Shown: positions 1-64,000 of the stretch, one piece after another
Position numbering within the stretch: position 1 is the stretch's first letter
Layout of the letters: each line of letters begins with the position of its first letter
NCBI RefSeq assembly: GCF_041737375.1
Contig: NZ_JBGSRV010000003.1
Location: 76,522 to 140,521, forward strand
Length of the DNA: 64,000 nucleotides
Reading direction: 5' to 3'
Source: Vampirovibrio sp.
GTDB taxonomy: Bacteria > Cyanobacteriota > Vampirovibrionia > Vampirovibrionales > Vampirovibrionaceae
Made by a program: the position numbers and the translations under genes
The notes under the pieces: model-generated
What the model was told of the DNA's origin: nothing
What the model saw: only the letters and a program-made list of their open reading frames with translations
The model's database searches: none

Positions 1-132
1 ATTCTCAGCTCGGTTTATATCAGCCTTTTGTCTGAAGAGCATCATTAATTTCCCACTCATTTTCACACTTTTCTAAATCAGTCGAAATCCGGTTTTATTA
101 TCACTCACGAGAGAAAAAGGAGACTCTAAATC

Positions 133-369
133 ATGGACACAGCTTCAGTCGCTATGTTGGCAGGCCCCTTGGCAGTTGGCTTGGCCGCCATTGGCCCCGC
201 TATCGGTATTTGCTTTATGACCGCAGCGTTTTTCAACAGCGTGGCTCGTCAACCTGAAATTCAAGGCAACATCACCCCTCAGTACTTCATCACCTTGGGT
301 GTTGTTGAATTGCTGGGTCTGTTTGGCTTTGTAACCTTCTTCCTGCTGTTCCAAAAATTCGGCGGTTAA
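133..369 (+). CDS. atpE: F0F1 ATP synthase subunit c (proteolipid)
   Basis: 78-aa protein with two hydrophobic helices and the ARQPE loop motif. It is followed by the b'/b/delta/alpha/gamma genes. A GGAG RBS lies upstream. Confidence 0.8.
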   Translation: MDTASVAMLAGPLAVGLAAIGPAIGICFMTAAFFNSVARQPEIQGNITPQYFITLGVVELLGLFGFVTFFLLFQKFGG

Positions 370-382
370 GTTTTTTCAAGCT

Positions 383-430
383 GGAACCGCTTGTTCCCCT
401 GAGTTCTATTCAGTCATTACAAGCGGTTCC
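383..430 (+). promoter_or_regulatory. 12-bp perfect inverted repeat (ggaaccgcttgt / acaagcggttcc) with 24-nt loop between the c and b' genes
   Basis: Read directly from the sequence. There is no T-run after it, so it looks more like an RNA processing/stability or attenuator hairpin than a full terminator. Confidence 0.4.
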
Positions 431-494
431 TTCCTTGACTCTTCATTTATAAGTCGCTCCAGTCCAGCATTGCGCCACAGGAAATTAAACCCAA

Positions 495-941
495 ATGCCG
501 ACATTCAACGCCACATTTTTATTCGTACTGATTAGTTTCGCCGTATTCGCGGCGATCATGCAGGCCATTTATTTTGCGCCCATCATGAAAATCAAAAACG
601 AGCGTGAGCAAAAGCTGACCGATGATCAGCAATCCACCGCTGATTTTTTAGCACGATTTGAACAACTGCATGCCGATTATGAGGCAGGCATTAAACAGGC
701 CCGTCTGGAAGCGCACCAAGTGATTCAGAATGCCCGCCAACAGTCAAAAACATCCGCCCAACAAATGGTCATTGAATCCCGCACCGTGGCCCAAGGCGAG
801 ACGGATCAAAAAATGGCGGAACTTCATCAGTGGCGGGAAAGCACCTACCAGCAAATGGAAGCTGAACGGGCTTCCCTCACCCAATCGGTTATCGCCAAAG
901 TTAAAGCGGGCAACAAACTTCGCACCGCCACTGGCAGTTAG
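495..941 (+). CDS. F0F1 ATP synthase subunit b' (cyanobacterial atpG / b-prime)
   Basis: 148-aa protein with an N-terminal TM helix followed by a long charged coiled-coil. It sits between the c and b genes as in cyanobacterial atp1 operons. Confidence 0.7.
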   Translation: MPTFNATFLFVLISFAVFAAIMQAIYFAPIMKIKNEREQKLTDDQQSTADFLARFEQLHADYEAGIKQARLEAHQVIQNARQQSKTSAQQMVIESRTVAQGETDQKMAELHQWRESTYQQMEAERASLTQSVIAKVKAGNKLRTATGS

Positions 942-968
942 TATCAGAACAGGAGCATTAAAGCAGGA

Positions 969-1549
969 ATGTTACCCCTCAGCGAATCAATCCCCTTCTT
1001 GCGGCAAGCCTCCGTGTTCTTGCTTCAAGCCGAAGGGCATGGGCACAGCATGACCCTGATGCAACAATTGGAACACTCCAACGTTTTTAACGTGGCTTTG
1101 GTGGTTTTAATTCTGGGTTTTCTGGCCAAAAAATTTAACTTGTTGGGTGGCATTGAAGCCCAACGCAAGCAGCTGGCTTCTGGCATCGAAGCAGTTGAAC
1201 TGCAAAAAAAGCAGGCCCTTCAACAGTTAGAGGAAGCCCAACGTAAAACGGCCAATTTAACCGCTGAAGTGGATGAAATTTTGAACAACGCCCGTCAATC
1301 GGCTGAAGCCCTTTCCAAGCAAATTTTAAATGACGCTCGCAGTGAGTCGGACAAAATTATTGAAAACGCCAAAAGGCGGGTGGAGCTGGAGCAACGCTCG
1401 GCCATCAAGGATCTGGAACGCCGGTTGCTCAGCGATGCCTTGTCCGATGCTCGGGTTGCGCTGGCCGGGGACTTGAACGCCGCCGATCAAAAGCGCTCGA
1501 TAGAAACCTTTCTGGATGAATTATCGCAACTGAAAGAGGGCCATCGCTC

Positions 1550-1553
<4 letters not shown>
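969..1553 (+). CDS. atpF: F0F1 ATP synthase subunit b
   Basis: TM helix plus a long charged helix (QQLEEAQRK...). Its stop overlaps the atpH start (ATGA). An alternative start at 1050 is possible. Confidence 0.75.
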
Positions 1554-3713
<2,160 letters not shown>

Positions 3714-3737
3714 GAAGGTCAGCGAAGGAAGCCAATC

Positions 3738-4676
3738 ATGCCCAACCTGAAGGACATCCGGCGCCGGATTAAAAGCGTCAAAAGCACTCAAAAAATTACG
3801 CAAGCCATGCGTATGGTTGCCGCCGCCAAGGTAAAACGGGCTGAAAACAAGGTCAAAGCAGCCCGTCCCTATACCAGCGAACTCCAAAAAGTGTTCAGCA
3901 ATGTGTTCAATGATTTGCAAAACCATGTGGAACAACTTAGCAATTCCCGTTACGGCGAATTGCTGAAGGCACGGGCCATTCGCAACATTGGCATTGTGGT
4001 GATCACCTCGGATCGGGGCTTGTGCGGGAACTACAACTCCTCCGTCATTCGTCAGGCTTTCCGTTTAGAGCGAGAAGTAAAAGCCCGTGGCCTCACCCCC
4101 AAGTTCTACCTGGTGGGAAACAAGGCCATTCAGGCATTTGCCCGCTATTCGGAATCTGAGGTTTTGGGACGCAGCACCGGCATATCAGCGGCCCCCACGG
4201 TGCAAGATGCCAACCTAATCGCCCAGACCATGACCCAAGCGTTCGTGGATGAAAAAATTGACACCATTGACGTACTTTCCACGCATTTTGTGTCCATGAT
4301 TTCCTACAAAGTGCAGATCAGCCCGGTCATTCCGGTCCGCTCCTTTATTGACTGGGAACCTGAATTGATTCCCTCTTTAAATGACAGCCACTACAGTGTG
4401 TCTGCCAGCAAACTGAAGCCGGAATTATTGATGGAGCCGGATGCGGTGACCACGTTGGATGCCATTGTTCCCATGTATGTCAGCAATCTGTTCTACACCT
4501 TGTTGCTGGAAGGTTCTGCCAGTGAGCTAGCGGCGCGGATGACCGCCATGTCCAACGCAACCACCAATGCGGGCGACATGATTAACCGCCTGACCATTCA
4601 GTACAACAAAGTGCGTCAGGCAGCCATTACCCAGGAAATTCTGGAAATTGTAGGCGGGGCGGAAGCGCTGAAATAA
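3738..4676 (+). CDS. atpG: F0F1 ATP synthase subunit gamma
   Basis: N-terminal 'LKDIRRRIKSVKSTQKITQAMRMVAAAKV' and C-terminal 'ITQEILEIVGGAEAL' are gamma-subunit signatures. Confidence 0.9.
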   Translation: MPNLKDIRRRIKSVKSTQKITQAMRMVAAAKVKRAENKVKAARPYTSELQKVFSNVFNDLQNHVEQLSNSRYGELLKARAIRNIGIVVITSDRGLCGNYNSSVIRQAFRLEREVKARGLTPKFYLVGNKAIQAFARYSESEVLGRSTGISAAPTVQDANLIAQTMTQAFVDEKIDTIDVLSTHFVSMISYKVQISPVIPVRSFIDWEPELIPSLNDSHYSVSASKLKPELLMEPDAVTTLDAIVPMYVSNLFYTLLLEGSASELAARMTAMSNATTNAGDMINRLTIQYNKVRQAAITQEILEIVGGAEALK

Positions 4677-4698
4677 GCTGCTTGATAGTTCAATATAA

Positions 4699-4736
4699 AA
4701 AAACCGGTGAAGGGTCTAACCCAGCCGGTTTTTTAA
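4699..4736 (+). terminator. Putative rho-independent terminator after the gamma gene
   Basis: aaccgg...ccagccgg stem followed by a TTTTTT run, read directly. Confidence 0.45.
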
Positions 4737-5095
4737 TTGCAAAAAACGAGAGTTCAAAAAATGGATCGCCAACACCCTGGCAAAAAACGGGCATCAATTA
4801 ACTGTTTTATTAAATAAATATATCGAGTCGGCCCAGGGTATGGGTGTTGAATTGATACAGATCCGGGCTGCCAGAAAACTGGGGCTTTCCGTTAAACGTA
4901 TCAGCAGTGGCCACTTTGATGTTTTTATCAGCGGCGCCCTGAAACAACGGAAACGTTCCCCGGACCGGGGGATTGGCCACAGGCAGGAAAAAAGATTTGG
5001 CAGCGGCTTCGATAGGATTCATAACGAGAAACACTCACTTTCTCAAATTAAGCGTTGATGAAAAAGGTTGGTGGACGAGCAAGGTTTATGTCTGT

Positions 5096-5172
5096 TAAAC
5101 ACTTAGGTTAGTGTTATTTAAACACCTGCCCTGTTTTTTGTAAACACCTTTTCCATAATTTGTAAGTGTTTG
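5096..5172 (+). promoter_or_regulatory. Periodic array of (T)AAACAC heptamers (three direct copies ~22 bp apart plus two inverted GTGTT copies) in the secA leader
   Basis: Seen directly: taaacac at ~5096, ~5119 and ~5141, with inverted copies at ~5111 and ~5166. The array lies 150-220 bp upstream of the secA ATG. Confidence 0.3.
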
Positions 5173-5319
5173 CTCAAAGAAGCGCATCGGGATTTTGGCA
5201 GAACGATGACAAGCTGCGCTGGTTTTGGGTATACTATAATCAGCCATTGGCAAATTCCGTCTGAATTTCAGCGGTTCATACCCGTTATATTTAAAGCCCG
5301 AAGTCAGAGAGAACCGTCC

Positions 5320-8300
5320 ATGTTCGACCTAATCCGCAAGATGCTGCCCGATCCCAACGAGCGTAAAATCAAAGTCCGTGAGCCTATCGTGGATCACATC
5401 AACGACCTGGAAGCGGAAATGCAGGCGCTTTCTGATGAAGAGCTAAGAGGCAAGACCGCCTATTTTCAGCAAATGCTGGCCGGGCGGGAGCGGGGCGATA
5501 CCGAAAAACGGGATCGCCAGCTGGAAAAAGAAATGCTGGATCTGATTTTGCCGGAAGCGTTCGCCACGGTACGGGAAGCCAGCCGCCGGGTTCTGGGCAT
5601 GCGCCACTTTGACGTGCAGCTATTGGGCGGCATGGTTTTACACGATGGCGGCATTGCGGAAATGAGAACCGGAGAGGGAAAAACCCTGGTAGCCACTTTG
5701 CCCGCCTACCTGAACGCTTTAAGCGGCAAAGGTGTCCATGTGATTACCGTCAACGATTACCTGGCCCGCCGGGATGCCGAGTGGATGGGCAAGGTTTACA
5801 ATTTTCTGGGGCTGAGCACCGGAATGGTCCTGTCCCAACAGCGCAGCTTTAACGCGTTTGCCGATAAAAAAGACGCCTACGACGCTGATATTACCTACGG
5901 CACCAACAACGAATTCGGGTTTGACTATCTGCGAGATAACATGGCGGGTTCCAAAAGCCAGTTGGTACAGCGTCCCTTCAATTTTGCCATTATTGATGAA
6001 GTGGATAGCATTTTGATTGACGAGGCCCGTACCCCGCTCATTATTAGCGGGCGGCTCGAGCAATCGGCGGACATGTACCGCACCATGGCTCGCATTGCCC
6101 CCTTGTTGCAGCCAGAACGTGACTACACCGTGGATGAAAAGGGCAGAAACGTTGTTTTAACTGAGGACGGTATCGATCGCGCCCAGGAAGTTCTGGGCAT
6201 TGAAGACCTGTTTGATATTCAGCACAACATGGCCCACCACATGCTTCAGGCGCTGAAGGCCAAGGAACTGTTCCGTGTGGACGTGGATTATGTGGTTAAA
6301 AACAACGAAGTGATCATTGTAGATGAGTTCACCGGGCGCTTAATGGATGGTCGGCGGTGGAGCGATGGTTTGCATCAGGCGGTGGAAGCCAAGGAAGGGG
6401 TGCAAATTCAGGATGAAACCCAAACCTTGGCCAGTATTACCTTTCAAAACCTGTTCCGGCTCTACCCCAAGTTATCGGGCATGACGGGCACCGCGCAGAC
6501 CGAGGAAGCCGAGTTCGGCAAGATTTACAGCCTCAGCGTCACCACCATTCCCACCAACCGGCAAGACAGCCGAAACAATTTGCCGGACACCATTTATAAA
6601 AACGAACGCATCAAAATGTATAAAGTGGTGGAAGAAATTGTGGAATACCACCAGATGAACCGCCCGGTACTGGTGGGAACCGTTTCCATTGAGAAGTCCG
6701 AAGAAATTTCACACCTGCTTTCCAAGCCCGTGGAAATGGCCCAGCATTTGCGGGAAAAAGCGGCCCGCTTGCTGAATAGTCTGGATCAAACCAAGGATGC
6801 CGCGCTTTACAATCAGTTGGTGGGAAAACTCCGTAACCCGGAAGCCGCCAACCCGGAAGACTTTACCCAAATCGCCAAGGGCTTGCCTGAAGATATGGCC
6901 CTCTTTCTGGAAGGACTGGCCAAAACCCTGAAGACTGTTCAGGCCATTCAGGCAGGGCTTCCGCACCAGGTACTCAACGCCAAGCACCACGAGCATGAGG
7001 CCATGATTGTGGCTCAGGCGGGGCGCAAAGGGGCCATTACCATTGCCACCAACATGGCGGGCCGGGGTACCGATATTTTGCTGGGCGGCAACGCCGAACT
7101 CATGGCCAAAAGTGAATATGAGCTGATGGGCATGGACTGGCGCACGGTCGATCCCCAAGAGCTGGAAGCGGCCATTACCCGCAAAAAATTGCTGACTGAT
7201 TCGGAAAAAGAAGAAGTTCTGGCCGGGGGTGGCTTGCACATTATTGGTACCGAACGCCACGAATCACGCCGGATTGACAACCAATTGCGGGGTCGAGCGG
7301 CTCGACAAGGCGATCCCGGCTCTACGCACTTCTTTCTGTCTTTGGAAGATGGTTTGATGCGTAAATTCGGCGGCGAGCGCATTTCAGGCATGATGGACTT
7401 GCTGGGGGTGGATGAAACCATGCCCATTTCCGCCAAAATGGTCAGCAGGGCCATTGAGGGCGCTCAGCGCAAGGTAGAAGCTTACTACTTTGACATTCGT
7501 AAAAATATTTTGCAGTACGATGACGTGTTGACCGAGCAACGCAAGCTGATTTACGAGCAACGCAAAAAAGTGCTGAACGGGGAAAATTTACGGGATTCCA
7601 TTCGCCATATGGTGGAACAGGATATGGAACGCATTATAAGCACCCACTTAATTCCCAACAGCACCCCGGAAGACTGGGCGGATGAAGTGCTGGATGAAAT
7701 GCTGGCCACCATCCATGGCATTTGCCCCCAACTGGGGCCGGTGGTTACGAAGGCCAGTCTGGCTGGAAAAAATCAGGCCCAGCTGCTGGAATTTGTTCGC
7801 ACCGAAGGTTTAAAAGTTTATGAGACGCTGGAAAGCGAATTGACTCGAGTTTCAAGCGAGCTGGAAGCCTCTCATGGGGTCAATCTGGTGGGGCTGGATG
7901 AGGATGATGAAACCATCCAAAGCGAGCTGGCCCAATTATCACCCGAAAAAGCAGCCGAAATTAAGCACCCCCTGCGCCGAATTGAGCGAGACATCCTGCT
8001 ATCAGTGATTGATAACCGCTGGATTGATTATCTGCACAATCTGGATGGCCTGCGGGAAGGCATTGGCTTGCGGGCTTACGGCCAGAAAGATCCGCTGATT
8101 GAATACAAGCGGGAAGCTTTTGAAATGTTTCAGAACCTGACCTACGAAATTCAACGGGATACGGTCATGATTCTGTTCAACACCCGCATTGAAATTCAGA
8201 TGCAGCGCCAACTGGAAGAGCCTGCCTTGACGGTGGAAGCAGAAATGCACCATACCCCCCTGACCGAAGCGCTGGAGCATATTCAGGAAAGCGGGGAAGA

Positions 8301-8412
8301 CGCCTCAACCGCAACCACCGTCATTGCCAGTGAACTTCCTTTGCTGGAGCAGCCGGGCGATAGCGATGAAAACCGCACCCGCAAAAAGCCCAGCAAAATT
8401 AATCCCTTTTAA
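5320..8412 (+). CDS. secA: Preprotein translocase ATPase SecA
   Basis: DEAD-motor motifs (MRTGEGKTLVATLPAYLNAL, TNMAGRGTDI), helical scaffold and wing domains. The start at ATG 5320 (MFDLIRK...) lies 150 nt inside the track ORF. No C-terminal Zn-finger is present. Confidence 0.95.
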   Translation: MFDLIRKMLPDPNERKIKVREPIVDHINDLEAEMQALSDEELRGKTAYFQQMLAGRERGDTEKRDRQLEKEMLDLILPEAFATVREASRRVLGMRHFDVQLLGGMVLHDGGIAEMRTGEGKTLVATLPAYLNALSGKGVHVITVNDYLARRDAEWMGKVYNFLGLSTGMVLSQQRSFNAFADKKDAYDADITYGTNNEFGFDYLRDNMAGSKSQLVQRPFNFAIIDEVDSILIDEARTPLIISGRLEQSADMYRTMARIAPLLQPERDYTVDEKGRNVVLTEDGIDRAQEVLGIEDLFDIQHNMAHHMLQALKAKELFRVDVDYVVKNNEVIIVDEFTGRLMDGRRWSDGLHQAVEAKEGVQIQDETQTLASITFQNLFRLYPKLSGMTGTAQTEEAEFGKIYSLSVTTIPTNRQDSRNNLPDTIYKNERIKMYKVVEEIVEYHQMNRPVLVGTVSIEKSEEISHLLSKPVEMAQHLREKAARLLNSLDQTKDAALYNQLVGKLRNPEAANPEDFTQIAKGLPEDMALFLEGLAKTLKTVQAIQAGLPHQVLNAKHHEHEAMIVAQAGRKGAITIATNMAGRGTDILLGGNAELMAKSEYELMGMDWRTVDPQELEAAITRKKLLTDSEKEEVLAGGGLHIIGTERHESRRIDNQLRGRAARQGDPGSTHFFLSLEDGLMRKFGGERISGMMDLLGVDETMPISAKMVSRAIEGAQRKVEAYYFDIRKNILQYDDVLTEQRKLIYEQRKKVLNGENLRDSIRHMVEQDMERIISTHLIPNSTPEDWADEVLDEMLATIHGICPQLGPVVTKASLAGKNQAQLLEFVRTEGLKVYETLESELTRVSSELEASHGVNLVGLDEDDETIQSELAQLSPEKAAEIKHPLRRIERDILLSVIDNRWIDYLHNLDGLREGIGLRAYGQKDPLIEYKREAFEMFQNLTYEIQRDTVMILFNTRIEIQMQRQLEEPALTVEAEMHHTPLTEALEHIQESGEDASTATTVIASELPLLEQPGDSDENRTRKKPSKINPF

Positions 8413-8473
8413 ACGGGTTTAAAAGGGATTAAAGCCGTTTAAAACCGGTAGGCACACCGAACTTTAAATTCAA

Positions 8474-8512
8474 CCCAAGCCGCTTCTCATCAAGCACCGG
8501 CTTGGGTTTTTT
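8474..8512 (+). terminator. Rho-independent terminator after secA
   Basis: cccaagccg / cggcttggg stem with a 15-nt loop followed by TTTTTT. Confidence 0.6.
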
Positions 8513-8653
8513 CCGTTTATTCGCGCGAGCGGCTTTGGGTCTTGGCGAAAGCTGAAAAAGCTAAAATTGTAAAGGTTTGTGAACACTTTAGGGCGCTAAG
8601 CTCAAAGGTTTTTTCGCAAATGCCGATAAGGCCTTATAGCAAGAGGACTTGGC

Positions 8654-9541
8654 ATGAACTTTTATAACAGCTATTTACAAGGGGTCAACCAGACCATTGG
8701 GGAGCATTCCCGTTATGCGCGCCAATTTCAGGCCGGTCAGGGAAAAACCGGCACTCAGAGCGGGGCCACTACAGCCACGCCCACCCCGGCTCCAGATCAA
8801 AACCCAGCCACCGACCCCACCCAGCTGATGAATTTATTGCTTACGCTGTTCCAGATGATGGGCGGAACGCAGGATACGGCCACCGGAACGACAGGCACCA
8901 CCACAGGAACCACTACCGCCACTACGCCGCCGCCCTATGTCCCCGGATTGACTAACCCGCCACCACCGGCTCAAAACCCGGCGGTTGCTTCCATTGAAAG
9001 CAAATTGAGCGCCAAGGCCAACGCCACCGACCCCAATAGTGCAGCCATCATCCTATCCCCGGCTGATGTTGCCTCGCTGCGGGCCGACTTGCAAAGCGGC
9101 AAATTTTCCGCGGCGGATTTGGGCGAAGCGCTGATGTATAAGCTGGATCAGGCCCCCGACAAAAACCGGGTGGCCATCGGCCAACTCATTCAGGCATTTA
9201 CCAACGCTGGAGAATTGAACATTTCGGCATTCCTGCAAAATGATTACCTGCTCAAGCTATCCCCGGCCCGACAGGAAACGCTCATGAACAGCATCCAGCA
9301 AGGTGGACTGGAACTGGAAAACGGCAAACCCAACGGGCGACTGATTGGCTTTATGCTGGACAACCTGAGCAAGCCCGGCGATCCGCAAAGCAAAGCCTTT
9401 ATTCAGCAGTTGCTGCAAAATTTACAAATCACTTACGCCAAGCATCCCCAATCTTCACAGGGAAAATTGTTGGCCCAATTGATGACACTGGGGGGAATAT
9501 CCGTGGGTGATGATAACGCGCTTATTTTTCAGAATGCTTAA
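8654..9541 (+). CDS. Hypothetical protein with a Thr/Gly/Pro-rich low-complexity segment
   Basis: AGAGGA RBS 6 nt upstream of the ATG. It contains a TGTTGTTTGTTTATTPPP-type tract. I do not recognise a domain. Confidence 0.5.
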   Translation: MNFYNSYLQGVNQTIGEHSRYARQFQAGQGKTGTQSGATTATPTPAPDQNPATDPTQLMNLLLTLFQMMGGTQDTATGTTGTTTGTTTATTPPPYVPGLTNPPPPAQNPAVASIESKLSAKANATDPNSAAIILSPADVASLRADLQSGKFSAADLGEALMYKLDQAPDKNRVAIGQLIQAFTNAGELNISAFLQNDYLLKLSPARQETLMNSIQQGGLELENGKPNGRLIGFMLDNLSKPGDPQSKAFIQQLLQNLQITYAKHPQSSQGKLLAQLMTLGGISVGDDNALIFQNA

Positions 9542-10205
9542 ATTTACGAATCCAGCTACTCACCAAGCTAGATGTAACATCGTGTTTTTTGGCCAATTTT
9601 CCGGGCTTGGTTTCGCCTTGCTGATAATCCTCTAATACATACTTGCGTTTCACAGCAAATTCCTTGCGGCGTTCCGAAAGGCTCCCTGATTTTTTCTTTG
9701 TGCCAGTTCTGACCCTTTCAGAGGAGGCTTCCGACAAGATGGAAGGTTCGCTTTCGAGTTCGGTAAGAGATTGAACCTCCTTTCTCGCTTTTAGCTGCCG
9801 GGATAATGGCGCATTGAAGTCTGTCAACGGCTCAATCTCGAAAATCGCAAAAGGATTCCACGACGGTTTCTGATGCCCGCTGACCGGGGGGGAATCCAAA
9901 GCGGGTAATGTAAAGGGGGGCTGATTGGGGAATTTCACCAAAGTCGGCCCGCTCAAATCTGGCAAACCCTTCAAAAACTGGCGGTCTTGCGGCGAGAAAA
10001 ACAACTTGTCCACTTCAGGGGATGAAGGCTGAGAATCGTAGAAATCCGATGCAACAGACTTTAGAAAAGAATCGTTCGATGCGGTGCGAGGCGGGGGAGA
10101 TGTTTCATGCGAGGTGACCAGCTGCTGCTTGCGTTTTGCTTCATCAGCGGCGGTATTTTTAAACCCAAGCGAGTGCCCAGTGGTAACCAGCGAATAGGGA
10201 TGCAT
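9522..10205 (-). CDS. Hypothetical Ser/Pro-rich protein with a C-terminal transposase-like HTH (IS3 OrfA / HTH_Tnp_1-like)
   Basis: Strong AAGGAG RBS before the internal ATG at 10205. The C-terminus 'RRKEFAVKRKYVLEDYQQGETKPGKLAKKHDVTSSLVSSWIRKF' resembles transposase N-terminal HTHs. Its 3' end overlaps the convergent gene by 20 bp. Confidence 0.45.
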   Translation of the reverse strand: MHPYSLVTTGHSLGFKNTAADEAKRKQQLVTSHETSPPPRTASNDSFLKSVASDFYDSQPSSPEVDKLFFSPQDRQFLKGLPDLSGPTLVKFPNQPPFTLPALDSPPVSGHQKPSWNPFAIFEIEPLTDFNAPLSRQLKARKEVQSLTELESEPSILSEASSERVRTGTKKKSGSLSERRKEFAVKRKYVLEDYQQGETKPGKLAKKHDVTSSLVSSWIRKFKHSEK

Positions 10206-10365
10206 CGACCATTCTCCTTTACAGCAAATACACGGGCTCGTGAGCCAAAACGGAATCATGCCATGGAAACCCGGATTATGAAATCCAGATTATTTTAGCG
10301 ATGATTCAAACTTTTTACTATAACAATAGTAATATTGTCAAATCCATGACCAACGCAAAACCGCA

Positions 10366-11694
10366 TCAATCCCAATGGGCGGTGGTTAACTGAACCCGGC
10401 GCACAATCTCAGCCTCCGGCACGGTGAGTAACTGGCCTTGCTCAAACACCTTTTGGCCCGCCACATACACCGCCTGAATGGCTGAGGGCTGGCTGGCGTA
10501 AACCAGATTGTTCATGGCGTTCTGGCGGGGCTGCATGGAAAGATCGTTGAGGTTTACCACCGTAAAATCGGCGGCAAAACCGGCCTTAAGCTGACCGATG
10601 GGCAAGCCCAGATTTTGCCCCCCGTGACGGGTGCCCATGGCAAACATATCCGCCGCCTTGGTCACTGTGGAATCCAGGAATTTGACCTTTTGCAGCAAGC
10701 TGGTCATTCGCATTTCCTCAATAATAGAGGCCCGGTTATTGCTGCACCCCCCATCCGTTCCCAAAGAAATACACACCCCGGCGGCCTGCATTTCCCGAAT
10801 GCGGGTAATGCCATCACCCAAAAACAGGTTGCTGGAAGGGTTGTAAGAAAGCCCGGTACCACGCTGAGCCATTAATTCAATTTCTTGATCATCCATCCAT
10901 ACGCAATGGATGCCCACCAGACGCTGGTTCAGCACCCCTAAACTCTCCAGAAAAGCCACCGGGGGTTTGCCGTGTTTCTCCTCAATCAGGGTGCGCTCGT
11001 ACTGGCCTTCGGCAATGTGCATATGGAATGGGGTATCCAACGATTCCGCCAACGCCGCCCCGGCCAGAATCATCTCCACGCTGGCCCCGTGCAAGCTATG
11101 CGGGGCGGGCAGCACATGCACCATGGGGTGCTGCTTGAATTCGGCATGCAACTGGCGGGTATTTTCCACCGCCTGCGGCACGGATTCCCGAAAGCGATCG
11201 GGCGCGCCGTCCCAGTCGTACATGGTACGGGCCATGACGATGCGAATGCCCACATCCAGCGCGGCCTGAATCACCGCACGGGCGTTATCGTTGGCCTGAT
11301 CGTTGATATAAAAGAAATCGCAAACCGTGGTAATCCCGGCTTTCAGCATTTCCCCAAAGGCAAACAGGGCGCCGGTGTAAATATCTTCTCTGCTCAGGGT
11401 TTTGGCGTACTTGTACAGGGCCTGATCCCGCCAGGTGAAAAAATCCTCGTCATCGCAAAAGCCTTTTAGCAAGGATTGAAACGAGTGATTGTGCGAGTTG
11501 ACCAAACCGGGAATGATCAAACCATTGGCAAAGTGAATGACCTCTGCCGGTTGGGCGCTAGCCCCGTCAGCCAGAGCATTAGTCAGGGTTTTCAGGGGGC
11601 CTGCCCCCAGAATTTGATCGTCTTCTACCCATAACCCCCAGCCCGATTGGGGTTGTCCGTCCCCGTGAATCAAATCGGCGGTGTAAATGGGCAT
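10366..11694 (-). CDS. Amidohydrolase-superfamily deaminase/chlorohydrolase-like protein (SsnA/HutF/guanine-deaminase family)
   Basis: Metal-ligand motifs HNHSFQ, HMHIAEG and HCVWMDD, with TIM-barrel amidohydrolase organisation. GAGGAG RBS before the ATG at 11694. Confidence 0.75.
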   Translation of the reverse strand: MPIYTADLIHGDGQPQSGWGLWVEDDQILGAGPLKTLTNALADGASAQPAEVIHFANGLIIPGLVNSHNHSFQSLLKGFCDDEDFFTWRDQALYKYAKTLSREDIYTGALFAFGEMLKAGITTVCDFFYINDQANDNARAVIQAALDVGIRIVMARTMYDWDGAPDRFRESVPQAVENTRQLHAEFKQHPMVHVLPAPHSLHGASVEMILAGAALAESLDTPFHMHIAEGQYERTLIEEKHGKPPVAFLESLGVLNQRLVGIHCVWMDDQEIELMAQRGTGLSYNPSSNLFLGDGITRIREMQAAGVCISLGTDGGCSNNRASIIEEMRMTSLLQKVKFLDSTVTKAADMFAMGTRHGGQNLGLPIGQLKAGFAADFTVVNLNDLSMQPRQNAMNNLVYASQPSAIQAVYVAGQKVFEQGQLLTVPEAEIVRRVQLTTAHWD

Positions 11695-11856
11695 TGTGGA
11701 ACTCCTCACTATTCAAACGCTGATTCCGATTGTATGATCCTTAAGAGCCACAGCAAAGTAAAAACGGGGAAAATTTTGATATCAGCCCGGTTTTGTTTTC
11801 ATTACAATAATAAACAGGAAAAAATCGTACCGCCTTGAAAAAAGAGAGCCTGCCCC

Positions 11857-12660
11857 ATGTTCACCGGATTGATTGAAGAAGTGGGCGCCATTGCCCAAGT
11901 GGAAAGTAGTGCATCAGGAAGCCGTATTCGGGTTAACGCCGCCAAGGTGCTGGAAAACGTGCAACGGGGCGATAGCATTGCCGTGGATGGGGCCTGCATG
12001 ACGGTGGTGGACTTTGATTCCCAATCCTTTGCCTTTGAAGCCTCCCCCGAGAGCTTATCCAAAACCAATTTTTCCAGTTTTCACCCCGGAAAACGGGTCA
12101 ATCTGGAGCGACCTCTCACCCCCACCAGCCGCATTGGCGGCCATTATGTAACCGGGCATGTGGATGGGCTGGGTAAAATCATTGCCAAAGAGGTCCACGG
12201 CAACAGCGTGGTGTTTACCTTCCAGGTTCCCACCGCCGAAATGGCCGCCTTGCTGGTACCAAAAGGTTCTGTCACCATTCTGGGCATTAGCCTGACCGTG
12301 AATACAGTGCGTGAAAACCAATTTACAGTGGCCATTATTCCCCACACTTTGGCTCATACCAGTTTGGGCGATTACCAGCCGGGCGATGCGGTGAATGTGG
12401 AAACCGATTTACTGGGCAAATACGTCCAGCGGCTGATGAGCGGTCAGGCGGCCACTGAAAACCCTTACTGCGCCCCCGCCGCCCCCACTTATTTTCCCGA
12501 TTTGACCTCTGAATACCCCACCCACAGCGAAGTGGAACCGGGGCTGTCCATTGACGCCCCCTCTCTGGCTCCGGCCATGAACGCCATTGGACTAACCCGA
12601 AAGCAGCCTGCTACGGCTAAAATCCACACCGGCAGCTGGTTTAACCACGACCCGGAATAA
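11857..12660 (+). CDS. ribE: Riboflavin synthase alpha chain, with a C-terminal extension
   Basis: MFTGLIEEVG N-terminus and duplicated lumazine-binding halves. It is about 60 aa longer than typical RibE. Confidence 0.85.
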   Translation: MFTGLIEEVGAIAQVESSASGSRIRVNAAKVLENVQRGDSIAVDGACMTVVDFDSQSFAFEASPESLSKTNFSSFHPGKRVNLERPLTPTSRIGGHYVTGHVDGLGKIIAKEVHGNSVVFTFQVPTAEMAALLVPKGSVTILGISLTVNTVRENQFTVAIIPHTLAHTSLGDYQPGDAVNVETDLLGKYVQRLMSGQAATENPYCAPAAPTYFPDLTSEYPTHSEVEPGLSIDAPSLAPAMNAIGLTRKQPATAKIHTGSWFNHDPE

Positions 12661-12696
12661 AGTTTCCTACCCGATTCCATGGTAAAGGAGTGCCGC

Positions 12697-13992
12697 ATGA
12701 CCCCCAATTCCAAAACCAATCAGCCGGATGAAGAGGCCGCCAGCCTTTTTAGCACCGTAGAAGAGGCCATTGAGGCCATTCGCAACGGTGAAGTGGTGAT
12801 TGTGGCCGATGACGAGGATCGGGAAAACGAGGGTGATTTTATTTGCGCCGCCGAAAAAATCACCCCGGAAATCATTAACCTGATGGCCGCTGAAGGCCGG
12901 GGGCTGATTTGCCTGACCCTAACCCCCGATACTTGCGATCGACTGGCCCTCAGCCAGATGATCTCGCCTTCTCAAGACCCGTTGGGTACCGCTTTTACGG
13001 TCAGTATTGATGCCTCCACCAAATACGGGGTAACCACCGGCATTTCGGCCAAGGATCGGGCCGTGACCATTCAGGTGGCGGTGGCCCCGGATGCCACCCC
13101 TTCCGATTTACGACGCCCCGGCCATGTGTTCCCCTTGCGGGCCAGACCTGGCGGGGTACTGGAGCGGGTAGGACAAACCGAGGCTAGCGTGGATCTGTCC
13201 CGACTGGCCGGGTTGCATCCTTCTGGCGTGATTTGCGAAATCTTAAACCCGGATGGCACCATGGCCCGTCGCAATGAGCTGTTTGAAATCGCCACCCGCC
13301 TGAAGATGAAATTTATTACCGTGGCCCAAATCATCAATTACCGGCTGCAAAAAGAAAGCATGATCACCCGTGAGGCAGTGGCCGAAATGCCCACCCTGTA
13401 CGGGGATTTCAAAGTATACGCCTACCGCAACCAGATTGACGGCTCCGAGCATTTGGCGCTGGTGAAGGGCGATATTGACCAAACCCGGCAAGCGGAAGCT
13501 GACAGCCTGATCCCCCTGGTACGGGTCCACAGTGAATGCCTGACCGGCGATGTGCTGGGCAGTTTGCGCTGCGATTGCGGGGATCAGCTGCATGCGGCCA
13601 TGCAGGCCATTGAAGCCCACGGCAAAGGCGCGCTGGTTTACATGCGAAGCCATGAGGGCCGGGGCATTGGCCTGCTGAACAAAATTAAAGCTTATGCTTT
13701 ACAGGAAACCGGGCTGGATACGGTGGAAGCCAATTTGGAAATGGGCTTTTCCGCCGACCTGCGGAATTACGGCATTGGGGCGCAAATTCTGCTGGATTTG
13801 GGCATTCAATCGTTTAACCTGCTGACCAACAATCCCCGCAAAATCCGGGGATTGGATGGATACGGGCTGGAAGTGCTGGACCGGGTTCCCATTCCTGCCA
13901 TTCCACAGGCCCACAACACCCATTATTTACGCACCAAGCAAGAGAAGCTGGGCCACTTGCTCAGCTTTGAAGGCCCCCGTCAGGAATTATAA
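12697..13992 (+). CDS. ribBA: Bifunctional 3,4-dihydroxy-2-butanone-4-phosphate synthase / GTP cyclohydrolase II
   Basis: [10 protein letters not shown] (DHBP synthase) and the CxxC...C GTP-cyclohydrolase II Zn motif ([15 protein letters not shown]). AAGGAG lies 7 nt before ATG 12697. Confidence 0.9.
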
Positions 13993-14028
13993 GCCCGTCA
14001 AAAGAATCGTAAAAAGGACTCTTACCCC

Positions 14029-14505
14029 ATGCCCCAAGTATTTGAAGGAAAACTGATTGGCACCGGCCTGAAGGTGGGCGTGGTGGTTTCCCGCTTTAAC
14101 GACGTGATTACTGAAAAACTGCTGAAAGGGGCCATCGGGGCGTTATCGGCTCATGATGTGGCCTCGGCCGATGTCACCGTGGCCTGGGTACCGGGCGCTT
14201 TTGAACTACCGCTGGTGGCCAGTCAAATGGCTTTATCGGGAAAGTTTGACGCGGTTATCACCCTGGGCTGTGTGATTCGGGGCGCTACCACCCATTATGA
14301 TTATGTGTGCAACGAAGCGGCCAAAGGCATTGCGGCGGCTGGGCTCAAAAGTGGTATTCCGGTGATTTTCGGGGTGCTCACCACTGAAACCATTGAGCAA
14401 GCCATTGAGCGTTCCGGCTGCAAGGCAGGCAACAAGGGCATTGATGCCGCTTTGGCCGCCATTGAGACCGCCAATCTATTGAAACGACTCAAGACAGAGA
14501 TTTAA
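14029..14505 (+). CDS. ribH: 6,7-dimethyl-8-ribityllumazine synthase
   Basis: 158-aa protein with VVSRFN and GAFELP lumazine-synthase motifs. Confidence 0.9.
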
Positions 14506-14680
14506 CTGCGTCTTGGGCAAATAGCGCTTGTTCCCAATCCAGTCCTTCTTTAAAATCCAGCAAACGCAGGTTACTGGATTTTAAAGAAGTGTTTAGGATG
14601 AAAAAGCCAGGATGAAAGCAAAGTGCCTATGAGCAGGCTTTTGCGGCACTGGATGTGAGCAAGCCGGTAAACCCAACCGT

Positions 14681-15121
14681 ATGAAAAAAAATAATGAGCC
14701 TCATGAGGTGGCCCGATATTTTTATCAAACTCTGGCCCAAAGTCAGGTGCAAGTTTGCTGGGGGCTTTTTTCGGAGCTGTCCCAAAAAGAGTTTATCAGC
14801 TGGACTCTGAAGGACATTTATGAGCAAAACCCCAAGGCCGCTCAAGCCGCCAAGCTAGGCCCCGCTGAGATCAAGCTGATGTTTGAAACCAACAATCTGG
14901 ATTTGGTAATGCGTTTTTGGCGGAAATTTGTGCGGCAAAGTCAGGCCGCTCAGTTTGCCCGCTTTGGCTATTACAAAACCCTGGAAGTTACCGGCAAAAT
15001 AGCCACCATAGAAGCACAACTGGTTTTCGACAACGGTCAGGAGCAGCGGGTGAACCTCACCATGGTACAAGAACGAGGCGGATGGCGCCTGGGCTACCTG
15101 GAATCCAAAATGCCCTTTTAG
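14681..15121 (+). CDS. Hypothetical protein
   Basis: 146-aa ORF with an ATG start. No recognisable domain and a weak RBS. Confidence 0.35.
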   Translation: MKKNNEPHEVARYFYQTLAQSQVQVCWGLFSELSQKEFISWTLKDIYEQNPKAAQAAKLGPAEIKLMFETNNLDLVMRFWRKFVRQSQAAQFARFGYYKTLEVTGKIATIEAQLVFDNGQEQRVNLTMVQERGGWRLGYLESKMPF

Positions 15122-15291
15122 GCTTTGGGGTTAAAGCAGGCTACGGCTTCTGCGAGGATGAGGGTGGGCTTCTAGTTTTTCTGGTGGGTTTTAGCCACTT
15201 TTTCCTGAGGCCTTCTCAACTCCAACAAAAAAGCCTTCCGGTTCAAAACTCGGAAAGCCTTCTGGTGTTTGGGTTTTCCACTTGTAAAAAG

Positions 15292-15368
15292 TGGCGGGGT
15301 GGACGGGACTCGAACCCGCGACATCTTGCGTGACAGGCAAGTACTCTAACCAACTGAGCTACCACCCC
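15292..15368 (-). tRNA. tRNA-Asp (anticodon GTC)
   Basis: Minus-strand sequence GGGGTGGTAGCTCAGTTGGTTAGAGTACTTGCCTGTCACGCAAGATGTCGCGGGTTCGAGTCCCGTCCACCCCGCCA. It has a 7-bp acceptor stem, the GTC anticodon in a CTGTCAC loop, a TTCGAGT T-loop and an encoded CCA. Confidence 0.9.
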
Positions 15369-15824
15369 GTGAGGTACGGTGTTCCTTTGGGGGACAGGAA
15401 TTTTATAACATAGCCGATTGGGGGACACAAGCGAAAATATTGAGAAAGGAATGCAAATAAAAGTTAAAATTTTGAAACCCCCTCTAGCAAAGCGTTATCG
15501 AAAACATTGAAAAAACAAGGCAAAAAAAGGCCGCATGAAGCGGCAAACTAAAAGAGGGGGGATGTAAGCGTTTATTATAAATTTATTTTGGGCCCAAAAA
15601 AGTGCAATGCATTTTACAGAGAAAGCTCTGGTGGGAGAGAATGGCCTACACAATGGGTCTAACGGATAAAATTGTTTTTTAAATTTAACGTTTTTATAAT
15701 ATTTGAACTTTGGAACCCAAAATGAACAGAGCCGCAACACCCTTGCCCCGACCGGCTTAGGCACCCAACCTCCGCATTGTGTGCCTGCGGTTGCCCTTGA
15801 TTTGAAAGAATGGAGGGAGCCTCA

Positions 15825-17321
15825 CTAATAACCGGTATAAGCGTTTCCGGGGCGATAGGGGCGGGCTTTTTTAAGCGGCTTGCGAGGCAACCGGCATTTT
15901 TGCATCACCGCATAGCGCAGGCAATCCATCACATCCTCGTACGGATGCTCCTGTAAGGGGGATTCCGAGCCGGATGGCCCGTAGCGGTATCCGCCCTCAA
16001 AGGCCTCAATCAGCTTTTCACATCCAAAATCCACCTGCAAAGCCGGACGGGGGCCAATCCATTCCGACAGCTTAACCCGCAGTAATTCCAACCCATCCTT
16101 GATGGATGACCTGTCAAAGAACGGAAACACCCCCATGCTATTCAGGATATCGATACTGGTTTGCAAGCTCTTGTCGGAGCGCTGAGCCCCCGCCGGATCG
16201 CAAATATCTTCCACCGGGACACTTCCGTAATTCACCTCGGTCAAATGGGTGACCCGTCGGGCGAAATCGGTGAGCAGTTCCTGCTTGCCTACCACTTCTC
16301 GCAGCACCAACAGCCGATCTTCGCTGTCAAAGGCCAAAAACAGGCACGAGGGGCAATGAAACCCAAAATCCCAGCTTCGAATCAGTTTGTGGGGCTTAAA
16401 CGCGGTAAAATCCCCTTTGTTGGCCTCGTTAAAATTACGAAACACCCGATCCTTCAAAGACAAGTGGTAGTTAATATCCAGCTCTCGGGCCACTTCATCT
16501 TCGCTCAGCCGTTTTTGCTGGTTGGCGTACCAGCCTTCATTGCGCAAGGGATGTTCCCGCCAGTGGATGCGTAACACCCGCACCTGCCCGGAAAATCGCA
16601 AATCGGCAAACCGGTTGTTCTTGCCATACGGGGTGCCTACCACAATGCGGCTGGGGGTAGACTGTCCGGCAGAGGCGTAAGCGGCGTCCTGCATGGGCCA
16701 AAAAGGGAACTCATCAAACAGAATGGCCTTGTAGCGCCCCCCTCGCCCAAAGTTCTCGTTGCTGCTTTCCCCGGTAATGGTGTTGCCGTTGGCCGGATTG
16801 AGCAAGCGCAGCAGGTTATCATGCACGTTGTCCTGAAACCCGGCTGGACGCATCCAGTGCGGTAACCAGGCCAGGTTGTAACGCAGTTTTTCCATCAGGG
16901 TAGACAGATCGCCCTTGCGATCCACCGCCTCCTGCTTGCGGGAACCCAAATGAAAATTGGCCCCGTCCCGAAACAGCCAGAAGTATTGAAAGGCCAAAAG
17001 CACCAGCCAGCTCAGGCCCATATCCCGGCTTTTTTCAATCAGCAGGTCTTCCCCCTTCTCAATGGCGGACACCAAATCCAGCAAGGCCGCTTCCTGAAAC
17101 GGGTAGGGCACAAAGGGCTGATGCGGCTGATCCAGCCGGGGGTCAAAAGTCCAGCAGAAATGCCGAAACCAGAAGCGGATATCCCGTTTGCACCAATGCA
17201 TCAACAAAGCCTGTAACTCGGGGTTCTCCTGCGCCGCCTGATACAAGCTCAGGCGGCGGGTTAACCAAGGGCGAGACGGCAAATCAGCGGCAGTATTTAT
17301 AGGGCTATTTGTATCACTCAT
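15825..17321 (-). CDS. Phage terminase large subunit-like protein (ATPase + RNase H-like nuclease)
   Basis: Deviant Walker A region (EKSRDMGLSW), Walker B (ILFDEFPFW), and acidic nuclease-domain motifs (WDFGFH, DICDPAG, EDVMDC). Length and domain order match Terminase_6-type TerL. Confidence 0.7.
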   Translation of the reverse strand: MSDTNSPINTAADLPSRPWLTRRLSLYQAAQENPELQALLMHWCKRDIRFWFRHFCWTFDPRLDQPHQPFVPYPFQEAALLDLVSAIEKGEDLLIEKSRDMGLSWLVLLAFQYFWLFRDGANFHLGSRKQEAVDRKGDLSTLMEKLRYNLAWLPHWMRPAGFQDNVHDNLLRLLNPANGNTITGESSNENFGRGGRYKAILFDEFPFWPMQDAAYASAGQSTPSRIVVGTPYGKNNRFADLRFSGQVRVLRIHWREHPLRNEGWYANQQKRLSEDEVARELDINYHLSLKDRVFRNFNEANKGDFTAFKPHKLIRSWDFGFHCPSCLFLAFDSEDRLLVLREVVGKQELLTDFARRVTHLTEVNYGSVPVEDICDPAGAQRSDKSLQTSIDILNSMGVFPFFDRSSIKDGLELLRVKLSEWIGPRPALQVDFGCEKLIEAFEGGYRYGPSGSESPLQEHPYEDVMDCLRYAVMQKCRLPRKPLKKARPYRPGNAYTGY

Positions 17322-17330
17322 GCCGGGCCT

Positions 17331-18077
17331 TTATATCCCCCCCATTAAGGCCAGGGCGATTTGAGAGCTGGTTCGCAAGGTACTTTCACGGTTCTGTCGG
17401 TTTTGTTCGGCCTGAAGGGCGGCGTTTTGATTGCTGACCTGCATGGCCAGATTGGCCCGTTGCACCGCCAAATCCGTGGCCCGCTGGGTTTCGTTCTGCA
17501 AAATACTGCTGCCATTGCTTTGCAAGCCTCGGGCCTGATTGTTCAAATCGGCCAGATAATTTTGAAACAGGGAAAACCGCCGCACCCGGCTGTCTTCATC
17601 GGCCCGATAAAGCTCTTCTCCCAGCAAGCCGGACTGCTTGTAGGCTTCCGATAACTGCCCCAGGCGGTTGTTTTCCAATTGCCCCAAAAAATGGGTGCCA
17701 AAGGTGGCGTTATAGGCGCCCCCAAACCGCTTGGCCAAGTTGGTGCGGGCTTTGGAGAGCTGATCGTTGGCGCTGCTATTAATACCGGCGGCTTGCAAAT
17801 CAAAAAAATCCTGACTGCGCTGATTGATGGCCTGCTGACGAACCGGGTCCGGCTGGTTCAGTTCTTTGGCCAAATTCTGAAGCCCCTTCAGGCTTTCTTC
17901 CACCGTTAAGCGGGTGGTGGGGGTCAAAAAGCTCTCAAAGCGTTGATCACTGCCTTTGGTGGTGGTCACATACCGATCGCCGGTCGGACTGTTAAATTCC
18001 ACCTTGGTAATGGCGGGTGGGGCCACGATTTTAACCACTTCCCGTTTGGGGGCTTTCTGCTTGCGTCCTAAAGACAT
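17331..18077 (-). CDS. Hypothetical Q/N-rich coiled-coil protein (candidate terminase small subunit / phage protein)
   Basis: AAGGAG RBS. Its stop lies 9 nt from the TerL start, indicating tight coupling. I do not recognise a domain. Confidence 0.5.
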   Translation of the reverse strand: MSLGRKQKAPKREVVKIVAPPAITKVEFNSPTGDRYVTTTKGSDQRFESFLTPTTRLTVEESLKGLQNLAKELNQPDPVRQQAINQRSQDFFDLQAAGINSSANDQLSKARTNLAKRFGGAYNATFGTHFLGQLENNRLGQLSEAYKQSGLLGEELYRADEDSRVRRFSLFQNYLADLNNQARGLQSNGSSILQNETQRATDLAVQRANLAMQVSNQNAALQAEQNRQNRESTLRTSSQIALALMGGI

Positions 18078-18142
18078 TGGGATGCTCCTTAAAAACTTGA
18101 CTGAACAGAGGGTTGATAGAATTGGACAGAAGATTAATAAAA

Positions 18143-18769
18143 TTAGAGAGAAGATTGATGGAAAGCCTGCGGCCCGTCTGGCAAGGGCTGACGCTTTTGC
18201 ACCCCTCGCAGCAAACGGGGCAATAACCAGCCTTGGTAACGATTGGCGGATACACTGTAAATAGCCACGTCCCGCAAACAGCCACCCAGCTTGATATCGG
18301 CTTTAAACAGGGCTTCCCGCTGAAAACCCCACCGCAGGCAAAAGCCCTTGGCCCCGGCGTTATCCAGTTCAAACTCAGCTTTCAGCTTTAGCAAGGCCAA
18401 GGGGCCAAAGGCGGCCTGAAAAATAGGAAGCAACAGGCGTTCCACCGCCGATCGGGCCTCTTTGTTTTCACGAAAATGGGAATGGGTGGCCCCGTGCAAA
18501 AACGCATGACGACCGGGCTGAATATCAGAGAGGGCAATAATGGCCCAAACCTGATCCGTCTCATCGGCCAGCACCCAAAGCCAGGGCAGGCAAGCGGCGG
18601 TATTTTCCGATAAAAAGTGGATATCTTGCTGTAAGTTTCCACTTTGGCGATAATCATCCAGCAAAATGGGGTGATGCGTCTGGAGCAACGCCTCAATACC
18701 GGGCTGATAGACGGCCCATTCTTGCAGGCTGGAAACGTGGCAAACCCGAAGCATGCTTAAGGTTCCCAA
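18143..18769 (-). CDS. GNAT-family N-acetyltransferase-like protein
   Basis: RimJ/RimL-like fold features with a C-terminal 'GFxLRWGFQRE...AIYS' motif. The start is uncertain. Confidence 0.5.
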   Translation of the reverse strand: MGTLSMLRVCHVSSLQEWAVYQPGIEALLQTHHPILLDDYRQSGNLQQDIHFLSENTAACLPWLWVLADETDQVWAIIALSDIQPGRHAFLHGATHSHFRENKEARSAVERLLLPIFQAAFGPLALLKLKAEFELDNAGAKGFCLRWGFQREALFKADIKLGGCLRDVAIYSVSANRYQGWLLPRLLRGVQKRQPLPDGPQAFHQSSL

Positions 18770-19068
18770 TCCTTGATGTAAGTACGCACCCGGTTCAGCA
18801 GCTCTTGCTCGCTGAGCTGCTCCAGCTCGGCAGGCTCCAGAGGTGTTTCTGCCTTTTTGCCTTTTTTCACCACAGCGGTATTGGCATCTTCAGCGGGGGT
18901 GCGTTTCAGTATTAAATCCACCGCCCAGATTTTATCTTTCATGCTTTCAGAATCCAGGGCCTCGTCAATAACCCCCAGCACCCGGTGATAGCGGTCCGAG
19001 AGGGCGTCCAGCAAATTCTTCAGTTTGGGCAGCAGTCCGCCGGTGGATGGTATTTTTTTGGGTTTCAT
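18757..19068 (-). CDS. Hypothetical small protein
   Basis: 103-aa ORF with an AGGA RBS. It overlaps the following ORF in another frame. Weak. Confidence 0.3.
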   Translation of the reverse strand: MKPKKIPSTGGLLPKLKNLLDALSDRYHRVLGVIDEALDSESMKDKIWAVDLILKRTPAEDANTAVVKKGKKAETPLEPAELEQLSEQELLNRVRTYIKDWEP

Positions 19069-19393
19069 ATACAGTATCCTGTCGTTGGGCTTGGGCAATT
19101 CGGTGCAGGTAATCGAGGGGCGGATCGGTGGCCCGGCTGATGCGTGCGGTGTATTCACCCACCATCATTCTGGCGGAACCTACGCCAACCGCTTGCTGTG
19201 GCTTACGACCGCCTTGCCAGTCGGCCAAAGTGGCGGGTTGCAGGGGGCCTTGCAAACTGGTTTTCTGCAACAGGCATTTAAATTTGCATCGTTTGCAGCG
19301 TTTTTTATACAGCAAGGCATTTCCGGCAGCGTGTATCCGCACTTCTATCGTTTTTAAAAACAGGCTTTTGCAGTGGTCGCATTGATATGGCAT
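18965..19393 (-). CDS. Hypothetical C4 zinc-finger protein
   Basis: N-terminal YQCDHCK...CKRCKFKC motif. The rest is low complexity, so only the N-terminal part may be real. Confidence 0.3.
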   Translation of the reverse strand: MPYQCDHCKSLFLKTIEVRIHAAGNALLYKKRCKRCKFKCLLQKTSLQGPLQPATLADWQGGRKPQQAVGVGSARMMVGEYTARISRATDPPLDYLHRIAQAQRQDTVYETQKNTIHRRTAAQTEEFAGRPLGPLSPGAGGY

Positions 19394-19486
19394 AACGCCC
19401 CTCACGTTCTAGACAGTCAGCAGCGCTGTCGCGTGAATTTAGTATGAAGGTGGGGTTTGGATTTTCCCAGCGAAGCAGATTTATGA

Positions 19487-19820
19487 TTTCAAGGGGGCCA
19501 GCCCCCTTGGAATCCCCCGCTGGGGACGGGTTGTGTCCCCAGACCCCTCAAATATGGGGGAAGGGTGAATCGAAGAACGTGCCTTTCAAGGGGGCTAGCC
19601 CCCTTGGGTGTCATTGGCTGGGGGTGGGTTTTGTTTTCAGGCCTCTCAAATACTGCGGGGATACCGTTTCCTAGAATGCGCTTTTCAAGGGGCTTGCCCC
19701 TTGAATGAATGCCCATAAGCCCCCTATCTAAAAAACACCTCTCTCCCTCCTACCTGAGGGGTCTGGGGACACAGTCCGTCCCCAGCGGGGGATCCCAAGG
19801 GGGCTGGCCCCCTTGAAAAT
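19487..19820. repeat. Composite palindrome-rich repeat element (MITE-like) with ~66-bp terminal inverted repeats
   Basis: The left arm 19487-19552 and the reverse complement of the right arm 19753-19819 are ~62/66 identical. Four copies of the 20-bp palindrome caagggggc(c/t)(a/t)gcccccttg sit at ~98-bp spacing. Confidence 0.7.
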
Positions 19821-20093
19821 CCACTATTTATAAAATAGCAACTACAAAACCAGCTCCAAAAACCCCAGCAAACCCTTTGGGGCGAACTTACACTAAAGCG
19901 TTTTTGTCAAACAAACACCAAGAAAAGATTACGAAATGTAAACTCACCCCAACCGCCTGCCCATCAACACCTTGGCAAAAGCTCTTATTTTTGTTTTTAT
20001 TTTTATTTCTCTCAATGAGGATTCTCAGCTAGAATAATTTCATCGATTGGAAGTGACCACCACTAACGTTTACAGAGGGATGGAACCAGCGCC

Positions 20094-20675
20094 ATGATTG
20101 ACGCAATGGATCGGCTTAAAGTGCCGAAATGTAAAGCTGCCCAAGCCAATAAGCCAGTGCAGTTTGGGCAAAAAACAACACCCATCCACAGCCAGCCCAC
20201 CCAACAGGGCGATGTTTTTGTGAAATCCGCAAAGCCAGCCGAGGCCAATAGCAAAGCTTCGGCCCCCGCTCAAAGCAAAAACCCGATGGGCGCGGCCCTG
20301 CAAAACTTTGTGAAACAGGCCAGCAAAGCGGACAATCCCTTGATGAACGCCTTGAAAAAACTGGCCCCGGCCAGCCCGCCCGCCCAACTGGAAGCCAGCC
20401 GCAAGCCTGCTGAAATACCGGCAGGGGCCAGCACCCAATCGCCTTTCCTGAAAGCTGGAGAACACACCCTGGCTTCGCCCGAAAAAGCGTTTGCCACCCA
20501 GCCGACCAGCGCCCAAATCAATACCCGTAATAAAGTTAATTTGTTTGCCGGAGCCGCTGTCACGTCCGCAGGGCTGGGCGCTTTAACCGGCATGGTAATG
20601 GGACCTGCCGCCATTGCCGCCAATCCGGCCTTGCTGAATAAAATGATTGCTCTGTTGCCCACGCAACTGCCCTAA
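20094..20675 (+). CDS. Hypothetical Ala/Pro/Lys-rich protein with a C-terminal hydrophobic segment
   Basis: 193-aa ORF with a GAGGGA RBS, a low-complexity N-terminus and a hydrophobic C-terminus (possibly tail-anchored). Confidence 0.45.
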   Translation: MIDAMDRLKVPKCKAAQANKPVQFGQKTTPIHSQPTQQGDVFVKSAKPAEANSKASAPAQSKNPMGAALQNFVKQASKADNPLMNALKKLAPASPPAQLEASRKPAEIPAGASTQSPFLKAGEHTLASPEKAFATQPTSAQINTRNKVNLFAGAAVTSAGLGALTGMVMGPAAIAANPALLNKMIALLPTQLP

Positions 20676-20878
20676 GTTTTCTCTCTCCTTCTAACAATAA
20701 CTAACTGCGACTGATAAGGTAATAATTGCCTGCCCTAACCCGGAAGCTTCGGTTTCCGGGTTTTACCCTGTTTATGGCCCCATAAAAAAGAAGCACCCTG
20801 CTGCAAAGGGCGCTTCAAATGGTTTGATTCAATTGATTTTATCGAACAGCAAAGCGTTCGCCCTACTGGCACCGCAAG

Positions 20879-21175
20879 CTAGGCTTGGGGAACGGTGCCA
20901 TCCAGCAAATAAAATTCGGCGCTGATGGGACGCTGACTGACCGGCTCCACATGCAGTTGGCGAACCTGAGCGGTGGCATCGACATAACCAGACAACTTGA
21001 GCTGGCGGTTGCCGTGGGAAATCAGTTGGGCGAACTCGTGCGATTTAACCTGAATGTGAACGGACTGAATGTTTTTTCCATACAGGGTTACCGGAATGTA
21101 TCCCGCTACCCGCAATTTGCGAGGGGTTAGGGTAGTATCCCGCTCGGTTACTTTTAATTCCTGCGACTTGGTCAT
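20879..21175 (-). CDS. rplY: 50S ribosomal protein L25 (short form)
   Basis: L25 N-domain signature 'RKLRVAGYIPVTLYGK'. GGAGG RBS before ATG 21175. The track ORF extends upstream in-frame. Confidence 0.8.
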   Translation of the reverse strand: MTKSQELKVTERDTTLTPRKLRVAGYIPVTLYGKNIQSVHIQVKSHEFAQLISHGNRQLKLSGYVDATAQVRQLHVEPVSQRPISAEFYLLDGTVPQA

Positions 21176-21479
21176 AGTCTCTCTCTCCCTCCGGGTCATC
21201 CCGGTTTGTGAATGGACGGTTGTGTAAAAACTCCGCCTCTCACCAAGATAGGCCACAAGGGCTTCAGGGTCAAGCCAAGCGAGCTTTGGCCAACCGGAAA
21301 CAGCGCTTGCTGAAAGGCAAAGCATCAAACCTGCCCCCTGTTTCGGGAATTTCCGGGTGCTTATGGCCGGGTTAAATTATCTCAACAATTGGAAAACACT
21401 TTGAAAACCGCACCCATTCAGGTCACAATAACCAGCGTTCCGTCTGTTCTCTTCTGTTCAGAAGTCGAGGGTTCAAGGT

Positions 21480-21821
21480 ATGTCCCACCCCATTTACATT
21501 CTCAGCACCGAGGAAGCTTACCAGCAAGCAACCGCCACCGGCCAATTCATCAGCGACAGTCTGGCCTCTGAGGGGTTTATCCACGCCTCGCCCGCCCACC
21601 AGCTGAACCGGGTGGCCAACCTGTACTACGCCCACTTGCCCGCCCTGTGGTTACTATCCATCGATCCTCAAAAAGTGCAGCCCGAAATTCGGTGGGAAGC
21701 CGCCAGCACCGGCGATTTATACCCACACCTGTACGGGCCGCTAAACATGGAAGCCGTTTCAAAAGTCACTCGCCTAACCCCCAATGCCCAAGGCCAGTAC
21801 CACATTCAGCCCGAAATTTAA
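21480..21821 (+). CDS. DUF952-family protein
   Basis: 113-aa protein with 'GFIHAS...LYGPL' characteristic of DUF952. Confidence 0.55.
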   Translation: MSHPIYILSTEEAYQQATATGQFISDSLASEGFIHASPAHQLNRVANLYYAHLPALWLLSIDPQKVQPEIRWEAASTGDLYPHLYGPLNMEAVSKVTRLTPNAQGQYHIQPEI

Positions 21822-21827
21822 GGCATT

Positions 21828-23837
21828 TTAAAAGCGAAATGGGCCTTCTCGTAGGGCTTCCGCATACGGGGCGGTCAAACGGGCGCCATCAAACAGCACC
21901 ACCCCACCCATGCCTGCCTGCTGAACCGTCTCGATTTCTCGTACCAAATTCAGCGGGCCAGTGCGGTTGTACAGGGAAAAAATACCCACATACACCGGTA
22001 TTTGATCGTTGACTTGCGCCCGCAGCTGGGCGCATTGGCCGCTCATGCGGGTTAAATCGGTGGAAAGGCCAATGGGGGTTAGGGCCTGAATATCCCCTTC
22101 TTTGGCCCACTTGGGATAATCCTGCAATTTTTGAGCGTAGGTGGGGTCATGACTGGGAAACACCACGGCTGACACTAGCAAGTGGGGCCTCACAGCCCGA
22201 GCTTTGGCTGAAATGGATTTCACAAAGCTGGACACCTGAGCCTTACGCCAGCTCACCCACCGATCCCAAAGCGGGCTGGTGGGGGTTAAATCTTTCGGAT
22301 CGGCCGAAGGCGAACTCAACGAAAGCGAAGCCGGACTCCAGCCAGTTTTGGGCAGGGGCTTTCCGGCTTTTTTCAGGGCCTCCAGCTTCAAGCGCTCCGC
22401 CTCGGCACGTTCGGCCTCAATCATGGCCTTGAACTGCTGACGGGCTGATTCGCTATAGCCCCAAGTGCTGCCCAGATAATAGGGCTTATTGACGGCGGCG
22501 CTGGCCGGATAGCGGATATAGTCCAGATTAAGCCCATCAATTGCATAACCGGACACCATTTCCATCAGCAACTGATCCAGAAAAACCCGCACTTCCGGGT
22601 GGGCCGGATCCAGAAAATAATGGCCCGGCTCCACATCCGAAATCACCGGATTGGGCTTGTCCCAGTGGGGCCGCTGCACGTTGCGCCATTGGGGGTATTG
22701 GTTCAGAATCGGGCCGTACTGCTCCCTGTTTTCTTGTTGATTACCGGCAAAAAACACCTGAACCCAAACGTGTACTTTCAGCCCTTGCTGATGGGCCTCT
22801 TCAATCCAGACCTTCAGCGGATCTCCGTTGCCATAGCGGGGATGCTGCTGCGGTAAGCCATAAGCGGCCATCACCTTGCTGGGATAAATGGTTTTTCCCT
22901 GATAATAGGTTTCCAGAAAAATATGGTCGATATGCGCCTTTTTCAACTCAGTTACTTTTTCCCGAATGGATTCAGGCTGGCTGTTTTCGGGGCGAATCCA
23001 GGTGCCTTTCAAGCCCTGCGCCATGGCCGGAATGGTGTTGTAAAAGGCTAAATCGGCCTGATGCACACATTGTTCTGATAGCTTGGCCATGGCCTCATTG
23101 GCCCCCGCTTGGGCCTGATTGGCCAATACGGCACGGCAAGTCTGAGCGTCTGCCAAATGGCTCTGGTAGATGGGGGAGGCCGCACTTCTGGCAGTGGCTC
23201 GGGCCAAAGCCTCATCCACATCATGCAAATAGGTGCCGTGGGTGAATTGAATGGTTAATTTCTGAGTATCCAGGTTCCAGCCCGCCACAGACCCCATACG
23301 CCCAAAGCGATTGAGCCATTGTCCGGCAGTGCCATGCCCACTGATTACAAAGCCATTGGCTGGAATCAGACTGTTTCCGGCCTGAATATCAGTAATCACC
23401 CCGTCGGTTACCACGGCCTCAAACCCGGCCTGATTGGTGCCGGTACGGGGGCCATAAGCGGGGGTGTAAATCATCAACTGGTTTACCCCCCGAAAGCCGG
23501 GAAGGCCCTTGGCCGCCGGGAGTTTAAATTCATCGGGATCAATCGCTGTGAGCGGGAACTGATAGGTTTTAGTGGCTTGCGGACGGGCCGGATTTAAAAT
23601 ACTGGGTAACCCGCCTTGCTGGGCCTTGGCTGGCTCCGGCTTTAACCCGCCCAAAACCGGAACAGCGCTGAGCAAACACAAGGCAGTGAAGGCCCAAAAA
23701 CGCGTTTTTTTTGGATCAAAGCGGGAAATAGGCAAGAACGAAACTCCTGTCAGCAACAAACCCTTATTGTACCTGATTTTTAAAGGCATCAAGCAGGCCA
23801 CTGGTAAGCCCGAAAGTCGGTTGTTTTTTATCATCAT
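21828..23837 (-). CDS. Glycoside hydrolase-like family 10 (GHL10/YddW-type) protein, probably secreted or lipoprotein
   Basis: Hydrophobic N-terminal signal-like segment. TIM-barrel GHL10 motifs (DHIFLETYYQGKTIYPS, DGLNLDYIRYP) in the C-terminal half. Confidence 0.65.
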   Translation of the reverse strand: MMIKNNRLSGLPVACLMPLKIRYNKGLLLTGVSFLPISRFDPKKTRFWAFTALCLLSAVPVLGGLKPEPAKAQQGGLPSILNPARPQATKTYQFPLTAIDPDEFKLPAAKGLPGFRGVNQLMIYTPAYGPRTGTNQAGFEAVVTDGVITDIQAGNSLIPANGFVISGHGTAGQWLNRFGRMGSVAGWNLDTQKLTIQFTHGTYLHDVDEALARATARSAASPIYQSHLADAQTCRAVLANQAQAGANEAMAKLSEQCVHQADLAFYNTIPAMAQGLKGTWIRPENSQPESIREKVTELKKAHIDHIFLETYYQGKTIYPSKVMAAYGLPQQHPRYGNGDPLKVWIEEAHQQGLKVHVWVQVFFAGNQQENREQYGPILNQYPQWRNVQRPHWDKPNPVISDVEPGHYFLDPAHPEVRVFLDQLLMEMVSGYAIDGLNLDYIRYPASAAVNKPYYLGSTWGYSESARQQFKAMIEAERAEAERLKLEALKKAGKPLPKTGWSPASLSLSSPSADPKDLTPTSPLWDRWVSWRKAQVSSFVKSISAKARAVRPHLLVSAVVFPSHDPTYAQKLQDYPKWAKEGDIQALTPIGLSTDLTRMSGQCAQLRAQVNDQIPVYVGIFSLYNRTGPLNLVREIETVQQAGMGGVVLFDGARLTAPYAEALREGPFRF

Positions 23838-23868
23838 TTTGTTGCGGAAGCCGCTACGTTAGCAACGA

Positions 23869-24975
23869 ATGCGCTTGAGGGGATTTAAAAGGATTAACAC
23901 GGCCAAACCAAACGCCTCCCCTAAACTTGTAAGAAGGATTGGACGATTCACCTTGACCCCCTCAAGCTTACTGAACCCGCCCCAAACCGACCTGAAAGCA
24001 ACCGATCTCCCCACAAGACCGGAAAGCACTTTGGCGAGACATCCTTTTGAAAGTGCCCCTTTTCTGGAAAGCTGGTGGGAGCATTTGGCCCCCAAGTTTT
24101 GTGGCGGCGAAGGTGAGGGCCAACTGTTTAAAACCACCAAACCCGTGCTAAAAGGTCTGGTTCCGCTTCAGTTTTTACGACAAGCCGGATGGAACGGGGT
24201 GTATTACCAAAGTCTGAATCAGGCCGATTGGGAAAGCTTTCGCACCCTAAGCGACCGCACCCGCTGGGACTGCTTTGAAGTGCGCTGGAACCAGACCGTC
24301 ACCGATTCGCAGGTGTTTAACCCCTACCTGCGTTTGGGGTGTAAAGTGCTGCACACCCCGGTATCCGGCAGCCCGGTTATTGAGCTGCAAAATGGATGGG
24401 AAGCCTACTGGCAAGCCAAGGGTAGTCATCACCGGCAAAATATAAACCGGCAATTCAAAAAAGCCGCCCATCTACAACCGGAACTCATCTTTTTTGAAGG
24501 AGAGCAAGGGCTGGCTGAATTTTTCGCGCGTTTTTTCCCGGCCCATCAAGCCTATTGGCAGTCCAAGGGGGAAGGATCTTATTTTGAGGATCCCCGAGAA
24601 CGGGCTTTTATCATTAGTTGGGCCAGCAAACTACAACAATCAGGACAACTTTGCCTGAGCGGCCTTTTGCTGGGCGGACAAATCACCAACCTGAGCTTCA
24701 ATGTCATCCACCGCAATGTGCTTTATGCCTTGCTCACAATCAATACCGGGGTTCATCATCAAGCAGTCCCCGGCATCATGGCCCTGCATCAACTGACTCA
24801 ACATGCTTGCGCTCAAGGCATGGAAACCATCGATCTGGGGCCGGGAGAATCCACTTTCAAGAAAAAATTCGCCACCCGTGTGGATCCCTGTTTTCAAACC
24901 CTGATTATTAACCCAAAATCAGTAGCGGGGCAACTGTACGGGGCGTTTAAATCCGGCAAATCGGTTTCTGTTTAA
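23869..24975 (+). CDS. GNAT-fold acetyltransferase (Acetyltransf_6 / CelD / FemAB-like)
   Basis: C-terminal half resembles BioF2/CelD-type GNAT domains (ALLTINTG..., IDLGPGESTFKKKF). The start is uncertain. Confidence 0.5.
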   Translation: MRLRGFKRINTAKPNASPKLVRRIGRFTLTPSSLLNPPQTDLKATDLPTRPESTLARHPFESAPFLESWWEHLAPKFCGGEGEGQLFKTTKPVLKGLVPLQFLRQAGWNGVYYQSLNQADWESFRTLSDRTRWDCFEVRWNQTVTDSQVFNPYLRLGCKVLHTPVSGSPVIELQNGWEAYWQAKGSHHRQNINRQFKKAAHLQPELIFFEGEQGLAEFFARFFPAHQAYWQSKGEGSYFEDPRERAFIISWASKLQQSGQLCLSGLLLGGQITNLSFNVIHRNVLYALLTINTGVHHQAVPGIMALHQLTQHACAQGMETIDLGPGESTFKKKFATRVDPCFQTLIINPKSVAGQLYGAFKSGKSVSV

Positions 24976-25261
24976 AAGGGGATCTAAAAAACACTCGGAA
25001 CCACCGGGCGGCGGCCCCGCAGTTCATTGCTCCCCGGCAGGCCCCCCCCAATCGATATTTTTTTGCAACCAATGTAATAAGCCCGCCCCCTCCAAGGGAT
25101 GGTTTTATCCTTGGTATTTAAACCCTATCGAGTCATATCAATCCCTGATTAAAACTTTTATAATGAATCCTGTGAATGGCCACCAACGTGGACTTCACAG
25201 GCCCCTCCATGGATTCATCCTGGAGGGGTACTTTTTTGCTTGGTTCTATTTAGCAGGGCGC

Positions 25262-25549
25262 TTAAGCGGGATGGTGCGCCCACTGGGTAGGGGAAAGCGT
25301 TTTAAGTTGCAAGGCATGCAAATGACGCTCACGGGCCTCTTTCAACACCTCATGCACCAGCCGGTGCTGATCCAGAATGCCCACCCCTTCAAATTTGGGA
25401 GAAACCACGGTCATGCTGAGGTGAGTGGCTTCCAGACCCGGCGTGGCTTCCAGATGCCCAGCGTGTTTCCAGCTATCATCAATGATTTCCACATGAGTGG
25501 CTTCCAGTGCCTGGGTTAATTGGGCTTTCAGTTGTTCAATAGTAGACAT
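25262..25549 (-). CDS. bolA: BolA-family protein
   Basis: 95-aa protein with BolA-like motifs (KHAGH...TH, SxTVVSxxFEG, HRLVHEVL). Confidence 0.8.
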   Translation of the reverse strand: MSTIEQLKAQLTQALEATHVEIIDDSWKHAGHLEATPGLEATHLSMTVVSPKFEGVGILDQHRLVHEVLKEARERHLHALQLKTLSPTQWAHHPA

Positions 25550-25576
25550 GCGTTTCTCCTTACAAAGTGGTTCGGG

Positions 25577-28240
25577 CTACAACAGGCTCTGGGCGTCAAT
25601 GTCCAGAATAAAATTCAAGTCCTCCGGCAAGCGGGCTTCCATGGCCTTGCGGTAAAAGTCAATAATCAGGCGATGTCCGGCAGGGCCAGCCCCATTTTTA
25701 ACCAGCAAATGCAAACGAAATTTATTTTGAATGCGAGGCAGCACACAAGGCGCTGGCCCCATCAGGATCATGCGTGAATCCACATCGGCTGAGGATTTCA
25801 TGAGTTCCCGCAAGTGCAAAGTAGCAGCCTGAATGAATTGCTGGGCCTTTTTCTCGTTCTCGCAACTCACAATAAACCGAAAAATTTGAGAATACGGCGG
25901 AAAGTTGCATTGCTCTCGCTGCACAATTTCTTCGTTGTAAAAGCTGGGGTAGTCCTGATTTTTGGAATGGGTTAACACCATATGTTGAGTTTGCACCGAT
26001 TGAATAATCACCCGTCCCGGCTTTTGGCCCCGACCGGCCCGACCGGCCACCTGGGTTAACAACTGAAAGCCCCGCTCGGATGATTTGTAATCCGGCAGGC
26101 AAAAGGCGGAATCGGCACTGACTACCCCCACCAGCGTTACATTGGCCACATCCAGCCCCTTGGCCACAATTTGGGTACCAATTAAAATATCGGCTTCTCC
26201 GGCGGCAAAGGTTTCAAAAATTTCCACATAGGCGTTCTTACGCTGCAACACGTCACTGTCAATTCGCAACACACGGGCCTCGGGAAATTTTTTAATGACC
26301 TCATCCTCAATACGCTGAGTACCCACCCCACTGTGGCTCAGCTCCATGCTGGCGCACACCGGACAATAGGCCGGACGCTCGCTTTCGTATCCGCAATAAT
26401 GGCAACACACCTGATTGCGGGTGCGATGAAAAGTAACCGCCACATCGCAATTGGGACACTGAAACACATGATCGCAAACCGTGCATTGAATGGTGGTATA
26501 AAACCCCCGCCGGTTCAGCAGAATAATAGACTGCTCGCCCGCTTGCAGATTGAGGTTGAGTTCCTCAATCAAGGAGCGGGACAACTGGCCCTGATGGCCC
26601 TGGGCACGCTCCTGCTTCATATCCACAATGCGAACTTCGGCCAGTTGGCTATTGCCAAAACGCTCTGGCAGGTGCAAAATACGCTGATTTTGATGGGCCT
26701 GATAAAAGGTGCTGATTTCAGGAGTAGCGCTGCCCAGCACCACTTTGGCCCCGGTACGCCGAGCCAGCTCCAAAGCCAAAGTTTTGGCGTTGTAGCGAGG
26801 GGCGGGGGAATCCTGCTTGTAGCTGTTCTCATGCTCCTCATCAATTAAAATTAAAGCCAAATCCTTTAAGGGCGCCCAAATAGCGGAGCGGGCCCCGATC
26901 AAAATTTTCAACTCCCCGTTGCACAGTTTTTGCCAGGTGTCGGCCTTTTCCCCATCCGATAAATTACTGTGCCACAAGGCAATGTTTTCTGAGCCAAAGT
27001 GGTTAATAAAGCGGCGGGCAATCTGAGAGGTCAACGCGATTTCCGGCACCATGATCAGCACCGCCTTGCCCCGCTCCAGGGCGTGCCGGGTCATGCTCAT
27101 GTACACTTCCGTTTTACCGGAGCCGGTAATGCCGTACAGCAGGTAGGGGTGTTCGCTATCGCCATTGACCACCGTATCCATGGCCCGCTGCTGGTATTGA
27201 GAGAGGGTAAACTGGGTGCGGGCCACCAGTTTTTGAAACAGGGCCAAGGGGTCCCGATGCTCCGCCACCTCGGTAATGCTGAGCAGGCCAGCGGCCTCCA
27301 GCTTTTTAAGGGTAGGCGGGGTGGTGCCTAACACGTCCACCAGCTCCCGCAAGGGCAAGCCTTCTGGCAGCGATTTTAAGTGGTTGATAATGTCCTGCTG
27401 GCGGGTGGACAGCACCGCATTGTTCAGGGCCTCCACATTCAGCGTTACCCGTTTGTAGGTTTTGGCCCGTGTTTTGGCGCTTAGCTCGGTTTCCACCACC
27501 ACAATGTCCAGCTTGCGTAAGCGGGCCAGCAACTGGTTCATGGTTTTCTGGGGCATTCTTAAATGAGAGGCCAGATACTTGGGCGAGTATCCCTTGGGGT
27601 TTTTGCCCTCGCACAACTCCTGATAGGAAGCGGCGTTTTTATACAAAAAATCAATCAGTTGCAAGGCTTTGCGGGCATGGGCATCCTGAATGCGGGCAAG
27701 GATGGAAGGCTCCGTAAAGTTGGGCCCCTGAAACACCAGTTTTTTAGGCTTTTGCACCAGATTGGCAGGCAAGGCACAGGCCAGCACCTGGGCAATGGGG
27801 GTGGCATAATAATCGGCCACCCAACCCATAAAATCGTAGTACGGGGCATCAAACAGAGGTGTTTCATCCAGAATATCAGACAGCTCCTTGAGCTTGTAAG
27901 TGCCTTGGTAGGTGTCGCTGAGGGCCACGATAAACCCGGTTAAATCCTGCTGCGCCCCAAAAGAAACCAGCACGGGTTGTCCTACCTGCGCCACTTCCCG
28001 AAATTCTTCCGGCACCTGATAGGTAAACACCTGACTTTGCAGGCTTTTGGTGGTCATGTTCACCAAAACCTCAGCATAACGAGGCAAGGGGCTTGAGCCC
28101 GCTTGTGGTGTGGATTGCGGTTGCAGGACAGTATCCCAGAGCGACAGATTCATCACTCTATTATCCGCAACGCAGGCCCCTTTTGTCATTTTTTGCAGCC
28201 AGCCTTTAGGATTCTTTGGATTACGCCTTACTGTGAACAA
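25577..28240 (-). CDS. priA: Primosomal protein N' (replication-restart helicase PriA) with an inserted winged-helix-like segment
   Basis: Walker A (GITGSGKTEVY), DEEH box, and the 4-Cys Zn module (CTVCDHVFQCPNCD...CCHYCGY...CPVC). The first codon of the track ORF is TTG. The true start is probably an internal ATG near 28150-28190. Confidence 0.9.
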   Translation of the reverse strand: MFTVRRNPKNPKGWLQKMTKGACVADNRVMNLSLWDTVLQPQSTPQAGSSPLPRYAEVLVNMTTKSLQSQVFTYQVPEEFREVAQVGQPVLVSFGAQQDLTGFIVALSDTYQGTYKLKELSDILDETPLFDAPYYDFMGWVADYYATPIAQVLACALPANLVQKPKKLVFQGPNFTEPSILARIQDAHARKALQLIDFLYKNAASYQELCEGKNPKGYSPKYLASHLRMPQKTMNQLLARLRKLDIVVVETELSAKTRAKTYKRVTLNVEALNNAVLSTRQQDIINHLKSLPEGLPLRELVDVLGTTPPTLKKLEAAGLLSITEVAEHRDPLALFQKLVARTQFTLSQYQQRAMDTVVNGDSEHPYLLYGITGSGKTEVYMSMTRHALERGKAVLIMVPEIALTSQIARRFINHFGSENIALWHSNLSDGEKADTWQKLCNGELKILIGARSAIWAPLKDLALILIDEEHENSYKQDSPAPRYNAKTLALELARRTGAKVVLGSATPEISTFYQAHQNQRILHLPERFGNSQLAEVRIVDMKQERAQGHQGQLSRSLIEELNLNLQAGEQSIILLNRRGFYTTIQCTVCDHVFQCPNCDVAVTFHRTRNQVCCHYCGYESERPAYCPVCASMELSHSGVGTQRIEDEVIKKFPEARVLRIDSDVLQRKNAYVEIFETFAAGEADILIGTQIVAKGLDVANVTLVGVVSADSAFCLPDYKSSERGFQLLTQVAGRAGRGQKPGRVIIQSVQTQHMVLTHSKNQDYPSFYNEEIVQREQCNFPPYSQIFRFIVSCENEKKAQQFIQAATLHLRELMKSSADVDSRMILMGPAPCVLPRIQNKFRLHLLVKNGAGPAGHRLIIDFYRKAMEARLPEDLNFILDIDAQSLL

Positions 28241-28393
28241 AACTCCGCCTTGCCTGAGGGCTTGTAAAAATGGAGCGGTTGATATAGTTTTTACGTTTGG
28301 AATTAGTGGGTTTTTTTATCAAGATTATTTTTTAATCAACCTCAGTGAACGCCCTGTAGGGCCAATCATCATGAGAAGGGTAGTGCTGTTGCT

Positions 28394-30244
28394 ATGAAAC
28401 TCATTTCCAGTCCTTTCCGGGACGCAGGCGCCCAAAAACGATCCATATCCACCCGGCCGGAACCCAACATCCGGCCTCGCGTTTTGCCCGCCTCAGCCGA
28501 TGGTTTTGAACGGCACAGCCCCTTGTTTGGCATGACCCCGCATAAACGCAAATTTTCTGAAGTGGCAACCGTTGAGGACCAGGTGGTACCGGAAATAATA
28601 TTCACACCCACCCCCGTCCCCGCCCCAACCAACCGCAGCCGATTTGAGGATGTGGCCGTTTCTAATCAGGAATTCAGGGCATGGCAAGTAATCGCCGACA
28701 ATAGCAACGCCTTACACGAGGCGCTGAGCCGAGGCAATCCCAAGCAAGCGGACCCGCAACTGTTTAACTATCTGGCCTATCGCATGCTGGTGGCCGGGGC
28801 TAGTCCTCATCAGCCCAATGCTCAAGGATTAACCCCCATGGCCCATGCGGCGGCCCACGGCAATGGGGTGGGCATGAGCCTGCTTGAAGATCAAAAAGCC
28901 TCAATTACCCCTCAAGAAGCAAGCGAGGGATTGATTCATGCCTCTATTAGCGGGTATCCGGGCGTGATTCAAAAATTATTGAAAAAAATACCCCTCGGCC
29001 AACTGCCTCATAACGCCATTACCTTAAAAAACCCCTTGCATCTGGCCGCTCAAAACGGTCGGGCGGAAGTGGTGGAAACCCTGCTGACCCGGCCCGATCT
29101 GGATGTAGGCGCCACCGACTGGCGTCGTAAAAACGCCTTGAACCTTGCCGCAGGCACTGGCAACGCCAAAACCGTCTCTGTGCTGCTTAATCAGCCCAAC
29201 AGCAATGTCGCTCAACTGGATTATCTGGGGTGTAACCACTTGCACGAATCCGCCGCTCACGGAAACGCCGATAGTGCCAAAGCGCTGCTCAAAGGCTCTT
29301 TGCTAAACCCCAACCAGAGAAACTGGCTGGGCAAAACCCCCTTAATGATTGCCGCTCAAAAGGGGCATCTGGATTTTGTGCACACCTTCCTGAATCAGCC
29401 CGAGGTGGAGGTCAACCATCGGGACATCGCAGGAAACAGCGCTTTAATTCTGGCCTTAACAAACAGTCACCCCAAAGTGGCGGAAGCCCTGATCCAACAT
29501 CCCGGCACCCAGATCAATCTGGCGGGTAGCAGCTCAGAAAGCCCCTTATATAAAGCGGTGATTAACAACGATGAAGCCAGCGTCCGGTTGCTCAGCAAGC
29601 AACCCGGCATCCATATCAATCAGCCCAACTGGCTGGGCGTTAGCCCTTTAATGGCCGCCATTAGTAAAGGGCAAAAACCAATGGTGGATATTTTATTAAA
29701 GCATCCCCAAATTTTTATTCATCAACAAGATGAAGATGGGGACACCGCCTTAAGTTATGCCGCCGTTCACAACGACATGCACGCCCTGAAACAACTATTG
29801 GCCATGCCCAAAATTCAGATCAACCAGTATAACTTTCATGGGCAAACCCCATTAATGCTGGCCATCATGTATAACAAGACCGAAGTGGCTCAAGCCTTGC
29901 TGGCCCAGGAAAACATCAACATCAATCACCAGGACGTTAGTGGAAACACGGCCCTGCACATGGCGGTGGAGGAAAACAACCGGGACGTGGTGAAATTATT
30001 ACTGACCCACCCGGACATTGACGTGAATTTGAGCAATGTTTTTCAATCCACCCCCTTATCGCTAGCGGTGATTATGCGGCATGCCGCCGTGGTTAAACTG
30101 TTGCTGGAGAAGCCCCAAACCAATATCCATCAAGCCGATATGTGGGGAAAACCCCCAATTGAATACGCCCAACTGCGAAAAATGACCCATATTATCAGCC
30201 TGTTAAAAGCCCGAATGGCAGAAGACGCCAAAAACCAGCACTAA
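28394..30244 (+). CDS. Ankyrin-repeat protein (at least 12 ANK repeats)
   Basis: Reiterated 33-aa ANK consensus (G.TPLH.AA..G...VV..LL..P...VN..D). 616 aa with no other recognisable domain. Confidence 0.85.
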   Translation: MKLISSPFRDAGAQKRSISTRPEPNIRPRVLPASADGFERHSPLFGMTPHKRKFSEVATVEDQVVPEIIFTPTPVPAPTNRSRFEDVAVSNQEFRAWQVIADNSNALHEALSRGNPKQADPQLFNYLAYRMLVAGASPHQPNAQGLTPMAHAAAHGNGVGMSLLEDQKASITPQEASEGLIHASISGYPGVIQKLLKKIPLGQLPHNAITLKNPLHLAAQNGRAEVVETLLTRPDLDVGATDWRRKNALNLAAGTGNAKTVSVLLNQPNSNVAQLDYLGCNHLHESAAHGNADSAKALLKGSLLNPNQRNWLGKTPLMIAAQKGHLDFVHTFLNQPEVEVNHRDIAGNSALILALTNSHPKVAEALIQHPGTQINLAGSSSESPLYKAVINNDEASVRLLSKQPGIHINQPNWLGVSPLMAAISKGQKPMVDILLKHPQIFIHQQDEDGDTALSYAAVHNDMHALKQLLAMPKIQINQYNFHGQTPLMLAIMYNKTEVAQALLAQENININHQDVSGNTALHMAVEENNRDVVKLLLTHPDIDVNLSNVFQSTPLSLAVIMRHAAVVKLLLEKPQTNIHQADMWGKPPIEYAQLRKMTHIISLLKARMAEDAKNQH

Positions 30245-30279
30245 GCAACGGCCCATCATCAACGCCTTTAAAGGCGTTT

Positions 30280-31767
30280 CTATACAGAGGCCGGGCGCGT
30301 TTTTTTCCAGACCCAATAAACGGGTAGGCCCAGAGCAGTTAGTAAAATTCCGGCCACGCTGGTAAAAAACTTGGTGTGCGGTAAATCCGACTGAAAACGG
30401 GACACAAAATCCGGGGTGAAAAAATCGCCGAACAATAGGAAAAAAGCAATGAAGGAGGCCCCTGCGATATAGGTCACCGGCACCGCGTAATCCCGCTTGC
30501 GGGTCATTTGAACCGCCACCGGTATTTTACGGCCCAATCGAATCAGGCCCAACATGGTCAGGATGTAAAACAGGAGGGTGGAAAACACAATGTAATCCAG
30601 CAATTGCCCGTAAGTGCCCGATAAAGCCAAACCCGAGGCCCACACAAACTGCACCCACAAGCAAAAATTGGGGGAATGGGTTTTGGGATGCACCTCGCCG
30701 AATTTTTTAAACAGCAGCCCGTCTTTGGCCATGGCGTAAAACACACGGGCGCCAGCCAGCAACATACCATTCAGGCACCCAAAGGTGGAAATCAGGATGA
30801 TGCCCGCCATAATCAGCACCCCGGCGCCGGGGAAAATCATATCCATGGCCACGGTGGCCACCCGATCTTCGGGGGCGTTTTGAATTTGGGGCAGGCTCAG
30901 TAAATTCAGGTAAGCCAGATTGGCCAGCAAATAAAGCACAGTCACCGTGATGGTGCCAATTAACAGCGCCTTGGGCAGGTTTTTAGCGGGATTTTTGACC
31001 TCTCCCCCAATAAAGGTCACGTAATTCCAGGCATCGGAAGAGAACAAGGCCCCCACCGAGGCGAATGCGAACAGGGTTAACCAGTCTCCTTGGGCCGCTT
31101 GCGCCGCAGGCAGAGTGAAAGACCAGTCCACAGAACCCAACCGGTTGCCAAAGGCCAACCCGACCCCAATTAATAAGGCCAGGGCCAATACCTTCAGGCT
31201 GGTAAACACGTTTTGCAACCGGGCCCCGTTTTGAATGCCGGTTGAATTATAAAGCGTCAACACCAGCAACACCGCTACCGCCAGCAGGCTTTGCAAACTC
31301 ATGGGCCAGCCGGAAATTAAAGGCGCTGAGGAAATGGCCGGCACCAAAACCCCCAGATACTTTGCAAAGGCCACTGCCACCGCCGCCAAAAAGCCGGTTT
31401 GAATAACGGTCAGCAAATTCCAGCCGTACAAAAAGGCGGGCAACTCGCCCCAGGCTTCTCTTAAAAAAACGTATTGTCCGCCCGCTTTGGGCATATAGGC
31501 GGCCAGCTTGCCGTAAGAAACCGCCCCCAGCAAGGTCAGCAAGCCCGCAAAAACCCAAATGGCCATCAGCCAGCCGCCGGTTCCTACCGTGCGGGCGATA
31601 TCGCTGGACACAATAAAAATGCCGGAACCCACCATCGACCCTGCCACAATGCAGGCGGCTGAAAACCAGCCCAGCCGGGGCAACAGTTCTCCCTGCCCGG
31701 CAGCGCCTTGCGGGGTCAAATTCGGCCCATGTTCAGAAGAACTATCTGATTCCCGCGCCATCGCCAT
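30280..31767 (-). CDS. APC-superfamily amino acid/polyamine permease
   Basis: About 12 TM segments with an N-terminal 'GSGIFIVSSDIA' APC signature. Confidence 0.8.
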   Translation of the reverse strand: MAMARESDSSSEHGPNLTPQGAAGQGELLPRLGWFSAACIVAGSMVGSGIFIVSSDIARTVGTGGWLMAIWVFAGLLTLLGAVSYGKLAAYMPKAGGQYVFLREAWGELPAFLYGWNLLTVIQTGFLAAVAVAFAKYLGVLVPAISSAPLISGWPMSLQSLLAVAVLLVLTLYNSTGIQNGARLQNVFTSLKVLALALLIGVGLAFGNRLGSVDWSFTLPAAQAAQGDWLTLFAFASVGALFSSDAWNYVTFIGGEVKNPAKNLPKALLIGTITVTVLYLLANLAYLNLLSLPQIQNAPEDRVATVAMDMIFPGAGVLIMAGIILISTFGCLNGMLLAGARVFYAMAKDGLLFKKFGEVHPKTHSPNFCLWVQFVWASGLALSGTYGQLLDYIVFSTLLFYILTMLGLIRLGRKIPVAVQMTRKRDYAVPVTYIAGASFIAFFLLFGDFFTPDFVSRFQSDLPHTKFFTSVAGILLTALGLPVYWVWKKTRPASV

Positions 31768-31826
31768 GCAGCATTGTCTCCCGGCCTGATTGAAAGGCCA
31801 CTTGAATGGTAAGCGGCTATCTTAAA

Positions 31827-32495
31827 TCAAATATCCTGTCCGGCGCTACGGGCAGCGGCCACTTTTTGCTGATCCTTGCGGATGTACTTGATGTGCTTCC
31901 ACACGTACAAAATACCCAAAATCACCAAAATGCCAATAATGGCGTAATCAAACTTGTGCCAGATGGCCCGGAAGGCTTCCAGATTTTCGCCAAAGTAAAC
32001 GCCCACGTACACCAGTCCGTAACTCCAGATGAGCGAGCCAATAAAGGTGTAAATAATAAAGGGATAAAAATGAGCTTGCAGGATACCGGCAGGCAACGAA
32101 ATAAAAGTACGCACCACCGGCAACATACGGCAGATGAAAAAGGCCCAATCGCCGTATTTATCCACCCAGCGCTCGGCCACATCCAAATCATGCTCACTCA
32201 GCAACAGCCATTTGCCGTGCTTAATTAAAAAGGATCGCCCCCCAAACAGACCAATCAGGTACGAGGGAATGGAACCCAGCACACAACCCACCGCACCGGC
32301 CAACGCCGCCAGGTGAATGTTTAACTTGCCTTGCTGGGCCAGAAAACCGGCATAGGGCATAATAAATTCACTGGGCAGGGGAACGTTGGCGGATTCAATG
32401 GCCATTAGCAAGGCCACGCCCGCATAACCCAAGGTAGCGATTACGTTGTGAATAAACGCCATCACCAGTTCCAGCAGAGAGTGAAAAAATTCCAT
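31827..32495 (-). CDS. DedA/VTT (SNARE-associated) family membrane protein
   Basis: 222-aa protein with the DedA signature (G...E....P.P.E......G). Confidence 0.75.
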   Translation of the reverse strand: MEFFHSLLELVMAFIHNVIATLGYAGVALLMAIESANVPLPSEFIMPYAGFLAQQGKLNIHLAALAGAVGCVLGSIPSYLIGLFGGRSFLIKHGKWLLLSEHDLDVAERWVDKYGDWAFFICRMLPVVRTFISLPAGILQAHFYPFIIYTFIGSLIWSYGLVYVGVYFGENLEAFRAIWHKFDYAIIGILVILGILYVWKHIKYIRKDQQKVAAARSAGQDI

Positions 32496-32537
32496 ATGCC
32501 GCTCCTATTTGGGAATCCAGAATATTAGCTAAAAAGC

Positions 32538-33596
32538 CTAATTAAAAGTGACTTTCAGCCAGTTTACCACGCACATCAAGGCCCCGGAAAATAAAAAGGT
32601 TAAGGGGATGGTGAGTACCCAGGCCCATAAAATATTTCCGACGATACCCCATTTTACAGCGGAAATCCGTTTGGTCGCACCCACCCCCATAATGGAAGAG
32701 GTAATCACGTGGGTGGTGCTGAGGGGAATGCCAAAATGGCTGGCCACCAGAATAATGCCTGACGCGGTGGTTTCGGCGGCAAAGCCATGGATGGGCTGCA
32801 ATTTGAGCATTTTGTTGCCCAGGGTATGAATAATTTTCCACCCGCCGCTGAGCGTACCCAGCGCAATCATGCTGGCGCAGGACATAATCACCCACAGCGG
32901 TACATGGAAGCCTTCCCCCTGCTCAAAAAACCAGCTGGGGAAATGCACACCGGGCATTTTGCTAAAGGTGAGCAAGGCCAGGGCGATGATGCCCATGGAT
33001 TTCTGGGCGTCGTTGTTGCCGTGGGAAAGGGCCATCATCATGGCCGAAACAATTTGCAACTTGCCAAAGGTCCAGTTAATGCGATGCAGATGCACCCGAA
33101 ACACCATCCAGGTGAGCAGGCCCATAATTAAAAAACCGAAAAAGAACCCGGCCAGCGGAGACGTGAACATGGGCAAAATGATTTTATCCAGCACCGTGTT
33201 CCAGGAAATATGGGTGTGGCCTTCGTTGCTGGCGAAAAACGTGGCGCCCAACAGGGAACCAATCAGGGCATGGGATGAACTGCTGGGCAGGCCCCACCAC
33301 CAAGTGAGCAGGTTCCAGGTAATGCCGCCAATCAGGGCGCACAACACCATATCCATCGAAATAGACGAGGCATCCACCAGCCCTTTGCCAATGGTAGCGG
33401 CCACTTCCGTACTCATTAAGGCGCCTGCGAAGTTAAACACAGCCCCAAACAATACCGCCACCCGAGGGGTCATCACCTTGGTGGCCACCAGGGTGGCAAT
33501 GGCGTTGGCGGCATCGTGAAAGCCGTTGATATAATCAAAAATCAAGGCCAGCCCGATAATGGCAATCAGCATGAAAAGCTCTGGGCCAAATTCCAT
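32538..33596 (-). CDS. pit: Inorganic phosphate transporter, PiT family
   Basis: N- and C-terminal PHO4 signature repeats (GFHDAANAIAT ... GNNDAQKSMGII). Confidence 0.9.
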   Translation of the reverse strand: MEFGPELFMLIAIIGLALIFDYINGFHDAANAIATLVATKVMTPRVAVLFGAVFNFAGALMSTEVAATIGKGLVDASSISMDMVLCALIGGITWNLLTWWWGLPSSSSHALIGSLLGATFFASNEGHTHISWNTVLDKIILPMFTSPLAGFFFGFLIMGLLTWMVFRVHLHRINWTFGKLQIVSAMMMALSHGNNDAQKSMGIIALALLTFSKMPGVHFPSWFFEQGEGFHVPLWVIMSCASMIALGTLSGGWKIIHTLGNKMLKLQPIHGFAAETTASGIILVASHFGIPLSTTHVITSSIMGVGATKRISAVKWGIVGNILWAWVLTIPLTFLFSGALMCVVNWLKVTFN

Positions 33597-33618
33597 AATA
33601 AACTTGAAACTCCTTGGC

Positions 33619-34251
33619 CTAGGTGTGCTTTAAAATGATACGCATGGCCACGTTGGCGGCATCACGGTACTGATCGGTCACGTCTTCCAGCATCTCGTAA
33701 ATATCTTTACGCAAAATCAGTTCACGCACGTCTTCAATATCGTGAAACGAGCTGGCGATTAACTGGCCTAGCACCATATCGCCCTGATCTTCCAGCTCAT
33801 GTAAAATGGCGGCCTTGGCATTCACGGTGCGAGAGTTCAACTTGCCCGACAGTTCCCGAATGACGGCGGCCATGGCTTCCGCCTGACGATCGATGAGATC
33901 CACAAATTTGTTAAAATCCCCGTTGTAAGGGTGCATATTGTGGGTGAGCAGGCGATCGGTAATTTTGGTAATCAGCTTGGGAATGTTGTACAGGGCCACC
34001 GCGAATTCCTGAAGATCTTCCCGGTCGAAAGGGGTAATGAGGGTGCGACAAATTTCCTGGGTCAGGGTTTCCAGCGTTTTTTTGGCTTCCCGCTTGTATT
34101 TATAAATCTCGTCCGAGGCCTCTCGAACCACAGCCTCATCATGCCGATGTTCCACCAGTTTTTTCATCAGGCGGGAGCTGCGGTTGGCGGCCATTTCCAT
34201 ATCCTGCAGCATTTTGAGGAACTTGTCCTCACGGGGAAGCAGATTAAACAT
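33619..34251 (-). CDS. DUF47-family phosphate-transport regulator (PhoU-like Pit accessory protein)
   Basis: 210-aa helical protein of TIGR00153/DUF47 type, immediately upstream of pit. Confidence 0.8.
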   Translation of the reverse strand: MFNLLPREDKFLKMLQDMEMAANRSSRLMKKLVEHRHDEAVVREASDEIYKYKREAKKTLETLTQEICRTLITPFDREDLQEFAVALYNIPKLITKITDRLLTHNMHPYNGDFNKFVDLIDRQAEAMAAVIRELSGKLNSRTVNAKAAILHELEDQGDMVLGQLIASSFHDIEDVRELILRKDIYEMLEDVTDQYRDAANVAMRIILKHT

Positions 34252-34377
34252 TGGGGATCCAGCTCTTTGTCATCAATTAGTCACATATTACGCATGTTGG
34301 CGGCGCGTACTGCCGCATTTTATGATCAAATCCCAACTTGAAAGCAAGCCGAAAAATGAGGAGGCGTCCATACCGCA

Positions 34378-35085
34378 TCACCGATACTCCGGCTCACTGG
34401 CTTCCAGCAGTGGTTCTTGTCGGGGCATCAGCGTTTTCAGGATCAGATGCCCCAAATAAAGCAGCGGGGTAATGCCAATGGCAATCAAAAACTTCCAGCT
34501 GTAGTTGCCAATGGCCAGCCGCAGCATTTCAGATGCCTGCATTTGCCCCCAAAAGGCAATAAAGGTCACAATCAGGGAATCAAACAACTGGGACACCACG
34601 GTAGACCCCGTGGCCCGCAACCAGATAAAGCGGTGCTTGGTAACCGAGCGGATGGCGTGAAAGATCTGGATATCCAGCATTTGCCCAATCAGGTAGGCCA
34701 GCAAGGAGGCCAGAAACATGCCGGTGTACTGGGTATAAATGGTCATAAACACTGGCTTGGGAATAAAAGTGGCGGCATCTATCGGCAGTAAACTGCCCAC
34801 CGTTAAATAAATATAGGCCAGCAAGCACATACCAAAGCCCACCCAGGTTACAAAGCGGGCGCCTTGCTTGCCATAAAACTCGTTTAGCAAATCGGTCAGT
34901 ATAAAAGTAACCGGAAAGGGAATAATACCGGCGGACAGCAGCACCGGATCTTTCAGAAAGGGTACCCGGAAGGAAAACAACATGGCACCCACTTCATCGG
35001 CAATAAACAGGGAGATGACAAAAATGGCGGTCAGCCACACAAAAATCTTCTGGGAGCGATCAAAACGGGTCCAGGCAGCAGTCAC
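34378..35085 (-). CDS. yhhQ: Queuosine-precursor transporter (YhhQ/DUF165, VUT family)
   Basis: Six-TM protein with the conserved 'TFILTDLLNEFYGK' and 'SQLFDSLIV' blocks. Confidence 0.75.
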   Translation of the reverse strand: MTAAWTRFDRSQKIFVWLTAIFVISLFIADEVGAMLFSFRVPFLKDPVLLSAGIIPFPVTFILTDLLNEFYGKQGARFVTWVGFGMCLLAYIYLTVGSLLPIDAATFIPKPVFMTIYTQYTGMFLASLLAYLIGQMLDIQIFHAIRSVTKHRFIWLRATGSTVVSQLFDSLIVTFIAFWGQMQASEMLRLAIGNYSWKFLIAIGITPLLYLGHLILKTLMPRQEPLLEASEPEYR

Positions 35086-35236
35086 AAGGGGTCCTTTAAG
35101 CGATCAGAGAGAAGGGGTAAACAATGGGGATACTACAATAAGAAACCAGAGGGAATTCATGGATTGATTATCTCACAGCAGAAACAGTAAGCTATGGATA
35201 TGCTCAATTGAGCTTAATTATAGGAAAAAACTCGGT

Positions 35237-35869
35237 ATGATTCGTCGAATTGCCCTGACCGGTGGCATCGCCTGCGGCAAATCCCTGGCCGGGGCTTATT
35301 TAAAAAAGCAGGGCTTACCGGTGATTGACGCCGATGATGTGGTGCATGACCTGCTGCGGAATGATGAGGCCCTGAAATCGAAAATTCGGGAAGCCTTTGG
35401 GGCCGAGGTGTTTGATGAGAGCGGCCACGTTAAGCGGCCCGCCCTGGGCCAGCAAGTGTTTGCCGACCCGGAGCGGCGCAAGTTACTGGAAAGCTGGATT
35501 CATCCCAAAACCCGGCAAGCCATGGAAGCCTTTTACGCTCAGCATGGCCATCAGGCGGCGGGCGTTTGCATTATTCCCCTGTTGTTTGAATCCCGCCTAG
35601 CGGATCGCTATGATGCAGTATGGTTGCTGGATACCCCGCCCGCCATTCAACGCCAGCGCCTGATTACCCAGCGGGGCATGAGCGAGGCGGATGCCATGGC
35701 CCGCATTCAAAACCAGATGAGCCGGGAAGAAAAGCGAACCCTGACCCAACAACACCCCGGTGGCCATATTATTGATAACGTTGGCGACGCGGCCAGCGCA
35801 GAAACACCTGAAGCCCTGTATAAACAACTGGACGCCTTGCTAAAAGCCCTGCCCACCGCCGGAGAATAG
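35237..35869 (+). CDS. coaE: Dephospho-CoA kinase
   Basis: P-loop 'IALTGGIACGKS' and DADxV motif. Confidence 0.9.
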   Translation: MIRRIALTGGIACGKSLAGAYLKKQGLPVIDADDVVHDLLRNDEALKSKIREAFGAEVFDESGHVKRPALGQQVFADPERRKLLESWIHPKTRQAMEAFYAQHGHQAAGVCIIPLLFESRLADRYDAVWLLDTPPAIQRQRLITQRGMSEADAMARIQNQMSREEKRTLTQQHPGGHIIDNVGDAASAETPEALYKQLDALLKALPTAGE

Positions 35870-35956
35870 CCCCTATGGCAAACGCCACACCGGAAGCCGG
35901 TATGGCGTTGCTCACTCAGTAGGTAATTGGCAGGAGTTGAAACCGATCAGAATAAA

Positions 35957-36337
35957 TTATCGGGTGGTGGGTAGGTCATGTTCTTGCCATGCGGCCCAGC
36001 CGCCCTCCAGTTCCATTACCGGATAACCTGCCTGAGCCAGATGAACGGCGGCATCGGCCGCTAAATGGCAAACATGGGAATAACAATACAGAATGTTCTG
36101 CTTGTTTTTGTCCAGCCCGGTGGGGTTGCTCCACTTGGATTTTGGCAGGTTAATGGCCCCTGGAACATGTCCTTTCTGGTAATCTTCCGCTTCGCGCACG
36201 TCCACAACCACAATGGATTGCTTCTGAGACATCATGCGCTCCAGCTCCACCGGCCCGGTGGTAAACTGCATTTTATGCTCAAAAAAAGTTTTAGCCTGAG
36301 ACGGGTTATTAGGTTTTACAGGTGACTCAATCGCCAT
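35957..36337 (-). CDS. Rhodanese-domain sulfurtransferase
   Basis: Single rhodanese domain with the active-site Cys loop 'LYCYSHVC'. Confidence 0.8.
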   Translation of the reverse strand: MAIESPVKPNNPSQAKTFFEHKMQFTTGPVELERMMSQKQSIVVVDVREAEDYQKGHVPGAINLPKSKWSNPTGLDKNKQNILYCYSHVCHLAADAAVHLAQAGYPVMELEGGWAAWQEHDLPTTR

Positions 36338-36993
36338 GCATGGTCCTCCTTCTCTTACTTTTCAACGATTTTTATCCTTTAAAATCAATCTTTCAATCAA
36401 TCGGGATAAAAACGCCCCTCATCCTCACTACGGGAATGGGGTCATTCTAACCAAGTCCCGTTTTTTGTTGAATTACTCAAACGGAGAATTGACGTCAATA
36501 CTTTCTGCCTCAAGTAAAGAAAATAAGAAGAAAAATTAAGAACAGGCTGCGCAAAAGTTGAGAAAAGATGTAAACACTACGCAACGAAGGGGCCGCAACA
36601 CCGCAATTTCAGCCCGCTCTCTGTTTTTATTTATTCAGAGAGATTAAACATTTTTGCAGGATTCAACCAAGCGCAAGTCCTGCCACCGGCATCATTCACA
36701 ATGAATGATCCGCTTATCAACCACCCAACATCCCCAATCCAGTGATTCCATCCCGGCGGCAGCTTTTATAGCGGGAAACAGTACCCTGTTTTTAACGCTT
36801 ACCCCCTTGTCCGCAAACAGCCTGAACAGGCCCGGATGGTAAACGGATGAGCGAATGCCATGGAGGGTCGTGCCTTTAAAAAATTCACGTTTTAGACGGA
36901 GGAGAAGATTCAGGGAGGCTTTCAAGCTGTTGAGGAGCGGTTTGATAGCCTATGTGGTGAGGAGACGAGGGGTTCATCCCCTCTATGCTATGG

Positions 36994-37026
36994 ATACCGC
37001 GAGGGTTTTAATACCCTCGCTTTTTA
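36994..37026 (+). terminator. Rho-independent terminator in a long intergenic region
   Basis: cgcgagggt / accctcgc stem followed by TTTTTA. It is preceded by a second hairpin (gaggggttcatcccctc). Confidence 0.5.
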
Positions 37027-37226
37027 TTGCCCAAAATACGGGTGAAACGTTTTTTGAGTGACGGTTCCGTGACAAAAAGCAGATTCACGCATGTCCTTTC
37101 AGGAAGGGCATTAAAGCCAACTTTACATTTTGTATTGATCCCCAGCCCTGTCATCAGAATGTCACAGGACTTACCTACGATGGCCTTGCATTCCACATTA
37201 ATGAATCAAAAGGCGTTTCAAAGGTT

Positions 37227-37901
37227 ATGGCCATCAGCTCCATTAGTAGCAATATCGCCCGAGAGGTTTTTCATACTTCTTTGGCTGGCGTGGCCGCCAA
37301 AGGTGTGGGCAGCTCCTTTCGGGTGTGGGATGATCGCAACGCCCCCAGCCCCATCCAGAAAAATACCATTAAACGAGAAGCCGCCACCTTGGCAATGGTT
37401 TCCGCCTTTACGGCAGGCATTGATTTGGCCGGACAAAAAATCACCCAGAAAGCGGCCCAAATACCAGCCCTCAAAACCACACTGGAAAAAGCCGCCCATC
37501 ATCGCATCCTGATTAAAGCCGTCCCCGTATCGCTGGGCATTTTAATGGCGGAATTACTGAGCCGCAAACTGGCCCCCCGCAATATCTGGAGCGAAGATGG
37601 CCAGTTGAACGAAAGCGTTCTGGACTCCGATTCAGATTCCGATGATGAGGATATTGATGCGCTGGACAAGGCGGACCACAAAGCGCCCGACACCTCCGCC
37701 GAGCAGCCCTCTGGCACCCGCAATAAAAAAACAGCTCACGCCCATGTCCATCCCAAGCCACTGCCCCTCACCTTTGCGCAAGCGGGCGCATCCCAGCAGT
37801 ATGCCCCTTTTCCCTCATTTATGCCGTTTCCGGCCTCCTCCCTGTCCAATCCTTTTCAGCAAATGGCATTCACCCGGCTGCCCTCATTCACTGGTCTGTA
37901 A
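37227..37901 (+). CDS. Hypothetical protein with an acidic DSDSDSDDEDID tract
   Basis: 224-aa ORF with a weak RBS. The overlapping 37027 ORF looks non-coding (W/P-rich). Confidence 0.35.
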   Translation: MAISSISSNIAREVFHTSLAGVAAKGVGSSFRVWDDRNAPSPIQKNTIKREAATLAMVSAFTAGIDLAGQKITQKAAQIPALKTTLEKAAHHRILIKAVPVSLGILMAELLSRKLAPRNIWSEDGQLNESVLDSDSDSDDEDIDALDKADHKAPDTSAEQPSGTRNKKTAHAHVHPKPLPLTFAQAGASQQYAPFPSFMPFPASSLSNPFQQMAFTRLPSFTGL

Positions 37902-37978
37902 GGCGGGTTTCGGTTATGATGGCCTAACAATACGCTTTTCACACTGATTCCCGCTGCTCCCGAAACGACCCTTAAGCA

Positions 37979-38746
37979 ATGGACCTCACCATGACATCTC
38001 GTATTCTAGTGGTTGATGACGAAAAAGACTTGGTAAATCTGGTGCGTTACAACCTTGAAAAAAACGGCCTTCAGGTGGAATCCGCTTTCAATGGGTCTTC
38101 TGTATTGCCCTTGGTGGAAAGTTTCAATCCCCATCTCATTATTCTGGATTTGATGCTGCCCGATCGCTCCGGCTACGATATTTGCCGGGATTTAAAAAGC
38201 AACCCGGAAACCCGGCCCATTCCCATCATCATGCTCACCGCCCGATCTTCGGAATACAACCGGGTCACCGGCTTTGAATGCGGGGTAGAAGATTATGTGA
38301 TTAAACCCTTCAGCCCCAAAGAACTGGTGTTACGGGTCAAGGCCATTCTGGCCCGCACGGCGGGAGGAGCCAGCCAAACGCTGGAAGCCCTGCAATCCCT
38401 GCAACTGGGCAAGCTGCGGATTTTCCCGGAGGAATACCGGGTGCTGGTGGACCATCAGGAAGTGTCCCTGACCCACACCGAATTTAAAATTTTAATGGCT
38501 CTGGCCAACCAGCCCAACCGGGTTAAAACCCGGGAACAAATGCTGACCGCCGTGTGGCAAGAAGAGGCCGAATCGGTGATGGATAGAACCGTGGATGCCC
38601 AGGTCAAGCGCCTGCGCGCCAAGTTAGGCACAGCCCGAGACATGGTGGAAACCGTGCGAGGACTGGGCTATCGCTTAACAGTAGAAGCCCCTGTCATCGC
38701 TTCTTCCAAACCCGCCGCCGCCCCCAACGCCAGCCTATTGAACTAA
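37979..38746 (+). CDS. OmpR/PhoB-family response regulator
   Basis: REC domain (VVDDE...D57-like LMLPD...K) plus a winged-helix trans-reg domain (...LGYRL). Confidence 0.9.
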   Translation: MDLTMTSRILVVDDEKDLVNLVRYNLEKNGLQVESAFNGSSVLPLVESFNPHLIILDLMLPDRSGYDICRDLKSNPETRPIPIIMLTARSSEYNRVTGFECGVEDYVIKPFSPKELVLRVKAILARTAGGASQTLEALQSLQLGKLRIFPEEYRVLVDHQEVSLTHTEFKILMALANQPNRVKTREQMLTAVWQEEAESVMDRTVDAQVKRLRAKLGTARDMVETVRGLGYRLTVEAPVIASSKPAAAPNASLLN

Positions 38747-38772
38747 CCGAACGCGATAGAGCCTTCCCCATT

Positions 38773-39912
38773 ATGAGTAGCGCCCAGCCCGTTTCCAAAA
38801 ATTTCAGCCAGCTCAAGCACCTGTTTCGAGAGCAACACGTTTTAATGATGTTGCTGAAAGAGTTTAGAGATGGCATTTTAATCTGCGATCGGCAGGGACA
38901 AATTCTACAGGTTAACCGCTCCCTTAAACAGTTTTTGCAGCTGCCAAAAGAAGATGTGGTGGGGCGGCATGTGGAGGCGGTCATTCAAAATCCGGCCTTC
39001 CTGAAGGTGCTGGCCACGGTGCTGGCCACCGGCAATACCTGCGTGGAGGAAATCACGCTGGCTCAGGGAGATCCGCACGAACTGTTTTTTGAAGCCCACA
39101 TTGTGCCCATTAATATTCCGGGCCTGTTGGGCAACGAGCCCGCCCCCCTAACCGAAACGGACACCCAGGCCGTGGATGGGTGCGTAATTATCTTTCATGA
39201 TATTACCGACATTCGGCATACCGAGCGCATGCGCCGGGATTTTGTGGCCAACGTGTCCCACGAACTACGCACCCCGCTCAGCGCCATTGAAGGCTATTCG
39301 GAAACCCTGATTGAAGGGGCGCTGGATGATCCCACCGTGTGCCGGGACTTTATCAACGTCATTCATCGCCATTCGCTGCGCTTAACCCAGCTGGTGGAAG
39401 ATCTGCTGGATCTCTCCAAGCTGGAATCGCCCGATTACAAGCCAGAACTGCTACCCGCCTCCCTGCAGGTTCTCATTCAACAAGTACTGGCCATGGTGCA
39501 GGACAAGGCCGAGGAAAAAAATATTCAGCTAACCGTCGACATTCAGGAGCCGCTGCCCAAGGCCCAAGCCGAATTAAGCAGCCTGCAGCAGGTACTGACC
39601 AATCTGCTGGATAACGCCATTAAATACACCCCCACCGATGGGCGAGTAGTGTTAAAAGCCTATGTGAACGACCGCCAGAAAATTCAGGTGGACGTGATCG
39701 ACAACGGCATTGGGATTGAACCCAAATATCATTCCCGCATTTTTGAGCGCTTTTACCGGGTGGACAAGGCCCGTTCCCGTGAAATGGGAGGGACCGGGCT
39801 GGGTTTATCCATTGTAAAGCACATTGTGCAGCTGCATAACGGCGAAATTTGGGTGGAAAGCAACGACAGCAATGGCTCCACCTTCAGTTTTACTGTTGAT
39901 CCGGTGCTTTAA
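38773..39912 (+). CDS. PAS-domain sensor histidine kinase (cytoplasmic)
   Basis: PAS domain, HisKA H-box 'SHELRTPLSAIEGY', and HATPase N/G boxes (LLDNAIKY, DNGIGI, GGTGLGLSIV). No TM segment is evident. Confidence 0.9.
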   Translation: MSSAQPVSKNFSQLKHLFREQHVLMMLLKEFRDGILICDRQGQILQVNRSLKQFLQLPKEDVVGRHVEAVIQNPAFLKVLATVLATGNTCVEEITLAQGDPHELFFEAHIVPINIPGLLGNEPAPLTETDTQAVDGCVIIFHDITDIRHTERMRRDFVANVSHELRTPLSAIEGYSETLIEGALDDPTVCRDFINVIHRHSLRLTQLVEDLLDLSKLESPDYKPELLPASLQVLIQQVLAMVQDKAEEKNIQLTVDIQEPLPKAQAELSSLQQVLTNLLDNAIKYTPTDGRVVLKAYVNDRQKIQVDVIDNGIGIEPKYHSRIFERFYRVDKARSREMGGTGLGLSIVKHIVQLHNGEIWVESNDSNGSTFSFTVDPVL

Positions 39913-40454
39913 GGGCTGCTTTTCAAACAATCCCCCAGTTTAAAACGCCTTTAAAACCGACTTTAAATCAAGCAGGGAAAGCCGAAAAGGGCGTTGACAA
40001 TGCCCGGTTGTCTTTTCCCGCCTGATCAACCACGCATTGTTAGCAGGAATTGGCTGTGTCAAGTGGCCTCTCACAAAAAGACCCGCCTGATCGTTCAATC
40101 TGGCGAGCCGGGAATTGCTATATGTTAGGGGGTATCTTCATCCTGAAAAGCAATTGCTTGCCTCTCACTGTCTATGAAGGACATTATGCGCCAGTTTTAA
40201 GACAAATGGATGACAGAACGGTAACTATTTTGTAACGTTTCACCCCTCAACGGCTCAAGTGGGGGCCTGCAGGGGGGCCCGAACAGGCGTTCGCCTGCCC
40301 TATCCCGCAGACCCGGTTGGGGATTCCGGCAGGTGGTTGCTCATGCCACCCTTTCCCCGCATGGCTAATAGCTGGGCGGCTCATGCCAAAACCTCATGTT
40401 AATGCTACAGTAGTACCAAGCAAGACTCAAAAGCCTTGTGAAAAGAGGACTATC

Positions 40455-40724
40455 ATGAGAGTACAACCCATTAACGCCCGCATGCCAGTGCATCAGGCAT
40501 CACCTCTGCAACCCACCCCCCAAAGCCAACGGGTTGCCCCTACTTCATCACTAAATCCCATTACCCAACCCGAAACACTCGGACTTCAAAAACTTGGAAA
40601 AACAGACGTGCCATTTGGCCTGACCACCATTTCGTTTGGCCAGCTCAACCAAGCGCCCAAAGTTGCCTCCGCCTTCACCCGGCCCAATCCCAGTTTGGGC
40701 CATCGGCTGGATTATTACGCCTAA
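40455..40724 (+). CDS. Hypothetical small protein
   Basis: AAGAGGA RBS 6 nt upstream of the ATG. 89 aa, Pro/Gln-rich. Its 3' end abuts the convergent caspase gene. Confidence 0.35.
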   Translation: MRVQPINARMPVHQASPLQPTPQSQRVAPTSSLNPITQPETLGLQKLGKTDVPFGLTTISFGQLNQAPKVASAFTRPNPSLGHRLDYYA

Positions 40725-42124
40725 GGTGTTATGCCTGTAGCCAAAGGAGCCACTGGCTGCACAGGGGTCGAGGATAAACGCACATGCGGCAACGGATTGG
40801 CGCAATGGCGGGCAAAGGAGAACGCCTGAGCGATGCGCTCGGTGTGAGATAAGTCTGTCTGGGTGCGGGCATGCTGGTTTTCCCGGCGGGCGGTAGGGTC
40901 GCTTTCCAGGGCGTAGCTGGTGTACATGGACACTTCCTTCAGGTTCAAATCGGGGCGGGCCATAAATTGCACCAGATACTTGGTGTAAAGCCCCTCGTTT
41001 CGCTCCTGAATAGCGGGCATTTTGGGCCGGGAAGCGTATTCAATCCAGGTGTTGGCCAAACCGGGACCGGGTTCGGTTTCCCACTGCTTTAAGGCCGGTT
41101 TTCCAGAGCGGAAGGCGGTGCCTCCGTTCATCAGGGGGGTGCGGCAGGCATCCAGAAAAATCATGTTAAAGTAACTGCCCGCACCCTTTAATTCTCTCAG
41201 CAGGTAATCCACCGACACCGAATTTTCCTCAAACCCCGGTTGCATACTGCCGCTGTATTCCACGGGAATCAGGTAATTATTGCCGTTTACCGAGCCGCCA
41301 TGGCCGGAATAATAAACCATGGAAACCGCGCCCGGATTTTCCCGCAGCTTGCTGGTAAACTGGCTGACCCGAGCCTTCATGGCGGGCCCGCTCAAGTTAT
41401 GGCCCTGAATCACATAAAATCCCTGTCGGCGCAGCAGGCTGGAAATGCTGTTGGCATCCTGAATGGGGCCGCCCTGTAAATCGTTTTCCCCGCCCACATA
41501 GTCATCGTTGGCCAGCACCAGCGCCACACGGGGCGGGCAAAAAGGAAGCCCCAGACTGGTAGGACTCTTTAGCCTCTGTAGCTGAATGACCCGGCCCTTA
41601 TCCTGTAGGGATTGGGCATGTAAGCCCATATCGGAGTACAATTCTGCCCGGTTCTCATAGGCGGCGCTGTTCATGGGGTTAATGCGAACCGCTTGCCCAT
41701 AATCGTTCAGGGCCAGTTGATAATCCTGTGCGGCCACTTCCGGCTGGCCCATTTTTTTGGCGAAATCGCCCAGATACACCCACAGGTTTCCCCGGTTCAA
41801 GTAGGCGTTATAAAAATGGGGATTCATGGCAATGGCGGTACTGTAATCGGCAATGGCCCCCACATAATCTTTTTGGCCCGCCTTGGCCACCCCCCGTTTG
41901 TTCAAAACATGAATATCGGTGGGGTTCAGTTGCAGGTAAGCGTTAAAGGCCTGAATGGCCTGTCCAAACTGGCTGGCCTTGTATAAATTTTCACCCAAAT
42001 CAAAATAATAACGAGACGGGCCACTTTGAGCGGCCTGAGGCGCAAAACGATCGAAAGACGGAGACGGGAAATACAGAGACGAGGGGGCCGCATAAACGGG
42101 CGCCCCGTACCGCCCCAGCACCAT
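40721..42124 (-). CDS. TPR-repeat / caspase-domain (peptidase C14, orthocaspase) protein
   Basis: N-terminal TPR repeats. The C14 domain carries the His (YYSGHGG) and Cys (FLDACR) dyad and an 'ALVLANDDY' start. Confidence 0.85.
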   Translation of the reverse strand: MVLGRYGAPVYAAPSSLYFPSPSFDRFAPQAAQSGPSRYYFDLGENLYKASQFGQAIQAFNAYLQLNPTDIHVLNKRGVAKAGQKDYVGAIADYSTAIAMNPHFYNAYLNRGNLWVYLGDFAKKMGQPEVAAQDYQLALNDYGQAVRINPMNSAAYENRAELYSDMGLHAQSLQDKGRVIQLQRLKSPTSLGLPFCPPRVALVLANDDYVGGENDLQGGPIQDANSISSLLRRQGFYVIQGHNLSGPAMKARVSQFTSKLRENPGAVSMVYYSGHGGSVNGNNYLIPVEYSGSMQPGFEENSVSVDYLLRELKGAGSYFNMIFLDACRTPLMNGGTAFRSGKPALKQWETEPGPGLANTWIEYASRPKMPAIQERNEGLYTKYLVQFMARPDLNLKEVSMYTSYALESDPTARRENQHARTQTDLSHTERIAQAFSFARHCANPLPHVRLSSTPVQPVAPLATGITP

Positions 42125-42410
42125 GGGCCTGTAAGCCCCCGGCGGCCTGGGAGTGGGGTAAACCGGATTGTAAACGGTGGTATTCAGCGAGAAACCCTTT
42201 TTGTATGCAGACTTTATGGAATGGGTTGATTTCGTTTAGAAATCCGTGTGCCTATTGATTTTATAAAACAGAGCGCCCCTCTATTTTGCCCAAAAAACAG
42301 CAGAAGTTTAATGGGTTTTGTTTTCCAAATCGGGTTTCAGGCTATTTAACCCCTGTTTTTCATAAAAAATGGGGCGATTTTCGGAAAAAGAAGCTTGAAG
42401 GCAATCGGCC

Positions 42411-43922
42411 TCAGTCCATGCGAACTGGTCCCTTTATAATGGGATGATGGGAGGCTTTGGCAATGCCTCGCAACATGCCATTAAAAATCAGGTCGTGCAA
42501 GGGGGCCACCGCATACCAGTAAAGCAAACCACTCAGCCCCCGAGGGGCGAACCATGCGGTTTGGGCCAGTTCCAGCCGACCATTTTCCAGGGGAGTAATA
42601 TTAAACTCCAGCACGGCCAAACCCGGTACCTTCATTTCCGCCAGCAAGCGCAGGCGTTGGGGGGCATCCACGTTCAGCACCCGCCAAAAATCAAGGGCAT
42701 CCCCCGGATAAACCCGCTCCGGGTGCCGCCGTCCCCGGTGGCTGCCCACCCCGCCAAACAGCTTGTCCAGCAATCCACGCAGCGCCCAGAGCCAATCGCC
42801 GTAATACCAGCCGGTTTGTCCCCCAATGCGTACAATGGCATGCCACAAATCCTCAACGGAACCCTCCACCTCAATCAGGCGATGATCCTTGAAAATAGTG
42901 CCGCCCGCCCAATCGGGATCACCGGGGTAGCGGGTTTCTACCGGCGGAAGAAATCCGGCATCCGTCCAGTGACTTTCCACGTTTTGGCCCAAAATATTGT
43001 CCAGGGCCAGTCGAATGGCGTCTCGGGTGCTTAATAATTCCTGAGGAATAATATCCAGAATCCGGCTTTCCGCACAGACCACCGGATTGCGAAGCCCTTC
43101 GGCCAGCGGGCGGGCAATGCTGGCGGATACCGGGGTCACCAGATTAATCCAGTACGAGCTGAGCTTGGGGGTGAAAAACGGAATGGGAATAATCCAGCGC
43201 CGCCCCAGCCCCGCCTCATCGGAGTAAATTTCCATCAACTCTCGATAGGTCAGAATATCGTGTCCCCCAATATCATAGGTCTGTCCGGTGGTTTCCGGGT
43301 GTTGCAGACAGCCCAGCAAATAGTTCAGCACATTGCGAATGGCAATGGGCTGACAAGGGGTAGAGAGCCATTTGGGGGTAATCATCACTGGCAAGCGATC
43401 CACCAGATAGCGCAAAATTTCAAACGACGCACTGCCGGAACCAATAATCATGGCCGCCCGCAACACGGTAACCGGCACCCCACCGGTTGTTAAAATACGG
43501 GCCACTTCGGTGCGGGATTTCAAATGCTCGCTTAAATCGGCGTCATCTTCCCCCAGCCCGCTGAGATAAATAATGCGCTCCAGACCCACCTGCTCGGCCA
43601 CTTGCACCATGTTGTGGGCGGCCAGCCGATCGGTTTCCGCAAAATCCTTGGTGGTGGGGTCCATGGAATGCACCAGATAATAAACCGCATGGCAGCCTTC
43701 CGCCGCTTTTTGCAAAGAAGCCACGTTGGTCACATCAACGGAACATAACTCCACATTGGGATCCGAGGCCCAGTTTCGGCTTTTGAGTTTTTGGGTGGAA
43801 CGGCTGGCGGCCCGCACCCGATAGCCCGCTTGCAGCAAGCGAGGCACCAAGCGCCCCCCCACATACCCGGTGGCTCCCAGTACCAGAATTGTAGTCCGGC
43901 TCATCCGTTCATTCGGTTCCAT
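42411..43922 (-). CDS. NAD(P)-dependent epimerase/dehydratase (atypical SDR) fused to a DUF2867-like C-terminal domain
   Basis: Rossmann 'VLGATGYVGG' N-terminus and a ~200-aa C-terminal extension. Confidence 0.8.
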   Translation of the reverse strand: MEPNERMSRTTILVLGATGYVGGRLVPRLLQAGYRVRAASRSTQKLKSRNWASDPNVELCSVDVTNVASLQKAAEGCHAVYYLVHSMDPTTKDFAETDRLAAHNMVQVAEQVGLERIIYLSGLGEDDADLSEHLKSRTEVARILTTGGVPVTVLRAAMIIGSGSASFEILRYLVDRLPVMITPKWLSTPCQPIAIRNVLNYLLGCLQHPETTGQTYDIGGHDILTYRELMEIYSDEAGLGRRWIIPIPFFTPKLSSYWINLVTPVSASIARPLAEGLRNPVVCAESRILDIIPQELLSTRDAIRLALDNILGQNVESHWTDAGFLPPVETRYPGDPDWAGGTIFKDHRLIEVEGSVEDLWHAIVRIGGQTGWYYGDWLWALRGLLDKLFGGVGSHRGRRHPERVYPGDALDFWRVLNVDAPQRLRLLAEMKVPGLAVLEFNITPLENGRLELAQTAWFAPRGLSGLLYWYAVAPLHDLIFNGMLRGIAKASHHPIIKGPVRMD

Positions 43923-43991
43923 GCAAGTCTCCTGATTTCAACACTGGTTACAACAGGGCTAGGGAGGGAAGGCAGAAGTCAGAGAGGCGAT

Positions 43992-44390
43992 TCAGACTGG
44001 CCGACTCATCTGACCGCTCAAACTTTCCTGCATAACGGTTAAAAAGGCGTCCATTACCACCGGATGCTCTCCAGCCGGGGGCAAAACCTGCACCTCTAGA
44101 CCCTCAAAGGCGGTCATGGCCTGATCCGCCAAGCGGGGAATATCCTGACTGACATGCCCCCCGGCGGACATAAACAACGGCAATACCGTAAGCTTTCGAA
44201 TGCCTTCATTATACGCCTGTTCCGATACATCCAGTAAGGACGGCGAACACATTTCCATATAGGCCAAATCCAGTGAGGCATCCCCAAATTGCTGGCGGGC
44301 CAGACTTAGCAAACGCAAAAAGGTATCCTGCCAGCGGGGATCACGGCTGCCATGCGCCAGCAAAACCAGACGGGAAGTAGCTTGAGTCAT
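43992..44390 (-). CDS. cbiX: Sirohydrochlorin chelatase CbiX (short form)
   Basis: 'LLAHGSRDPRW' and 'LPLFMSAGGHV' CbiX motifs. The ATG at 44390 lies inside the track ORF. Confidence 0.8.
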   Translation of the reverse strand: MTQATSRLVLLAHGSRDPRWQDTFLRLLSLARQQFGDASLDLAYMEMCSPSLLDVSEQAYNEGIRKLTVLPLFMSAGGHVSQDIPRLADQAMTAFEGLEVQVLPPAGEHPVVMDAFLTVMQESLSGQMSRPV

Positions 44391-44459
44391 GATTCGGAAC
44401 TCCTTGTTAGATTTTAAGGTCAAATTGCCTGGGTCAAATCCCGTTAAGATCAATGCTGA

Positions 44460-45734
44460 TCAGGTGGTCAGCGCCGGTGCTTTCAACGCCTCTAAAATAG
44501 CGTTGGCCGCCCGCCGCCCGGTGGCCATGGCCCCGTTGATGGACGGGGTATCCAGATAATCGCCGCAACTAAACAGGCCCGGAGCCAGTTGCACCGGTTG
44601 AGGGGTCAGCGTGTTGGGCGGTACCGTAAAGCGAGGCAAGGCCCGACGAATGGGGTAAGCCTTCAAAAAGCGCCATTCATCCACGCTATCGCCAAACCAC
44701 ACCCGCAATTCCTCAATCACCGCTTTCACCAGCGGCTCTGGCTGCAAGCTGTTTTCCAGTACCGATACCGAAATTAAATGCTGACCCTCAGGCGCATAGG
44801 AAGGGGCCACCAAACTGGGCACGCACAAATTGTTCACCAGCTGGCCCGATACCCCGTTCAGCGCCAGAATGGGCAAATCCAAAGGCGCTGTTTGGGCCGC
44901 AAAATAAAGGCAATGGGCCTGATTAAACGATCGGGGAGTCGTTTGAGGCAGTAAACTGAGCGCATCCAGCGCATCGGTGGCCACTAAAACACACTTGGCT
45001 TGAACCAGTTCTCCAGTTTCCAGCCTTACCCCATCCGGCTGAACGCTGGATACCCGGCGGTTCAGAAAAATGGCGTCTTCCGGTAAGCCTTCAGCCAATT
45101 GGCGGGGAATGGCCCCCATGCCCTCAGCCGGTAACACCACATCGCCGGTGGAAAACATGCGAAACACGAACTCAAAAAAGCGGCTGGAAGTGGCCAAATC
45201 CGGCTCCAGAAAAATGCCGCCCAGGAAGGGCCGGAAAAACACATCCACCATCCCCTCCGAAAAGCCAAACGCTTTTAAATACTCACGGGTGGTGGTTTCT
45301 GGAGAAGTCCAGTAAGCGTCAGCAGGCTGGGTAATCAGTTTTTGACGCAGCTCGGCCACTTTCAGCTTGTCCTTCAAGGTGCCAATTTTGTTGTACACGC
45401 TTTGCAGCCCATCCACCGGATGTCGCCAAGGGTCGGCCACTTTCTGAAAGTCGTGGCCGGTCCAGATCAGGGAGCCATTGTAAAAAGGCTTCAAGGCCAA
45501 AAAATTGTAGTTGAGCAAAGCCCGAGCTTCCGGATAGGCCGATAAAAGCACCTGAAACCCGTGATCCAGTAAAAACCCTTCGTGCTGATCGGTTTTAACC
45601 CGTCCGCCCACCGAATCCGAGGCTTCTAGCACCAAGCAGGAAAATCCTTGCTCAAAAATCAGGCGCGCCGCGGTTAATCCGGCCAGTCCGGCGCCAATGA
45701 TCAAAACGTCATATGGGGTTTGAGACATGCCCAC
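44460..45734 (-). CDS. FAD-dependent oxidoreductase (amine-oxidase / phytoene-desaturase-like)
   Basis: N-terminal dinucleotide-binding 'VLIIGAGLAGLTAA...LEASDSVGGR'. Confidence 0.85.
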   Translation of the reverse strand: MGMSQTPYDVLIIGAGLAGLTAARLIFEQGFSCLVLEASDSVGGRVKTDQHEGFLLDHGFQVLLSAYPEARALLNYNFLALKPFYNGSLIWTGHDFQKVADPWRHPVDGLQSVYNKIGTLKDKLKVAELRQKLITQPADAYWTSPETTTREYLKAFGFSEGMVDVFFRPFLGGIFLEPDLATSSRFFEFVFRMFSTGDVVLPAEGMGAIPRQLAEGLPEDAIFLNRRVSSVQPDGVRLETGELVQAKCVLVATDALDALSLLPQTTPRSFNQAHCLYFAAQTAPLDLPILALNGVSGQLVNNLCVPSLVAPSYAPEGQHLISVSVLENSLQPEPLVKAVIEELRVWFGDSVDEWRFLKAYPIRRALPRFTVPPNTLTPQPVQLAPGLFSCGDYLDTPSINGAMATGRRAANAILEALKAPALTT

Positions 45735-46109
45735 CTCTTTAAAAAAACCTTATAAAAGAAAAGACCACACGATTGTGTGATCAAAGAGTTCTCGTCGTAT
45801 TATCCAGGATTTTGTATAAAGAGTCAGTTGTTAAGTTGACTATTGCGTTAGTACCAGAATGAAAAATGGTTGGCTTGAAAAACATTGGCTTATAAACCTG
45901 TATACCGAAAGGTATAAAAGAATAATAGATCCGTTTCAGAAAAAGTCAAGCCGAGCTTCTGGTTTTTATTGACTACGCCAGCATTGGGGGGCCAGGCTGG
46001 ACCTACCGTATGGTATGATCAATAGATTCCATTACCTGAATGCGCCTTGGAATGCCACGCAAATTCCTCTTGCGGCCTTCCGGGCCTCGCCAACTGAGCC
46101 TATTGACCC

Positions 46110-46802
46110 ATGACCCCCCAACCCCCTGATCCCAAAGCCACCACCGGCAAACCCAGACCTGTGGATGCCCGTGGCGAAATCCTGCACCACGCCAAAATCC
46201 TGTTTCGGGAAAAAGGCTTCAGCTCGGTTTCCATGAACGATTTGGTGAATGTGGTGGGGCTTACCAAGCCCACCATTTATTATCACTTTACGGACAAGGA
46301 AACCCTGTTTAGCGAAGTGCTGGTGGAAATGATGCGCCACGGCAGCGAAATGCTGGTGGCCGGTGTAAAGCGCTGCAAGGGCTGCCGGGAAAAGCTGTAC
46401 AAAATGGCGGAAGGGTATTTTCGGTTTTCGCCCACCTCATTAAGCACCATGGTGCGTGATTCCAGCCAGCACTTAACTGAGGCGCACCTTAAAAAAGTAA
46501 TGGAAGCCCACCAGTTTTACTTGCTAAAACCGGTGGAAAGCATTTTTGAGGAGGGCATTCAGGCAGGCGAAATCAAAGCCACCGAAGATCCCCAAAAACT
46601 GGCTTTTTACTTTGTGAGCTGGATTGATACCATGACCACCTTAAAAGCCGCCTACGAGGGTCGATCCTTTGAAACACGGAAAAACGCCGAAACCATGGTA
46701 AATATTTTCCTGCACGGGGTAGCCCCGCCAGTCTCTAACGGTGGGCTGTCGCCCTCAGGCACTAACGGCGGATTGGCCCAATCCCCAGAAGAGACAGCCT
46801 GA
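46110..46802 (+). CDS. TetR-family transcriptional regulator
   Basis: N-terminal TetR HTH ([25 protein letters not shown]). Its stop overlaps the photolyase start (TGATG). Confidence 0.85.
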
Positions 46803-48250
46803 TGTCCGTGAAAAGCGTTCTGGTCTGGTTTCGACAAGATTTACGGCTGGCCGATAACCCCGCCTTACAGGCCGCCGAAAAAACCACCCTACCCGTGATT
46901 CCCGTTTATATTTGGGACACCGAGGCCGAAGGCAACTGGGCCATTGGGGCCGCCGATCGGGTCTGGTTTCACCATTCGTTACAATCGCTGGCCCAAGGGC
47001 TGCAAGCCCTGCAATCGCAGCTCATCATTCAGGCGGGCCACACCGGCACTCACTTACTGGCGCTGGCCCAGCAAAGCAAAGCCACCCAAATTCACTGCAA
47101 CGCCCGCTACGAGCCGCAGGCCATTCTGCAACAGCAGGCCCTGCAAAGCCTGCTGGCCAGCCAAGGAGTTGAACTGGTCATTCATGAAGGCGGCACCCTG
47201 CTTTGGGAGCCCCATAGCATTGAAACCGGAAGTAAAAAACCATATCAGGTGTACACCCCGTTTTTTAAACGGTGTCTGGAATCGATTCCGTCGCTGGAGC
47301 CGTTACCCAGCCCCCAGCATCTTAAAGCGCCGAGCCAGTGGCCAGAGAGCCTTAAACTGGAACAATTGAACCTGCTGCCTGCCATCCCATGGGATCGGGA
47401 AATGCGGGCCTTTTGGCAACCGGGGGAACCACAGGCCCATGAGTTGCTGGCCACTTTTATGGCCCACAAGCAAAAAAACTACGGCACCGCCCGAGACATC
47501 CCGTCGGTGGATGGAACCTCCCGCCTGTCGGCTTATTTGCGGCACGGGGAAATCTCACCCCGCCAAATCTGGCATGCCATCACGGAGGCTGAGGATAAAG
47601 CGGGCGGCAAGGATTATTTGCGGGAAATTGCATGGCGAGAATTTGCCTACCATGTGTTGTTTCATTTTCCGCACACCACCGATAGCGCCCTAAAGTCCAA
47701 GTTTAACGATTTGCCCTGGACCCTGAATGCCGAATATTTTGAGCGCTGGACGCAAGGGCAAACCGGCTACCCCATTATTGATGCCGGTATGCGGCAACTC
47801 TGGCGCATTGGCTGGATGCACAACCGGGTGCGTATGATTGTGGGTTCTTTTTTAACCAAGGATTTAATGATTTCCTGGCACGATGGGGCCCGCTGGTTTT
47901 GGGACACGCTGGTGGACGCCGATTTGGCCCAAAACAGCCTGAACTGGCAATGGGTGGGCGGTTGTGGGGCCGATGCCCAGCCCTTTTTCCGTATTTTCAA
48001 CCCCATGACCCAAAGCAAAAAGTTTGATCCTGAAGGCCGCTATATTCGCCAATGGGTACCGGAACTGGCCCAATTGCCCGCCCAGTATATTCACGAGCCT
48101 TGGGAGGCCCCCCCGCTGGTTTTGCTCAACGCTGGCATTCAACTGGGCAAAACCTACCCCCACCCCATCGTGGACCACGCCACGGCCCGCAATCACGCCT
48201 TAAAGCTGTATAAAAGCATGGCAGACCCTGCGGCCACCCCCACCGCTTAA
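46802..48250 (+). CDS. phr: Deoxyribodipyrimidine photolyase (CPD photolyase / cryptochrome family)
   Basis: N-terminal '[16 protein letters not shown]' and a C-terminal FAD-binding region ([18 protein letters not shown]...WQWVGGCG). Confidence 0.9.
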
Positions 48251-48377
48251 CCTCCGGCCTCCCACGTAAGCATCTCCAGCGACGGCCTTTGGATTGGCAA
48301 AGCGACGCAACATTTACCCCAATTTAGCAAGACGCAACAAGGTCGCTTTGCTGCTTCTTAAACCTTCTTGCCCCTTT

Positions 48378-50180
48378 TTACCCGTGCTGTTCCCGTTCCC
48401 AGTCCCAGGCTTCTTCGGCGGCATTCAATTCAAACTGATGGCGCATGGCAGGGCTAATGGCCAGCAACAGTTCATTAAACACCATGCGGGCTGATTTATC
48501 GGCAAACGCAATCACCGCCCCTTCATGCTCGGAGCGTTTCTCCAGCCACTGGGCAATCAGGCGGGATTCTTCATAGAGAGATTTGGGAATGGGCTGACCC
48601 GCAGCGGCCGTGTGCGAGTCCAGCGCATCGAGCGCCTGCTGAATCCAGAGGATCATGGCATCCCAGTCCAGCAGAACAGGATCAATGGTTTTCCACTGAT
48701 GGGGCTGCCCCTGCAACACGCTAAGCAGGCGGAAGCATCCGGGCTCTTGCGCGGGCAGCACAATCAGGCAATGGCGCAGGGTGACCGCCTGAATGAGCCG
48801 ATAACTGGTTTGCCGAAAGCGCCCCAATAATTCCAGTTGTTCCTGAATCAGGGCGGCCTTTTCAAAGCGCAACGCCTCCACATAAGCCTCTCGCTTGGCG
48901 GTCAGTCCATCCAGGGCGTTGCAGGGCTGCTGGGCCAAAAAGCGCAGGAAATCGGCCACCCGCTCCTGATAGTCAGCCTCATTGATTTTTCCGGCACAGG
49001 GGCCACTACACAACCCCAACTGATACTGCATGCACGGGCTGGCCCGATGCGCCTCAAACTTGCGATCCGAGCAATCCCGCAACTGAAAACTACGGTTCAA
49101 TACTTCCAGCCTGTTTTTTAGAGAAGACAGCCCGTGAAAGGGGCCAAAATAGGCCAGTTCAGGATTGTCGCTATCCTCGCTCAGGCTTAGGCGGGGAAAC
49201 CGGGCGTTGACGGACACGGCCATAAACACCATTTGCTGATAATCTTTAACTTTTTGATTAAAAAACGGCTGATGCTGTTTAATGAGGCGAGATTCCAGAA
49301 TCAGGGCCTCCAGCTCTGAGCCCACCACCATCACCTCAATCTGGGTCACCTGGCGCATCATCACCGCAATTTTGGAGGGCAAACGGGATTGCTTCTGAAA
49401 ATAGCTTCTCAGTCGCACTTTCAAATTTTTGGCCTTACCCACATATAAAATTTCGCCCATCCGGTTTTTCATTAAATACACACCGGGCTGGGCCGGGTAA
49501 TCCTTCAAGCGATTGCGATCAAAGGGCAACTCATTTCGGGTGCGATACACCCGCACCGGCACACCGGGACAAAAATCCAGCAGTTGGGCAAATTGGGTAA
49601 CCCCTTGCTTGCCCAGCAAATCCAGCAGCTTTAAAAACACTTTGGCCCCAATAATGGCGGCATTTTCAGTGCGAGCCAGCCCATCGGTTTCCAGGCCCCA
49701 GTGGGCGGCCCAATGGTTCAGCCCATGGCGGGGCAAATCGGGCAATAATTTTTGGGCCAGATTGAGCAGAAAAAACTGGCGATCCCGTGGCTGAGTGAGC
49801 TTGAAATAGCGGTGAACGGCGTTGGTTGTTCCGGGCGGATTGGCCCACAAAATCACATCCCGCTCCACAAAGGCGGCCAGCTCCGGCAAAACGGATTCCA
49901 GCGGCGGGCATTCCCGCAAGCTTTGGGTATAAATGCCGGTTTTGCGGGTAAATTCCTCAGGCAAGGCATGGGGTGGGCTGAATCGCATATGCAACGTTTC
50001 GGCGATGCGAGCGTCTCGAATTTTAACGCAAGCCAGTTCCACCACGTCCGAGTTGGACTGAAGATCGTTGACCGTTTTTACGCAGATCAACGTAAACCGA
50101 ATATCGGACAAAGGGGCTATGGGGGGCATAAAACTCTCTGGGGTGGACAGCCGTAAGCGGAAACGCCCGCCTGAAACCAT
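48378..50180 (-). CDS. UvrC-homologue (Cho-like) GIY-YIG endonuclease with an N-terminal ~190-aa extension
   Basis: GIY-YIG (GVYLMKN...ILYVGKAKNLKVRLRSYF) and the UvrC Cys-rich module (CSDRK...CMQYQLGLCSGPCAG). The N-terminal region is only weakly DnaQ-like and lacks the canonical DxE / HNxxFD residues. A start at ATG 50129 is possible. Confidence 0.7.
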   Translation of the reverse strand: MVSGGRFRLRLSTPESFMPPIAPLSDIRFTLICVKTVNDLQSNSDVVELACVKIRDARIAETLHMRFSPPHALPEEFTRKTGIYTQSLRECPPLESVLPELAAFVERDVILWANPPGTTNAVHRYFKLTQPRDRQFFLLNLAQKLLPDLPRHGLNHWAAHWGLETDGLARTENAAIIGAKVFLKLLDLLGKQGVTQFAQLLDFCPGVPVRVYRTRNELPFDRNRLKDYPAQPGVYLMKNRMGEILYVGKAKNLKVRLRSYFQKQSRLPSKIAVMMRQVTQIEVMVVGSELEALILESRLIKQHQPFFNQKVKDYQQMVFMAVSVNARFPRLSLSEDSDNPELAYFGPFHGLSSLKNRLEVLNRSFQLRDCSDRKFEAHRASPCMQYQLGLCSGPCAGKINEADYQERVADFLRFLAQQPCNALDGLTAKREAYVEALRFEKAALIQEQLELLGRFRQTSYRLIQAVTLRHCLIVLPAQEPGCFRLLSVLQGQPHQWKTIDPVLLDWDAMILWIQQALDALDSHTAAAGQPIPKSLYEESRLIAQWLEKRSEHEGAVIAFADKSARMVFNELLLAISPAMRHQFELNAAEEAWDWEREQHG

Positions 50181-50443
50181 AAAAAGTCAACACTTCCAGA
50201 CTCCCGTCCAGTATCCCGGCTGACTTTTCTGATTTGTAACGGGCTTGTTATATTCTAGCATCCGATGGCCTCCCTCGTCGCCCCCCAACCTAAAAGAAAC
50301 AGGTGATCACCGGCAGGCGATCAGGGTACAATAAGTCTGCCGGAACCGGCGCCCCAAGCTTTTTAAAGTGCCTCCTTAATAAATAAAAAGAAAACTTTAA
50401 AAACCCAAAATCAGCGTTAAAACACCCAAAAGGAGATTCCACC

Positions 50444-50914
50444 ATGAGCGAGAAAGCAACATTTGCCGCTGGCTGCTTCTGGGGCATTGAAGATGCCTTT
50501 GCGCAGCAAACCGGGGTTATTTCCACCCAGGTGGGCTACACCGGCGGACATACCGAAAACCCCGTTTATCGGGAAGTGTGCGACGGAAACACCGGGCATG
50601 CCGAAGCGGTGCTGGTTGAATTCGATCCCGCCCAAATTTCCTATGCAGACTTGCTTAACCTGTTTTGGCGATTGCATGATCCCACCACCCTGAACCGTCA
50701 GGGGCCGGATGTGGGCAGTCAGTACCATTCGGCCATTTACTACCACACCGATCAGCAACAGGCCGAAGCCACCGCCGCCAAAGCGGATTTGAACCAGTCT
50801 GGCAAATTGCCCCGGCCAGTGGTGACCGAAATCACCCCGGCGGCTCATTTTTACCCGGCAGAAGAGTACCACCAGAAATACAACCAAAAACATGGCCGCC
50901 ACTGCGCCATTTAA
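50444..50914 (+). CDS. msrA: Peptide-methionine (S)-S-oxide reductase MsrA
   Basis: The 'AGCFWG' active-site motif and full MsrA length. Confidence 0.95.
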
Positions 50915-51022
50915 ACCCTGATTGGTTCAATCCCAATTTGATAAACACGAATTTGGCCCGTCCAAATCTCAGTTTTTCATTTTTTGGGTTGCCGTTTTCT
51001 TGCTGTTTTAATGTCGCTGGGC

Positions 51023-51054
51023 AAAAAAAAGCCTGTCCCTTGGGGGGAACAGGC
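51023..51054 (-). terminator. Rho-independent terminator for the minus-strand gene 51102-51953
   Basis: gcctgtccc / gggaacaggc 9-bp stem preceded on the plus strand by A8. This gives a U-run on the minus-strand transcript. Confidence 0.55.
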
Positions 51055-51101
51055 AGGCAATTGTCTAGTCAGTTTGCGTTGTGGTTTAGGGGGAGAGAAA
51101 A

Positions 51102-51953
51102 TTACTGAAACTGTTTCAGATAGTTGGCAATGGTATCTTTTTGAAAGCCGGTTAACCGGGCCAGTTGGGTGGCCACGGTATCGGCGTTGGCTTGCAAATA
51201 TCCCCGAAGCGATCCGCTGTTTTTGGCATACAGTTCAGCCCCGTATTTCAGCACGCTAGACAACACTCCCGCATCCAGCATGTGCCGAATATTATCCGGG
51301 GTCAGCTGGGCTTCCAGCAGTTTAATGGCCGGTTCGGGCAACGATTTGGCGGCCACCCCCAGCACCGTGGTTTTCAGAATATTCACGCACCAGTCGGACT
51401 TGGCGAAAGTCAATAAACCTTGTCCGCCTTTGCTACTGAACCAGCTGGCCACCGTTTCCGGCTTGATGCCCAACGACTGAAGCGTCTCAAAGCCTTGTTT
51501 CAAGCTGGGAAAAACCTTCGATCCCGTCGCTTGTGACGCGCTTTCGGCAGATGCTTTGGAAAGCGTCTCGCTGACTTGGCCCACCGCTTTGCCGACAACG
51601 GCTTCTGTCAAATTTTCGGCCAGGGTTTTGCCAACTCCGCTCAGCAGCCGCTTGCCCACCCAGTACAAGCCCACCGATACACCCGCCCCCACCAGCAGTT
51701 TTTTAAGCCACGACTTTTTGGGAGACGCCGCCGAATTGATAGCCGGAGGTTGCCCCCACACACTGGCGGACTGATACCCAAAGGCATCAGGAGGCGTGGA
51801 CCACGAGGGATAAGCGGCGTTGCCGTTGCCAAACACCAACTGCCCCCCGTTGGACCCGACAGAAGCCGCTGGCTGGTAAGAGGCCTGTAAGTGGCGCAAG
51901 CATTCATTCAGAGCGGTTTGGTACTGTGTGTTGGAAGCGTAATATTGAGCCAT
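51102..51953 (-). CDS. Hypothetical single-pass membrane protein (paralogue A of a three-member family)
   Basis: Q/Y/P-rich N-terminus, then 'SPKKSWLKKLLVGAGVSVGLYWVG' (TM), then a soluble C-terminal domain. Confidence 0.5.
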   Translation of the reverse strand: MAQYYASNTQYQTALNECLRHLQASYQPAASVGSNGGQLVFGNGNAAYPSWSTPPDAFGYQSASVWGQPPAINSAASPKKSWLKKLLVGAGVSVGLYWVGKRLLSGVGKTLAENLTEAVVGKAVGQVSETLSKASAESASQATGSKVFPSLKQGFETLQSLGIKPETVASWFSSKGGQGLLTFAKSDWCVNILKTTVLGVAAKSLPEPAIKLLEAQLTPDNIRHMLDAGVLSSVLKYGAELYAKNSGSLRGYLQANADTVATQLARLTGFQKDTIANYLKQFQ

Positions 51954-52324
51954 CGAACCAATCCTTATGAGTGCTTACCTGTGTGCTTACAAAAAAAGTG
52001 GGGTACACTTTAAAATGCTTGTGTAGGTATTAAGAAAAACTAAAACGCCTTTGTGTTGGCCAAATTACCTATTTCGTATAGGTAATTTCTCCCAGATTGA
52101 GCCAGATGAGGATTGATTGGGATTGATTAAGGGCGTTGCCAGCGTGCCCTTCCCCCGAGCTGGTCCGCAAAAAAATCAAACGCAAAAAATAAAACCCCAA
52201 AAAATCAAACAAGCCCAATCCCTTATTTAAGGATTGAACCTGTTTGATGAACCGGTTTGATTGTGAAGGCCTAAACCCAAACAGCGGTCGGTGGGGAAGT
52301 TCTTCCCCCTAGAACCCGCCAGCC

Positions 52325-52759
52325 TTAGGCCACCTGATTCAGGTTTTGACCCACGGTTTCCGCTTGCAAGGCTGCTTCCAGCTTGCTGGCCTGAGCCAGT
52401 GCTTGCAAGGCCGACAGATTGGCCCCTTTGGCGCTATAGGCCGCGCCGCCGCTGGTGTGGAAATCGGCCAGTTGGGCCAACTGCTTGGCCTTTTGCAAGT
52501 AAACAATATCACCACCGCCTGCGGCAAAAAACAGTTGAGCCAGGGCTTGCTCGGCCAAGGCGCTTGCGTTTTGGGCCGTTTGTTCTTCCGTAAGTTGTTC
52601 CGGGGTGATTGGTTCCGGGGTGTTTTTTTCGGGCTGAAGCGAGGCGGACTTCTTTTTCTCTTGCGCTTGGGCCGACTTGGCCCCAAATTGGGGATTAAGA
52701 GCCGATTTGGGTTGATTGAAACTGGTTGCGGTAATGGTCATAATCAATGCCTTTTTCAA
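52325..52759 (-). CDS. Hypothetical Ala/Gln-rich protein
   Basis: 144-aa low-complexity ORF between paralogues A and B. Start uncertain. Confidence 0.3.
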   Translation of the reverse strand: MKKALIMTITATSFNQPKSALNPQFGAKSAQAQEKKKSASLQPEKNTPEPITPEQLTEEQTAQNASALAEQALAQLFFAAGGGDIVYLQKAKQLAQLADFHTSGGAAYSAKGANLSALQALAQASKLEAALQAETVGQNLNQVA

Positions 52760-52970
52760 TGCGGGGGAGGGAACAAAACGTTCATTGCTGAACTGTGTTT
52801 ATATCAACGAATGCCCCGGTGGTTTTTGACTGCGCCAAATCTCCCAGATTCATAGGTCATTTGTCTCATCTTCAAAAAAATCACGTCCAAACCCCATTAA
52901 AAAACCCCCGCTAATATAATATAGCGAGGGTTTTTGATGTTTTAAGCTTATTGGCTTTGATTTCAGGGCC

Positions 52971-53426
52971 TTAACCAAACCATCCGCTGATCCAGTTTTT
53001 GGCTTTGCCCACAATACCCGTAGCCTCAGGCAAAGCGTTGGGGGCTTTGCCCAATAACCGTTCCGCCTGAACGAAAATTTCCTGGCCATAATGCCCCAGC
53101 GTTTGACCCGCCCGAGTAGCGGCGGCCGACTGAAAGGGCTTTTGAATCAATTCAGGCGTATAAGCAAGCACCGTTTGAGCGGCATTGGGAAAGTAGCGTT
53201 TCAAAGCGATTCCGCCCAGCAAAACCCCGCCTGCCACGGCGGTTCCTTTCAGCAAGGTTTTGAAAAAACCGGATTTTTTCTGGGGCGGCTCACCAAGGGC
53301 CAACAAATCCTGAGTGGTGAGGATTGAGCCGTAACGACCCGGAATGACCTGAAAAGGAGCAGGACGCCTTCCCCCATTCAAGGGAGGCTGGGGGGCGTAA
53401 AAACCGGATTGAATGGTATTGGGCAT
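52971..53426 (-). CDS. Hypothetical single-pass membrane protein (paralogue B)
   Basis: P/Q-rich N-terminus, then 'PQKKSGFFKTLLKGTAVAGGVLLGGIAL' (TM), then a short C-terminal domain. Confidence 0.45.
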   Translation of the reverse strand: MPNTIQSGFYAPQPPLNGGRRPAPFQVIPGRYGSILTTQDLLALGEPPQKKSGFFKTLLKGTAVAGGVLLGGIALKRYFPNAAQTVLAYTPELIQKPFQSAAATRAGQTLGHYGQEIFVQAERLLGKAPNALPEATGIVGKAKNWISGWFG

Positions 53427-53516
53427 AATTCATTCACCTATACAAGTTAGTGGCGTTGAAGTGATTGGTAGGCATATAAAAACCAAATGGCTCAAGTCTG
53501 TGCTGGGAGTTTTCCC

Positions 53517-54890
53517 CTATTTCCGCAAGATTTCGGGGGAATACCAGTTCTGCTCGGATACAGCATCAAAAAACTCACCCACGGATGCGGGAGCGGTTCC
53601 GGAGAGCTCACTGGATGGCTTCTGGAACATTTTTAGAAAACGGCCAACTAGCGGAAGTGTTTGGGCGTATTCGTGTATGGCATTCTTACCAATGGCTGAA
53701 CCCTCATTAAAAATATTGGCCTTTTGCTCTTCGCTGACCATCGCCCACAGTTTATCTAACAGTTCGCTGACATTGCCGGTTTCACGACTCTTGGCCAACG
53801 CAGCTGACAACTTTTGGGGAAATAAGACATTTAAAAAGCCTTTTAATTTTTCAGGCGAAATATTGTTAATGGCATCGCCCAGTATTTTGCCGTAATCCAA
53901 AGGCTCGCCGGACATCGCCTTGCTCAGGATGACCTCCATTTGCTGAGGACTGATGCGGTTGATCACCTCGGCAAGATATTGAGGCGACGTCATTCTTTCC
54001 AGATCCAGACCCATTGCCTTTCCAAGCTCTTTGGCCGCCTGGGTATCTTTTTCGGCAAACGTTTGCCAAATTTCAGCAAAGCCGTTACCGCCCTCTCGGG
54101 CTGCTTCAGCGGCTTTTTCAGCGGCCTTTTGAGAGGCGACCTTGGCTGCTTTAGCTTCATTCTGCAAGGTTTCTGCGGACTTAAACCAGTTTTTAAATCT
54201 TTGCCAACCGCTTTGACTCGTAGAAGAACCTGAGGCATCCACTGGCTGAGTGTAAACCTGATGGGCGTTTTTGGCCCGTTGTAAAATGGGGCCGGGTTTT
54301 TTCCATTCTTTAATGGCACGGGCGGCTTTGGAAGCGCCCTTAGGGCCAATACTTCTGGCCAGCTCCACAAAACCGGGATAAAACATCCACATTAAACCCA
54401 CCACCGTGCCAGCGGTGGCAAAAACACCGGTAACAACAGCGCTGGTAATCAACAAAAACTTTTTAATATTCTTTTTGGTGCTGGCCGGATCTTTAACAGC
54501 GGGTAAAGCGTAAAAGTGATTTTGAACCTGGGGTCTGGGCATTGGAGAAGCAGGACTGGCATTGCCCAAAGCCGGGGAGCCAAAGGGGGCAAAAGCGGCA
54601 TTGGCCGCGGCAGGCAAAACCGGCGAAGGACGGTTCAACAACTGGGCCGGTAAAGGCAAGGCGGGTAAAGGCGTCAAGGGCTGATTCAAGGGCCGGGCCA
54701 AAGACTGATTCAAAGGACGGCTCAAGGGACGGGTCAAGGGCTGAGCAGGTGGCGCACCGTAGGCAGGCATGGCATTGTAAGGGGGCCCATAGGCCTGCTG
54801 TCCAAATGCAGGGGCAGTCGCCGCTTTACGGGACCGAAAGGCGGTGCTGGGCTGATTGTAAAACTGATTGGCGTTGAATGGGTATGCCAT
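53517..54890 (-). CDS. Hypothetical single-pass membrane protein (paralogue C) with a Pro-rich repetitive N-terminus
   Basis: 'RPLSRPLNQSLARPLNQPLTP' repeats, then 'STKKNIKKFLLITSAVVTGVFATAG' (TM), then a ~280-aa helical C-terminal domain. Confidence 0.5.
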   Translation of the reverse strand: MAYPFNANQFYNQPSTAFRSRKAATAPAFGQQAYGPPYNAMPAYGAPPAQPLTRPLSRPLNQSLARPLNQPLTPLPALPLPAQLLNRPSPVLPAAANAAFAPFGSPALGNASPASPMPRPQVQNHFYALPAVKDPASTKKNIKKFLLITSAVVTGVFATAGTVVGLMWMFYPGFVELARSIGPKGASKAARAIKEWKKPGPILQRAKNAHQVYTQPVDASGSSTSQSGWQRFKNWFKSAETLQNEAKAAKVASQKAAEKAAEAAREGGNGFAEIWQTFAEKDTQAAKELGKAMGLDLERMTSPQYLAEVINRISPQQMEVILSKAMSGEPLDYGKILGDAINNISPEKLKGFLNVLFPQKLSAALAKSRETGNVSELLDKLWAMVSEEQKANIFNEGSAIGKNAIHEYAQTLPLVGRFLKMFQKPSSELSGTAPASVGEFFDAVSEQNWYSPEILRK

Positions 54891-55039
54891 ATCCCTAAAG
54901 CCTCTGGTTGGAGAACGGGGTGATGAGGGACTATTCCGGTGAGTTGCCTATATAAAAGAAGAACATCCATTTTTGTGCTACCGCCATCATAGGAAAAATT
55001 GCCTATTTAAAAAAAACGCCCTCCCGGTTTAGATCGAGT

Positions 55040-56287
55040 ATGGAAAATATAATTGCGTTATTTAAAGGAAGATCCTTCCGTATGACCGCCCCGGTGCCTT
55101 TGCCCGAAAAGCATGTCATGCTGCCCGTGGCCCTGTTTTTTATCATTGGCGGATCGCTGGCCTATATTGATAACCAGCTAAAACTGAACACCCTGCTGCT
55201 GGAAAGCGTACATGCCACGGTGGTAACCACCATTTACCTTTTTTGCCTGTACTACGGCAAAAAATATCCCCATATTCGGCACTTTGGCTGGAACAGCATT
55301 TTATGGGGCATGGGCTTACTGATGCTCGGCACCTGGATGGACATTCTGGATGATCCCCCCCAGCTTTGCGCCTTGGGGCAAATCAACATTCCGCTGGGGC
55401 CAAGCTGGCAACATGCTTTTTTGAAAAAAACCTTTGGCTATACCATTGGCATTGGGCTGTTTGCCTACGGATTTTTCCAGTGGATTCCGTGGATGGTGAA
55501 AACCAGAACCGACATTAACAGCCTGAACCAGAGGCTAAGCAGCACCAACAAAAATTTGAATCAGGCCCTGATGAGTCTGGATGAGCATGTGGAATCGGAA
55601 CGGGTCAATATTTCCAGAGAATTACACGATGACGTGGCCCAGCAACTGACCTATGTGAATATCCAGTTGCAACTGCTCCGCAAGGATATGGAATCCGGCG
55701 ATGCGCTTCGCATTCAAAACACGGAGGGCAAGCTCAGCGAAATCAGCGCCAATATTTCAGAAGCCCTGAAAAGCGTCCGCCAAATCAGCGGCGACTTACG
55801 GCCCGAATCGCTCTATTCTCTGGGGTTAATTCCGGCGCTGGAGCATTTTATGGAAAAACTGCAACACCAAACCAGCAGCACCACCCTTGTGTTTGAATTC
55901 CTGCCGCTGCCGGGGTACATCAACGCCACGCGCATTGAAAAATGGGTGAACGATCAACAGTTATTGCACCTGTTCCGGGTCATTCAGGAAGGCACCCGGA
56001 ACGCCCTGAAACACGCCAAGGCCAGCACCATTAAAGTCACCATTGCAGAACAGGAAATCACCGGCACCGGTCAGGCTACCCCGGTTTTGCAGTTGTCCAT
56101 TCGCATTGAGGACAACGGTTGTGGCTTGCCATGGCCGCAGATTCCCCCGGATGAAACATTGATTCAGCAAGGCCACTTGGGTATTGTGGGGTTAAAAGAA
56201 CGGGTCAAAGCCCTCTCTGGCGTATTCCATTTAAGCAACCGTTCCAACGGCCCCGGCGCCATTCTGGAGATTCAAATTCAATCATGA
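55040..56287 (+). CDS. Membrane sensor histidine kinase, NarL/HisKA_3 type
   Basis: N-terminal TM segments, H-box 'ERVNISRELHDDVAQQL' and HATPase_c. Its stop overlaps the response-regulator start (ATGA). Confidence 0.85.
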   Translation: MENIIALFKGRSFRMTAPVPLPEKHVMLPVALFFIIGGSLAYIDNQLKLNTLLLESVHATVVTTIYLFCLYYGKKYPHIRHFGWNSILWGMGLLMLGTWMDILDDPPQLCALGQINIPLGPSWQHAFLKKTFGYTIGIGLFAYGFFQWIPWMVKTRTDINSLNQRLSSTNKNLNQALMSLDEHVESERVNISRELHDDVAQQLTYVNIQLQLLRKDMESGDALRIQNTEGKLSEISANISEALKSVRQISGDLRPESLYSLGLIPALEHFMEKLQHQTSSTTLVFEFLPLPGYINATRIEKWVNDQQLLHLFRVIQEGTRNALKHAKASTIKVTIAEQEITGTGQATPVLQLSIRIEDNGCGLPWPQIPPDETLIQQGHLGIVGLKERVKALSGVFHLSNRSNGPGAILEIQIQS

Positions 56288-56934
56288 ACCATCAACTCGA
56301 CCCTTCCCCCATTCAGGTTTTACTGGTGGATGATCACCCCATTTTGCGGCAAGGCATGCGCCAGTTGCTGGAAACACACGGCGGCTTGCACGTCTGTGGT
56401 GAGGCGGGCGACGGGGAAAACGCGGTGGTTCAGGCATTGGCCCACAAACCCGATATTATTTTAATGGATATCAACCTGCCTAAAATCAGCGGTTACGAAT
56501 CCAGCCGGGCCATTATGACCGCATGGCCAGAGGCCAAAATTATTATCCTGAGCAATCAGGATGATCCGCATGTGATGAAAAAATGCCTGGATCTGCCGGT
56601 GAAGGGGTTTTTATTAAAAGACATCCAGATTGAAGTGCTGGTGGAAGCCATTCGCAAAGTGCGTAGCGGAGAACCGCTGGCCTTGTCAGAAGAGCTGGCT
56701 CAAAAACTGAAGAAAAAAGAGCGCAACGCCAATGGCCATTTACGAGAAGCCTTAACCGAGCGGGAACGGGAAGTCTTGCAGGCATTAAGCAAAGGCTACA
56801 CCAATCAAAAACTGGCCGATTTATTGGTGGTTAGCCCCAAAACGGTGCAAAATCATTTGTACAGCATCTATCATAAAATTGGGGTCAGCAGCCGGTCTGA
56901 AGCCATTTTGTGGGCCATTGAAGCCCAATTATAA
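56284..56934 (+). CDS. NarL/LuxR-family response regulator
   Basis: REC domain (VLLVDDHP...D...K) and LuxR HTH (LTEREREVLQALSKGYTNQKLADLLVVSPKTVQNHL). Confidence 0.9.
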   Translation: MNHQLDPSPIQVLLVDDHPILRQGMRQLLETHGGLHVCGEAGDGENAVVQALAHKPDIILMDINLPKISGYESSRAIMTAWPEAKIIILSNQDDPHVMKKCLDLPVKGFLLKDIQIEVLVEAIRKVRSGEPLALSEELAQKLKKKERNANGHLREALTEREREVLQALSKGYTNQKLADLLVVSPKTVQNHLYSIYHKIGVSSRSEAILWAIEAQL

Positions 56935-57077
56935 ACAGGCTTTTCAAACCGCTTTTTATCAAAAAGAAAAACCGACCGCCCGATTCAGTGGGCAGCCGGT
57001 GGTATTCATTTTCCCTCTCCGTTCAGATCTTTTTCGTTCAGATTTTTTGGATTTTGAAGTGTGGTAAAAACAAGGGC

Positions 57078-58244
57078 TTAAGCGGTGGCATCCAGACGCT
57101 GACCGTTGCCTCCCGTGGTTTTCAAGTGGTCTTTCACCTTTGCAAACTGCTTTTTTAAGCCTTCATCCAGCTGGTTCCAGCCCACGGATTCCAGGTTGGG
57201 TGGCGGGTTTTGGCGCAAGGCGGCCATGACCTTGGGGTGCGATCCCACTAAAACAGGATAGTTCGGAACCCCTTCCAAAGTGTGGCTGCTCAACAAGGCG
57301 ATATCATTGGTGTTATCGCCAGCGGAAATAACCGCTTGCGGCTTTTGCTCAAAGCGGGTGGCCAGCAAGTGCCGCACCAGAGAAGCTTTATTGGTATTTT
57401 CCGGCCCCAGGTGAATATGGCAGCCTTCCGAGGATTGGCTGTTATAAAACATCACGGTAGGCCATTGCGGCTTTAAGCGGGCTTGCAAGTGATCAATCAG
57501 AAATTCAGAATAGTTGGCAATGTCTGGCTCGGTGACATCCGGCTGGGTGGAGGCCACTTCAAAATAGGTTTGATCCGGGCAAATGCGAATCACCCAGTCC
57601 CCGGATTTGGGATGCTTGGGAGACATGGGCTTTTGAAAGGCAAAGTATTCTCCATTCGGGTTAAACCGATTTTTTTCACCCGGTTTGGCCGCCAGTTGAA
57701 AGCCCAAATCCGTTTGCAAGGTGTCTCGAATATCTTGCAACACCTGAGTGGCAGACCACCCACCCAGCACCGCTTTCCAGTGCGGATCCTGATCCGATCG
57801 ACTGAGTGACTGAAGCCAGGATTGACTGTCGTTTTTTGGGTGGGCGTTTTTGTCTAGCGAGGCGGAACGCAAATACAGTTGCTGGCCATCATTCAGGCCC
57901 AAGGCATCAATGGGCAAATCCCGCAAAATAGGGGCCAGGCGTTTCACCGCCGATAAACTGCGCCCGGTGTTCAAAATCACAAAACTCTGATTTCTAAAAT
58001 CCGGACTTCCCAGTGTTTTGCGGTAACGGGTTAAAGCAACCTCATCATACTCAGGCTCTTTCAACCAGGGAATTAAAGTGCTATCAATATCCAGAGAAGT
58101 AAGAACCGGCTTTTGCGCTAAAAATTTCTGAGCCGATCCAGAAATTTTTAAAGTTGGGGGGCTGAACCGACGAGGGGCTACGCTTTGAGGGGACGGGGTT
58201 TTTGCGGAAACCGGCGCGCCCCAAAAACTGGAAAATCCAAGCAT
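57078..58244 (-). CDS. HAD-IIB family hydrolase (sucrose-phosphatase / MPGP-like)
   Basis: Motif I 'DIDSTL', motif II 'ILNTGRS', motif IV 'GDNTNDIALL'. It has an unusually long N-terminal leader. Confidence 0.7.
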   Translation of the reverse strand: MLGFSSFWGAPVSAKTPSPQSVAPRRFSPPTLKISGSAQKFLAQKPVLTSLDIDSTLIPWLKEPEYDEVALTRYRKTLGSPDFRNQSFVILNTGRSLSAVKRLAPILRDLPIDALGLNDGQQLYLRSASLDKNAHPKNDSQSWLQSLSRSDQDPHWKAVLGGWSATQVLQDIRDTLQTDLGFQLAAKPGEKNRFNPNGEYFAFQKPMSPKHPKSGDWVIRICPDQTYFEVASTQPDVTEPDIANYSEFLIDHLQARLKPQWPTVMFYNSQSSEGCHIHLGPENTNKASLVRHLLATRFEQKPQAVISAGDNTNDIALLSSHTLEGVPNYPVLVGSHPKVMAALRQNPPPNLESVGWNQLDEGLKKQFAKVKDHLKTTGGNGQRLDATA

Positions 58245-58441
58245 TGCAATGGCTCCTTCATATGGACATTGTTTGGTTTAAAAAGTACTCACAACAGGCC
58301 AAACATTTATTATTTTTTTCGGCCTTTAAAAACCCACTTTGAATTGATGCGCTCACTATACAACGCTGAATGTGAAAACCGGATGACAAACCCGGACTTT
58401 GTTTCAAGTTCCGCAACATAGACAGCATCCGACCTCTATGC

Positions 58442-58476
58442 AAAACGCCGACTCTGTTTCCAGAACCGGCGTTTTT
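58442..58476. terminator. Hairpin plus T-run downstream of htpG (bidirectional-looking terminator)
   Basis: acgccg / cggcgt stem flanked by A-run and T-run. Confidence 0.4.
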
Positions 58477-58508
58477 AAGGGTTTAAAATAATCGCTTACA
58501 AAAACGAA

Positions 58509-60461
58509 TTAAATGGCTTTTACCAATAAATCCGTCATCAACTTGCTGAACTTGGCGGGTTCCGGCAACGGACTGCCTTCGGCCAGCAACGCTTGCCCGT
58601 ATAGCAAATAGCTATAATCGGCCAGCGCCGGTTCCTGCTGATTGGCCGCAAACAAGGCCTGCAATTTCTGGTTGAGGGGATGGTTGGGGTTGATTTCCAA
58701 AATCCGCTTGCTCTCCGGTACCGGCTGATTCATGGACTTCAGCAATTGCTCCATCTGCGGGGATAAATCCGAGGGGTTGCCCACCAGACAGGAAGGCGAT
58801 TCGGTCAAGCGGCTGGAGAGGCGAACCTCTTTTACATACTCGCTCAACTGGCCTTTCATGGCTCCCAGCAAATCGCCGTAAGTTTTGCCTTTTTCTTCCA
58901 GCGCTTGCTCGGCCTGTTTTTTCTCTTCCTCGGTGCCAAGTTCCACGGTGCCTTTGCCTACGGATTGCAAATCAAATTCACCAAATTTATAAACGGACTG
59001 GGTCCATACCTCATCCACCGGATCGGTGAGTAGCAAAACCTCGTAACCCTTATCCCGGAAGGCTTCCAGGTGCGGGGAGTTCTCAATGGTTTTGCGATCC
59101 TCGCCACTGGCGAAATAAATTTTATCCTGTCCCGGCTTCATGCGAGAGACATAATCCTTCAGGGTGGTCAGCTCGGTAGGCGAATGGGTAGAACTCAGTT
59201 GCAACAAGCCCAGCAAGGCTTCCTGATTTTCGCGATCCTCGTACAAGCCTTCCTTCAAAACCCGGCCAAACTCACCCCAAAATTGCAGGTATTGGGCCGA
59301 ATTGGCAGTGGCCATGTTTTCCAGGGTGCCCAGCACCTTTTTAACCAAGCGGTTGCGGATGGCCCGAATCTGGCGGTTTTGCTGCAAAATTTCACGGGAA
59401 ATATTAAGGCTGAGATCTTCAGAATCCACCACGCCTTTAATAAAGCGCAGGTAATCGGGCATCAGCTCTTTGCAGTCATCCATAATGAAGACCCGCTTGA
59501 CGTAAAGCTGAACGCCTCGTTTGCCTTCCCGGTAATACAAGTCCTGTGGCGCTTTTTCTGGAATGTACAGCAGCGCTCTGGCCTCAAAGGTGCCTTCCAT
59601 CTTCATGCGGAACCAGCTCATCGGCTCATGCCAATCGTGAGAAATATGCTTGTAAAACTCTTTGTACTCGTCTTCGCTCACTTCATTTTCGGGGCGAATC
59701 CAGATGGCTTTCATGGAGTTCAGGGTTTCCCGCTTTACGCTGGTTTTGGCGGAACCCTCAACCACTTTGCCCGCCTCATCCCGATCGTAATCGGTATGGG
59801 TGACATCCATTTGAATGGGGTAGTTCACGAAATCGGAATACTTTTTAACAATGGATTTGATGGACCATTCGCTGGTGTAGTCGTGTAAGCCGTCTTCGCT
59901 GTCTTCCTGCTTGAGGTGCAAGGTAATGGAAGTACCGTGGCTAGCCCGTTCTACCGGCTCAATGGTGTAGGTGCCATCTCCGGCGGATTGCCAGCGGGTG
60001 CCATGTTCCTCGCCCGCCTTGCGGGTTTCCAGAGTCACTTGATCGGCCACCATAAAGGTGGAATAAAAACCCACCCCAAATTGCCCAATCAGCTCTGGAG
60101 AGACTTCCCCGTGCTGCTGCTTGCGCTCTTTTAAAGCGCCCATAAACTCACGGGTGCCGGATTTGGCGATGGTGCCAATCAGGTTAACCACATCCTCACG
60201 GGACATGCCGATGCCGTTGTCTTCAATGGTCAGGGTTTGGGTTTGCGGGTTGGGAATTAATAAAATGCAAGGCTCATCCACCTTGGGTAAATCCGGGTTG
60301 GTCAGCGCTTCAAACTTCAGCTTGTCAATGGCGTCTGAGGCGTTGGAAATCAGCTCCCGCAAGAAAATATCCTTGTTGGAGTAGATGGCGTGGATCATGA
60401 GATCCAGCAATTCCTTGGTTTCCGTCTGGAATGAATGACGTTCAATGGTGGGGGTGGTCAT
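58509..60461 (-). CDS. htpG: Molecular chaperone HtpG (Hsp90)
   Basis: N-terminal 'ETKELLDLMIHAIYSNKDIFLRELISNASDAIDK' signature. AAAGGAG RBS before ATG 60461. Confidence 0.95.
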   Translation of the reverse strand: MTTPTIERHSFQTETKELLDLMIHAIYSNKDIFLRELISNASDAIDKLKFEALTNPDLPKVDEPCILLIPNPQTQTLTIEDNGIGMSREDVVNLIGTIAKSGTREFMGALKERKQQHGEVSPELIGQFGVGFYSTFMVADQVTLETRKAGEEHGTRWQSAGDGTYTIEPVERASHGTSITLHLKQEDSEDGLHDYTSEWSIKSIVKKYSDFVNYPIQMDVTHTDYDRDEAGKVVEGSAKTSVKRETLNSMKAIWIRPENEVSEDEYKEFYKHISHDWHEPMSWFRMKMEGTFEARALLYIPEKAPQDLYYREGKRGVQLYVKRVFIMDDCKELMPDYLRFIKGVVDSEDLSLNISREILQQNRQIRAIRNRLVKKVLGTLENMATANSAQYLQFWGEFGRVLKEGLYEDRENQEALLGLLQLSSTHSPTELTTLKDYVSRMKPGQDKIYFASGEDRKTIENSPHLEAFRDKGYEVLLLTDPVDEVWTQSVYKFGEFDLQSVGKGTVELGTEEEKKQAEQALEEKGKTYGDLLGAMKGQLSEYVKEVRLSSRLTESPSCLVGNPSDLSPQMEQLLKSMNQPVPESKRILEINPNHPLNQKLQALFAANQQEPALADYSYLLYGQALLAEGSPLPEPAKFSKLMTDLLVKAI

Positions 60462-60563
60462 GGGGGACACAGGCTCCTTTTTTACAAACCGCTTTTGTGG
60501 CAATTAAATCTGCCCCCATTATAGGCTGAGTTTTGGCCAACCCGGCCCACACTTAAGCCTTTT

Positions 60564-61865
60564 TTAAGAATTGCCCGCCTCAAAAACATCGCTTTCCAGC
60601 TGGCCCTTCAAAAGCTGAATGAGATAACTGAGGGCGTATTGGGTAACCCCATGCTTAATGTCTTGTCGGCTATAGCGGCTGTTGACCAACACTTTTTTAA
60701 CCCACACCGACTGATTCCGGGCCAACCCGATATAGGCCAGTCCCACGGGCTTTTCCTCGCTGCCGCCATCCGGCCCCGCAATGCCGGTAATGGATACCCC
60801 CAAATGGCTACCGCTGAACTTCAGAATACCCTGGGCCATTTCCGCCGCCACCTGGGGACTGACCGCCCCGTGCCGCTCCAGTGTGTCTTCAGACACTCCC
60901 AGCAAGCGGGTTTTCTCGGCATTGGCATAAGTGACCACGTTCAGGCGGGTATAGGCGCTGCTGCCCGCAATATCCGTGAGGCGGCTGCTCAGCAGGCCCC
61001 CGGTGCAGGATTCCCCCACCGACACAGAAAGCTGGCTGGCCTTCAGCAATTGCCCCGCCAAGGCTTCCAGAGTGGCCTCATCGTCGCCAAAATAATAATC
61101 GCCGCAGCGCTTTAAAATTTCCGCCTTGACCGGGGCCATTAAAGCCTCGGCGGCATCCACGCTGTCCGCCTTGGCGGCAATTCTAATTTTCACTTCCGCA
61201 CGACCCACATAAGGGGCCACGGTGGGGTTGGCGCTGCTCATCAGGTCGGCAAGCGCTTCCCCTAAACTGGATTCTCCAATGCCGAAAAACCGCAAATAGC
61301 GCACTTGCAACACCGGGGCCTGTTCTCCCAAATGGCGTTGTTTGGCCCGAATCCAGGAGGCCCCTTGCGGCCACATGCCCACCAGCTCTTTGGGCACACC
61401 GGGAAAGGTGAGTAGCAAAGTGGGTCGCCCGGTTTTGTCAGAAACATCCCAGGCCACTCCCGGCGCGGTGCCTACCGGGTTTTTGATGGTTTCCGCCCCT
61501 TGCGGCTTTTTGGCCTGCTTTAAATTACTGTCCGACAGGGGCAAGCCCCGCCCCATAAACCACTGGCGAAGGGCCTGTTCCGATTCAGGATCGGTGATTA
61601 ACGGGGTTTGAAAAAAATGGGCAAGAGTGGCCATGGTCAAATCATCTTCGGTGGGCCCCAGTCCGCCGGTAAAAATCAGCAAATCCGAGCGTTCAATGGC
61701 CTGCTGAATCACCCCCTGAATGCGGGCCGGATTATCGCCCACCGTGACATGATAATGCACATCCACACCCAAGGCGGCCAGTTCCCGAGAAATCCAGGCC
61801 GCGTTGGAGTTAATCACATCTCCAATTAAAAGCTCACTGCCAATGGCAATTATTTCAGCCTTCAT
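60564..61865 (-). CDS. cinA: CinA-family protein (competence/damage-inducible; MoCF-binding domain plus PncC-type NMN deamidase domain)
   Basis: 'IIAIGSELLIGDVINSNAAWI' N-terminus and full two-domain length. Confidence 0.9.
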   Translation of the reverse strand: MKAEIIAIGSELLIGDVINSNAAWISRELAALGVDVHYHVTVGDNPARIQGVIQQAIERSDLLIFTGGLGPTEDDLTMATLAHFFQTPLITDPESEQALRQWFMGRGLPLSDSNLKQAKKPQGAETIKNPVGTAPGVAWDVSDKTGRPTLLLTFPGVPKELVGMWPQGASWIRAKQRHLGEQAPVLQVRYLRFFGIGESSLGEALADLMSSANPTVAPYVGRAEVKIRIAAKADSVDAAEALMAPVKAEILKRCGDYYFGDDEATLEALAGQLLKASQLSVSVGESCTGGLLSSRLTDIAGSSAYTRLNVVTYANAEKTRLLGVSEDTLERHGAVSPQVAAEMAQGILKFSGSHLGVSITGIAGPDGGSEEKPVGLAYIGLARNQSVWVKKVLVNSRYSRQDIKHGVTQYALSYLIQLLKGQLESDVFEAGNS

Positions 61866-62144
61866 GCCCAGATCCTCTTTCCATAATTATTGATGCCGAT
61901 TTTTGTAAGCGCCTTGGTGCATGCGTACTCGTCTATGCGTACTCGATGATTCGCCTGAGCGCCCCGTAGCGAACCCGGCAAAATGTGGTACTTGCTTTCC
62001 AGTGTAGCCAAAGGACCACCCAAAGCGCAAACGCCGAAAAACCGAAACCCCTGTAAGGGTTCCGGCCAAGGCATTCAGTCAATTTTTAATTCAGAGATAA
62101 TTCAGAGAGGGGAAAATTCCCAGCCATTCAATATGCAGCGGGCG

Positions 62145-62456
62145 CTACAGGCGTTGGGCGTTCACCACTTTGCGGTTCTCACTGGCATCATTCAACCAGG
62201 CCAGCAGATAGGCCATTAAGCCCGCTCGTACCAAGCCTTCGGCCTGACGCAAACCAAAGCGGACCAGACCGCCGCCCATACCACTGACTAGCAGGCCTGC
62301 CCCCATGGCAATGCCCATGCTTTGCAACGGGTAATCCCGCACCATTTTTTGCCAGTCTTTATAAAAATCAATGCGATCCTCAATGCGATGGGCAATATCA
62401 GTAATTTCCTGCTCTTTTTGATCGCGTTTTGAGCGTAATTCCGCCGTTGTGGTCAT
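62145..62456 (-). CDS. YqjK-like small membrane protein
   Basis: 103-aa protein with strong AAAGGAG RBS and a C-terminal TM. It is the third gene of a yqjD/yqjE/yqjK-like trio. Confidence 0.5.
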   Translation of the reverse strand: MTTTAELRSKRDQKEQEITDIAHRIEDRIDFYKDWQKMVRDYPLQSMGIAMGAGLLVSGMGGGLVRFGLRQAEGLVRAGLMAYLLAWLNDASENRKVVNAQRL

Positions 62457-62502
62457 AAAAATCTCCTTTATAAAAAAACCATAGCGCCTTTGTGTGCGGC
62501 GC

Positions 62503-62868
62503 TTAATCGATATCAAGCCGCTCCGTTTTTTTGCGAATTTCCACCATCATGGCACCCGCCAACAAAGCGGCCAGCAGCAGGTAAACGCCACTGGTAATCA
62601 TGGCGGCCCAGGCCAATTCCAGCCAGCGAGCCAATAACAGGGTCAGGCTCACCCCAAAGAACAGCACAAAGGTAAAACCAATCACAGCGGCAGCCAGCCC
62701 CAGGCCCAGCGCCACCAGAAATTTCTGTCCTTCCAGCTTGATTTCGGCTTTGGTCAAGGCAATTTGGGTGGCAATCAGTTCGCCCACTTTGGCGATTAAT
62801 TCGCGCAGCAATTGACTGAAACTCGATTTTTCAGATCGATCCGGTAAAAACGAAAGGCTCATGTTCAA
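62503..62868 (-). CDS. DUF1469 / 'phage holin family' (YqjE-like) membrane protein
   Basis: 121-aa protein with two TM helices. AAGGAG RBS. Confidence 0.6.
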   Translation of the reverse strand: MNMSLSFLPDRSEKSSFSQLLRELIAKVGELIATQIALTKAEIKLEGQKFLVALGLGLAAAVIGFTFVLFFGVSLTLLLARWLELAWAAMITSGVYLLLAALLAGAMMVEIRKKTERLDID

Positions 62869-62997
62869 TCAACTCCTTTTTCTCTCAGCGCATCACAGTG
62901 TGCAAAATATGGAAATGGCTAAAACCGTTTGAATACGCCGAACGCAGGGCTTACCTGACAGGCCAGTCGTTAGAGCGAGCGCACAAGGCGCACGCTC

Positions 62998-63411
62998 TTA
63001 ACGGATTTGGGAATGACGTCCGCCGGAAAACAAACGACCCAGCAACAGGCCCGCCACCAAGCCTACCAAAATACTTTTGCCGGGATACTTGCGAATCATG
63101 GACTGGGACGAACGCAATAAATCATCCGACATGCCTTTGGCATCTTTGGTTTCTACATAGCTGGCCAAATGCTCAATGCGCTGAGAGGTGTTTCTTAATT
63201 GAGTGGACGTTCTACCTCTGGCGCTGTCAATTTTCTGGCCCAATTGGGTGCCCAGCTGACTGGCCTGATCCCGCAACTTGCCTTTCAGTTCAGAAGTTTG
63301 CTCAGTTACTTTTTCTTTTACGCCGGTCAAACCGCCTTTCAGGTTGCTGGCCGGTTCATTGGTGTAGCTATTGCCGTTGGCGTACTCTGAAGTGTAATCT
63401 TGCTCGTCCAT
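62998..63411 (-). CDS. DUF883 (YqjD/ElaB-like) ribosome-associated membrane-anchored protein
   Basis: Helical, charged N-terminal domain and the C-terminal 'GKSILVGLVAGLLLGRL' anchor. AAAGGAG RBS before ATG 63411. Confidence 0.65.
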   Translation of the reverse strand: MDEQDYTSEYANGNSYTNEPASNLKGGLTGVKEKVTEQTSELKGKLRDQASQLGTQLGQKIDSARGRTSTQLRNTSQRIEHLASYVETKDAKGMSDDLLRSSQSMIRKYPGKSILVGLVAGLLLGRLFSGGRHSQIR

Positions 63412-64000
63412 ATTAAAACTCCTTTTCACTAAACAATTTCAATTTCTGGCTAAATAGGCCCTTGCCTGTCCGACTGATTACATCCTGTTGAGAACGCAGT
63501 CTGAATGCCAGTACAACAAAAAGCCTCAGTTCGCCCGAGGCGATAACGACCCCTTCACCAGAAATTTTGAGGTTACCCCCTATTGTTGCAATTGGAGGCT
63601 CAGCAGACAATTCACCACTTGTCTACAGAAAACTAGCTGACCTTCTATCAGAATTTTCGGTATTCTTACTACCCTTATTACACTTTAGCGCTACAAAACC
63701 GTGAATTCAGCCATTCAAAACCAAATCAGCAGGCAACAAATGCCCTGGATCAGGGTAAAATAGCACCTGTTTCAATCAGGACGCTCCAACCACCAATCCA
63801 CTCACTCTTTTATTTATATCGAATTCACACCGATGGGCAATTGCGTGTTCCCAAGTCAAAAGATACAGTAATTTGAAGGCAGGCGTTTGTTTTAAACACT
63901 GGTTTAAGCGCCTCGGCCTAAGCCAAATCCGCATTCACATTAAAGGGAGTACACATTTATGAAAACCACTTTTGTTCTATCCTTGGACGAAGACACGGCA

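What the first reader, a model, noticed from the sequence alone, without database searches (positions are those of the whole stretch)
15292..19830. tRNA-Asp-flanked island with a coupled TerS-like/TerL pair and no integrase or structural genes
A phage terminase large subunit gene with Walker A/B and nuclease acidic motifs ends ~450 bp from tRNA-Asp. It is separated from the tRNA by an AT-rich spacer. It is translationally coupled (9-nt gap) to an upstream Q/N-rich 248-aa ORF in the position where small terminases sit. Further upstream lie a GNAT, a small ORF and a C4 zinc-finger ORF, then a complex inverted-repeat array. No integrase, portal or capsid genes are present. This arrangement resembles a decayed prophage or a phage-inducible chromosomal island/satellite that retains only the packaging genes, possibly with the repeat array as the cos/pac or att site. 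Terminase-only islands in this lineage are poorly described.
Basis: partly seen in the sequence, partly recalled or inferred. Interest (0 to 1): 0.7.

Follow-up and report, generated by a model that had tools for sequence, protein, structure and literature searches.

The report
Domesticated phage terminase operon in Vampirovibrio
The block is not a dying prophage or a mobile island: it is a five-gene operon of phage origin, built around an intact DNA-packaging enzyme, that predatory Vampirovibrio-type bacteria have kept in their chromosomes under selection across a whole order, for a purpose still unknown.

Summary
These are tRNA-Asp, a 456-bp AT-rich spacer, an intact terminase large subunit (TerL), a 248-aa ORF 9 nt upstream, a GNAT-fold ORF, a small ORF, a zinc-ribbon ORF and a palindrome array.

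The interpretation mostly fails. The window comes from a Vampirovibrio relative. The same co-directional cassette, Zn-ribbon, orf133, GNAT, orf248, TerL, occurs in about 20 Vampirovibrionales species. A second clade keeps TerL alone. All chromosomal TerLs form one clade, and the sister clade is real phage genomes of roughly 40-45 kb.

Three partner genes (Zn, GNAT, orf248) have homologues in those phages, in the same order. The phages' Sf6-type TerS, portal and capsid genes are missing from the cassette.

Selection is purifying: TerL dN/dS is 0.07, and dS equals that of flanking host genes. Composition is host-like. There is no integrase and no att repeat. The cassette lies on the 5' side of the tRNA, whereas real insertions in relatives lie on the 3' side. 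orf248 is not TerS-like.

Verdict: an exapted, vertically inherited phage packaging remnant of unknown function. I also found a conserved candidate small RNA in the spacer.

The parts
15292..15368 (-). tRNA-Asp (GTC). It lies downstream of TerL on the same strand, so the cassette is on its 5' side.
   Evidence: ARAGORN and Rfam. The same arrangement, 340-440 bp after TerL, occurs in L002-L006, L009, L020 and L082.
15515..15579 (-). Candidate small RNA gene of about 45 nt. It has a TATAAT box (15579-15574), an invariant single-stranded ACAUCCCCCCUCUUUUAGU (15565-15547), a GCCGC/GCGGC hairpin (15544-15530) and a U-run.
   Evidence: The 13-nt core ACATCCCCCCTCT is identical in 11 loci, and the rest of the 19-mer is identical in 8 of them and nearly so in L008, L015 and L020, although synonymous sites nearby are saturated. 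Covariance model R1 finds exactly one copy per locus, always after TerL, in 657 kb. The fold is -9.7 kcal/mol, z = -3.5. The terminator scan finds the hairpin. No Rfam family matches. The stem shows no covariation.
15825..17321 (-). Terminase large subunit (TerL): an N-terminal ATPase plus a C-terminal RNase-H-like nuclease, complete.
   Evidence: dN/dS is 0.07-0.13.
17331..18077 (-). orf248, a coiled-coil protein: a 3-stranded sheet, then helices 53-74, 78-118 and 123-245. It is a homologue of phage protein C50 (possibly an internal-virion or ejection protein) and is not a TerS.
   Evidence: hhalign against phage C50 gives 95% and 3.5e-8. C50 has weak PHROG hits to 'virion structural' and 'DNA ejection' families. 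The AF2 model has pLDDT 90.7. No fold match reaches E<=1e-3. The family has only 47 representatives among 1.84 billion proteins.
18143..18769 (-). orf208, a GNAT-fold protein. The likely start is the ATG at 18754. The usual acetyl-CoA loop motif is not conserved. It is a homologue of the phage GNAT gene C20.
   Evidence: Pfam at family level. hhalign against phage C20 gives 97.9% and 3.3e-13. C20 hits the acetyltransferase family phrog_1249. Alignment A5.
18757..19068 (-). orf133 core, 103 aa: a small helical protein with an invariant D(K/R)IWA...LKR motif. It is the most constant partner of TerL and occupies the slot that TerS holds in the phages.
   Evidence: Present in 17 loci by HMM. Alignment A2. 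No homology to the Sf6-type TerS. No Pfam, PDB or IMG/VR relative. The AF2 single-sequence model is poor, pLDDT 59.6.
18965..19393 (-). Zinc-ribbon protein (CxxC...KKRCKRCKFK) with an NrdR-like N-terminal ribbon and a conserved C-terminal SEYTxRIS...YL motif. In this window the ORF runs on 104 nt into orf133.
   Evidence: Alignment A7. Five of 10 orthologues hit PF22811 Zn_ribbon_NrdR, best E 1.2e-4. The homologue in prophage L042 at 615-980 gives hhalign 93.6% and 2e-7.
19440..19486 (-). Conserved promoter-like block upstream of the Zn gene: TCATAAATYTGCTTCGCTG, a spacer of about 20 nt, then CATACTA.
   Evidence: Alignment of the upstream regions of 9 loci. Its function is inferred.
19487..19818 (.). 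Array of GC-rich palindromic units (AAGGGGGCNNGCCCCCTT and CTGGGG..CCCCAG), arranged as a 75-nt inverted repeat around 182 nt.
   Evidence: The same palindromes form a 7.5 x 134-bp tandem array at the same place in L003 and a single copy in L002. They are absent upstream of the Zn gene in more distant loci.

Best explanation
Window 15.8-19.4 kb is an exapted ('domesticated') fragment of a tailed-phage genome that is now an ordinary, vertically inherited chromosomal operon of the order Vampirovibrionales.

Origin. One ancestor captured a stretch of a roughly 40-45 kb phage. In that phage the gene order is Zn-ribbon, ..., Sf6-type TerS, GNAT, C50, three large virion proteins, TerL, portal, scaffold, capsid. 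The TerS, the large virion proteins and everything after TerL were lost. What remains is Zn-ribbon, orf133, GNAT, orf248 (C50-like), TerL. It is transcribed from its own conserved promoter-like block. In one subclade it is followed by a small-RNA-like gene and tRNA-Asp.

Shown here: phage ancestry of four of the five genes, monophyly of the chromosomal TerLs, purifying selection, host-like composition, intact catalytic motifs, and absence of mobility genes.

How it works (inferred; I put about 0.3 on this part). TerL is an active ATPase-nuclease. It has lost its canonical small subunit, so it is directed to DNA by the Zn-ribbon protein and/or orf133. It still docks on procapsid portals of the related phages that infect these bacteria. 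On that reading the operon acts during infection, either sabotaging phage packaging (a defence) or diverting capsids to host DNA.

The stated confidence applies to the identity and evolutionary claim, not to this mechanism.
For: Host and distribution. TerL has 523 homologues. The named ones are Melainabacteria or Vampirovibrionales, and they sit on contigs up to 2.55 Mb. GTDB species genomes give 80 loci; V. chlorellavorus is the nearest at 80%.

Cassette conservation. It was detected by tblastn, clustering and HMMs. orf133 is in 17 loci, Zn in 15, GNAT in 15 and orf248 in 14. TerL stands alone in 13 loci of a second clade, including the complete genome CP050876.

Synteny. The upstream flank is collinear between the window and V. 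chlorellavorus. Three to four other species (L011, L014, L020, and in part L009) share a different upstream neighbourhood, clusters C16-C8-C15-C14.

Phylogeny. In the NJ tree all chromosomal TerLs form one clade, with the phage TerLs L022, L041 and L042 as sister.

Those three loci are real phages. They carry a portal (phrog_1216/332), a tail fibre (phrog_24210), a major head protein (phrog_267, 3.9e-46) and an Sf6-type TerS (PF20901, 1.1e-41).

Homology of partners to phage genes, in the same order: GNAT 97.9%, Zn 93.6%, orf248 95%.

Selection. See dN/dS and dS.

Composition. Tetranucleotide z is 0.3-1.0, and GC3 equals that of the flanks.

No co-domesticated portal. The phage portal family has only 57 members, all on contigs of at most 91 kb and mostly 37-45 kb.

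For the mechanism. The catalytic residues and the extreme C-terminus N-x-Y-T-G-Y are shared with phage L022. From my own knowledge, the C-terminal end of TerL docks on the portal in lambda, T3 and T7. Sister phage L042 is a prophage on the same 2.2-Mb contig as cassette locus L016. L022 is binned in the same MAG as L035.
Against: No function has been demonstrated. PADLOC gives no hit, and the flanks are housekeeping genes rather than a defence island.

The second clade keeps TerL without any partner, so the partners are not essential to whatever TerL does.

The NJ tree has no support values, and I could not compare it with a species tree. I did not measure what fraction of Vampirovibrionales genomes carry the gene.

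The portal search uses a word index and would miss a very divergent or unrelated portal. Structural genes elsewhere in the genomes are therefore not excluded.

The host assignment of the sister phages is only partly consistent: L041 is binned as Pseudobdellovibrionaceae and L029 as Gammaproteobacteria.

orf133 has no detectable phage homologue.
Confidence: 0.72

Rival explanations
1. Part of a dispersed gene-transfer-agent-like or other particle-forming system. TerL and its partners package DNA into capsids whose portal, capsid and tail genes sit elsewhere in the chromosome.
For: Vertical inheritance and purifying selection on an intact packaging enzyme are what GTAs show. A terminase is of little use without a capsid. 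Known GTAs have genes at several loci (own knowledge, RcGTA).
Against: No structural gene lies in the 64-kb window or within 10 kb of the cassette in any of about 35 loci. The portal family of the donor phage lineage is confined to phage-sized contigs; none sits on a large chromosomal contig, although the L042 prophage on a 2.2-Mb contig was not recovered either, which shows that the search is incomplete. No TerS is present.
Confidence: 0.12
2. The terminase was exapted for a cellular role unrelated to phages. Examples are a DNA translocase or nuclease used in the predatory attack on prey cells, in DNA uptake or degradation, or in chromosome maintenance.
For: The gene is order-wide in a lineage of obligate predators. 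TerL alone is retained in the second clade. The neighbourhood is housekeeping genes. orf248 resembles phage proteins that are ejected into the target cell, though weakly.
Against: No precedent is known to me. TerL motors normally need a portal ring to translocate DNA. The C-terminal tail shared with the phage suggests that a portal contact is retained. No secretion or predation genes are linked to the cassette.
Confidence: 0.15
3. A phage-inducible chromosomal island or satellite integrated at tRNA-Asp that keeps only packaging genes.
For: The cassette is adjacent to a tRNA, contains a TerL and lacks structural genes. Related phages that could act as helpers exist.
Against: There is no integrase, replication gene or att repeat. 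The cassette is on the 5' side of the tRNA, and real insertions are on the 3' side. The position is the same as in V. chlorellavorus, with dS equal to the flanks. Composition is host-like. The block is present in every relative sampled rather than variably.
Confidence: 0.04
4. A cryptic prophage remnant in neutral decay, kept only by chance or by linkage to the tRNA.
For: Most phage genes have been deleted. The Zn ORF in this window has lost its usual stop codon and runs into orf133. orf248 and GNAT have been lost in some lineages.
Against: ORFs are full length in dozens of species down to 45% identity. dN/dS is 0.07-0.28. The catalytic residues are invariant.
Confidence: 0.02

Closest known systems
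Domesticated defective prophages (concept of Bobay, Touchon and Rocha 2014, from my own knowledge)
   Same: Phage-derived genes are retained in the chromosome, vertically inherited and under purifying selection after the rest of the prophage was lost.
   Different: Here the retention spans an entire bacterial order (TerL identity down to about 45%). It is centred on the packaging enzyme rather than on tail, lysis or regulatory genes. The remnant is a tidy five-gene operon with its own promoter.
Gene transfer agents (RcGTA type)
   Same: An intact TerL of phage origin that evolves with the host and cannot propagate itself.
   Different: GTA clusters carry portal, protease, capsid and tail genes next to TerL. 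None is present here, and the donor-type portal is absent from bacterial chromosomes.
Phage satellites (SaPI/PICI, cf-PICI, P4)
   Same: Small elements next to tRNA genes that carry packaging-related genes and depend on a helper phage's capsids. P4 also has a zinc-finger regulator (own knowledge).
   Different: Satellites have an integrase, a replication module and att sites, and their presence varies between strains. They usually carry a TerS or a TerS-binding protein, not a lone TerL. All of these features were tested here and not met.
T4 gp17 / lambda gpA-type terminase large subunits
   Same: Two-domain ATPase-nuclease architecture. The Walker A motif has an upstream lysine (KSRDMGLS, compare lambda KSARVGYS from my own knowledge). 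Walker B is DE, the C-motif is TPxG, and the nuclease residues are acidic. The profile hits gp17.
   Different: It is encoded without a cognate small subunit, portal or capsid. The window protein falls below Pfam thresholds.
Uncultured phages of about 40-45 kb represented by L022, L041 and L042 (Sf6-type TerS, phrog_267 capsid)
   Same: They share homologues of TerL (47-54% identity), the GNAT, the Zn-ribbon protein and orf248 in the same order.
   Different: They are complete viruses or prophages with TerS, portal, scaffold, capsid and tail genes.

Membership tests
Phage terminase large subunit (T4-type, Terminase_6/PF03237) | Significant match to TerL profiles | tested here: met
   phrog_2 at 9.7e-22. 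Family profile against T4 gp17 at 3.4e-6. tblastn to annotated TerLs at 5e-49. Orthologues carry PF03237. The window protein itself has no Pfam hit.
Phage terminase large subunit (T4-type, Terminase_6/PF03237) | Intact ATPase motifs (Walker A, Walker B, C-motif) and acidic residues of the RNase-H-like nuclease | tested here: met
   K97, R99, D203, E204, T230, G233, D318 and D375 are invariant in 30 sequences and S98, P231, D463 and D466 nearly so; in the 17-sequence alignment with phage L022, P231, D463 and D466 are invariant too.
Phage terminase large subunit (T4-type, Terminase_6/PF03237) | ATP-driven DNA packaging into a procapsid through a portal | not testable with these tools
   Needs biochemistry. 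No portal gene is linked to the cassette.
Terminase small subunit (TerS) | Match to a TerS family, or a TerS-like fold (DNA-binding HTH plus oligomerisation core), for orf248 | tested here: not met
   No Pfam or PHROG hit. Homologous to phage protein C50 instead. The model is a sheet plus long helices. No fold match.
Terminase small subunit (TerS) | Homology of orf133 (which sits in the TerS slot) to the donor phages' Sf6-type TerS | tested here: not met
   hhalign probability is 0.3%. No Pfam or PDB hit. The fold is not resolved.
Phage-inducible chromosomal island / satellite | Integrase or recombinase at one end | tested here: not met
   No such ORF lies in 14.5-21.5 kb.
Phage-inducible chromosomal island / satellite | Direct repeat of the tRNA 3' end (att) bounding the element, with the element on the 3' side of the tRNA | tested here: not met
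   Only one copy of the tRNA 3' end exists in the window. The only repeat found is an 11-nt seed inside the Zn gene, which is chance level. The cassette lies 5' of the tRNA.
Phage-inducible chromosomal island / satellite | Variable presence among related genomes and foreign composition | tested here: not met
   Present in all related loci. Tetranucleotide z is 0.3-1.0.
Gene transfer agent | Head-tail structural gene cluster (portal, capsid, tail) in the host genome | tested here: inconclusive
   None in the window or in 10-kb flanks. The donor-type portal is absent from large contigs. Whole genomes could not be scanned.
Gene transfer agent | Vertical inheritance with the host and purifying selection | tested here: met
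Decaying cryptic prophage | Relaxed selection, frameshifts or truncations | tested here: not met
   dN/dS is 0.07-0.28. ORFs are intact in dozens of species.
GNAT acetyltransferase (for orf208) | GNAT fold recognised by profiles | tested here: inconclusive
   Eight of 12 orthologues hit Acetyltransf_3 at sub-threshold to 2.9e-6, and the window protein scores 0.28. The phage homologue hits phrog_1249.
GNAT acetyltransferase (for orf208) | Conserved acetyl-CoA pyrophosphate-binding loop (Q/R-x-x-G-x-G/A) | tested here: not met
   The motif is not conserved in alignment A5; this is my reading of the alignment.
Known anti-phage defence systems (PADLOC-DB) | Match of any cassette protein to a defence-system model | tested here: not met
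   No hit at E<=0.1 for all five proteins.

The most novel reading that the evidence does not exclude
An order-wide exaptation of a viral genome-packaging motor. On this reading a catalytically intact TerL, stripped of its small subunit, portal and capsid, was re-equipped with a Zn-ribbon protein, a small helical protein, a GNAT-fold protein and an ejection-protein-like coiled coil. It works as a new kind of cellular system. One option is a host-encoded 'counter-terminase' that sabotages or hijacks packaging by the sister phages. The other is a DNA pump or nuclease used by these obligate predators. No such stand-alone terminase system is known to me.
Probability: 0.35. Interest if true: 0.8.

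Novelty: new variant of a known kind. Interest (0 to 1): 0.6.

Why it matters
TerL is treated as a hallmark of viruses and is used to call viral contigs. Here a complete, selected TerL is a normal chromosomal gene of a whole bacterial order. At least one such bacterial contig is already filed in IMG/VR (L082), although that contig also carries a prophage-like element, so the gene may feed false viral calls.

Biologically, long-term retention of a packaging ATPase-nuclease without a capsid asks what a terminase can do on its own. The answer could reveal a new anti-phage strategy aimed at packaging, a minimal transduction device, or a reuse of viral machinery in bacterial predation.

The system is tractable. 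It has five small genes, natural variants lacking one to four partners, and identifiable sister phages for comparison.

Tried and rejected
The Q/N-rich segment probably swamped the word index.
The single-sequence model of orf133 was too poor to search with (pLDDT 59.6).
- The confident orf248 model gave only generic coiled-coil matches in BFVD and PDB, none at E<=1e-3.
- Profile searches of orf133 and orf248 against PDB sequences found nothing meaningful.
- orf133 was tested as a diverged TerS and as the source of the N-terminal extension of clade-2 TerLs. Both tests were negative.
- orf133 has no relative in IMG/VR.
- PADLOC gave no hit. Rfam found only the tRNA.
- I looked for a target of the candidate small RNA seed in the window and found none beyond the gene itself.
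- I looked for att-type repeats of the tRNA end and found none.
- DNA-level search against GenBank phages matched only the tRNA.
- Literature searches for terminase in Vampirovibrio, Vampirovibrionales or Melainabacteria, and for orphan, exapted or vertically inherited terminases, found nothing on this cassette. One paper that came up, a comment on phage PhiMa05, was not relevant.
- A first hhalign sweep timed out and was replaced by hmmsearch.

Full report
**1. What is in the sequence**

ARAGORN and Rfam place one tRNA-Asp(GTC) at 15292-15368 on the minus strand. Upstream of it on the same strand lie five ORFs.
- TerL, 15825-17321, 498 aa.
- orf248, 17331-18077.
- orf208, 18143-18769, with a likely ATG at 18754.
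- A small ORF whose conserved core is 18757-19068 (orf133).
- A CxxC...CxxC ORF at 19393-18965 that overlaps it.

The TerL-tRNA spacer is 456 bp at GC 0.42, against 0.52 for the window. The orf248-TerL gap is 9 nt. At 19487-19818 there is a 75-nt inverted repeat, 91% complementary, made of GC-rich palindromes. The flanks are housekeeping genes: ribE, ribBA and ribH on one side and ribosomal protein L25 on the other.

**2. The terminase is real and complete**

The window protein misses Pfam thresholds. It does hit PHROG phrog_2 'terminase large subunit' at 9.7e-22. A 30-sequence family profile hits T4 gp17 at 3.4e-6. tblastn finds annotated phage TerLs at 41% identity and 5e-49.

K97 and R99 of the KSRDMG motif, the D203-E204 Walker B pair, T230 and G233 of the TPxG motif and the acidic residues D318 and D375 are invariant in that alignment, and S98, P231, D463 and D466 are nearly invariant in it and invariant in the 17-sequence alignment that includes a phage TerL.

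**3. Where it occurs**

The TerL has 523 homologues. The named ones are Melainabacteria or Vampirovibrionales MAGs, on contigs up to 2.55 Mb.

In one-genome-per-species GTDB data the nearest relative is Vampirovibrio chlorellavorus, at 80% amino-acid identity. The window is therefore from a Vampirovibrio relative.

tblastn, ORF clustering and HMM searches show the same co-directional cassette, Zn, orf133, GNAT, orf248, TerL, in about 20 species. orf248 is missing in some of them (L005, L006, L008, L009, L020, L035). The GNAT gene is also missing in L005 and L006.

A second clade has a longer, solitary TerL with no partners. It comprises 13 loci and includes the complete 2.04-Mb genome CP050876.

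The window and V. chlorellavorus share the upstream flank gene for gene. Three to four other species share a different flank.

**4. Where it came from**

Three loci, L022, L041 and L042, are true phages or prophages. Next to their TerL they carry several hallmark genes.
- A portal (phrog_1216 and phrog_332).
- A tail-fibre gene (phrog_24210).
- A major head protein (phrog_267, 3.9e-46).
- An Sf6-type small terminase (PF20901, 1.1e-41).

In an NJ tree all chromosomal Vampirovibrionales TerLs form one clade, and these phage TerLs are its sister (the tree has no support values).

Profile comparisons link three partner genes to genes of these phages.
- GNAT to C20: 97.9%, 3.3e-13.
- The Zn protein to L042:615-980: 93.6%, 2e-7.
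- orf248 to C50: 95%, 3.5e-8 over the N-terminal half.

The phage order is Zn..., TerS, GNAT, C50, C48, a ~1100-aa protein, C18, a small ORF, TerL, portal. The cassette keeps the same order with the middle and the end deleted, and orf133 sits where TerS was. orf133 shows no homology to that TerS.

The phage portal family has only 57 members. All are on contigs of at most 91 kb, and they cluster at 37-45 kb. No portal of that lineage was domesticated alongside TerL.

**5. It is maintained, not decaying and not mobile**

For the least saturated pair, two V. chlorellavorus-like genomes (L002 versus L003), dN/dS values are as follows.
- TerL 0.07.
- orf248 0.08.
- orf133 0.09.
- GNAT 0.28.

Their dS of 0.57-0.69 matches that of flanking host genes at 0.71-0.74.

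Tetranucleotide composition (z 0.3-1.0) and GC3 equal the surroundings.

There is no integrase and no repeat of the tRNA 3' end.

The cassette lies on the 5' side of the tRNA, which is the wrong side for a tRNA-targeted insertion. Real insertions are visible on the 3' side in relatives.
- In L082 a large serine recombinase plus a cI-like regulator sits there. L082 is an IMG/VR contig whose TerL is 90% identical to the window's.
- In V. chlorellavorus about 5 kb of ankyrin-repeat genes sit there.

**6. The partner proteins**

The Zn protein has an NrdR-like zinc ribbon. Five of 10 orthologues hit PF22811, best E 1.2e-4, which is sub-threshold. It also has a conserved C-terminal motif shared with the phage homologue.

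orf133 is a small helical protein with an invariant D(K/R)IWA...LKR core. It has no relatives outside the cassette.

orf208 has a GNAT fold at family level. The usual acetyl-CoA loop is not conserved, by my reading of the alignment.

orf248 belongs to a tiny family, 47 representatives among 1.84 billion proteins. Its confident model (pLDDT 90.7) is a three-stranded sheet followed by helices, one about 120 residues long. No significant structural neighbour was found. Its phage homologue has weak hits to 'virion structural' and 'DNA ejection' families. It is not a small terminase.

**7. Non-coding features**

A conserved promoter-like block at 19486-19440 precedes the Zn gene in nine loci. The palindrome array abuts it.

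That array is confined to the window and the V. chlorellavorus lineage. It varies from one copy (L002) to a 7.5 x 134-bp tandem array (L003). It behaves like a REP-type repeat or a regulatory or insulating array. It does not behave like a cos, pac or att site.

In the 'AT-rich spacer' I found an unexpected element. It has four parts, in this order:
- a TATAAT box;
- seven or eight bases later, a box ACATCCCCCCTCTTTTAGT whose 13-nt core is invariant;
- a GCCGC/GCGGC hairpin;
- a T-run.

The core is identical in 11 loci and always lies about 200 nt after TerL. This looks like a roughly 45-nt small RNA with a C/U-rich seed. The stem shows no covariation, and Rfam has no such family.

**8. What it most likely is and does**

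I hold the identity and evolution claim with confidence of about 0.7-0.85. It is an exapted remnant of a phage packaging region, captured once and then inherited vertically and kept by selection in Vampirovibrionales.

The function is inferred only. Three facts bear on it.
- All recognisable genes are phage-derived.
- TerL keeps every catalytic residue and the same extreme C-terminus (N-x-Y-T-G-Y) as phage L022. In lambda, T3 and T7 the C-terminal end of TerL contacts the portal (own knowledge).
- Sister phages occur in the same genomes. L042 and L016 are on one 2.2-Mb contig. L022 and L035 are in one MAG.

My preferred mechanism, at about 0.3, is that the operon acts on the procapsids and DNA of infecting relatives of its donor phage. 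It would either interfere with their packaging or divert it. The Zn-ribbon protein and/or orf133 would replace the lost TerS as the DNA- or TerL-targeting factor.

The rivals are a dispersed GTA-like system (0.12), a phage-independent cellular DNA-processing role (0.15), a satellite (0.04) and neutral decay (0.02).

**9. Comparison with known systems and novelty**

The cassette passes the membership tests for a T4-type TerL. It fails those for TerS, for PICI-type satellites, for decaying prophages and for known defence systems. The test for a GTA is inconclusive, because whole genomes could not be scanned.

The closest concept is the domestication of defective prophages. The unusual features are three: the retained core is the packaging enzyme itself, it stands without any capsid gene, and it is conserved across an order.

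Literature searches found no description of it. I rate it a new variant of a known kind, with interest 0.6.

**10. Limits**
- The tree is distance-based and has no support values.
- Most relatives are MAGs.
- Prevalence across the order was not measured.
- One capped homologue search was lost on a failed concatenated query. As a result only orf248 could be modelled with an alignment.
- No expression or biochemical data exist.

Noticed in passing
window 15515-15579 (minus strand); also L002 11726-11777, L004 11715-11768, L009 11687-11741, L015 2373-2424, L020 9295-9348 and others: Candidate small RNA gene of about 45 nt between TerL and tRNA-Asp. It has a TATAAT box, a C/U-rich box (core ACAUCCCCCCUCU invariant, the rest nearly so) and an intrinsic-terminator hairpin. 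Its 13-nt core is identical in 11 loci, with one copy per locus. It is not in Rfam.
   Followed up: partly
L041 9983-10690 and 10691-11524; L042 9995-10717 and 10714-11517: In two independent sister phages the TerL is encoded as two adjacent ORFs that split exactly at the ATPase/nuclease domain boundary. This suggests a genuinely two-piece terminase, or a programmed frameshift, rather than a pseudogene.
   Followed up: no
L082 3332-9541; L002 11910-16749; window 15121-15292: The 3' side of this tRNA-Asp is a variable insertion site. In L082 it holds a large serine recombinase plus a cI-like regulator and phage-like ORFs. In V. chlorellavorus it holds about 5 kb of ankyrin-repeat genes. In the window it is empty.
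   Followed up: partly
L082 (IMGVR_UViG_3300048597_000654, 48.8 kb): An IMG/VR 'viral' contig carries the bacterial GNAT-orf248-TerL-tRNA-Asp block, with TerL 90% identical to the window's. Chromosomal TerL genes of this order may add to viral calls on host DNA, although this contig also carries a serine-recombinase, prophage-like element.
   Followed up: partly
L003 6784-7787 versus window 19487-19818 and L002 7760-7830: The palindromic unit upstream of the operon varies strongly in copy number and arrangement between close relatives. L003 has 7.5 tandem copies of 134 bp, L002 has one copy, and the window has an inverted arrangement.
   Followed up: partly
L004 about 7960-8010, and the corresponding parts of the Zn-gene leaders of L005, L006, L035 and L020 (alignment A16): In more distant loci the leader between the conserved promoter-like block and the Zn gene contains a conserved GC-rich hairpin followed by a T-run (GGCCTCG...CGAGGCC TTTT). 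This may be an attenuator or a leader RNA. It is absent from the window's shorter leader.
   Followed up: no
L025-L040 (for example L033 9800-11608, L040 385-2358): Clade-2 chromosomal TerLs carry a conserved N-terminal extension of about 60-100 aa. They also carry a variable Pro/Glu/Gly-rich low-complexity insertion of up to about 100 aa in the nuclease domain, and they have no cassette partners.
   Followed up: partly
window 18965-19068: In this genome the Zn-ribbon ORF lacks the stop codon seen in relatives. It continues 34 codons into orf133 in another frame, a 104-nt overlap.
   Followed up: partly
window 19870-20060 versus L002 7210-7400: A well-conserved non-coding block lies between orf193 and the repeat array (ccaatcgatgaaattattcta..., ttttcttggtgtttgtttgacaaaaac...). 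It may be the orf193 promoter or leader, or another non-coding element.
   Followed up: no

Follow-up and report, generated by a model that had tools for sequence, protein, structure and literature searches.

A locus-bound palindromic mosaic element of Vampirovibrio subject to inversion and tandem amplification

The 64-kb stretch of Vampirovibrio sp. DNA analysed in this study (hereafter the window) contains a short palindrome-rich element for which a preliminary description had considered three identities: a MITE, a packaging (cos/pac) or attachment site belonging to a terminase island, or a structured non-coding RNA. The question raised by the locus is which of these proposals, or what other kind of repeat, best accounts for the architecture of the element, and whether its position beside a terminase-like operon has any significance.

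Anatomy of the element

Measured from outer end to outer end of its inverted arms, the palindromic mosaic element occupies 332 bp (19487..19818). Inverted-repeat and BLAST comparison defined a left arm (19487..19561, plus strand) consisting of the module TTT-H1-GAATCCCCCG-H2-ACCCCTCA, and a right arm (19744..19818, minus strand) that is the same module inverted. In general form, the module comprises some 60-75 nt in the order TTT, H1, the linker ATCCCCCG, H2 (a second GC-rich hairpin or palindrome) and ACCCC. The preliminary description had claimed inverted arms of about 66 bp, and realignment bore this out: the arms, of 75 nt each and separated by 182 nt, were 91% complementary, with a BLAST identity of 95.3% over the inner 64 nt (E=1e-23). 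An inverted 36-bp sub-repeat, also claimed, was duly located at 19515-19550 (plus strand) and 19755-19790 (minus strand), with no mismatches outside two free positions. What had been missed was that part of the interior repeats the left module directly, in decayed form (19584-19703 is 74% identical to 19487-19606), and that in this copy the degenerate unit 2 (19584..19682, plus strand) has kept H1 intact (19587-19606) and has a decayed H2. The order within the element was found to be module, degenerate module, the central palindrome Hc, approximately 40 nt, and inverted module. Its GC content was 58%, compared with 52% for the whole window and 40% for the adjacent spacer on the right.

Both boundaries are marked by conserved DNA lying outside the element. 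On the left (19462..19486, minus strand) is the conserved upstream box of the TerL operon, TCATAAATNTGCTTCGCTGGGAAAA when read on the minus strand, which was present in all TerL loci irrespective of whether the element was present or absent. On the right (19822..20093, plus strand) is the conserved upstream region of a gene coding for a protein of 193 amino acids, which exhibited 77-84% nucleotide identity in five genomes with or without the element.

Perfect copies of the 20-nt palindrome H1, CAAGGGGGC-NN-GCCCCCTTG, were located at 19490, 19587 and 19796 (n=3, with 0.19 expected; three or more occurred in 0 of 100 shuffles). The outer two are H1-L, a perfect 9-2-9 palindrome of the form CAAGGGGGC-CA-GCCCCCTTG (19490..19509), and H1-R, the perfect palindrome CAAGGGGGC-TG-GCCCCCTTG (19796..19815). 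Three of the four 20-bp palindromes originally claimed were thereby confirmed, and the remaining one proved to be a shorter relative, CAAGGGGCTTGCCCCTTG at 19686, with four G residues rather than five. This relative extends to the 22-nt perfect palindrome Hc (19684..19705), which has the form TTCAAGGGGC-TT-GCCCCTTGAA with perfect 10-bp arms. The claimed spacing of about 98 bp held for the first two intervals (97 and 99 nt) and not for the third (110 nt). The formula (c/t)(a/t) offered for the palindrome centres misses the last copy, because the four centres are CA, TA, TT and TG, that of H1-R being the reverse complement of that of H1-L. H2 was represented on the left by the hairpin CTGGGGAC-GGGTTGT-GTCCCCAG with an 8-bp stem (H2-L, 19520..19542), and on the right by CTGGGGAC-ACAGTCC-GTCCCCAG (H2-R, 19763..19785). 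Neither the element as a whole nor any of these named palindromes and hairpins is assigned to a particular strand.

Structure prediction, which had been suggested as a check, gave for either strand of the whole element one single long hairpin that was far more stable than those of shuffled sequences (z = -12 and -15), and the individual hairpins, when folded as RNA, each yielded values of -14 to -17 kcal/mol. The short ORFs called through the region had been considered artefacts, an opinion upheld by the translations of those at 19444-19674 and 19489-19716, which had no relatives among 5.8 billion proteins. Rfam 15 was searched at its gathering threshold and also with a relaxed E-value, which yielded only sub-threshold noise; no match attained the gathering score, the best being 28.9 bits against a cut-off of 53.1. 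Neither a sigma-70-type promoter consensus nor a hairpin plus T-run characteristic of an intrinsic terminator was detected inside the window element; a weak hairpin plus T-run was present after each unit of the corresponding element in a second genome (L022) and after the left module in a third (L036).

Chromosomal setting and distribution among relatives

The window proved to be ordinary Vampirovibrio sp. chromosome with housekeeping genes around the element: those for ATP synthase and ribosomal protein L25, riboflavin genes, a GHL10 hydrolase, transporters and a two-component system, together with SecA and PriA, which were assigned via synteny with the annotated loci L020 and L022. The gene to the right of the element (20094-20675) encodes the conserved, membrane-anchored 193-aa protein. 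To the left, on the minus strand, is a five-ORF operon, the last gene of which codes for a true homolog of TerL, matching PHROG_2 at 1e-21 and the TerL ATPase domain of Acinetobacter phages at 41% identity. This operon is followed by tRNA-Asp, and in every relative TerL lay 5' of tRNA-Asp; the TerL relatives belong to Vampirovibrionales and Melainabacteria genomes. Searches of Pfam, PHROGs, PADLOC and NCBIfam with the TerL-operon proteins and the 193-aa protein returned only the TerL match and a weak GNAT match. No capsid, portal, integrase, transposase, recombinase or RAYT gene was present among the ORFs scanned at 0.5-42 kb, and no ParA/ParB-type genes were found near the element. Cyanobacterial HIP1 was absent; the host is a non-photosynthetic Vampirovibrio. 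A replication terminus, dif site or oriC was considered and rejected, as none of the window, L022, L035, L036 and L038 showed a consistent change of sign in GC skew, and no dif site or DnaA-box cluster judged convincing by eye was seen. The literature contained nothing relevant on Vampirovibrio repeats or terminase.

The proposal that the element is a feature of a terminase island failed when TerL loci were compared in relatives with 64-86% TerL identity. The spacers upstream of the TerL operons of L028, L029 and L031 were short and devoid of the palindromes, as were those of L032 (82% TerL identity) and L034 (86%). In L035, the gene order was that of the window (TerL operon, spacer, 188-aa ortholog, L25, GHL10) and the 416-bp spacer lacked the element; with the window gene order retained on both sides of an element-free spacer, this locus therefore represents an empty site. 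Six TerL operons of relatives are thus without the element, and V. chlorellavorus (L036, GCA_003149375.1) has the element and no TerL operon within 8 kb. There, the element lies immediately upstream of a 179-aa ortholog of the 193-aa gene and begins a few bases past the stop codon of a co-directional upstream gene, the left neighbour of the locus being an unrelated APH-like gene. No att-like direct repeat was found pairing the element with tRNA-Asp, the sole 33-nt match (73%) falling inside a conserved ORF, and phage and plasmid records contained no DNA similar to the element. No link of the element to the terminase operon is supported.

Three Vampirovibrio genomes (the window, L022 and L036) carry the element at the orthologous position, and two others (L035 and L038) lack it, L038 having a canonical terminator in its place. 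The element is dispensable, since both L035 and L038 retain the 193-aa ortholog and its conserved upstream region without it. Because three different left neighbours were seen (the TerL operon, the APH-like gene and a gene for a solute-binding protein), the site of the element constitutes a recurrent synteny break. The carriers differ markedly in make-up, the number of modules being 1, approximately 2, and 7.5 over the three genomes. In L036, a single left module precedes Hc, beyond which lie the right module, inverted, and another, partial copy of it. The spacer of L022 (GCA_003149345.1) extends to 1.7 kb and holds an array in which a 134-nt unit is repeated 7.5 times in tandem (96% identity); Hc comes next, and an inverted terminal module closes the element. 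Between the window and L022, the module was about 82% identical, compared with 76-78% nucleotide identity for conserved coding DNA; the 193-aa protein was 47-48% identical to its orthologs in the carrier genomes.

Across these genomes, H1 and Hc are kept perfect via compensated changes. H1 was perfect in 11 of 12 copies, with changes of the outer pair from C-G to A-T and of the inner pair from G-C to A-T, and both palindrome arms were altered together in the variants recorded: CAAGGGGGC/GCCCCCTTG in the window, AAAGGGGGC/GCCCCCTTT in L022 and L036, and AAGGGGAC/GTCCCCTT in the right arms of the L022/L036 clade. Hc, the counterpart of which in L022 and L036 is TCGAATGGGGC-AG-GCCCCATTCGA, was perfect in all three genomes despite several (paired) differences. 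H2 retained its CTGGG...CCCAG base, with a variable tip and, frequently, one mismatch.

The L036 and L022 elements aligned best in reverse orientation, at 76% identity over 291 nt (E=6e-56), compared with 64.5% in forward orientation; the right flank was collinear. Once every palindromic portion had been taken out, L036 retained a unique 77-nt segment on the right-hand side of Hc, and this segment matched sequence on the left-hand side of Hc in L022 only as the reverse complement (score 51; shuffles averaged 7.9 and did not exceed 16). As the flanking genes were collinear and 80-91% identical and the inverted segment itself was 83% identical, the locus is orthologous and the inversion took place in situ. 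In L022 as in L036, the outer H1 variant is GGGGGC at the left end and GGGGAC at the right end, which places the crossover inside the arms; it follows from the inversion of the intervening segment between two species that the arms have recombined. Two short-read assemblies ended inside the element. The break in Logan contig L037 was at the inner edge of the right arm, and did not fit a simple two-orientation graph.

Dispersal had been suggested as the means of distinguishing a MITE from a unique site. No second copy of the element was present in the 64-kb window. A module profile run over 251 kb of Vampirovibrionales DNA detected only this locus, in the window, L022 and L036 plus the overlapping Logan contigs L023 and L037, and no extra copies occurred in the 102 kb covered of the three carrier genomes (16-64 kb each). 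Pattern scans were similarly negative: H1 plus its TTT flank gave only single matches in unrelated taxa among GTDB genomes, none of them in Vampirovibrionales; H1 plus linker gave four unrelated singletons in JGI metagenomes; and an H1-based pattern had no match in IMG/VR. Dispersal was therefore not borne out, there being no second copy in the sequence covered. Comparison of the target site with the empty L035 locus revealed no clean duplication, the spacer having diverged, with 41 unrelated nt at the site. Judged by published definitions of MITE features (PMC3049150), the element possesses terminal inverted repeats, small size, no coding capacity and a highly base-paired fold, but at 58% GC it is not AT-rich. 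The evidence on the MITE proposal is consequently divided, with shape in its favour, and GC-richness, the absence of a visible target-site duplication and the lack of a second copy in the 16-64 kb available per carrier genome counting against it.

Collectively, these comparisons describe an element that is locus-bound and vertically inherited, and that has undergone inversion and tandem amplification with its palindromes kept perfect.

Alternative explanations

The alternative that survived best, although it is itself unlikely, is that of a host cis-acting site for the 193-aa gene, functioning either as a palindromic operator array or as a recombinational inversion switch (inverton). In the operator version, the core GGGG(G/A)C-NN-G(C/T)CCCC would be a putative site for a dimeric protein; in the switch version, H1 (9-2-9) or a 10-2-10 form of H2 would be a putative crossover site for a recombinase encoded elsewhere, and expression would be orientation-dependent. 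A cis-acting site would be consistent with the fact that three divergent genomes have the element in a fixed position next to the conserved DNA upstream of the 193-aa ortholog, with a module as conserved as regulatory DNA, and with the conservation of H1 in both sequence and symmetry; the genomes L035 and L038, however, keep gene and upstream region in the absence of the element. The switch version draws additionally on the true inversion of the internal segment between L036 and L022, and on left and right centres that are reverse-complementary, as inversion sites require (CA/TG for H1 in the window; CT/AG for H2 in L022 and L036). Classical invertible promoters are, moreover, similar in size to the element (~330 bp). 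Set against these points, the invertible segment contained no sigma-70-type promoter in the window, L022 or L036, and no invertase or recombinase was found among the ORFs at 0.5-42 kb, one encoded elsewhere being possible. Furthermore, arms of 60-75 nt are far longer than typical inverton repeats, and a single inversion between species 80-90% identical is explicable by rare RecA-mediated exchange. A more specialised version, which must be considered doubtful, envisages an element peculiar to Vampirovibrio that works either as a programmed switch operated by recombination or as an operator array that forms cruciforms. H1 and H2 (9-2-9 and 10-2-10 palindromes, with reverse-complementary centres at the two ends) would be putative crossover or binding sites for a recombinase or regulator encoded elsewhere; flipping or module number would then set expression of the 193-aa protein plus, where adjacent, that of the terminase-like operon.

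It is similarly improbable that the element acts as RNA, whether as a transcript-end stabiliser, terminator or insulator or, in L022, as tandem small RNA genes. The very stable hairpins (-14 to -17 kcal/mol) and whole-element fold (z = -12, -15) would suit such a role, as would the start of the V. chlorellavorus element just after the stop codon of a co-directional gene, the ordinary terminator at the equivalent position in L038, and the weak hairpin plus T-run that follows each L022 unit and the L036 left module. In both the window and L022, however, the element lies upstream of the conserved promoter-proximal regions of its two divergent neighbours, so that no annotated transcript would be expected to extend across it. 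H1 and H2 lack following T-runs in an organism that uses canonical terminators, and a promoter consensus was absent from every unit. Likewise, the best Rfam score (28.9 versus 53.1 bits) did not amount to a match, and the near-always perfect H1 and Hc, with their 2-nt centres, fit DNA symmetry better than an RNA hairpin. The structured non-coding RNA of the preliminary description consequently lost ground on two counts: the window copy had neither an Rfam match nor a promoter or terminator consensus, and placement relative to transcription units varied among genomes.

Slightly less probable still is that the element represents one copy of an active dispersed MITE family, served by a transposase in trans and with other copies elsewhere in the genome. 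Terminal inverted repeats, small size, non-coding sequence and a long-hairpin fold are compatible with this, as are a presence or absence that differs between closely related genomes and assemblies that break inside the element; by simple arithmetic, a genome of a few Mb could also hold tens of copies without statistical conflict with the one seen in 64 kb. By way of contrast, the element occupies an orthologous position even though the neighbouring protein is only 47-48% identical, and its internal sequence (83%) is as similar as the flanks, which together argue for vertical descent rather than fresh insertions. Extra copies were lacking in 102 kb of the carriers and in 251 kb overall, the collection scans gave no Vampirovibrionales match, and the element shows no clear target-site duplication and is not AT-rich.

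Least likely of all, to the extent of being highly improbable, is a pac/cos packaging signal or attachment site of a terminase-containing island: the element does lie directly upstream of an operon ending in a TerL homolog in the window and L022, and some phages have cos sites directly upstream of the terminase operon, but it is absent from six TerL operons of relatives, is present in V. chlorellavorus without an adjacent TerL operon, and has no att-like direct repeat paired with tRNA-Asp, no similarity to phage or plasmid records, and no capsid, portal, integrase or other phage genes flanking the window operon.

Preferred reading and comparison with known systems

The reading preferred to these alternatives, adopted tentatively and with rather less than even confidence, is that of a non-coding palindromic mosaic repeat confined to this locus and acting as DNA, which resembles REPIN, BIME and BOX elements and is subject to arm recombination and tandem amplification. 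A non-autonomous repeat of the REP/REPIN/BIME/BOX kind, either selfish or a relic, would have entered the spacer in an ancestor of these Vampirovibrio lineages. The basic arrangement is one module at each end, inverted, around Hc, with extra modules accumulating as tandem direct copies. Hairpin or cruciform formation with template-switch correction could keep the palindromes, the inverted arms would undergo gene conversion and crossover, and direct modules slipped or unequal exchange; deletion would account for the absence of the element from some lineages. Such a repeat would have no role in the terminase-like operon, and any effects on neighbouring promoters would probably be incidental.

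Against this preferred reading stands the fact that known families of such repeats are dispersed in tens to hundreds of copies, whereas one locus was seen here in the 16-64 kb covered of each carrier genome; moreover, no candidate enzyme (transposase, RAYT or recombinase) was recorded among the ORFs at 0.5-42 kb. It is also apparent from the aligned sequences that the module has changed about as little as the coding and regulatory DNA around it, a level of conservation that a host function would explain as well as self-maintenance does.

In practical terms, the annotation of the locus is corrected, in that the phage-island packaging or attachment label is removed and both the spurious ORFs and the assembly-break site are flagged. 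Palindromic mosaic repeats are usually studied as large dispersed families; this element, by comparison, looks to be a single-locus case that has outlasted speciation, with a segment that flips and a unit number that rises from 1 to 7.5. Were it to prove single-locus in complete genomes, such structures would either persist without transposition or have a host function. Vampirovibrio preys on commercial Chlorella cultures, and the tandem array is a ready strain-typing marker for it.

Four known systems invite comparison. In the sopC centromere of plasmid F, SopB binds a 7-2-7 GC-rich palindrome that is present in every one of the tandem 43-bp units. The element resembles this centromere in having tandem units with a perfect GC-rich palindrome, a 2-bp centre and a variable copy number, but is located in a chromosome among housekeeping genes with no ParA/ParB-type genes nearby, and its units are of 100-134 nt and include an inverted terminal copy. 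Invertons (fimS of E. coli; PhaseFinder and DeepInverton catalogues, PMC11602134) similarly comprise a segment of a few hundred bp with inverted repeats upstream of a gene, and occur in both orientations, as was observed here between two species (L036 and L022). However, the segment yielded no promoter and its surroundings no invertase, and the arms are of 60-75 nt rather than approximately 10-30 nt.

BOX elements consist of boxA and boxC around a variable tandem array of boxB (Croucher et al. 2011, PMC3049150). Like BOX of Streptococcus pneumoniae, the Vampirovibrio element is composite, with two end modules that pair with each other, has a module whose tandem copy number varies between strains or species, and is situated near promoters, where such elements are able to affect neighbouring genes. 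By way of contrast, BOX is dispersed in >100 copies and is AT-richer, its amplified boxB is internal and distinct from the ends, whereas here the end module itself is amplified, and the two have no sequence similarity.

REPINs are inverted doublets of REP sequences, and tandem REPIN/REP clusters also exist (Bertels and Rainey 2011, PMC3116915), and in BIMEs palindromic units are set out in regular arrays (Croucher et al. 2011, PMC3049150). The features shared with these are short, GC-rich palindromes, their arrangement in inverted doublets whose fold is a single long hairpin, nearly identical higher-order tandem arrays, and an extragenic location that is long-lasting within the lineage. The differences are that REPINs and BIMEs number tens to hundreds of copies per genome, compared with the one locus per genome seen here in 16-64 kb of each, that they are tied to a RAYT transposase gene, none being present among the window ORFs scanned, and that the spacer of the doublet is here long (182 nt), with its own central palindrome. 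On account of its apparent single locus, long palindrome-bearing spacer, GC-richness and lack of a known partner enzyme, the element was not filed in the REPIN, BIME or BOX families; tandem REP/REPIN clusters and composite BOX/BIME elements are nevertheless its closest analogues.

The terminase homolog and its operon

The homolog of the large terminase subunit (TerL) and the small ORFs associated with it occupy positions 15825-19405 on the minus strand, where they are surrounded by housekeeping genes; no capsid or portal genes were found adjoining TerL. The protein is conserved across the Vampirovibrionales at 40-91% identity, including on Mb-scale contigs, and in all seven of the TerL loci inspected small ORFs precede it, while an sRNA-like element and tRNA-Asp come after it. 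Taken as a whole, the module looks like a packaging-ATPase module that has been long retained or domesticated, and not like a recent prophage.

The first ORF of the operon (18757-19405, minus strand) begins M-x-YQC-x-x-C, a start that looks like a zinc ribbon. It encodes 142-146 aa and, depending on the choice of start codon, overlaps the next ORF by ~100-190 nt. Its orthologs in GCA_003149345.1 (L022) and L032 are 106-109 aa long and without overlap, and the counterpart at the empty site (L035) is represented by stretches of 135 aa and 75 aa; such differences in length and overlap may reflect either a frameshift or a gene boundary that varies.

A direct match of 33 nt (73% identity) joins the 3' end of tRNA-Asp (15275-15307) with a stretch inside this first ORF (19214-19246). 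As a candidate scar of tRNA integration it was judged to be a chance similarity, because it lies on the wrong side for such a scar and within a conserved ORF.

A tiny sRNA-like gene and a conserved upstream region

A tiny sRNA-like gene (15522-15579, minus strand), conserved in every TerL locus (the window, L021, L028, L029, L031, L032 and L033), lies after the stop codon of TerL and ahead of tRNA-Asp. Its layout runs from an invariant TATAAT through A(C/T)ATCCCCCCTCTTTTAGTYTGCCGC, a variable loop and GCGGC to a run of seven to nine T residues. No Rfam family was found for it, and its C-rich CCUC resembles, as a sequence, the anti-Shine-Dalgarno sequence.

To the right of the palindromic element, the DNA upstream of the gene for a 193-aa protein (20094-20675) is retained at 77-84% nucleotide identity in five genomes (19822-20093), whereas the protein itself is only 47-72% identical. 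The conserved motifs comprise two (G)TCACTAT-like boxes, CCCTTTGGGGC, a T-rich tract, TAGAATAATTTCATCGATTGGAA and the inverted pair GTTTACA...TGTAAAC; possible readings of this stretch are a complex regulatory region and a leader.

Assembly breaks and occurrences of the H1 palindrome elsewhere

The element locus is an assembly break point: the Logan short-read contigs L023 and L037 both terminate within it. L023 breaks off (position 1, equivalent to L022 7786) at the first of the tandem units, L037 (position 1, equivalent to 7506 of the V. chlorellavorus locus L036) at the right arm's inner edge. Array sizes taken from draft genomes may be unreliable.

H1, the perfect GC-rich palindrome of the element module, together with its linker forms a 28-nt motif (GGGGGC-NN-GCCCCCTT-NNN-ATCCCCCGC) present as single copies in unrelated JGI metagenome contigs (L024-L027), where it is commoner than uniform chance predicts. 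In Bacillota MAGs (loci L003, L008, L010, L016 and L019), a hairpin identical to H1 belongs, in two of the MAGs, to a dispersed repeat of several hairpins. These occurrences elsewhere could mean either that G5/C5 hairpins have converged or that the module is widespread.

Follow-up and report, generated by a model that had tools for sequence, protein, structure and literature searches.

An ankyrin-repeat (ANK) gene encoded beside priA in a Vampirovibrio genome is restricted to a small clade of this genus, in which its position next to priA is conserved, and no other gene of its syntenic block evolves as fast. The explanation that we tentatively favour, at somewhat less than an even chance, is that it encodes a lineage-specific effector which binds proteins of the prey and for which only a candidate delivery route can be named. 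Because it is clade-confined and evolves far faster than its neighbours, the protein is a reasonable but unproven candidate for action against eukaryotic prey. The gene was analysed within a 64-kb stretch of DNA, referred to below as the window, and the coordinates of the relevant features are collected in Table 1.

Table 1. Features of the ankyrin-repeat gene and its flank, in window coordinates
Feature	Residues	Coordinates	Strand	Description
priA		25577..28189	-	Divergent neighbour; NCBIfam priA TIGR00595, 6e-177
Intergenic box CTTGTAA-17 nt-TAGTTT		28261..28290	+	Faces the ANK gene
ANK gene		28394..30244	+	Full CDS including stop, ATG start, 616 aa (ORF list; Pfam; orthologues at the locus)
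N-terminal region	1-83	28394..28642	+	Disordered, Pro/Ser-rich, mildly basic; pLDDT <50
Short motif (FERHSPLFGMTPHKRK)	38-53	28505..28552	+	[FL]E..xP.FG(M).p.KR, from the four-way orthologue alignment
N-terminal cap and repeats R1-R3	84-207	28643..29014	+	Three degenerate ANK-like helix pairs lengthening the solenoid
Canonical repeats R4-R15	208-615	29015..30238	+	Twelve repeats in an unbroken 34-residue register

Architecture of the ankyrin protein

The protein is a solenoid of about 15 ankyrin repeats (residues 91-616) carried on a disordered N-terminal arm of 83 residues. As the initial annotation had it, the gene is a 616-aa ORF divergent from priA. No rival long ORF covers it on either strand, the sole overlap being an 87-aa ORF at 28369..28632 (-), and an identical protein is carried by Logan contig SRR28170467_10643. 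Pfam Ank_2 (PF12796) matched eight stretches of the protein (E = 1.6e-78, 259.8 bits against a cut-off of 27.3), Ank (PF00023) scored 168 bits against 21.1, and Ank_3, Ank_4 and Ank_5 likewise exceeded their gathering scores. No non-ANK Pfam family rose above its cut-off and no catalytic domain was detected, in agreement with the first description of the protein. BLOSUM autocorrelation over residues 96-616 was positive only at lags 34, 68 and 102 (+0.56 to +0.61), and lay between -0.7 and -1.1 at all other lags tested; these peaks and the Pfam matches together establish that the array is real and strictly periodic.

Structure prediction with AlphaFold2 (AF2), one of the checks originally proposed for this protein, gave a single continuous helix-pair ANK solenoid over residues 91-616 (mean pLDDT 85.5, pTM 0.75). 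Both the Pfam score and the solenoid fold (AF2, Foldseek) place the 616-aa protein in the ankyrin-repeat superfamily. From residue 214 to residue 615 of the model, a helix pair recurs every 34 residues with pLDDT above 90. The period is 34 rather than 33 because of one additional residue in the helix 2-hairpin loop, and this variant is common to about half of the best database matches. The "at least 12" repeats counted in the initial annotation correspond to the canonical series R4-R15, with the consensus D..G.TPL..A.......V..LL..P.I.VN.., and are preceded by three degenerate repeats (R1-R3, residues 106-207) that follow a capping helix. AF2 helices at residues 91-198 have pLDDT values of 78-92, and the cap has a family-specific, helical consensus, FRAWQ.I..NSNALHEAL.RG.P...LFNYL. 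No DNA-level tandem repeat was found in the gene, which is single-copy within the window.

The N-terminal ~90 residues had been described as non-ANK and basic. Residues 1-83 are in addition disordered, and the basicity is mild, residues 1-95 having a pI of 9.96 and a net charge of +3 (14 K/R, 11 D/E, 12 P). The motif at residues 38-53 forms a conserved island within this otherwise divergent N-terminus when the four orthologues are aligned, and it is possibly a docking or targeting element.

Locus, organism and distribution

priA served as the synteny anchor and the rate yardstick of this analysis, and no evidence ties it functionally to the ANK gene. Its true start is likely the ATG at 28189 and not the TTG at 28240, since its N-terminus, MTKGACVADNRVMNLSLW, aligns with that of V. 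chlorellavorus, MTNGAELAHNKTMNLPLW. The ANK gene is monocistronic, lying divergent from priA and convergent with a gene for an amino-acid permease, with no functionally suggestive neighbour or operon partner. The intergenic box is among the few stretches of the non-coding spacer that are conserved in all four genomes (4/4). It is weak in comparison with the sigma-70 consensus and was not called by the consensus scan; it is promoter-like and may serve as the promoter of the ANK gene. The consensus promoter and terminator scan of the ANK locus returned nothing convincing.

The annotated genes of the window are of housekeeping or generic metabolic and regulatory types, and eight long ORFs are without a Pfam match. 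GC content (z = -0.6) and GC3 (z = -1.1) of the ANK gene are normal, and its codon usage is somewhat deviant, ranking second among 28 genes. The gene occupies a stable, core-genome position that belongs to no plasmid or island, which counts against an effector. Recent horizontal transfer, from the alga or elsewhere, is not supported, given the normal GC and GC3 and the low identity of non-orthologous matches (at most ~30%), and a prophage or phage origin was rejected, as megablast of window positions 20-40 kb against phage records gave no match.

The premise that the bacterium is free-living proved wrong: the genome is that of a Vampirovibrio, with a PriA 87% identical to those of V. chlorellavorus NCIMB 11383 and Vc_AZ_2. 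V. chlorellavorus is an obligate epibiotic predator of the green alga Chlorella (PMC4451040). A large ANK array therefore sits in the expected kind of organism, a relative of a eukaryote-preying species, and the abundance of ANK proteins in bacteria tracks a host-associated lifestyle (Jernigan and Bordenstein 2014, cited in PMC9868349).

Ubiquitous orthologues in free-living relatives, in conserved synteny, would, according to the initial annotation, point to a housekeeping role. An ANK orthologue adjoins priA in four close genomes only, namely that of the window and three others (L002, L003 and L004), with a PriA identity of 85% or more. Among more distant Vampirovibrionales (PriA 68-77%), eight assemblies (L005-L009, L013 and L014 among them) had no ANK gene near priA in the available flank of up to 10 kb, an absence that applies to the priA locus only. 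A PriA-anchored scan contributed two relatives lacking the ANK gene, and a JGI metagenome scan with cap-specific peptide patterns recovered no relative.

Among 1.84 billion representatives searched with phmmer, one protein, P0001, was the only single-stretch full-length match in the best 150, a list dominated by giant ANK proteins (2000-6500 aa) that match in several stretches; the search rules out further orthologues only above ~277 bits, and the set evidently contained no V. chlorellavorus proteins. With the full 616 residues as query, a word-indexed homology search likewise gave one orthologue-grade match, P0001, the rest being generic ANK proteins of at most 28% identity. Two other word-indexed searches, with the N-terminal 213 residues and with the V. 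chlorellavorus orthologue (E <= 1e-60), were empty and missed even P0001, an effect of saturated candidate lists or of limits of the index, and are not counted as absence. When a cap HMM was run against the 281 best ANK matches, only P0001 matched (116.8 bits), all others scoring 9.4 bits or less. The best generic matches of the protein are mostly unnamed metagenome proteins.

Evolutionary rate and selection

Between species, the ANK protein is 40-43% identical, in comparison with 57-90% for 11 syntenic neighbours. Between the two V. chlorellavorus strains, dN is 0.178 for the ANK gene versus 0.026 for priA, and dN/dS is 0.185 versus 0.057; the amino-acid substitution rate is about seven times that of PriA. 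Residues 1-83 are the fastest-evolving part of the protein, with 20-28% identity between species and a dN/dS of 0.51 between the two strains. Residues 84-139 retain 39-57% identity across species, more than any other stretch in two of the three species pairs.

The repeats have kept both their number and their order, and the gene is under purifying selection. No region or position class reaches a dN/dS of 1, and in the repeat-by-repeat comparison with V. chlorellavorus the diagonal averages 41.9% identity against 26.3% off the diagonal, with 10 of 12 rows scoring best on the diagonal. As dN/dS stays below 1 throughout and the repeats are orthologous one to one, the gene encodes a working protein and not decaying sequence. 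Recent repeat amplification was rejected on the same one-to-one orthology across species and on the lack of DNA tandem repeats. Positive selection left no signal in any region or position class, which likewise counts against an effector.

Change between species is concentrated at the canonical target-contacting positions of the repeat (2, 3, 5, 13, 14 and 34, which are randomised in designed ANK binders). Identity between species falls from 0.66 at framework positions to 0.32 at other positions, and is lowest, 0.20, at target-contacting positions (permutation p = 0.005). Within V. chlorellavorus, by contrast, the target-contacting positions have a dN of 0.095 versus 0.205 for other non-framework positions. 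Contact positions that are divergent between species and conserved within one form the pattern expected for species-specific targets, although fast change at surface positions is also expected from relaxed constraint on a repeat scaffold, which counts against an effector.

Export signals

The search for secretion signals that had been recommended for this protein, conducted by hydropathy, revealed no Sec or Tat signal peptide and no transmembrane segment. The highest Kyte-Doolittle 19-residue mean (1.51) falls within an ANK helix, residues 1-40 are hydrophilic, and there is no twin-arginine motif with a hydrophobic core after it. The label "cytoplasmic" given to the protein is an inference from this missing Sec/Tat signal. 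At the same time, translocated ANK effectors usually lack an enzyme domain, a signal peptide and a membrane segment, as does this protein.

The signal of type IV secretion system (T4SS) substrates is reportedly C-terminal, unstructured, net-positive and Arg-rich. A basic cluster is present in the C-terminal ~30 residues of all four orthologues (4/4), as RKRR in both V. chlorellavorus strains, KRKR in P0001 and LRK..K.R in the window protein. In the AF2 model of the window protein the C-terminus falls inside the last capping helix (598-615), leaving no unstructured tail, and the net charge of the last 30 residues is only +2, so that the argument for a T4SS signal is weakest for this protein. 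No secretion-system genes, T4SS included, were found within the window.

Proposed function and alternatives

In the mechanism that we tentatively propose, the ANK protein would be made without a Sec signal, delivered during epibiotic attack on Chlorella, and would then bind prey proteins; its partner would thus be a prey protein, and the ANK protein itself would leave the bacterium. For its exit a single candidate route can be named, the VirB/D4-type type IV system proposed in the literature for V. chlorellavorus. A T-type VirB/D4 conjugative T4SS was reported in strain NCIMB 11383 and proposed to inject effector proteins (PMC4451040), a model that is itself a genomic prediction. The more specific proposal that the solenoid is injected into Chlorella, possibly via VirB/D4, and represents the first identifiable trans-kingdom effector of the cyanobacteria-related genus Vampirovibrio is, in our estimate, rather unlikely. 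Were it so, delivery or localisation could fall to the conserved N-terminal cap or motif, the KRKR/RKRR clusters could also act as nuclear-localisation signals, and the concave surface, specific to each species, would bind a protein of the alga, such that the divergence of the gene contributes to prey range. The initial annotation had offered a host-directed effector or a scaffold; distribution and rate place the protein on the accessory side, and its effector role is that of a candidate only.

The strongest alternative, doubtful in our view but of real weight, is that the solenoid stays in the Vampirovibrio cytoplasm as an intrabacterial scaffold or adaptor, the product of a vertically inherited, clade-specific "domestic" gene, organising or regulating proteins of the bacterium itself, such as parts of the attachment and secretion apparatus or stored hydrolases. 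Such a role is consistent with the absence of a secretion signal of a recognised type and of T4SS genes from the window, with the stable chromosomal position between core genes in four genomes, with purifying selection and a fixed repeat number, and with the native GC content, and a conserved bacterial partner could bind at the conserved cap (84-139). Against it stands the statistical link between large ANK arrays and a eukaryote-associated lifestyle (PMC9868349). Moreover, a slowly co-evolving partner in the same cell is unlikely to leave the ANK gene the fastest-evolving in its block, the canonical binding positions are the least conserved class between species, and neither a suggestive neighbour nor an operon partner accompanies the gene.

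Bd3460, an ankyrin protein of Bdellovibrio, reportedly blocks the predator's own cell-wall hydrolases. A comparable self-protection or inhibitor protein, which would keep a lytic enzyme of Vampirovibrio sequestered until it is delivered, is improbable here. V. chlorellavorus is predicted to deploy many hydrolytic enzymes (PMC4451040), and ANK repeats are well suited to enzyme inhibition. However, protection from wall-active enzymes is needed in the periplasm and the protein has no signal peptide; the flanking genes are priA and the amino-acid permease gene, with no adjacent or co-oriented hydrolase gene; and, with 616 aa and ~15 repeats, the protein is far larger than small ANK immunity proteins. 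The features that characterise the Bd3460 type, periplasmic targeting and genetic linkage to the inhibited hydrolase, are both lacking in the ANK protein.

Some anti-phage defence proteins do carry ANK repeats. A component of an anti-phage defence system is nevertheless very improbable here, and membership of the MzaA and PDC-M72A systems was rejected, because the PADLOC matches (PDC-M72A, 1.3e-36; Ankyrin, 4.1e-31; MzaA, 6.5e-08) and the NCBIfam MzaA match (102.9 bits against a cut-off of 800) cover the ANK repeats only, the protein has no sigma-factor, nuclease, ATPase or other effector domain, and the window holds no defence or partner genes nearby and no phage-related DNA.

Relation to known ankyrin proteins

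Anaplasma AnkA and Ehrlichia p200 are VirB/D4-translocated ankyrin effectors of the Anaplasmataceae, large proteins in which ANK repeats make up most of the chain and which have neither a Sec signal nor an enzyme domain; their producers exploit eukaryotic cells. The window protein resembles them in its ANK-rich make-up, and the VirB/D4 class has also been reported for V. chlorellavorus (PMC4451040). It shows no sequence relationship to these effectors beyond the generic ANK repeat, however, and differs in being half their size, with a uniform 34-residue repeat, its own N-terminal cap and a translocation signal that is only putative. Its producer is an extracellular epibiotic predator of an alga, whereas the Anaplasmataceae are intracellular pathogens of animals.

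Among the Dot/Icm effectors of Legionella and Coxiella, AnkG/AnkZ/LegA7 gave the best NCBIfam match (3e-43); AnkH, AnkX, AnkY and AnkC were also matched, and AnkX is also among the PDB sequence matches. The shared logic is that of eukaryote-like repeat proteins directed against a protist host. Scores fell well short of the Dot/Icm equivalogs NF043019-NF043029, with 148.2 bits against 500 for AnkG/LegA7 and 20-90 bits against 450-1400 for the others (for instance 90 against 600 and 82 against 1400), and the matches span the repeats only. Dot/Icm is furthermore a type IVB secretion system, and the window protein is without a FIC, F-box or other added domain.

By structure and by PDB sequence, the window protein is best matched by long ANK solenoids of eukaryotes, namely the 24-repeat membrane-binding domain of ankyrin-R/ankyrin-B, the latrotoxins, NOMPC and TRPA1. 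Foldseek matched 8cs9_A with E 1.5e-19 and TM 0.65 over 510 columns and 4rlv with TM 0.66, and alpha-latrotoxin was matched by sequence at 3.8e-50. By analogy, the window protein would share with them a long, continuously stacked superhelical array whose inner groove binds partners. Identity is 19-29%, and the eukaryotic proteins combine 33-residue repeats with ZU5/UPA/death, channel or toxin domains, whereas the window protein is ANK-only with a period of 34.

The ANK proteins of Wolbachia, its phage WO and sponge symbionts are likewise ANK-only, fast-evolving and lineage-specific, and occur in eukaryote-associated bacteria. Those of sponge symbionts modulate phagocytosis by amoebae (Nguyen et al. 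2014, cited in PMC9868349). Eleven of the 13 phage records that match the window protein are Wolbachia phage WO ANK genes, at no more than 30% identity and over the repeats only. The window gene is chromosomal and core-embedded, whereas the phage WO ANK genes are prophage-borne.

Implications

To our knowledge, no predator of the cyanobacterial lineage other than V. chlorellavorus has been cultured. Its published injection model names only hydrolases as candidates for the conjugation-type T4SS (PMC4451040), and no paper linking Vampirovibrio with an ankyrin protein was found in the literature searched. A clade-specific, fast-evolving ANK gene with a species-specific surface provides this model with a concrete, testable molecule. 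Entry into the alga would make the protein a possible marker of prey specificity, whereas without such entry it would simply join the uncharacterised ANK proteins of bacteria.

Architecture of the ankyrin-repeat protein

The gene divergent from priA has its start at the first ATG in frame, and its product belongs to the ankyrin-repeat (ANK) superfamily by score and by fold. Pfam detected Ank_2 in eight stretches (1.6e-78) together with Ank, Ank_3, Ank_4 and Ank_5, and no non-ankyrin family exceeded its cut-off. Self-comparison of residues 96-616 gave positive values at lags of 34, 68 and 102 residues and at none of the other lags tested, and residues 208-615 comprised twelve repeats in a 34-residue register with no insertions or deletions (consensus D..G.TPL..A.......V..LL..P.I.VN..), preceded by three degenerate repeats at residues 106-207. 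This period is a common ANK variant, present in about half of the best database matches, and the repeats displayed no similarity to one another when compared as DNA. An AlphaFold2 model built from a 16-sequence alignment (mean pLDDT 85.5, pTM 0.75) placed residues 91-616 in a single uninterrupted helix-pair stack and left residues 1-83 unstructured (pLDDT < 50). The nearest solved structures were long eukaryotic ANK solenoids, including ankyrin-1 and ankyrin-B (TM 0.65-0.66, about 510 columns), with latrotoxins, NOMPC and TRPA1 also among them.

Proline is abundant in the N-terminal 95 residues, which are slightly basic (pI 9.96, net charge +3), and the hydropathy profile contained no hydrophobic signal or membrane segment. 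Periodicity, Pfam, AlphaFold2 and N-terminal composition therefore confirmed every element of the initial annotation's description: a protein of 616 residues made almost wholly of ankyrin repeats, at least 12 of them consecutive, no catalytic or secretion domain and a basic, if mildly so, non-ANK N-terminus. The orthologue alignment revealed a short motif, [FL]E..xP.FGM.p.KR (residues 38-53), kept within the otherwise divergent disordered arm. Basic residues cluster towards the C-terminus in every orthologue (RKRR, KRKR; LRK..K.R in the window protein). In the window protein, however, the chain stops within the final helix: it has no flexible tail, and its last 30 residues bear a net charge of just +2. 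Its own marks are a family-specific N-terminal cap (residues 84-139), the disordered arm in which a single short motif is conserved, and the twelve indel-free 34-residue repeats.

Genomic context and distribution

Window PriA shares 87% identity with its counterparts in Vampirovibrio chlorellavorus NCIMB 11383 and Vc_AZ_2 and 68-77% with those in other Vampirovibrionales assemblies. The priA start is likely the ATG at 28189, judging from the conserved N-terminus (MTKGACVADNRVMNLSLW in the window, MTNGAELAHNKTMNLPLW in V. chlorellavorus) and DNA conservation to that point, which would give a divergent intergenic region of 204 bp. This spacer is poorly conserved apart from one promoter-like box facing the ANK gene, CTTG(T/C)A(A/T)-17 nt-TA(G/T)TTT, which is kept in all four genomes that carry the gene and matches the sigma-70 consensus at 7/12 positions; a promoter scan made no call.

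Features of the window and orthologous loci
Feature	Location	Strand	Remark
ANK gene	28394..30244	+	616 aa
priA, mechanical ORF	25577..28240	-	starts at TTG 28240
Conserved box	28261..28290	+	faces ANK gene
ANK orthologue, V. chlorellavorus NCIMB 11383	L003 (its priA locus) 7826..9748		640 aa
ANK orthologue, V. chlorellavorus Vc_AZ_2			649 aa
ANK orthologue P0001	ENA metagenome contig (L002), 405 kb		621 aa; its PriA 85% identical
GNAT-family (Acetyltransf_6) gene	23869..24975	+	between GHL10 and bolA
Low-complexity protein	L014 (priA locus of a soil-metagenome relative) 1992..2954	+	320 aa, Gln/Pro/Met-rich; PriA 73% identical
TPR + Peptidase_C14 protein	40721..42124	-	467 aa; TPR 38-174, Peptidase_C14 199-411
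Exonuclease-nuclease fusion	48378..50180	-	600 aa; RNase_T-type 3'-5' exonuclease + GIY-YIG
ORFs without Pfam match	8654..9541	+	
	9522..10259	-	
	15825..17321	-	
	17331..18077	-	
	18143..18769	-	
	37227..37901	+	
	51102..51953	-	
	53517..54890	-	

An orthologue occupies the same site, divergent from priA, in the window genome and three others, and the window protein occurs identically on a Logan contig. The block shared with V. chlorellavorus is fully collinear (CoaE, Vut_1, PhoU, PHO4, DedA, permease, ANK, PriA, BolA, GHL10, DUF952, L25). The site of the GNAT-family gene is a variable spot in this otherwise collinear block: neither V. chlorellavorus nor L002 has a counterpart of the gene at the syntenic locus, and L002 holds four other genes there (a 273-aa ORF, DNA_alkylation, DCC1-like and MIP).

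In the eight distant assemblies (PriA 68-77%), the ANK gene was not beside priA within the flank inspected, which was limited because several contigs are short; gyrB, the rib operon or other genes take its place, and tblastn with the ANK protein found no match at any of these priA loci, to which the absence refers. The initial annotation had proposed orthologue distribution as a check, and the outcome falls on the accessory side. In the soil-metagenome relative, a low-complexity protein upstream of priA stands where the ANK gene would be. Another locus, L006 (DATNPJ010000020.1, a GTDB representative labelled 'Coleofasciculaceae cyanobacterium'), encodes a PriA that shares 68% identity with that of the window and has synteny like that of Vampirovibrionales, its rib operon lying upstream of priA just as it does in L008, the priA locus of another distant relative; this suggests that the contig is mislabelled or mis-binned.

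An exhaustive search of 1.84 billion representatives, a set without V. chlorellavorus proteins, returned P0001 as the sole single-stretch full-length match among the top 150 matches listed; orthologues less than about 35% identical would be masked by generic ANK matches. P0001 was likewise the sole match to a cap HMM among the best 281 ANK hits, and cap-specific peptide patterns matched nothing in JGI metagenomes. Two word-indexed searches missed even P0001 and are uninformative on absence.

Genes annotated in the window belong to ordinary chromosomal types (ATP synthase, SecA, the rib operon, PriA, transporters, CoaE, two-component systems, photolyase, HtpG and CinA), and no secretion-system genes, T4SS included, were found in the 64-kb annotation. 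GC and GC3 of the ANK gene are typical of the window, and its codon usage ranks second in deviance among 28 genes. PhiMa05-like jumbo-phage or prophage regions with ribosomal-protein genes are debated in Vampirovibrio genomes including Vc_AZ_2 (ISME J 2026; PMC13157829, PMC13623530); megablast of window 20-40 kb matched no phage record. The protein that joins TPR repeats to a caspase-family domain adds a further eukaryote-like architecture to this predator genome. No Pfam family matched eight of the window's ORFs (208-498 aa) at E <= 1e-5; three of these follow one another at 15.8-18.8 kb and could make up an uncharacterised operon.

Sequence divergence and constraint

The ANK protein is 43% identical to its V. 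chlorellavorus counterpart (eleven syntenic neighbours, 57-90%) and 40% to that of L002 (neighbours, 50-89%), making it the fastest-evolving gene of the block. Between the two V. chlorellavorus strains, ANK identity is 73% (dN 0.178, dN/dS 0.185), compared with 96% for PriA (0.026, 0.057) and 91% for the permease (0.054, 0.078). ANK dN/dS is below 1 in all regions (disordered arm 0.51, residues 84-207 0.10, repeats 0.15), indicating at the sequence level that the gene is constrained despite its fast evolution. Repeat number and order are kept between the window and V. chlorellavorus (diagonal identity 41.9%, off-diagonal 26.3%), the positional counterpart being best in 10/12 rows. Residues 84-139 (FRAWQ.I..NSNALHEAL.RG.P...LFNYL) rank with the best-conserved stretches: here the window protein is 52-57% identical to the other two lineages, and P0001 is 39% identical to its V. 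chlorellavorus orthologue.

Natural and designed ANK binders touch ligands at repeat positions 2, 3, 5, 13, 14 and last, which we take, following the designed-ANK library scheme, to be the ligand-contacting positions here. Between-species identity was 0.20 at these six positions (permutation p = 0.005), 0.66 at framework and 0.32 at other positions, whereas within V. chlorellavorus dN was 0.095 at the six and 0.205 at other non-framework positions. These opposite patterns, from a small sample of three lineages and one intraspecific pair, point to a putative binding face that is conserved within species and divergent between them.

Proposed function

The ANK protein can only be a protein-binding module. 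The initial annotation set its effector-or-scaffold question against a free-living bacterium, a premise that does not apply because V. chlorellavorus lives as an obligate epibiotic predator of Chlorella (PMC4451040). We tentatively consider that the protein is aimed at prey components, which fits better than a domestic scaffold: the bacterium that makes it survives by attacking eukaryotic prey, the gene is confined to the known predator's clade, it is the fastest-evolving gene nearby yet fixed in architecture, and change is greatest at the predicted ligand-contacting positions. It would then bind components of the eukaryotic prey, and the sole candidate delivery route would be the T-type VirB/D4 conjugative T4SS through which, the V. 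chlorellavorus genome paper proposes, the alga is injected with DNA and effector proteins (PMC4451040). Ankyrin proteins go unmentioned in that paper, and our literature search found none connecting Vampirovibrio with an ankyrin protein. Delivery is the weak link: despite the C-terminal basic cluster seen in every orthologue, the window protein has no flexible C-terminal tail, its terminal charge is low and the window holds no T4SS genes.

An intrabacterial scaffold would accord with the core-genome position, the purifying selection and the lack of any export signal, and we regard it as the main rival, somewhat less likely than a prey target. The Bdellovibrio ankyrin protein Bd3460 reportedly blocks the predator's own cell-wall hydrolases; similar self-protection is improbable here, as the expected signal peptide and hydrolase linkage are both missing. 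A role as a defence-system component fails on model scores and gene context and is highly improbable. This upholds the initial annotation's interpretation in part, favouring its accessory, host-related side, and the effector role itself is unproven.

Anaplasmataceae have VirB/D4-translocated ANK effectors; in logic these come closest to the Vampirovibrio protein, together with ankyrin proteins from Wolbachia, phage WO and sponge symbionts. It has only the generic repeat in common with them, at <= 30% identity. Curated Legionella Dot/Icm Ank effector families were ruled out (best score 148 bits, cut-off 500). The protein is not a new kind of system, and an ankyrin protein in a predator of algae would not surprise a specialist; the gene provides a specific candidate for the proposed injection model of Vampirovibrio.

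Follow-up and report, generated by a model that had tools for sequence, protein, structure and literature searches.

In the analysed stretch of Vampirovibrio sp. DNA (64,000 nt at its full length, here called the window), the gene of a caspase-type protease with an N-terminal TPR domain stands tail to tail with the gene of a small conserved protein, and the same arrangement was found at at least 17 other loci. With about even confidence, we interpret the two genes as a vertically inherited two-gene module specific to the Vampirovibrionales, and the adjacent DNA as a separate sRNA unit (Table 1). To our knowledge, almost no native substrates or regulators of bacterial orthocaspases are known outside defence systems. 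The locus offers a concrete candidate for such a substrate or regulator, namely a protein of 62–89 aa, which travels with one TPR-caspase family through rearrangements and carries invariant basic sites as well as an invariant free C-terminus. If true, this would provide a native substrate for a bacterial orthocaspase, and if the link between the two genes holds, a caspase-type protease with its cognate substrate would be found in a housekeeping or regulatory, and not an immune, setting. The host of the module is a predatory relative of Cyanobacteria.

Table 1 Features of the locus and their positions in the window.
Feature	Position	Strand	Basis or remark
Intrinsic-terminator-like hairpin and T-run	39989..40015	+	Terminator scan; consensus match only
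Conserved non-coding element, 166 nt	40073..40238	-	Read as PhoB-box promoter and sRNA of ~100 nt
Tandem units TTACAA / GTTACC / CTGTCAT / TTGTCTT	40235-40197	-	11-nt period
CATAAT (-10)	40188-40183	-	
Covarying hairpin	40166-40145	-	
30-nt invariant C-rich core GGAUGAAGAUACCCCCUAACAUAUAGCAAU	40143-40114	-	
Terminator stem-loop, then U-run	40109-40080, then 40079-40073	-	
Lineage-specific GC-rich filler with palindromes	40239..40400	.	No conserved feature found
Likely expression signals of the small ORF	40403..40449	+	Extended -10-like sequence and ribosome-binding site
Small conserved protein gene, 89 aa	40455..40724	+	RefSeq WP_373531143.1, 'hypothetical protein'
TPR-caspase (Peptidase_C14) gene, 467 aa	40721..42124	-	ORF; RefSeq WP_373531144.1, exact match
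Caspase/paracaspase-like catalytic domain, residues 199-434	40823..41530	-	Alignment, HMMER, Foldseek
TPR domain, residues 36-184	41573..42019	-	Eight helices, about four repeats; Pfam and AF2

The original prediction of a TPR-orthocaspase with an intact His/Cys dyad was borne out by Pfam, by the conservation of the dyad, by the AF2 model and by Foldseek. In Pfam, the 467-aa protein scored 82.8 bits for Peptidase_C14 (PF00656), for which the gathering score is 21.4 (E 4e-23; residues 199–411, profile positions 2–213 of 233), and residues 38–174 matched several TPR models (TPR_1/2/11/16). The catalytic residues His275 (SGHGG motif, codon 41300–41302) and Cys327 (DACR motif, codon 41144–41146) are invariant in an alignment of 26 orthologues, and the loss of either residue that would mark a pseudo-protease was not seen there. 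In the AF2 model (pLDDT 82.8, pTM 0.79), the TPR helices reach pLDDT values above 90; residues 1–32 (pLDDT below 50) and the loop following the catalytic Cys (residues 334–352) are disordered. The N-terminal segment is not conserved and its length varies across orthologues, both termini of the protease being disordered and variable. Foldseek matched the model best to chains of the human paracaspase MALT1 (E 8e-15, TM 0.80 on 3v4o, a 234-residue caspase domain, over about 250 aligned columns), which make up the top 30 matches; the fold matches among the top 50 listed were MALT1 (about 30 chains), O-GlcNAc transferase (via the TPR region) and two caspases. Judged from its sequence, the protease is a complete caspase/paracaspase-type domain of clan CD, family C14, fused to an N-terminal TPR domain. 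The model includes the caspase-haemoglobinase fold with its p10-like part, and this predicted fold is nearest to the MALT1 paracaspase. The gene is already annotated in RefSeq as 'caspase family protein [Vampirovibrio sp.]', and if the link to its partner fails, an ordinary caspase-family gene remains.

In sequence comparisons with solved structures, MALT1 (PDB 3v4o, 3uo8, 8v4x) again ranks first (E 4e-10 with the domain, 3e-17 with the profile), and it is the only protein among the solved-structure matches listed for the caspase domain. The motifs YYSGHG and LDxCR are common to both proteins, and the HMMER alignment places H275 and C327 on MALT1 H415 and C464, and D223 and D325, both invariant in the orthologues, on the MALT1 S1 residues D365 and D462. 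Asp223 and Asp325 are predicted to be the S1 acidic residues of the bacterial enzyme. An acidic S1 pocket with Arg or Lys at P1 sets ortho-, meta- and paracaspases apart from the Asp-specific caspases. With its intact His-Cys dyad and two conserved S1 aspartates, the protease should cut after Arg or Lys, as do paracaspases, metacaspases and orthocaspases; at the third S1 position (MALT1 E500), manual alignment places what is probably Gln373, so that the P1 specificity is predicted and not certain. Unlike MALT1, to which it is about 21% identical, the protease is found in a bacterial host, carries an N-terminal TPR domain in place of death and Ig domains, and gives no evidence of dimerisation-driven activation.

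About 53 full-length orthologues were identified, all of them combining TPR and C14 domains and all from non-photosynthetic Vampirovibrionales, with the next relatives following at E 1e-39 or worse. Cyanobacterial orthocaspases (e.g. MaOC1) share with them the prokaryotic C14 domain, the His-Cys dyad and the predicted Arg/Lys specificity, but the Vampirovibrionales protease represents a separate orthologous family with a dedicated small neighbour gene. A published survey of cyanobacterial orthocaspases lists TPR_1/2/11/12/16 fusions as rare accessory domains (PMC8283722), and targeted term searches of this study and of PMC4451040, like the other literature searches, brought up no comparable small neighbour gene. 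Neither a signal peptide nor a recognisable secretion motif is visible in the protease, which points to a probably cytoplasmic location.

The small convergent frame had been described as having a good ribosome-binding site and a stop overlapping that of the protease gene, and both are present (AAGAGGA at 40443–40449; stop at 40722–40724 and caspase stop at 40721–40723). Its dN/dS of 0.10–0.25 indicates purifying selection, and orthologous small ORFs are preceded by AGGAGG-like ribosome-binding sites; by these signs, the 89-aa ORF is a real gene. Its likely promoter is an extended -10-like sequence, TGCTACAGT at 40403–40411, the counterpart of which in the closest relative (locus L023, 93% identical) reads TGGTATAGT and is the sole part of 40239–40454 that aligns. 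Four short motifs are kept in the family: an N-terminal M-x-x-I-T-P-I-like motif, FGLxT(V/I)SFG (here FGLTTISFG, 40614–40640), (I/V/L)-T-P-(R/K), and the invariant C-terminal G-x-(R/K)-(L/I)-(D/N)-aromatic-x-Ala-COOH (here GHRLDYYA, 40698–40721). These motifs persist at the protein level where the DNA alignment is lost. The family comprises 17 clusters and 27 representatives, all of 62–81 aa and each a stand-alone short protein, and an exhaustive profile search with the small protein returned this same narrow family and nothing else. The 89-aa protein had no match to a known domain or family in Pfam, NCBIfam or PADLOC; AF2 yielded no secondary structure (pLDDT 58, pTM 0.12), and the protein, like every member of its family, is predicted to be intrinsically disordered. 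By direct reading, the N-termini of the small proteins (MRVQPINARMPVHQ..., MFHITQPIQ...) contain no hydrophobic segment that could serve as a signal peptide. A correlation of D-type and N-type C-terminal tails with TPR residues would be confounded by phylogeny.

As expected of a gene that is not a spurious call, the small ORF recurs next to the caspase genes of relatives, and the pair remains convergent there, with spacings ranging from a 10-nt overlap to a gap of at most about 60 nt. With the small protein as the query, searches arrive again at TPR-C14 genes, and the small gene is present in one copy per locus, with no paralogue. The surroundings change on either side of the pair: a kinase/regulator, a UDP-glucose dehydrogenase or a sigma-factor neighbourhood adjoins the small ORF, and an NmrA-like gene, a DUF421 gene, or an uncharacterised 245-aa gene followed by an alcohol dehydrogenase adjoins the caspase gene. 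The divergence of the caspase gene (77–79% identity) is similar to that of its neighbours (NmrA-like, 81–83%; kinase, 80–82%), and from these comparisons the gene belongs to a block of housekeeping genes that is conserved and vertically inherited. No small partner was found beside more distant TPR-C14 proteins, P0058 being without a small gene; the 76-aa neighbour of P0052 is unrelated.

It is somewhat unlikely that the two genes are functionally independent, or coupled only at the RNA level, with their adjacency due to inherited synteny. The genes would then interact, if at all, through transcriptional interference or through antisense pairing of their overlapping 3' ends, and not through a contact between proteins. 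Such independence is hard to reconcile with a pair that survives rearrangement on both sides in several distinct contexts, with a small family seen nowhere but beside the caspase gene wherever context was available, and with the conservation of peptide motifs under purifying selection instead of nucleotide blocks. In its favour, the genes are convergent and not co-transcribed, an unusual arrangement for an enzyme and its cognate substrate that counts against a module; their stops overlap, and no terminators beyond chance were found between or inside them, so that the two mRNAs should overlap antisense. Moreover, of about 25 orthologous caspase genes, 7 lack the adjacent small ORF (L006, L008, L009, L016, L018, L019 and L029), which means that the protease can exist without it, at least locally. 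Finally, all loci are supplied by a single order, and phylogenetic inertia therefore contributes to the linkage.

If the two genes do form a module, the likeliest mechanism, which we propose here, would be based on docking. TPR domains commonly dock free C-terminal tails. The TPR groove of the protease may dock a motif of the small protein, most plausibly its free C-terminal tail, the choice of motif being a guess, and docking would bring the conserved basic sites of the small protein to the active site of the protease. The small protein could then be a dedicated substrate, with cleavage as the output, or alternatively a pseudo-substrate that restrains the protease; the antisense overlap of the two mRNAs may add reciprocal control. 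In the RNPP cassettes (Rap-Phr, PlcR-PapR, NprR-NprX), the ligand of a TPR protein is the conserved C-terminus encoded by a small adjacent gene. The small gene next to the protease gene does encode an invariant C-terminal motif, which may or may not be such a ligand; on direct reading, however, the small protein shows no Sec signal peptide, and the output domain is a C14 protease instead of an HTH or phosphatase domain. As a minority possibility, we tentatively propose that the protease has in the small protein its own physiological substrate or signal, in a hitherto undescribed non-defence pair conserved throughout the predatory Vampirovibrionales, and that the neighbouring element represents a new PhoB-controlled sRNA family. 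In such a pair, the invariant C-terminal tail would be recognised by the TPR domain, and the protease would exert its regulatory effect by cutting at the conserved (T-P-)R/K or G-x-R/K sites.

The region upstream of the small ORF (39913–40454) had been described as a long non-coding stretch, which is correct insofar as it contains no gene under coding selection. It is, however, not empty, as it holds a putative terminator, a conserved 166-nt block and the likely promoter of the small ORF. The terminator-like hairpin at 39989–40015 lies downstream of the PhoR/PnpS-like histidine kinase gene (38773–39912). The conserved block, which was absent from the earlier reading, is the one conserved non-coding element of this stretch, with 81–93% identity in L023, L001, L002, L010, L024 and L025 (six loci that represent five relatives and include a near-identical pair), and a covariance model of it additionally matched L030 (E 6e-12), L005, L020, L009 and L026. 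RNAalifold gave -39.65 kcal/mol for the minus strand (covariation -2.35) and -31.3 for the plus strand (+1.42), 93.6% of the cells pair compared with 35–44% in slid controls, and the fold has a z-score of -2.56. Rfam 15 contains no family for the element: nothing was found below E 8 in 39850–40800, and tRNA-Asp was the only match in the whole window. A 37-aa plus-strand ORF (40123–40236) was rejected as a micro-protein (pN/pS of about 1, an in-frame stop in L002, a frameshift in L023). Transcription of the element as a plus-strand RNA, for instance as a riboswitch or 5' leader ahead of the small ORF, is disfavoured by A·C mismatches on the plus strand that are G·U pairs on the minus strand, by the worse alifold energy, by a terminator that works only on the minus strand and by the promoter-like signal nearer the small ORF.

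The putative promoter of the element resembles a Pho box. In E. coli, the Pho box consensus is CTGTCAT-N4-CTGTCAY, located 10 bp upstream of the -10. The corresponding region in the window reads CTGTCATccatTTGTCTTaaaactggcgCATAAT, where tandem (C)TGTCAY units with an 11-bp period replace the -35 and the last unit ends 10 nt before CATAAT. Three to four TGTCAY units are present in the copies at L005, L009, L020, L026 and L030, and the pattern is expected 0.01 times per 64 kb. In total, five boxes were observed in the window where 0.44 were expected, among them boxes at a PHO4/PhoU_div operon, the phoBR-like operon and a HAD hydrolase; no Pho box was found upstream of the caspase gene or the small ORF. 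The best NCBIfam matches of the adjacent regulator and kinase are PhoB (231 bits) and PnpS/PhoR (377 bits), both below the equivalog cut-offs of 296 and 400, and PhoB control is a prediction from sequence. The element is probably a phosphate-regulated sRNA gene, as yet a candidate, that is separate from the protease module, and its most likely affiliation is with the phosphate regulon and not with this module. For annotation, this means that the seemingly "empty" 540 bp would hold a conserved, structured and probably phosphate-regulated candidate sRNA gene outside all RNA families; if true, the non-photosynthetic Cyanobacteria would possess a new sRNA family under PhoB control.

We consider it unlikely that the element is instead a cis-regulatory or 3'-UTR element, for example the shared terminator and 3' end of transcripts that read through from the caspase gene, or a cluster of protein-binding sites that gives no stable transcript. 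The element does lie downstream of the caspase gene on the same strand, and its 5' half could form RNA helices (1–3) and not a promoter. Yet the distant copies, all of which keep the layout of TGTCAY repeats and CATAAT, do not preserve an intact helix 1, and the TGTCAY repeat recurs at four further intergenic sites of the window. The position of the distant copies also speaks against a dependence on the caspase gene: those of L020 and L009 adjoin the kinase gene, the L020 copy being located about 5 kb from the caspase/small-ORF pair, and the copy of L026 lies between unrelated genes about 2.6 kb from the small-protein gene.

The GC-rich palindromes noted in the original prediction exist as a string (gggggcctgcaggggggccc at 40261–40280), but do not form a meaningful feature. 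Their stems are short (5–6 bp), the surrounding 40239–40400 folds no better than shuffles (z = +0.10), no copy was found elsewhere in the window or in the compared loci, and about 110 nt of this segment are absent from L023.

Programmed cell death or defence signalling had been named as a role of such prokaryotic caspase homologues. That the locus is an anti-phage, abortive-infection or programmed-cell-death module, in which a TPR sensor would activate a caspase-like executioner, appears quite improbable; nothing was found in support of it beyond a weak, generic PADLOC 'caspase' match (1.7e-7) and precedent. Bacterial caspase-like proteases fused to repeat sensors do cleave neighbouring substrates (PMC9729208, PMC11106740, bioRxiv 10.1101/2021.06.07.447441, 10.1101/2024.10.24.620036), and the locus could be likened to Craspase-Csx30, type IV Thoeris or the gasdermin systems in which a caspase-like protease is the activator. 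In Craspase, the TPR-CHAT protein Csx29 acts on Csx30, which is encoded at the same locus (PMC9729208, PMC11106740). Similar logic applies here insofar as a TPR domain precedes a clan-CD caspase-like protease, but Pfam assigns a C14 catalytic domain and no CHAT domain, Csx29 is not among the top 50 fold matches listed, and the disordered partner of 62–89 aa is unrelated to Csx30. In bacterial gasdermin operons, an adjacent caspase-like protease cleaves gasdermin near its C-terminus (bioRxiv 10.1101/2021.06.07.447441); the present pair also joins a caspase-like protease with an adjacent gene, but its small neighbour is far too short, disordered and without a PADLOC or Pfam match, and the convergent genes form no operon. 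No gRAMP/Cas7-11, CRISPR array or Csx30 was found, the genes within about 10 kb being housekeeping or two-component genes, and no gasdermin, TIR, Cas or other defence gene is nearby. Instead, the neighbours are NmrA-like, CbiX, amine oxidase, TetR, photolyase and phoBR-like genes, and those tested, like the small protein, had no PADLOC match. In contrast to a mobile defence island, the syntenic locus diverges like core genes across the order.

Similarly improbable is a role of the protease, perhaps together with the small protein, as a predation effector that is delivered to algal prey and, as a eukaryote-like TPR/paracaspase enzyme, cuts host proteins after Arg. The idea draws on the confinement of the family to the Vampirovibrionales, on the disordered and variable termini of the protease, on eukaryotic MALT1 as its nearest solved relative and on the lifestyle of the cultured member of the order, an obligate Chlorella predator that has numerous proteases as well as a type IV secretion system (PMC4451040). 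However, no secretion genes are adjacent to a protease that itself shows no export signal, C14 is not mentioned in the peptidase tables and has no entry in the supplements of that genome paper, our search for literature linking Vampirovibrio with caspases or C14 returned nothing relevant, and a tightly linked bacterial partner fits an intracellular pair more easily.

The caspase gene and the small ORF converging on it form an established, conserved gene pair. The larger member matches Peptidase_C14 at residues 199-411 (4e-23) and several TPR models at residues 38-174 in Pfam, so that its original prediction as a TPR-orthocaspase was correct, for a protein of a known kind that RefSeq already annotates. 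By database search, full-length orthologues number ~53 (E below 1e-84) and share the TPR and C14 architecture throughout; beyond them, scores fall steeply to E ~1e-39. This architecture is not new: for cyanobacterial orthocaspases, PMC8283722 records rare accessory domains that include TPR fusions. In genome and metagenome scans, the orthologues fall in Vampirovibrionales-type bins. The nearest genomes sharing the locus are V. chlorellavorus isolates, with 77-79% protein identity, which puts the organism in the predatory, non-photosynthetic branch of Cyanobacteria (PMC4451040). Two MAGs labelled 'Coleofasciculaceae cyanobacterium' (locus L005, DATNPJ010000033.1) and 'Oculatellaceae cyanobacterium' (locus L008, DATNQC010000213.1) hold a Vampirovibrionales-type caspase locus, the former together with the small ORF and the RNA element, and these bins may be mislabelled or chimeric.

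The alignment of 26 orthologues confirmed the intact His/Cys dyad: H275 (SGHGG) and C327 (DACR) are invariant, as are D223 and D325, and the ends (first ~35, last ~20 residues) are variable in both sequence and length. The AlphaFold2 model is confident (pLDDT 82.8, pTM 0.79) and comprises eight TPR helices (residues 36-184) and a complete caspase-type alpha/beta domain, with disorder at 1-32, 334-352 (the loop after Cys) and 454-467. MALT1 paracaspase chains are the top solved matches in both sequence and fold, and the HMMER alignment pairs H275, C327, D325 and D223 with MALT1 H415, C464, D462 and D365. In MALT1, D462 and D365 belong to the trio of acidic residues that forms the Arg-binding S1 pocket; the third position is Gln373 here in a manual alignment. 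Because D325 and D223 match these acidic residues, the enzyme is predicted to cut after Arg or Lys, like ortho-, meta- and paracaspases. The enzyme belongs to family C14, and its catalytic domain is paracaspase-like. The disordered N-terminus before the TPR domain is Pro/Ser/Gln-rich, and its length runs from ~0 to 150 residues across the orthologues of alignment A1 (columns 1-200). Several of these N-termini begin MS(L/I)xxF-like, loosely similar to those of the small-protein family; a shared targeting signal would be conceivable.

Positional counterparts of the small ORF were sought by tblastn, ORF inspection and published gene calls, and were found convergent with and abutting the caspase gene in the relatives' loci L001, L002, L003, L004, L005, L007, L010, L015, L017, L020 and L021, and likewise in L023, L024, L025 and the contig of protein P0005. 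Together with a dN/dS of 0.10-0.25 (pairwise, close pairs), a ribosome-binding site and overlapping stop codons, they show that the ORF is real. Context look-ups from the relatives' proteins P0130, P0128 and the divergent P0149 gave a gene convergent to a TPR-C14 gene in 3/3 cases, from a 10-nt overlap to a 46-nt gap. A six-frame HMM scan detected one copy per locus, no paralogue in the window, and none beside seven orthologous caspase genes (L006, L008, L009, L016, L018, L019, L029); the 76-aa neighbour in L029, the most divergent orthologue, is unrelated. One gain over the earlier picture is thus a genuine gene of narrow distribution that is tightly linked to the caspase gene as its partner.

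In the protein alignment, conservation is gathered in short motifs, namely FGLxT(V/I)SFG, (I/V/L)TP(R/K), a C-terminal G-x-(R/K)-(L/I)-(D/N)-(Y/F/I/V)-(Y/L/F)-Ala and, more weakly, an N-terminal M-x-x-I-T-P-I. A profile search of 5.8 billion proteins yielded 17 clusters (63-89 aa) and 1.84 billion representatives, searched exhaustively with HMMER, yielded 27 (62-81 aa); every member found in either search is a stand-alone protein. The small protein has no match in Pfam, NCBIfam or PADLOC and no predicted structure (AlphaFold2 pLDDT 58, pTM 0.12).

The flanks of the pair differ among loci. The kinase/regulator pair is present in the window, L001, L002, L023 and L030, and a 215-aa gene with UDP-glucose dehydrogenase in L024 and L025. 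At the P0130 locus, uncharacterised 468-aa and 236-aa genes and then a sigma-factor gene lie on the small-ORF side, and DUF421 beyond the caspase gene; L027 has an uncharacterised 245-aa gene, then alcohol dehydrogenase. L029 (3001-7112, 39% identity) has no small ORF, yet keeps the kinase/regulator pair directly downstream, so that the caspase-phoBR-like synteny may be older than the pairing with the small ORF. In V. chlorellavorus Vc_AZ_2 (L001, 7997-9527), the RNA element and the kinase gene are separated by an additional ~1.5 kb, which the window and L002 lack.

We propose that the small protein would be docked by the TPR domain and then either be cut by the protease or block it. This proposal, the most economical one, is based on an enzyme with a peptide-binding repeat domain and a predicted Arg/Lys-directed active site, and on a partner that is a disordered string of linear motifs, in which basic residues and the free C-terminus are invariant. 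As a lead, (I/V/L)-T-P-(R/K) resembles the MALT1 preference (hydrophobic P4, Ser/Pro P2, Arg P1). Since the genes converge, their stops overlap and no terminator stands out between them, their mRNAs must overlap, which would leave room for an RNA-level component. As the linked partner, the small ORF offers a candidate for a substrate or regulator of the caspase protein that lends itself to testing.

A role in programmed cell death or defence, as originally suggested, is not supported by anything at the locus: the one PADLOC match is weak and generic, the neighbours in the window are housekeeping or regulatory (NmrA-like/DUF2867, CbiX, amine oxidase, TetR, photolyase, phoBR-like), and the caspase gene has diverged about as much as they have (77-79% versus 80-85%). 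The closest functional analogues are caspase-like proteases encoded beside their substrates, as in Craspase TPR-CHAT with Csx30 (PMC9729208, PMC11106740), bacterial gasdermin operons (bioRxiv 10.1101/2021.06.07.447441) and type IV Thoeris. In terms of membership, the locus is none of these: it lacks a CHAT domain, any Cas, gasdermin or TIR gene, and a defence context. RNPP cassettes, in which a TPR receptor adjoins a small gene whose C-terminus is the ligand, resemble it loosely, but the resemblance breaks down on the export signal and output domain.

Coordinates of features in the window
Feature	Position	Strand	Remark
Caspase gene	40721..42124	-	467 aa; exact RefSeq match WP_373531144.1 "caspase family protein", Vampirovibrio sp.
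N-terminus before TPR domain	42025-42124	-	
Small ORF	40455..40724	+	89 aa; ribosome-binding site AAGAGGA; exact RefSeq match WP_373531143.1 "hypothetical protein", Vampirovibrio sp.
Likely small-ORF signals	40403-40449		extended -10-like TGCTACAGT (L023: TGGTATAGT) and ribosome-binding site
GC-rich segment	40239-40400		
RNA element (candidate sRNA gene)	40073-40238	-	
Hairpin	40166-40145		in RNA element
Invariant core	40143-40114	-	30 nt; contains ACCCCCUAAC
Stem-loop	40109-40080	-	followed by UUUUUGU
Terminator-like hairpin	39989-40015		after kinase gene
orf224	37227-37901	+	224 aa; directly upstream of PhoB-like regulator
PhoB-box-like repeat	34268-34284	+	TGTCAY-N5-6-KTCWY
PhoB-box-like repeat	37058-37074	-	TGTCAY-N5-6-KTCWY
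PhoB-box-like repeat	37149-37165	+	TGTCAY-N5-6-KTCWY
PhoB-box-like repeat	58372-58388	-	TGTCAY-N5-6-KTCWY
tRNA-Asp (GTC)	15292-15368	-	sole Rfam/ARAGORN match in the 64-kb window

The stretch 39913-40454 had been put forward as non-coding DNA with palindromes and consists of four parts: the terminator-like hairpin after the kinase gene, the RNA element, the GC-rich segment and the likely small-ORF signals. The RNA element does not code for protein: a 37-aa plus-strand ORF inside it has a pN/pS of ~1, is cut short by a stop in L002 and shifts frame in L023. The palindromes were discarded: the GC-rich segment is unique in the window, lacks ~110 nt in L023 and folds no better than shuffles. Within the spacer 40239-40454, only the small-ORF signals can be aligned with L023.

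New in this stretch is a candidate sRNA gene. The RNA element is 81-93% identical in L023, L001, L002, L010, L024 and L025, with unalignable intergenic DNA around it. RNAalifold favours the minus strand (-39.65 kcal/mol, covariation -2.35) over the plus strand (-31.3, +1.42). The hairpin shows compensatory changes in L024, and its G·U pairs would turn into A·C on the plus strand. On the minus strand only, the stem-loop forms an intrinsic terminator; no pairing is predicted for the invariant core. The six sequences were used to build a covariance model, which detected further copies in L030 (E 6e-12), L005, L020, L009 and L026. In a ten-sequence alignment, 93.6% of cells pair versus 35-44% in slid controls and 21 pairs changed on both sides versus 3-8, a count that leans towards structure because the alignment was fitted to the model. 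The RNA part folds with z = -2.56, and no Rfam family matches the element.

The distant copies keep the terminator, the ACCCC-containing core and, on the 5' side, three to four (C)TGTCAY/TTTACA units arrayed with an 11-nt period ahead of CATAAT. The spacing from the end of the last unit to CATAAT is 10 nt in the window. Tandem TGTCAY-type repeats with an 11-nt period, 10 nt ahead of the -10, are the layout of PhoB-dependent promoters. We therefore read the element as a putative Pho-box promoter followed by an sRNA of ~100 nt, whose start we infer near 40175. In L020 and L009 it goes with the kinase gene, in L024 with the small ORF, and in L005 and L026 it is located elsewhere; owing to these changing neighbours, we place it outside the protease module. 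The core sequence ACCCCCUAAC is complementary to G-rich Shine-Dalgarno-like sequences, which would suit translational repression via pairing with ribosome-binding sites. In a quick look, the core paired over just 5 bp with the caspase 5' UTR and not with the small ORF's ribosome-binding site.

Just upstream of the element lie genes for an OmpR-family regulator (best NCBIfam match PhoB) and a PAS kinase (best PnpS, PhoR), both scoring under the equivalog cut-offs. The window contains five TGTCAY-N5-6-KTCWY sites versus 0.44 expected (0/100 shuffles reach five), all intergenic. One of them belongs to the RNA element. Of the other four, the divergent region that precedes the orf224-phoB-phoR-like operon contains two, a further site adjoins a PhoU_div/PHO4 phosphate-transporter operon, and the last, with TATAGT after it, lies upstream of a HAD-family hydrolase gene. 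The five sites look like a small Pho regulon, and the RNA element probably holds an undescribed, conserved sRNA gene under phosphate control. The product of orf224 has no match in Pfam or NCBIfam, and is kept in L001, L002 and L023 (47-52% identity). Its C-terminus is rich in Pro and Phe, and it contains an acidic Ser/Asp run (DSDSDSDDEDID); orf224 possibly opens the phoBR-like operon.
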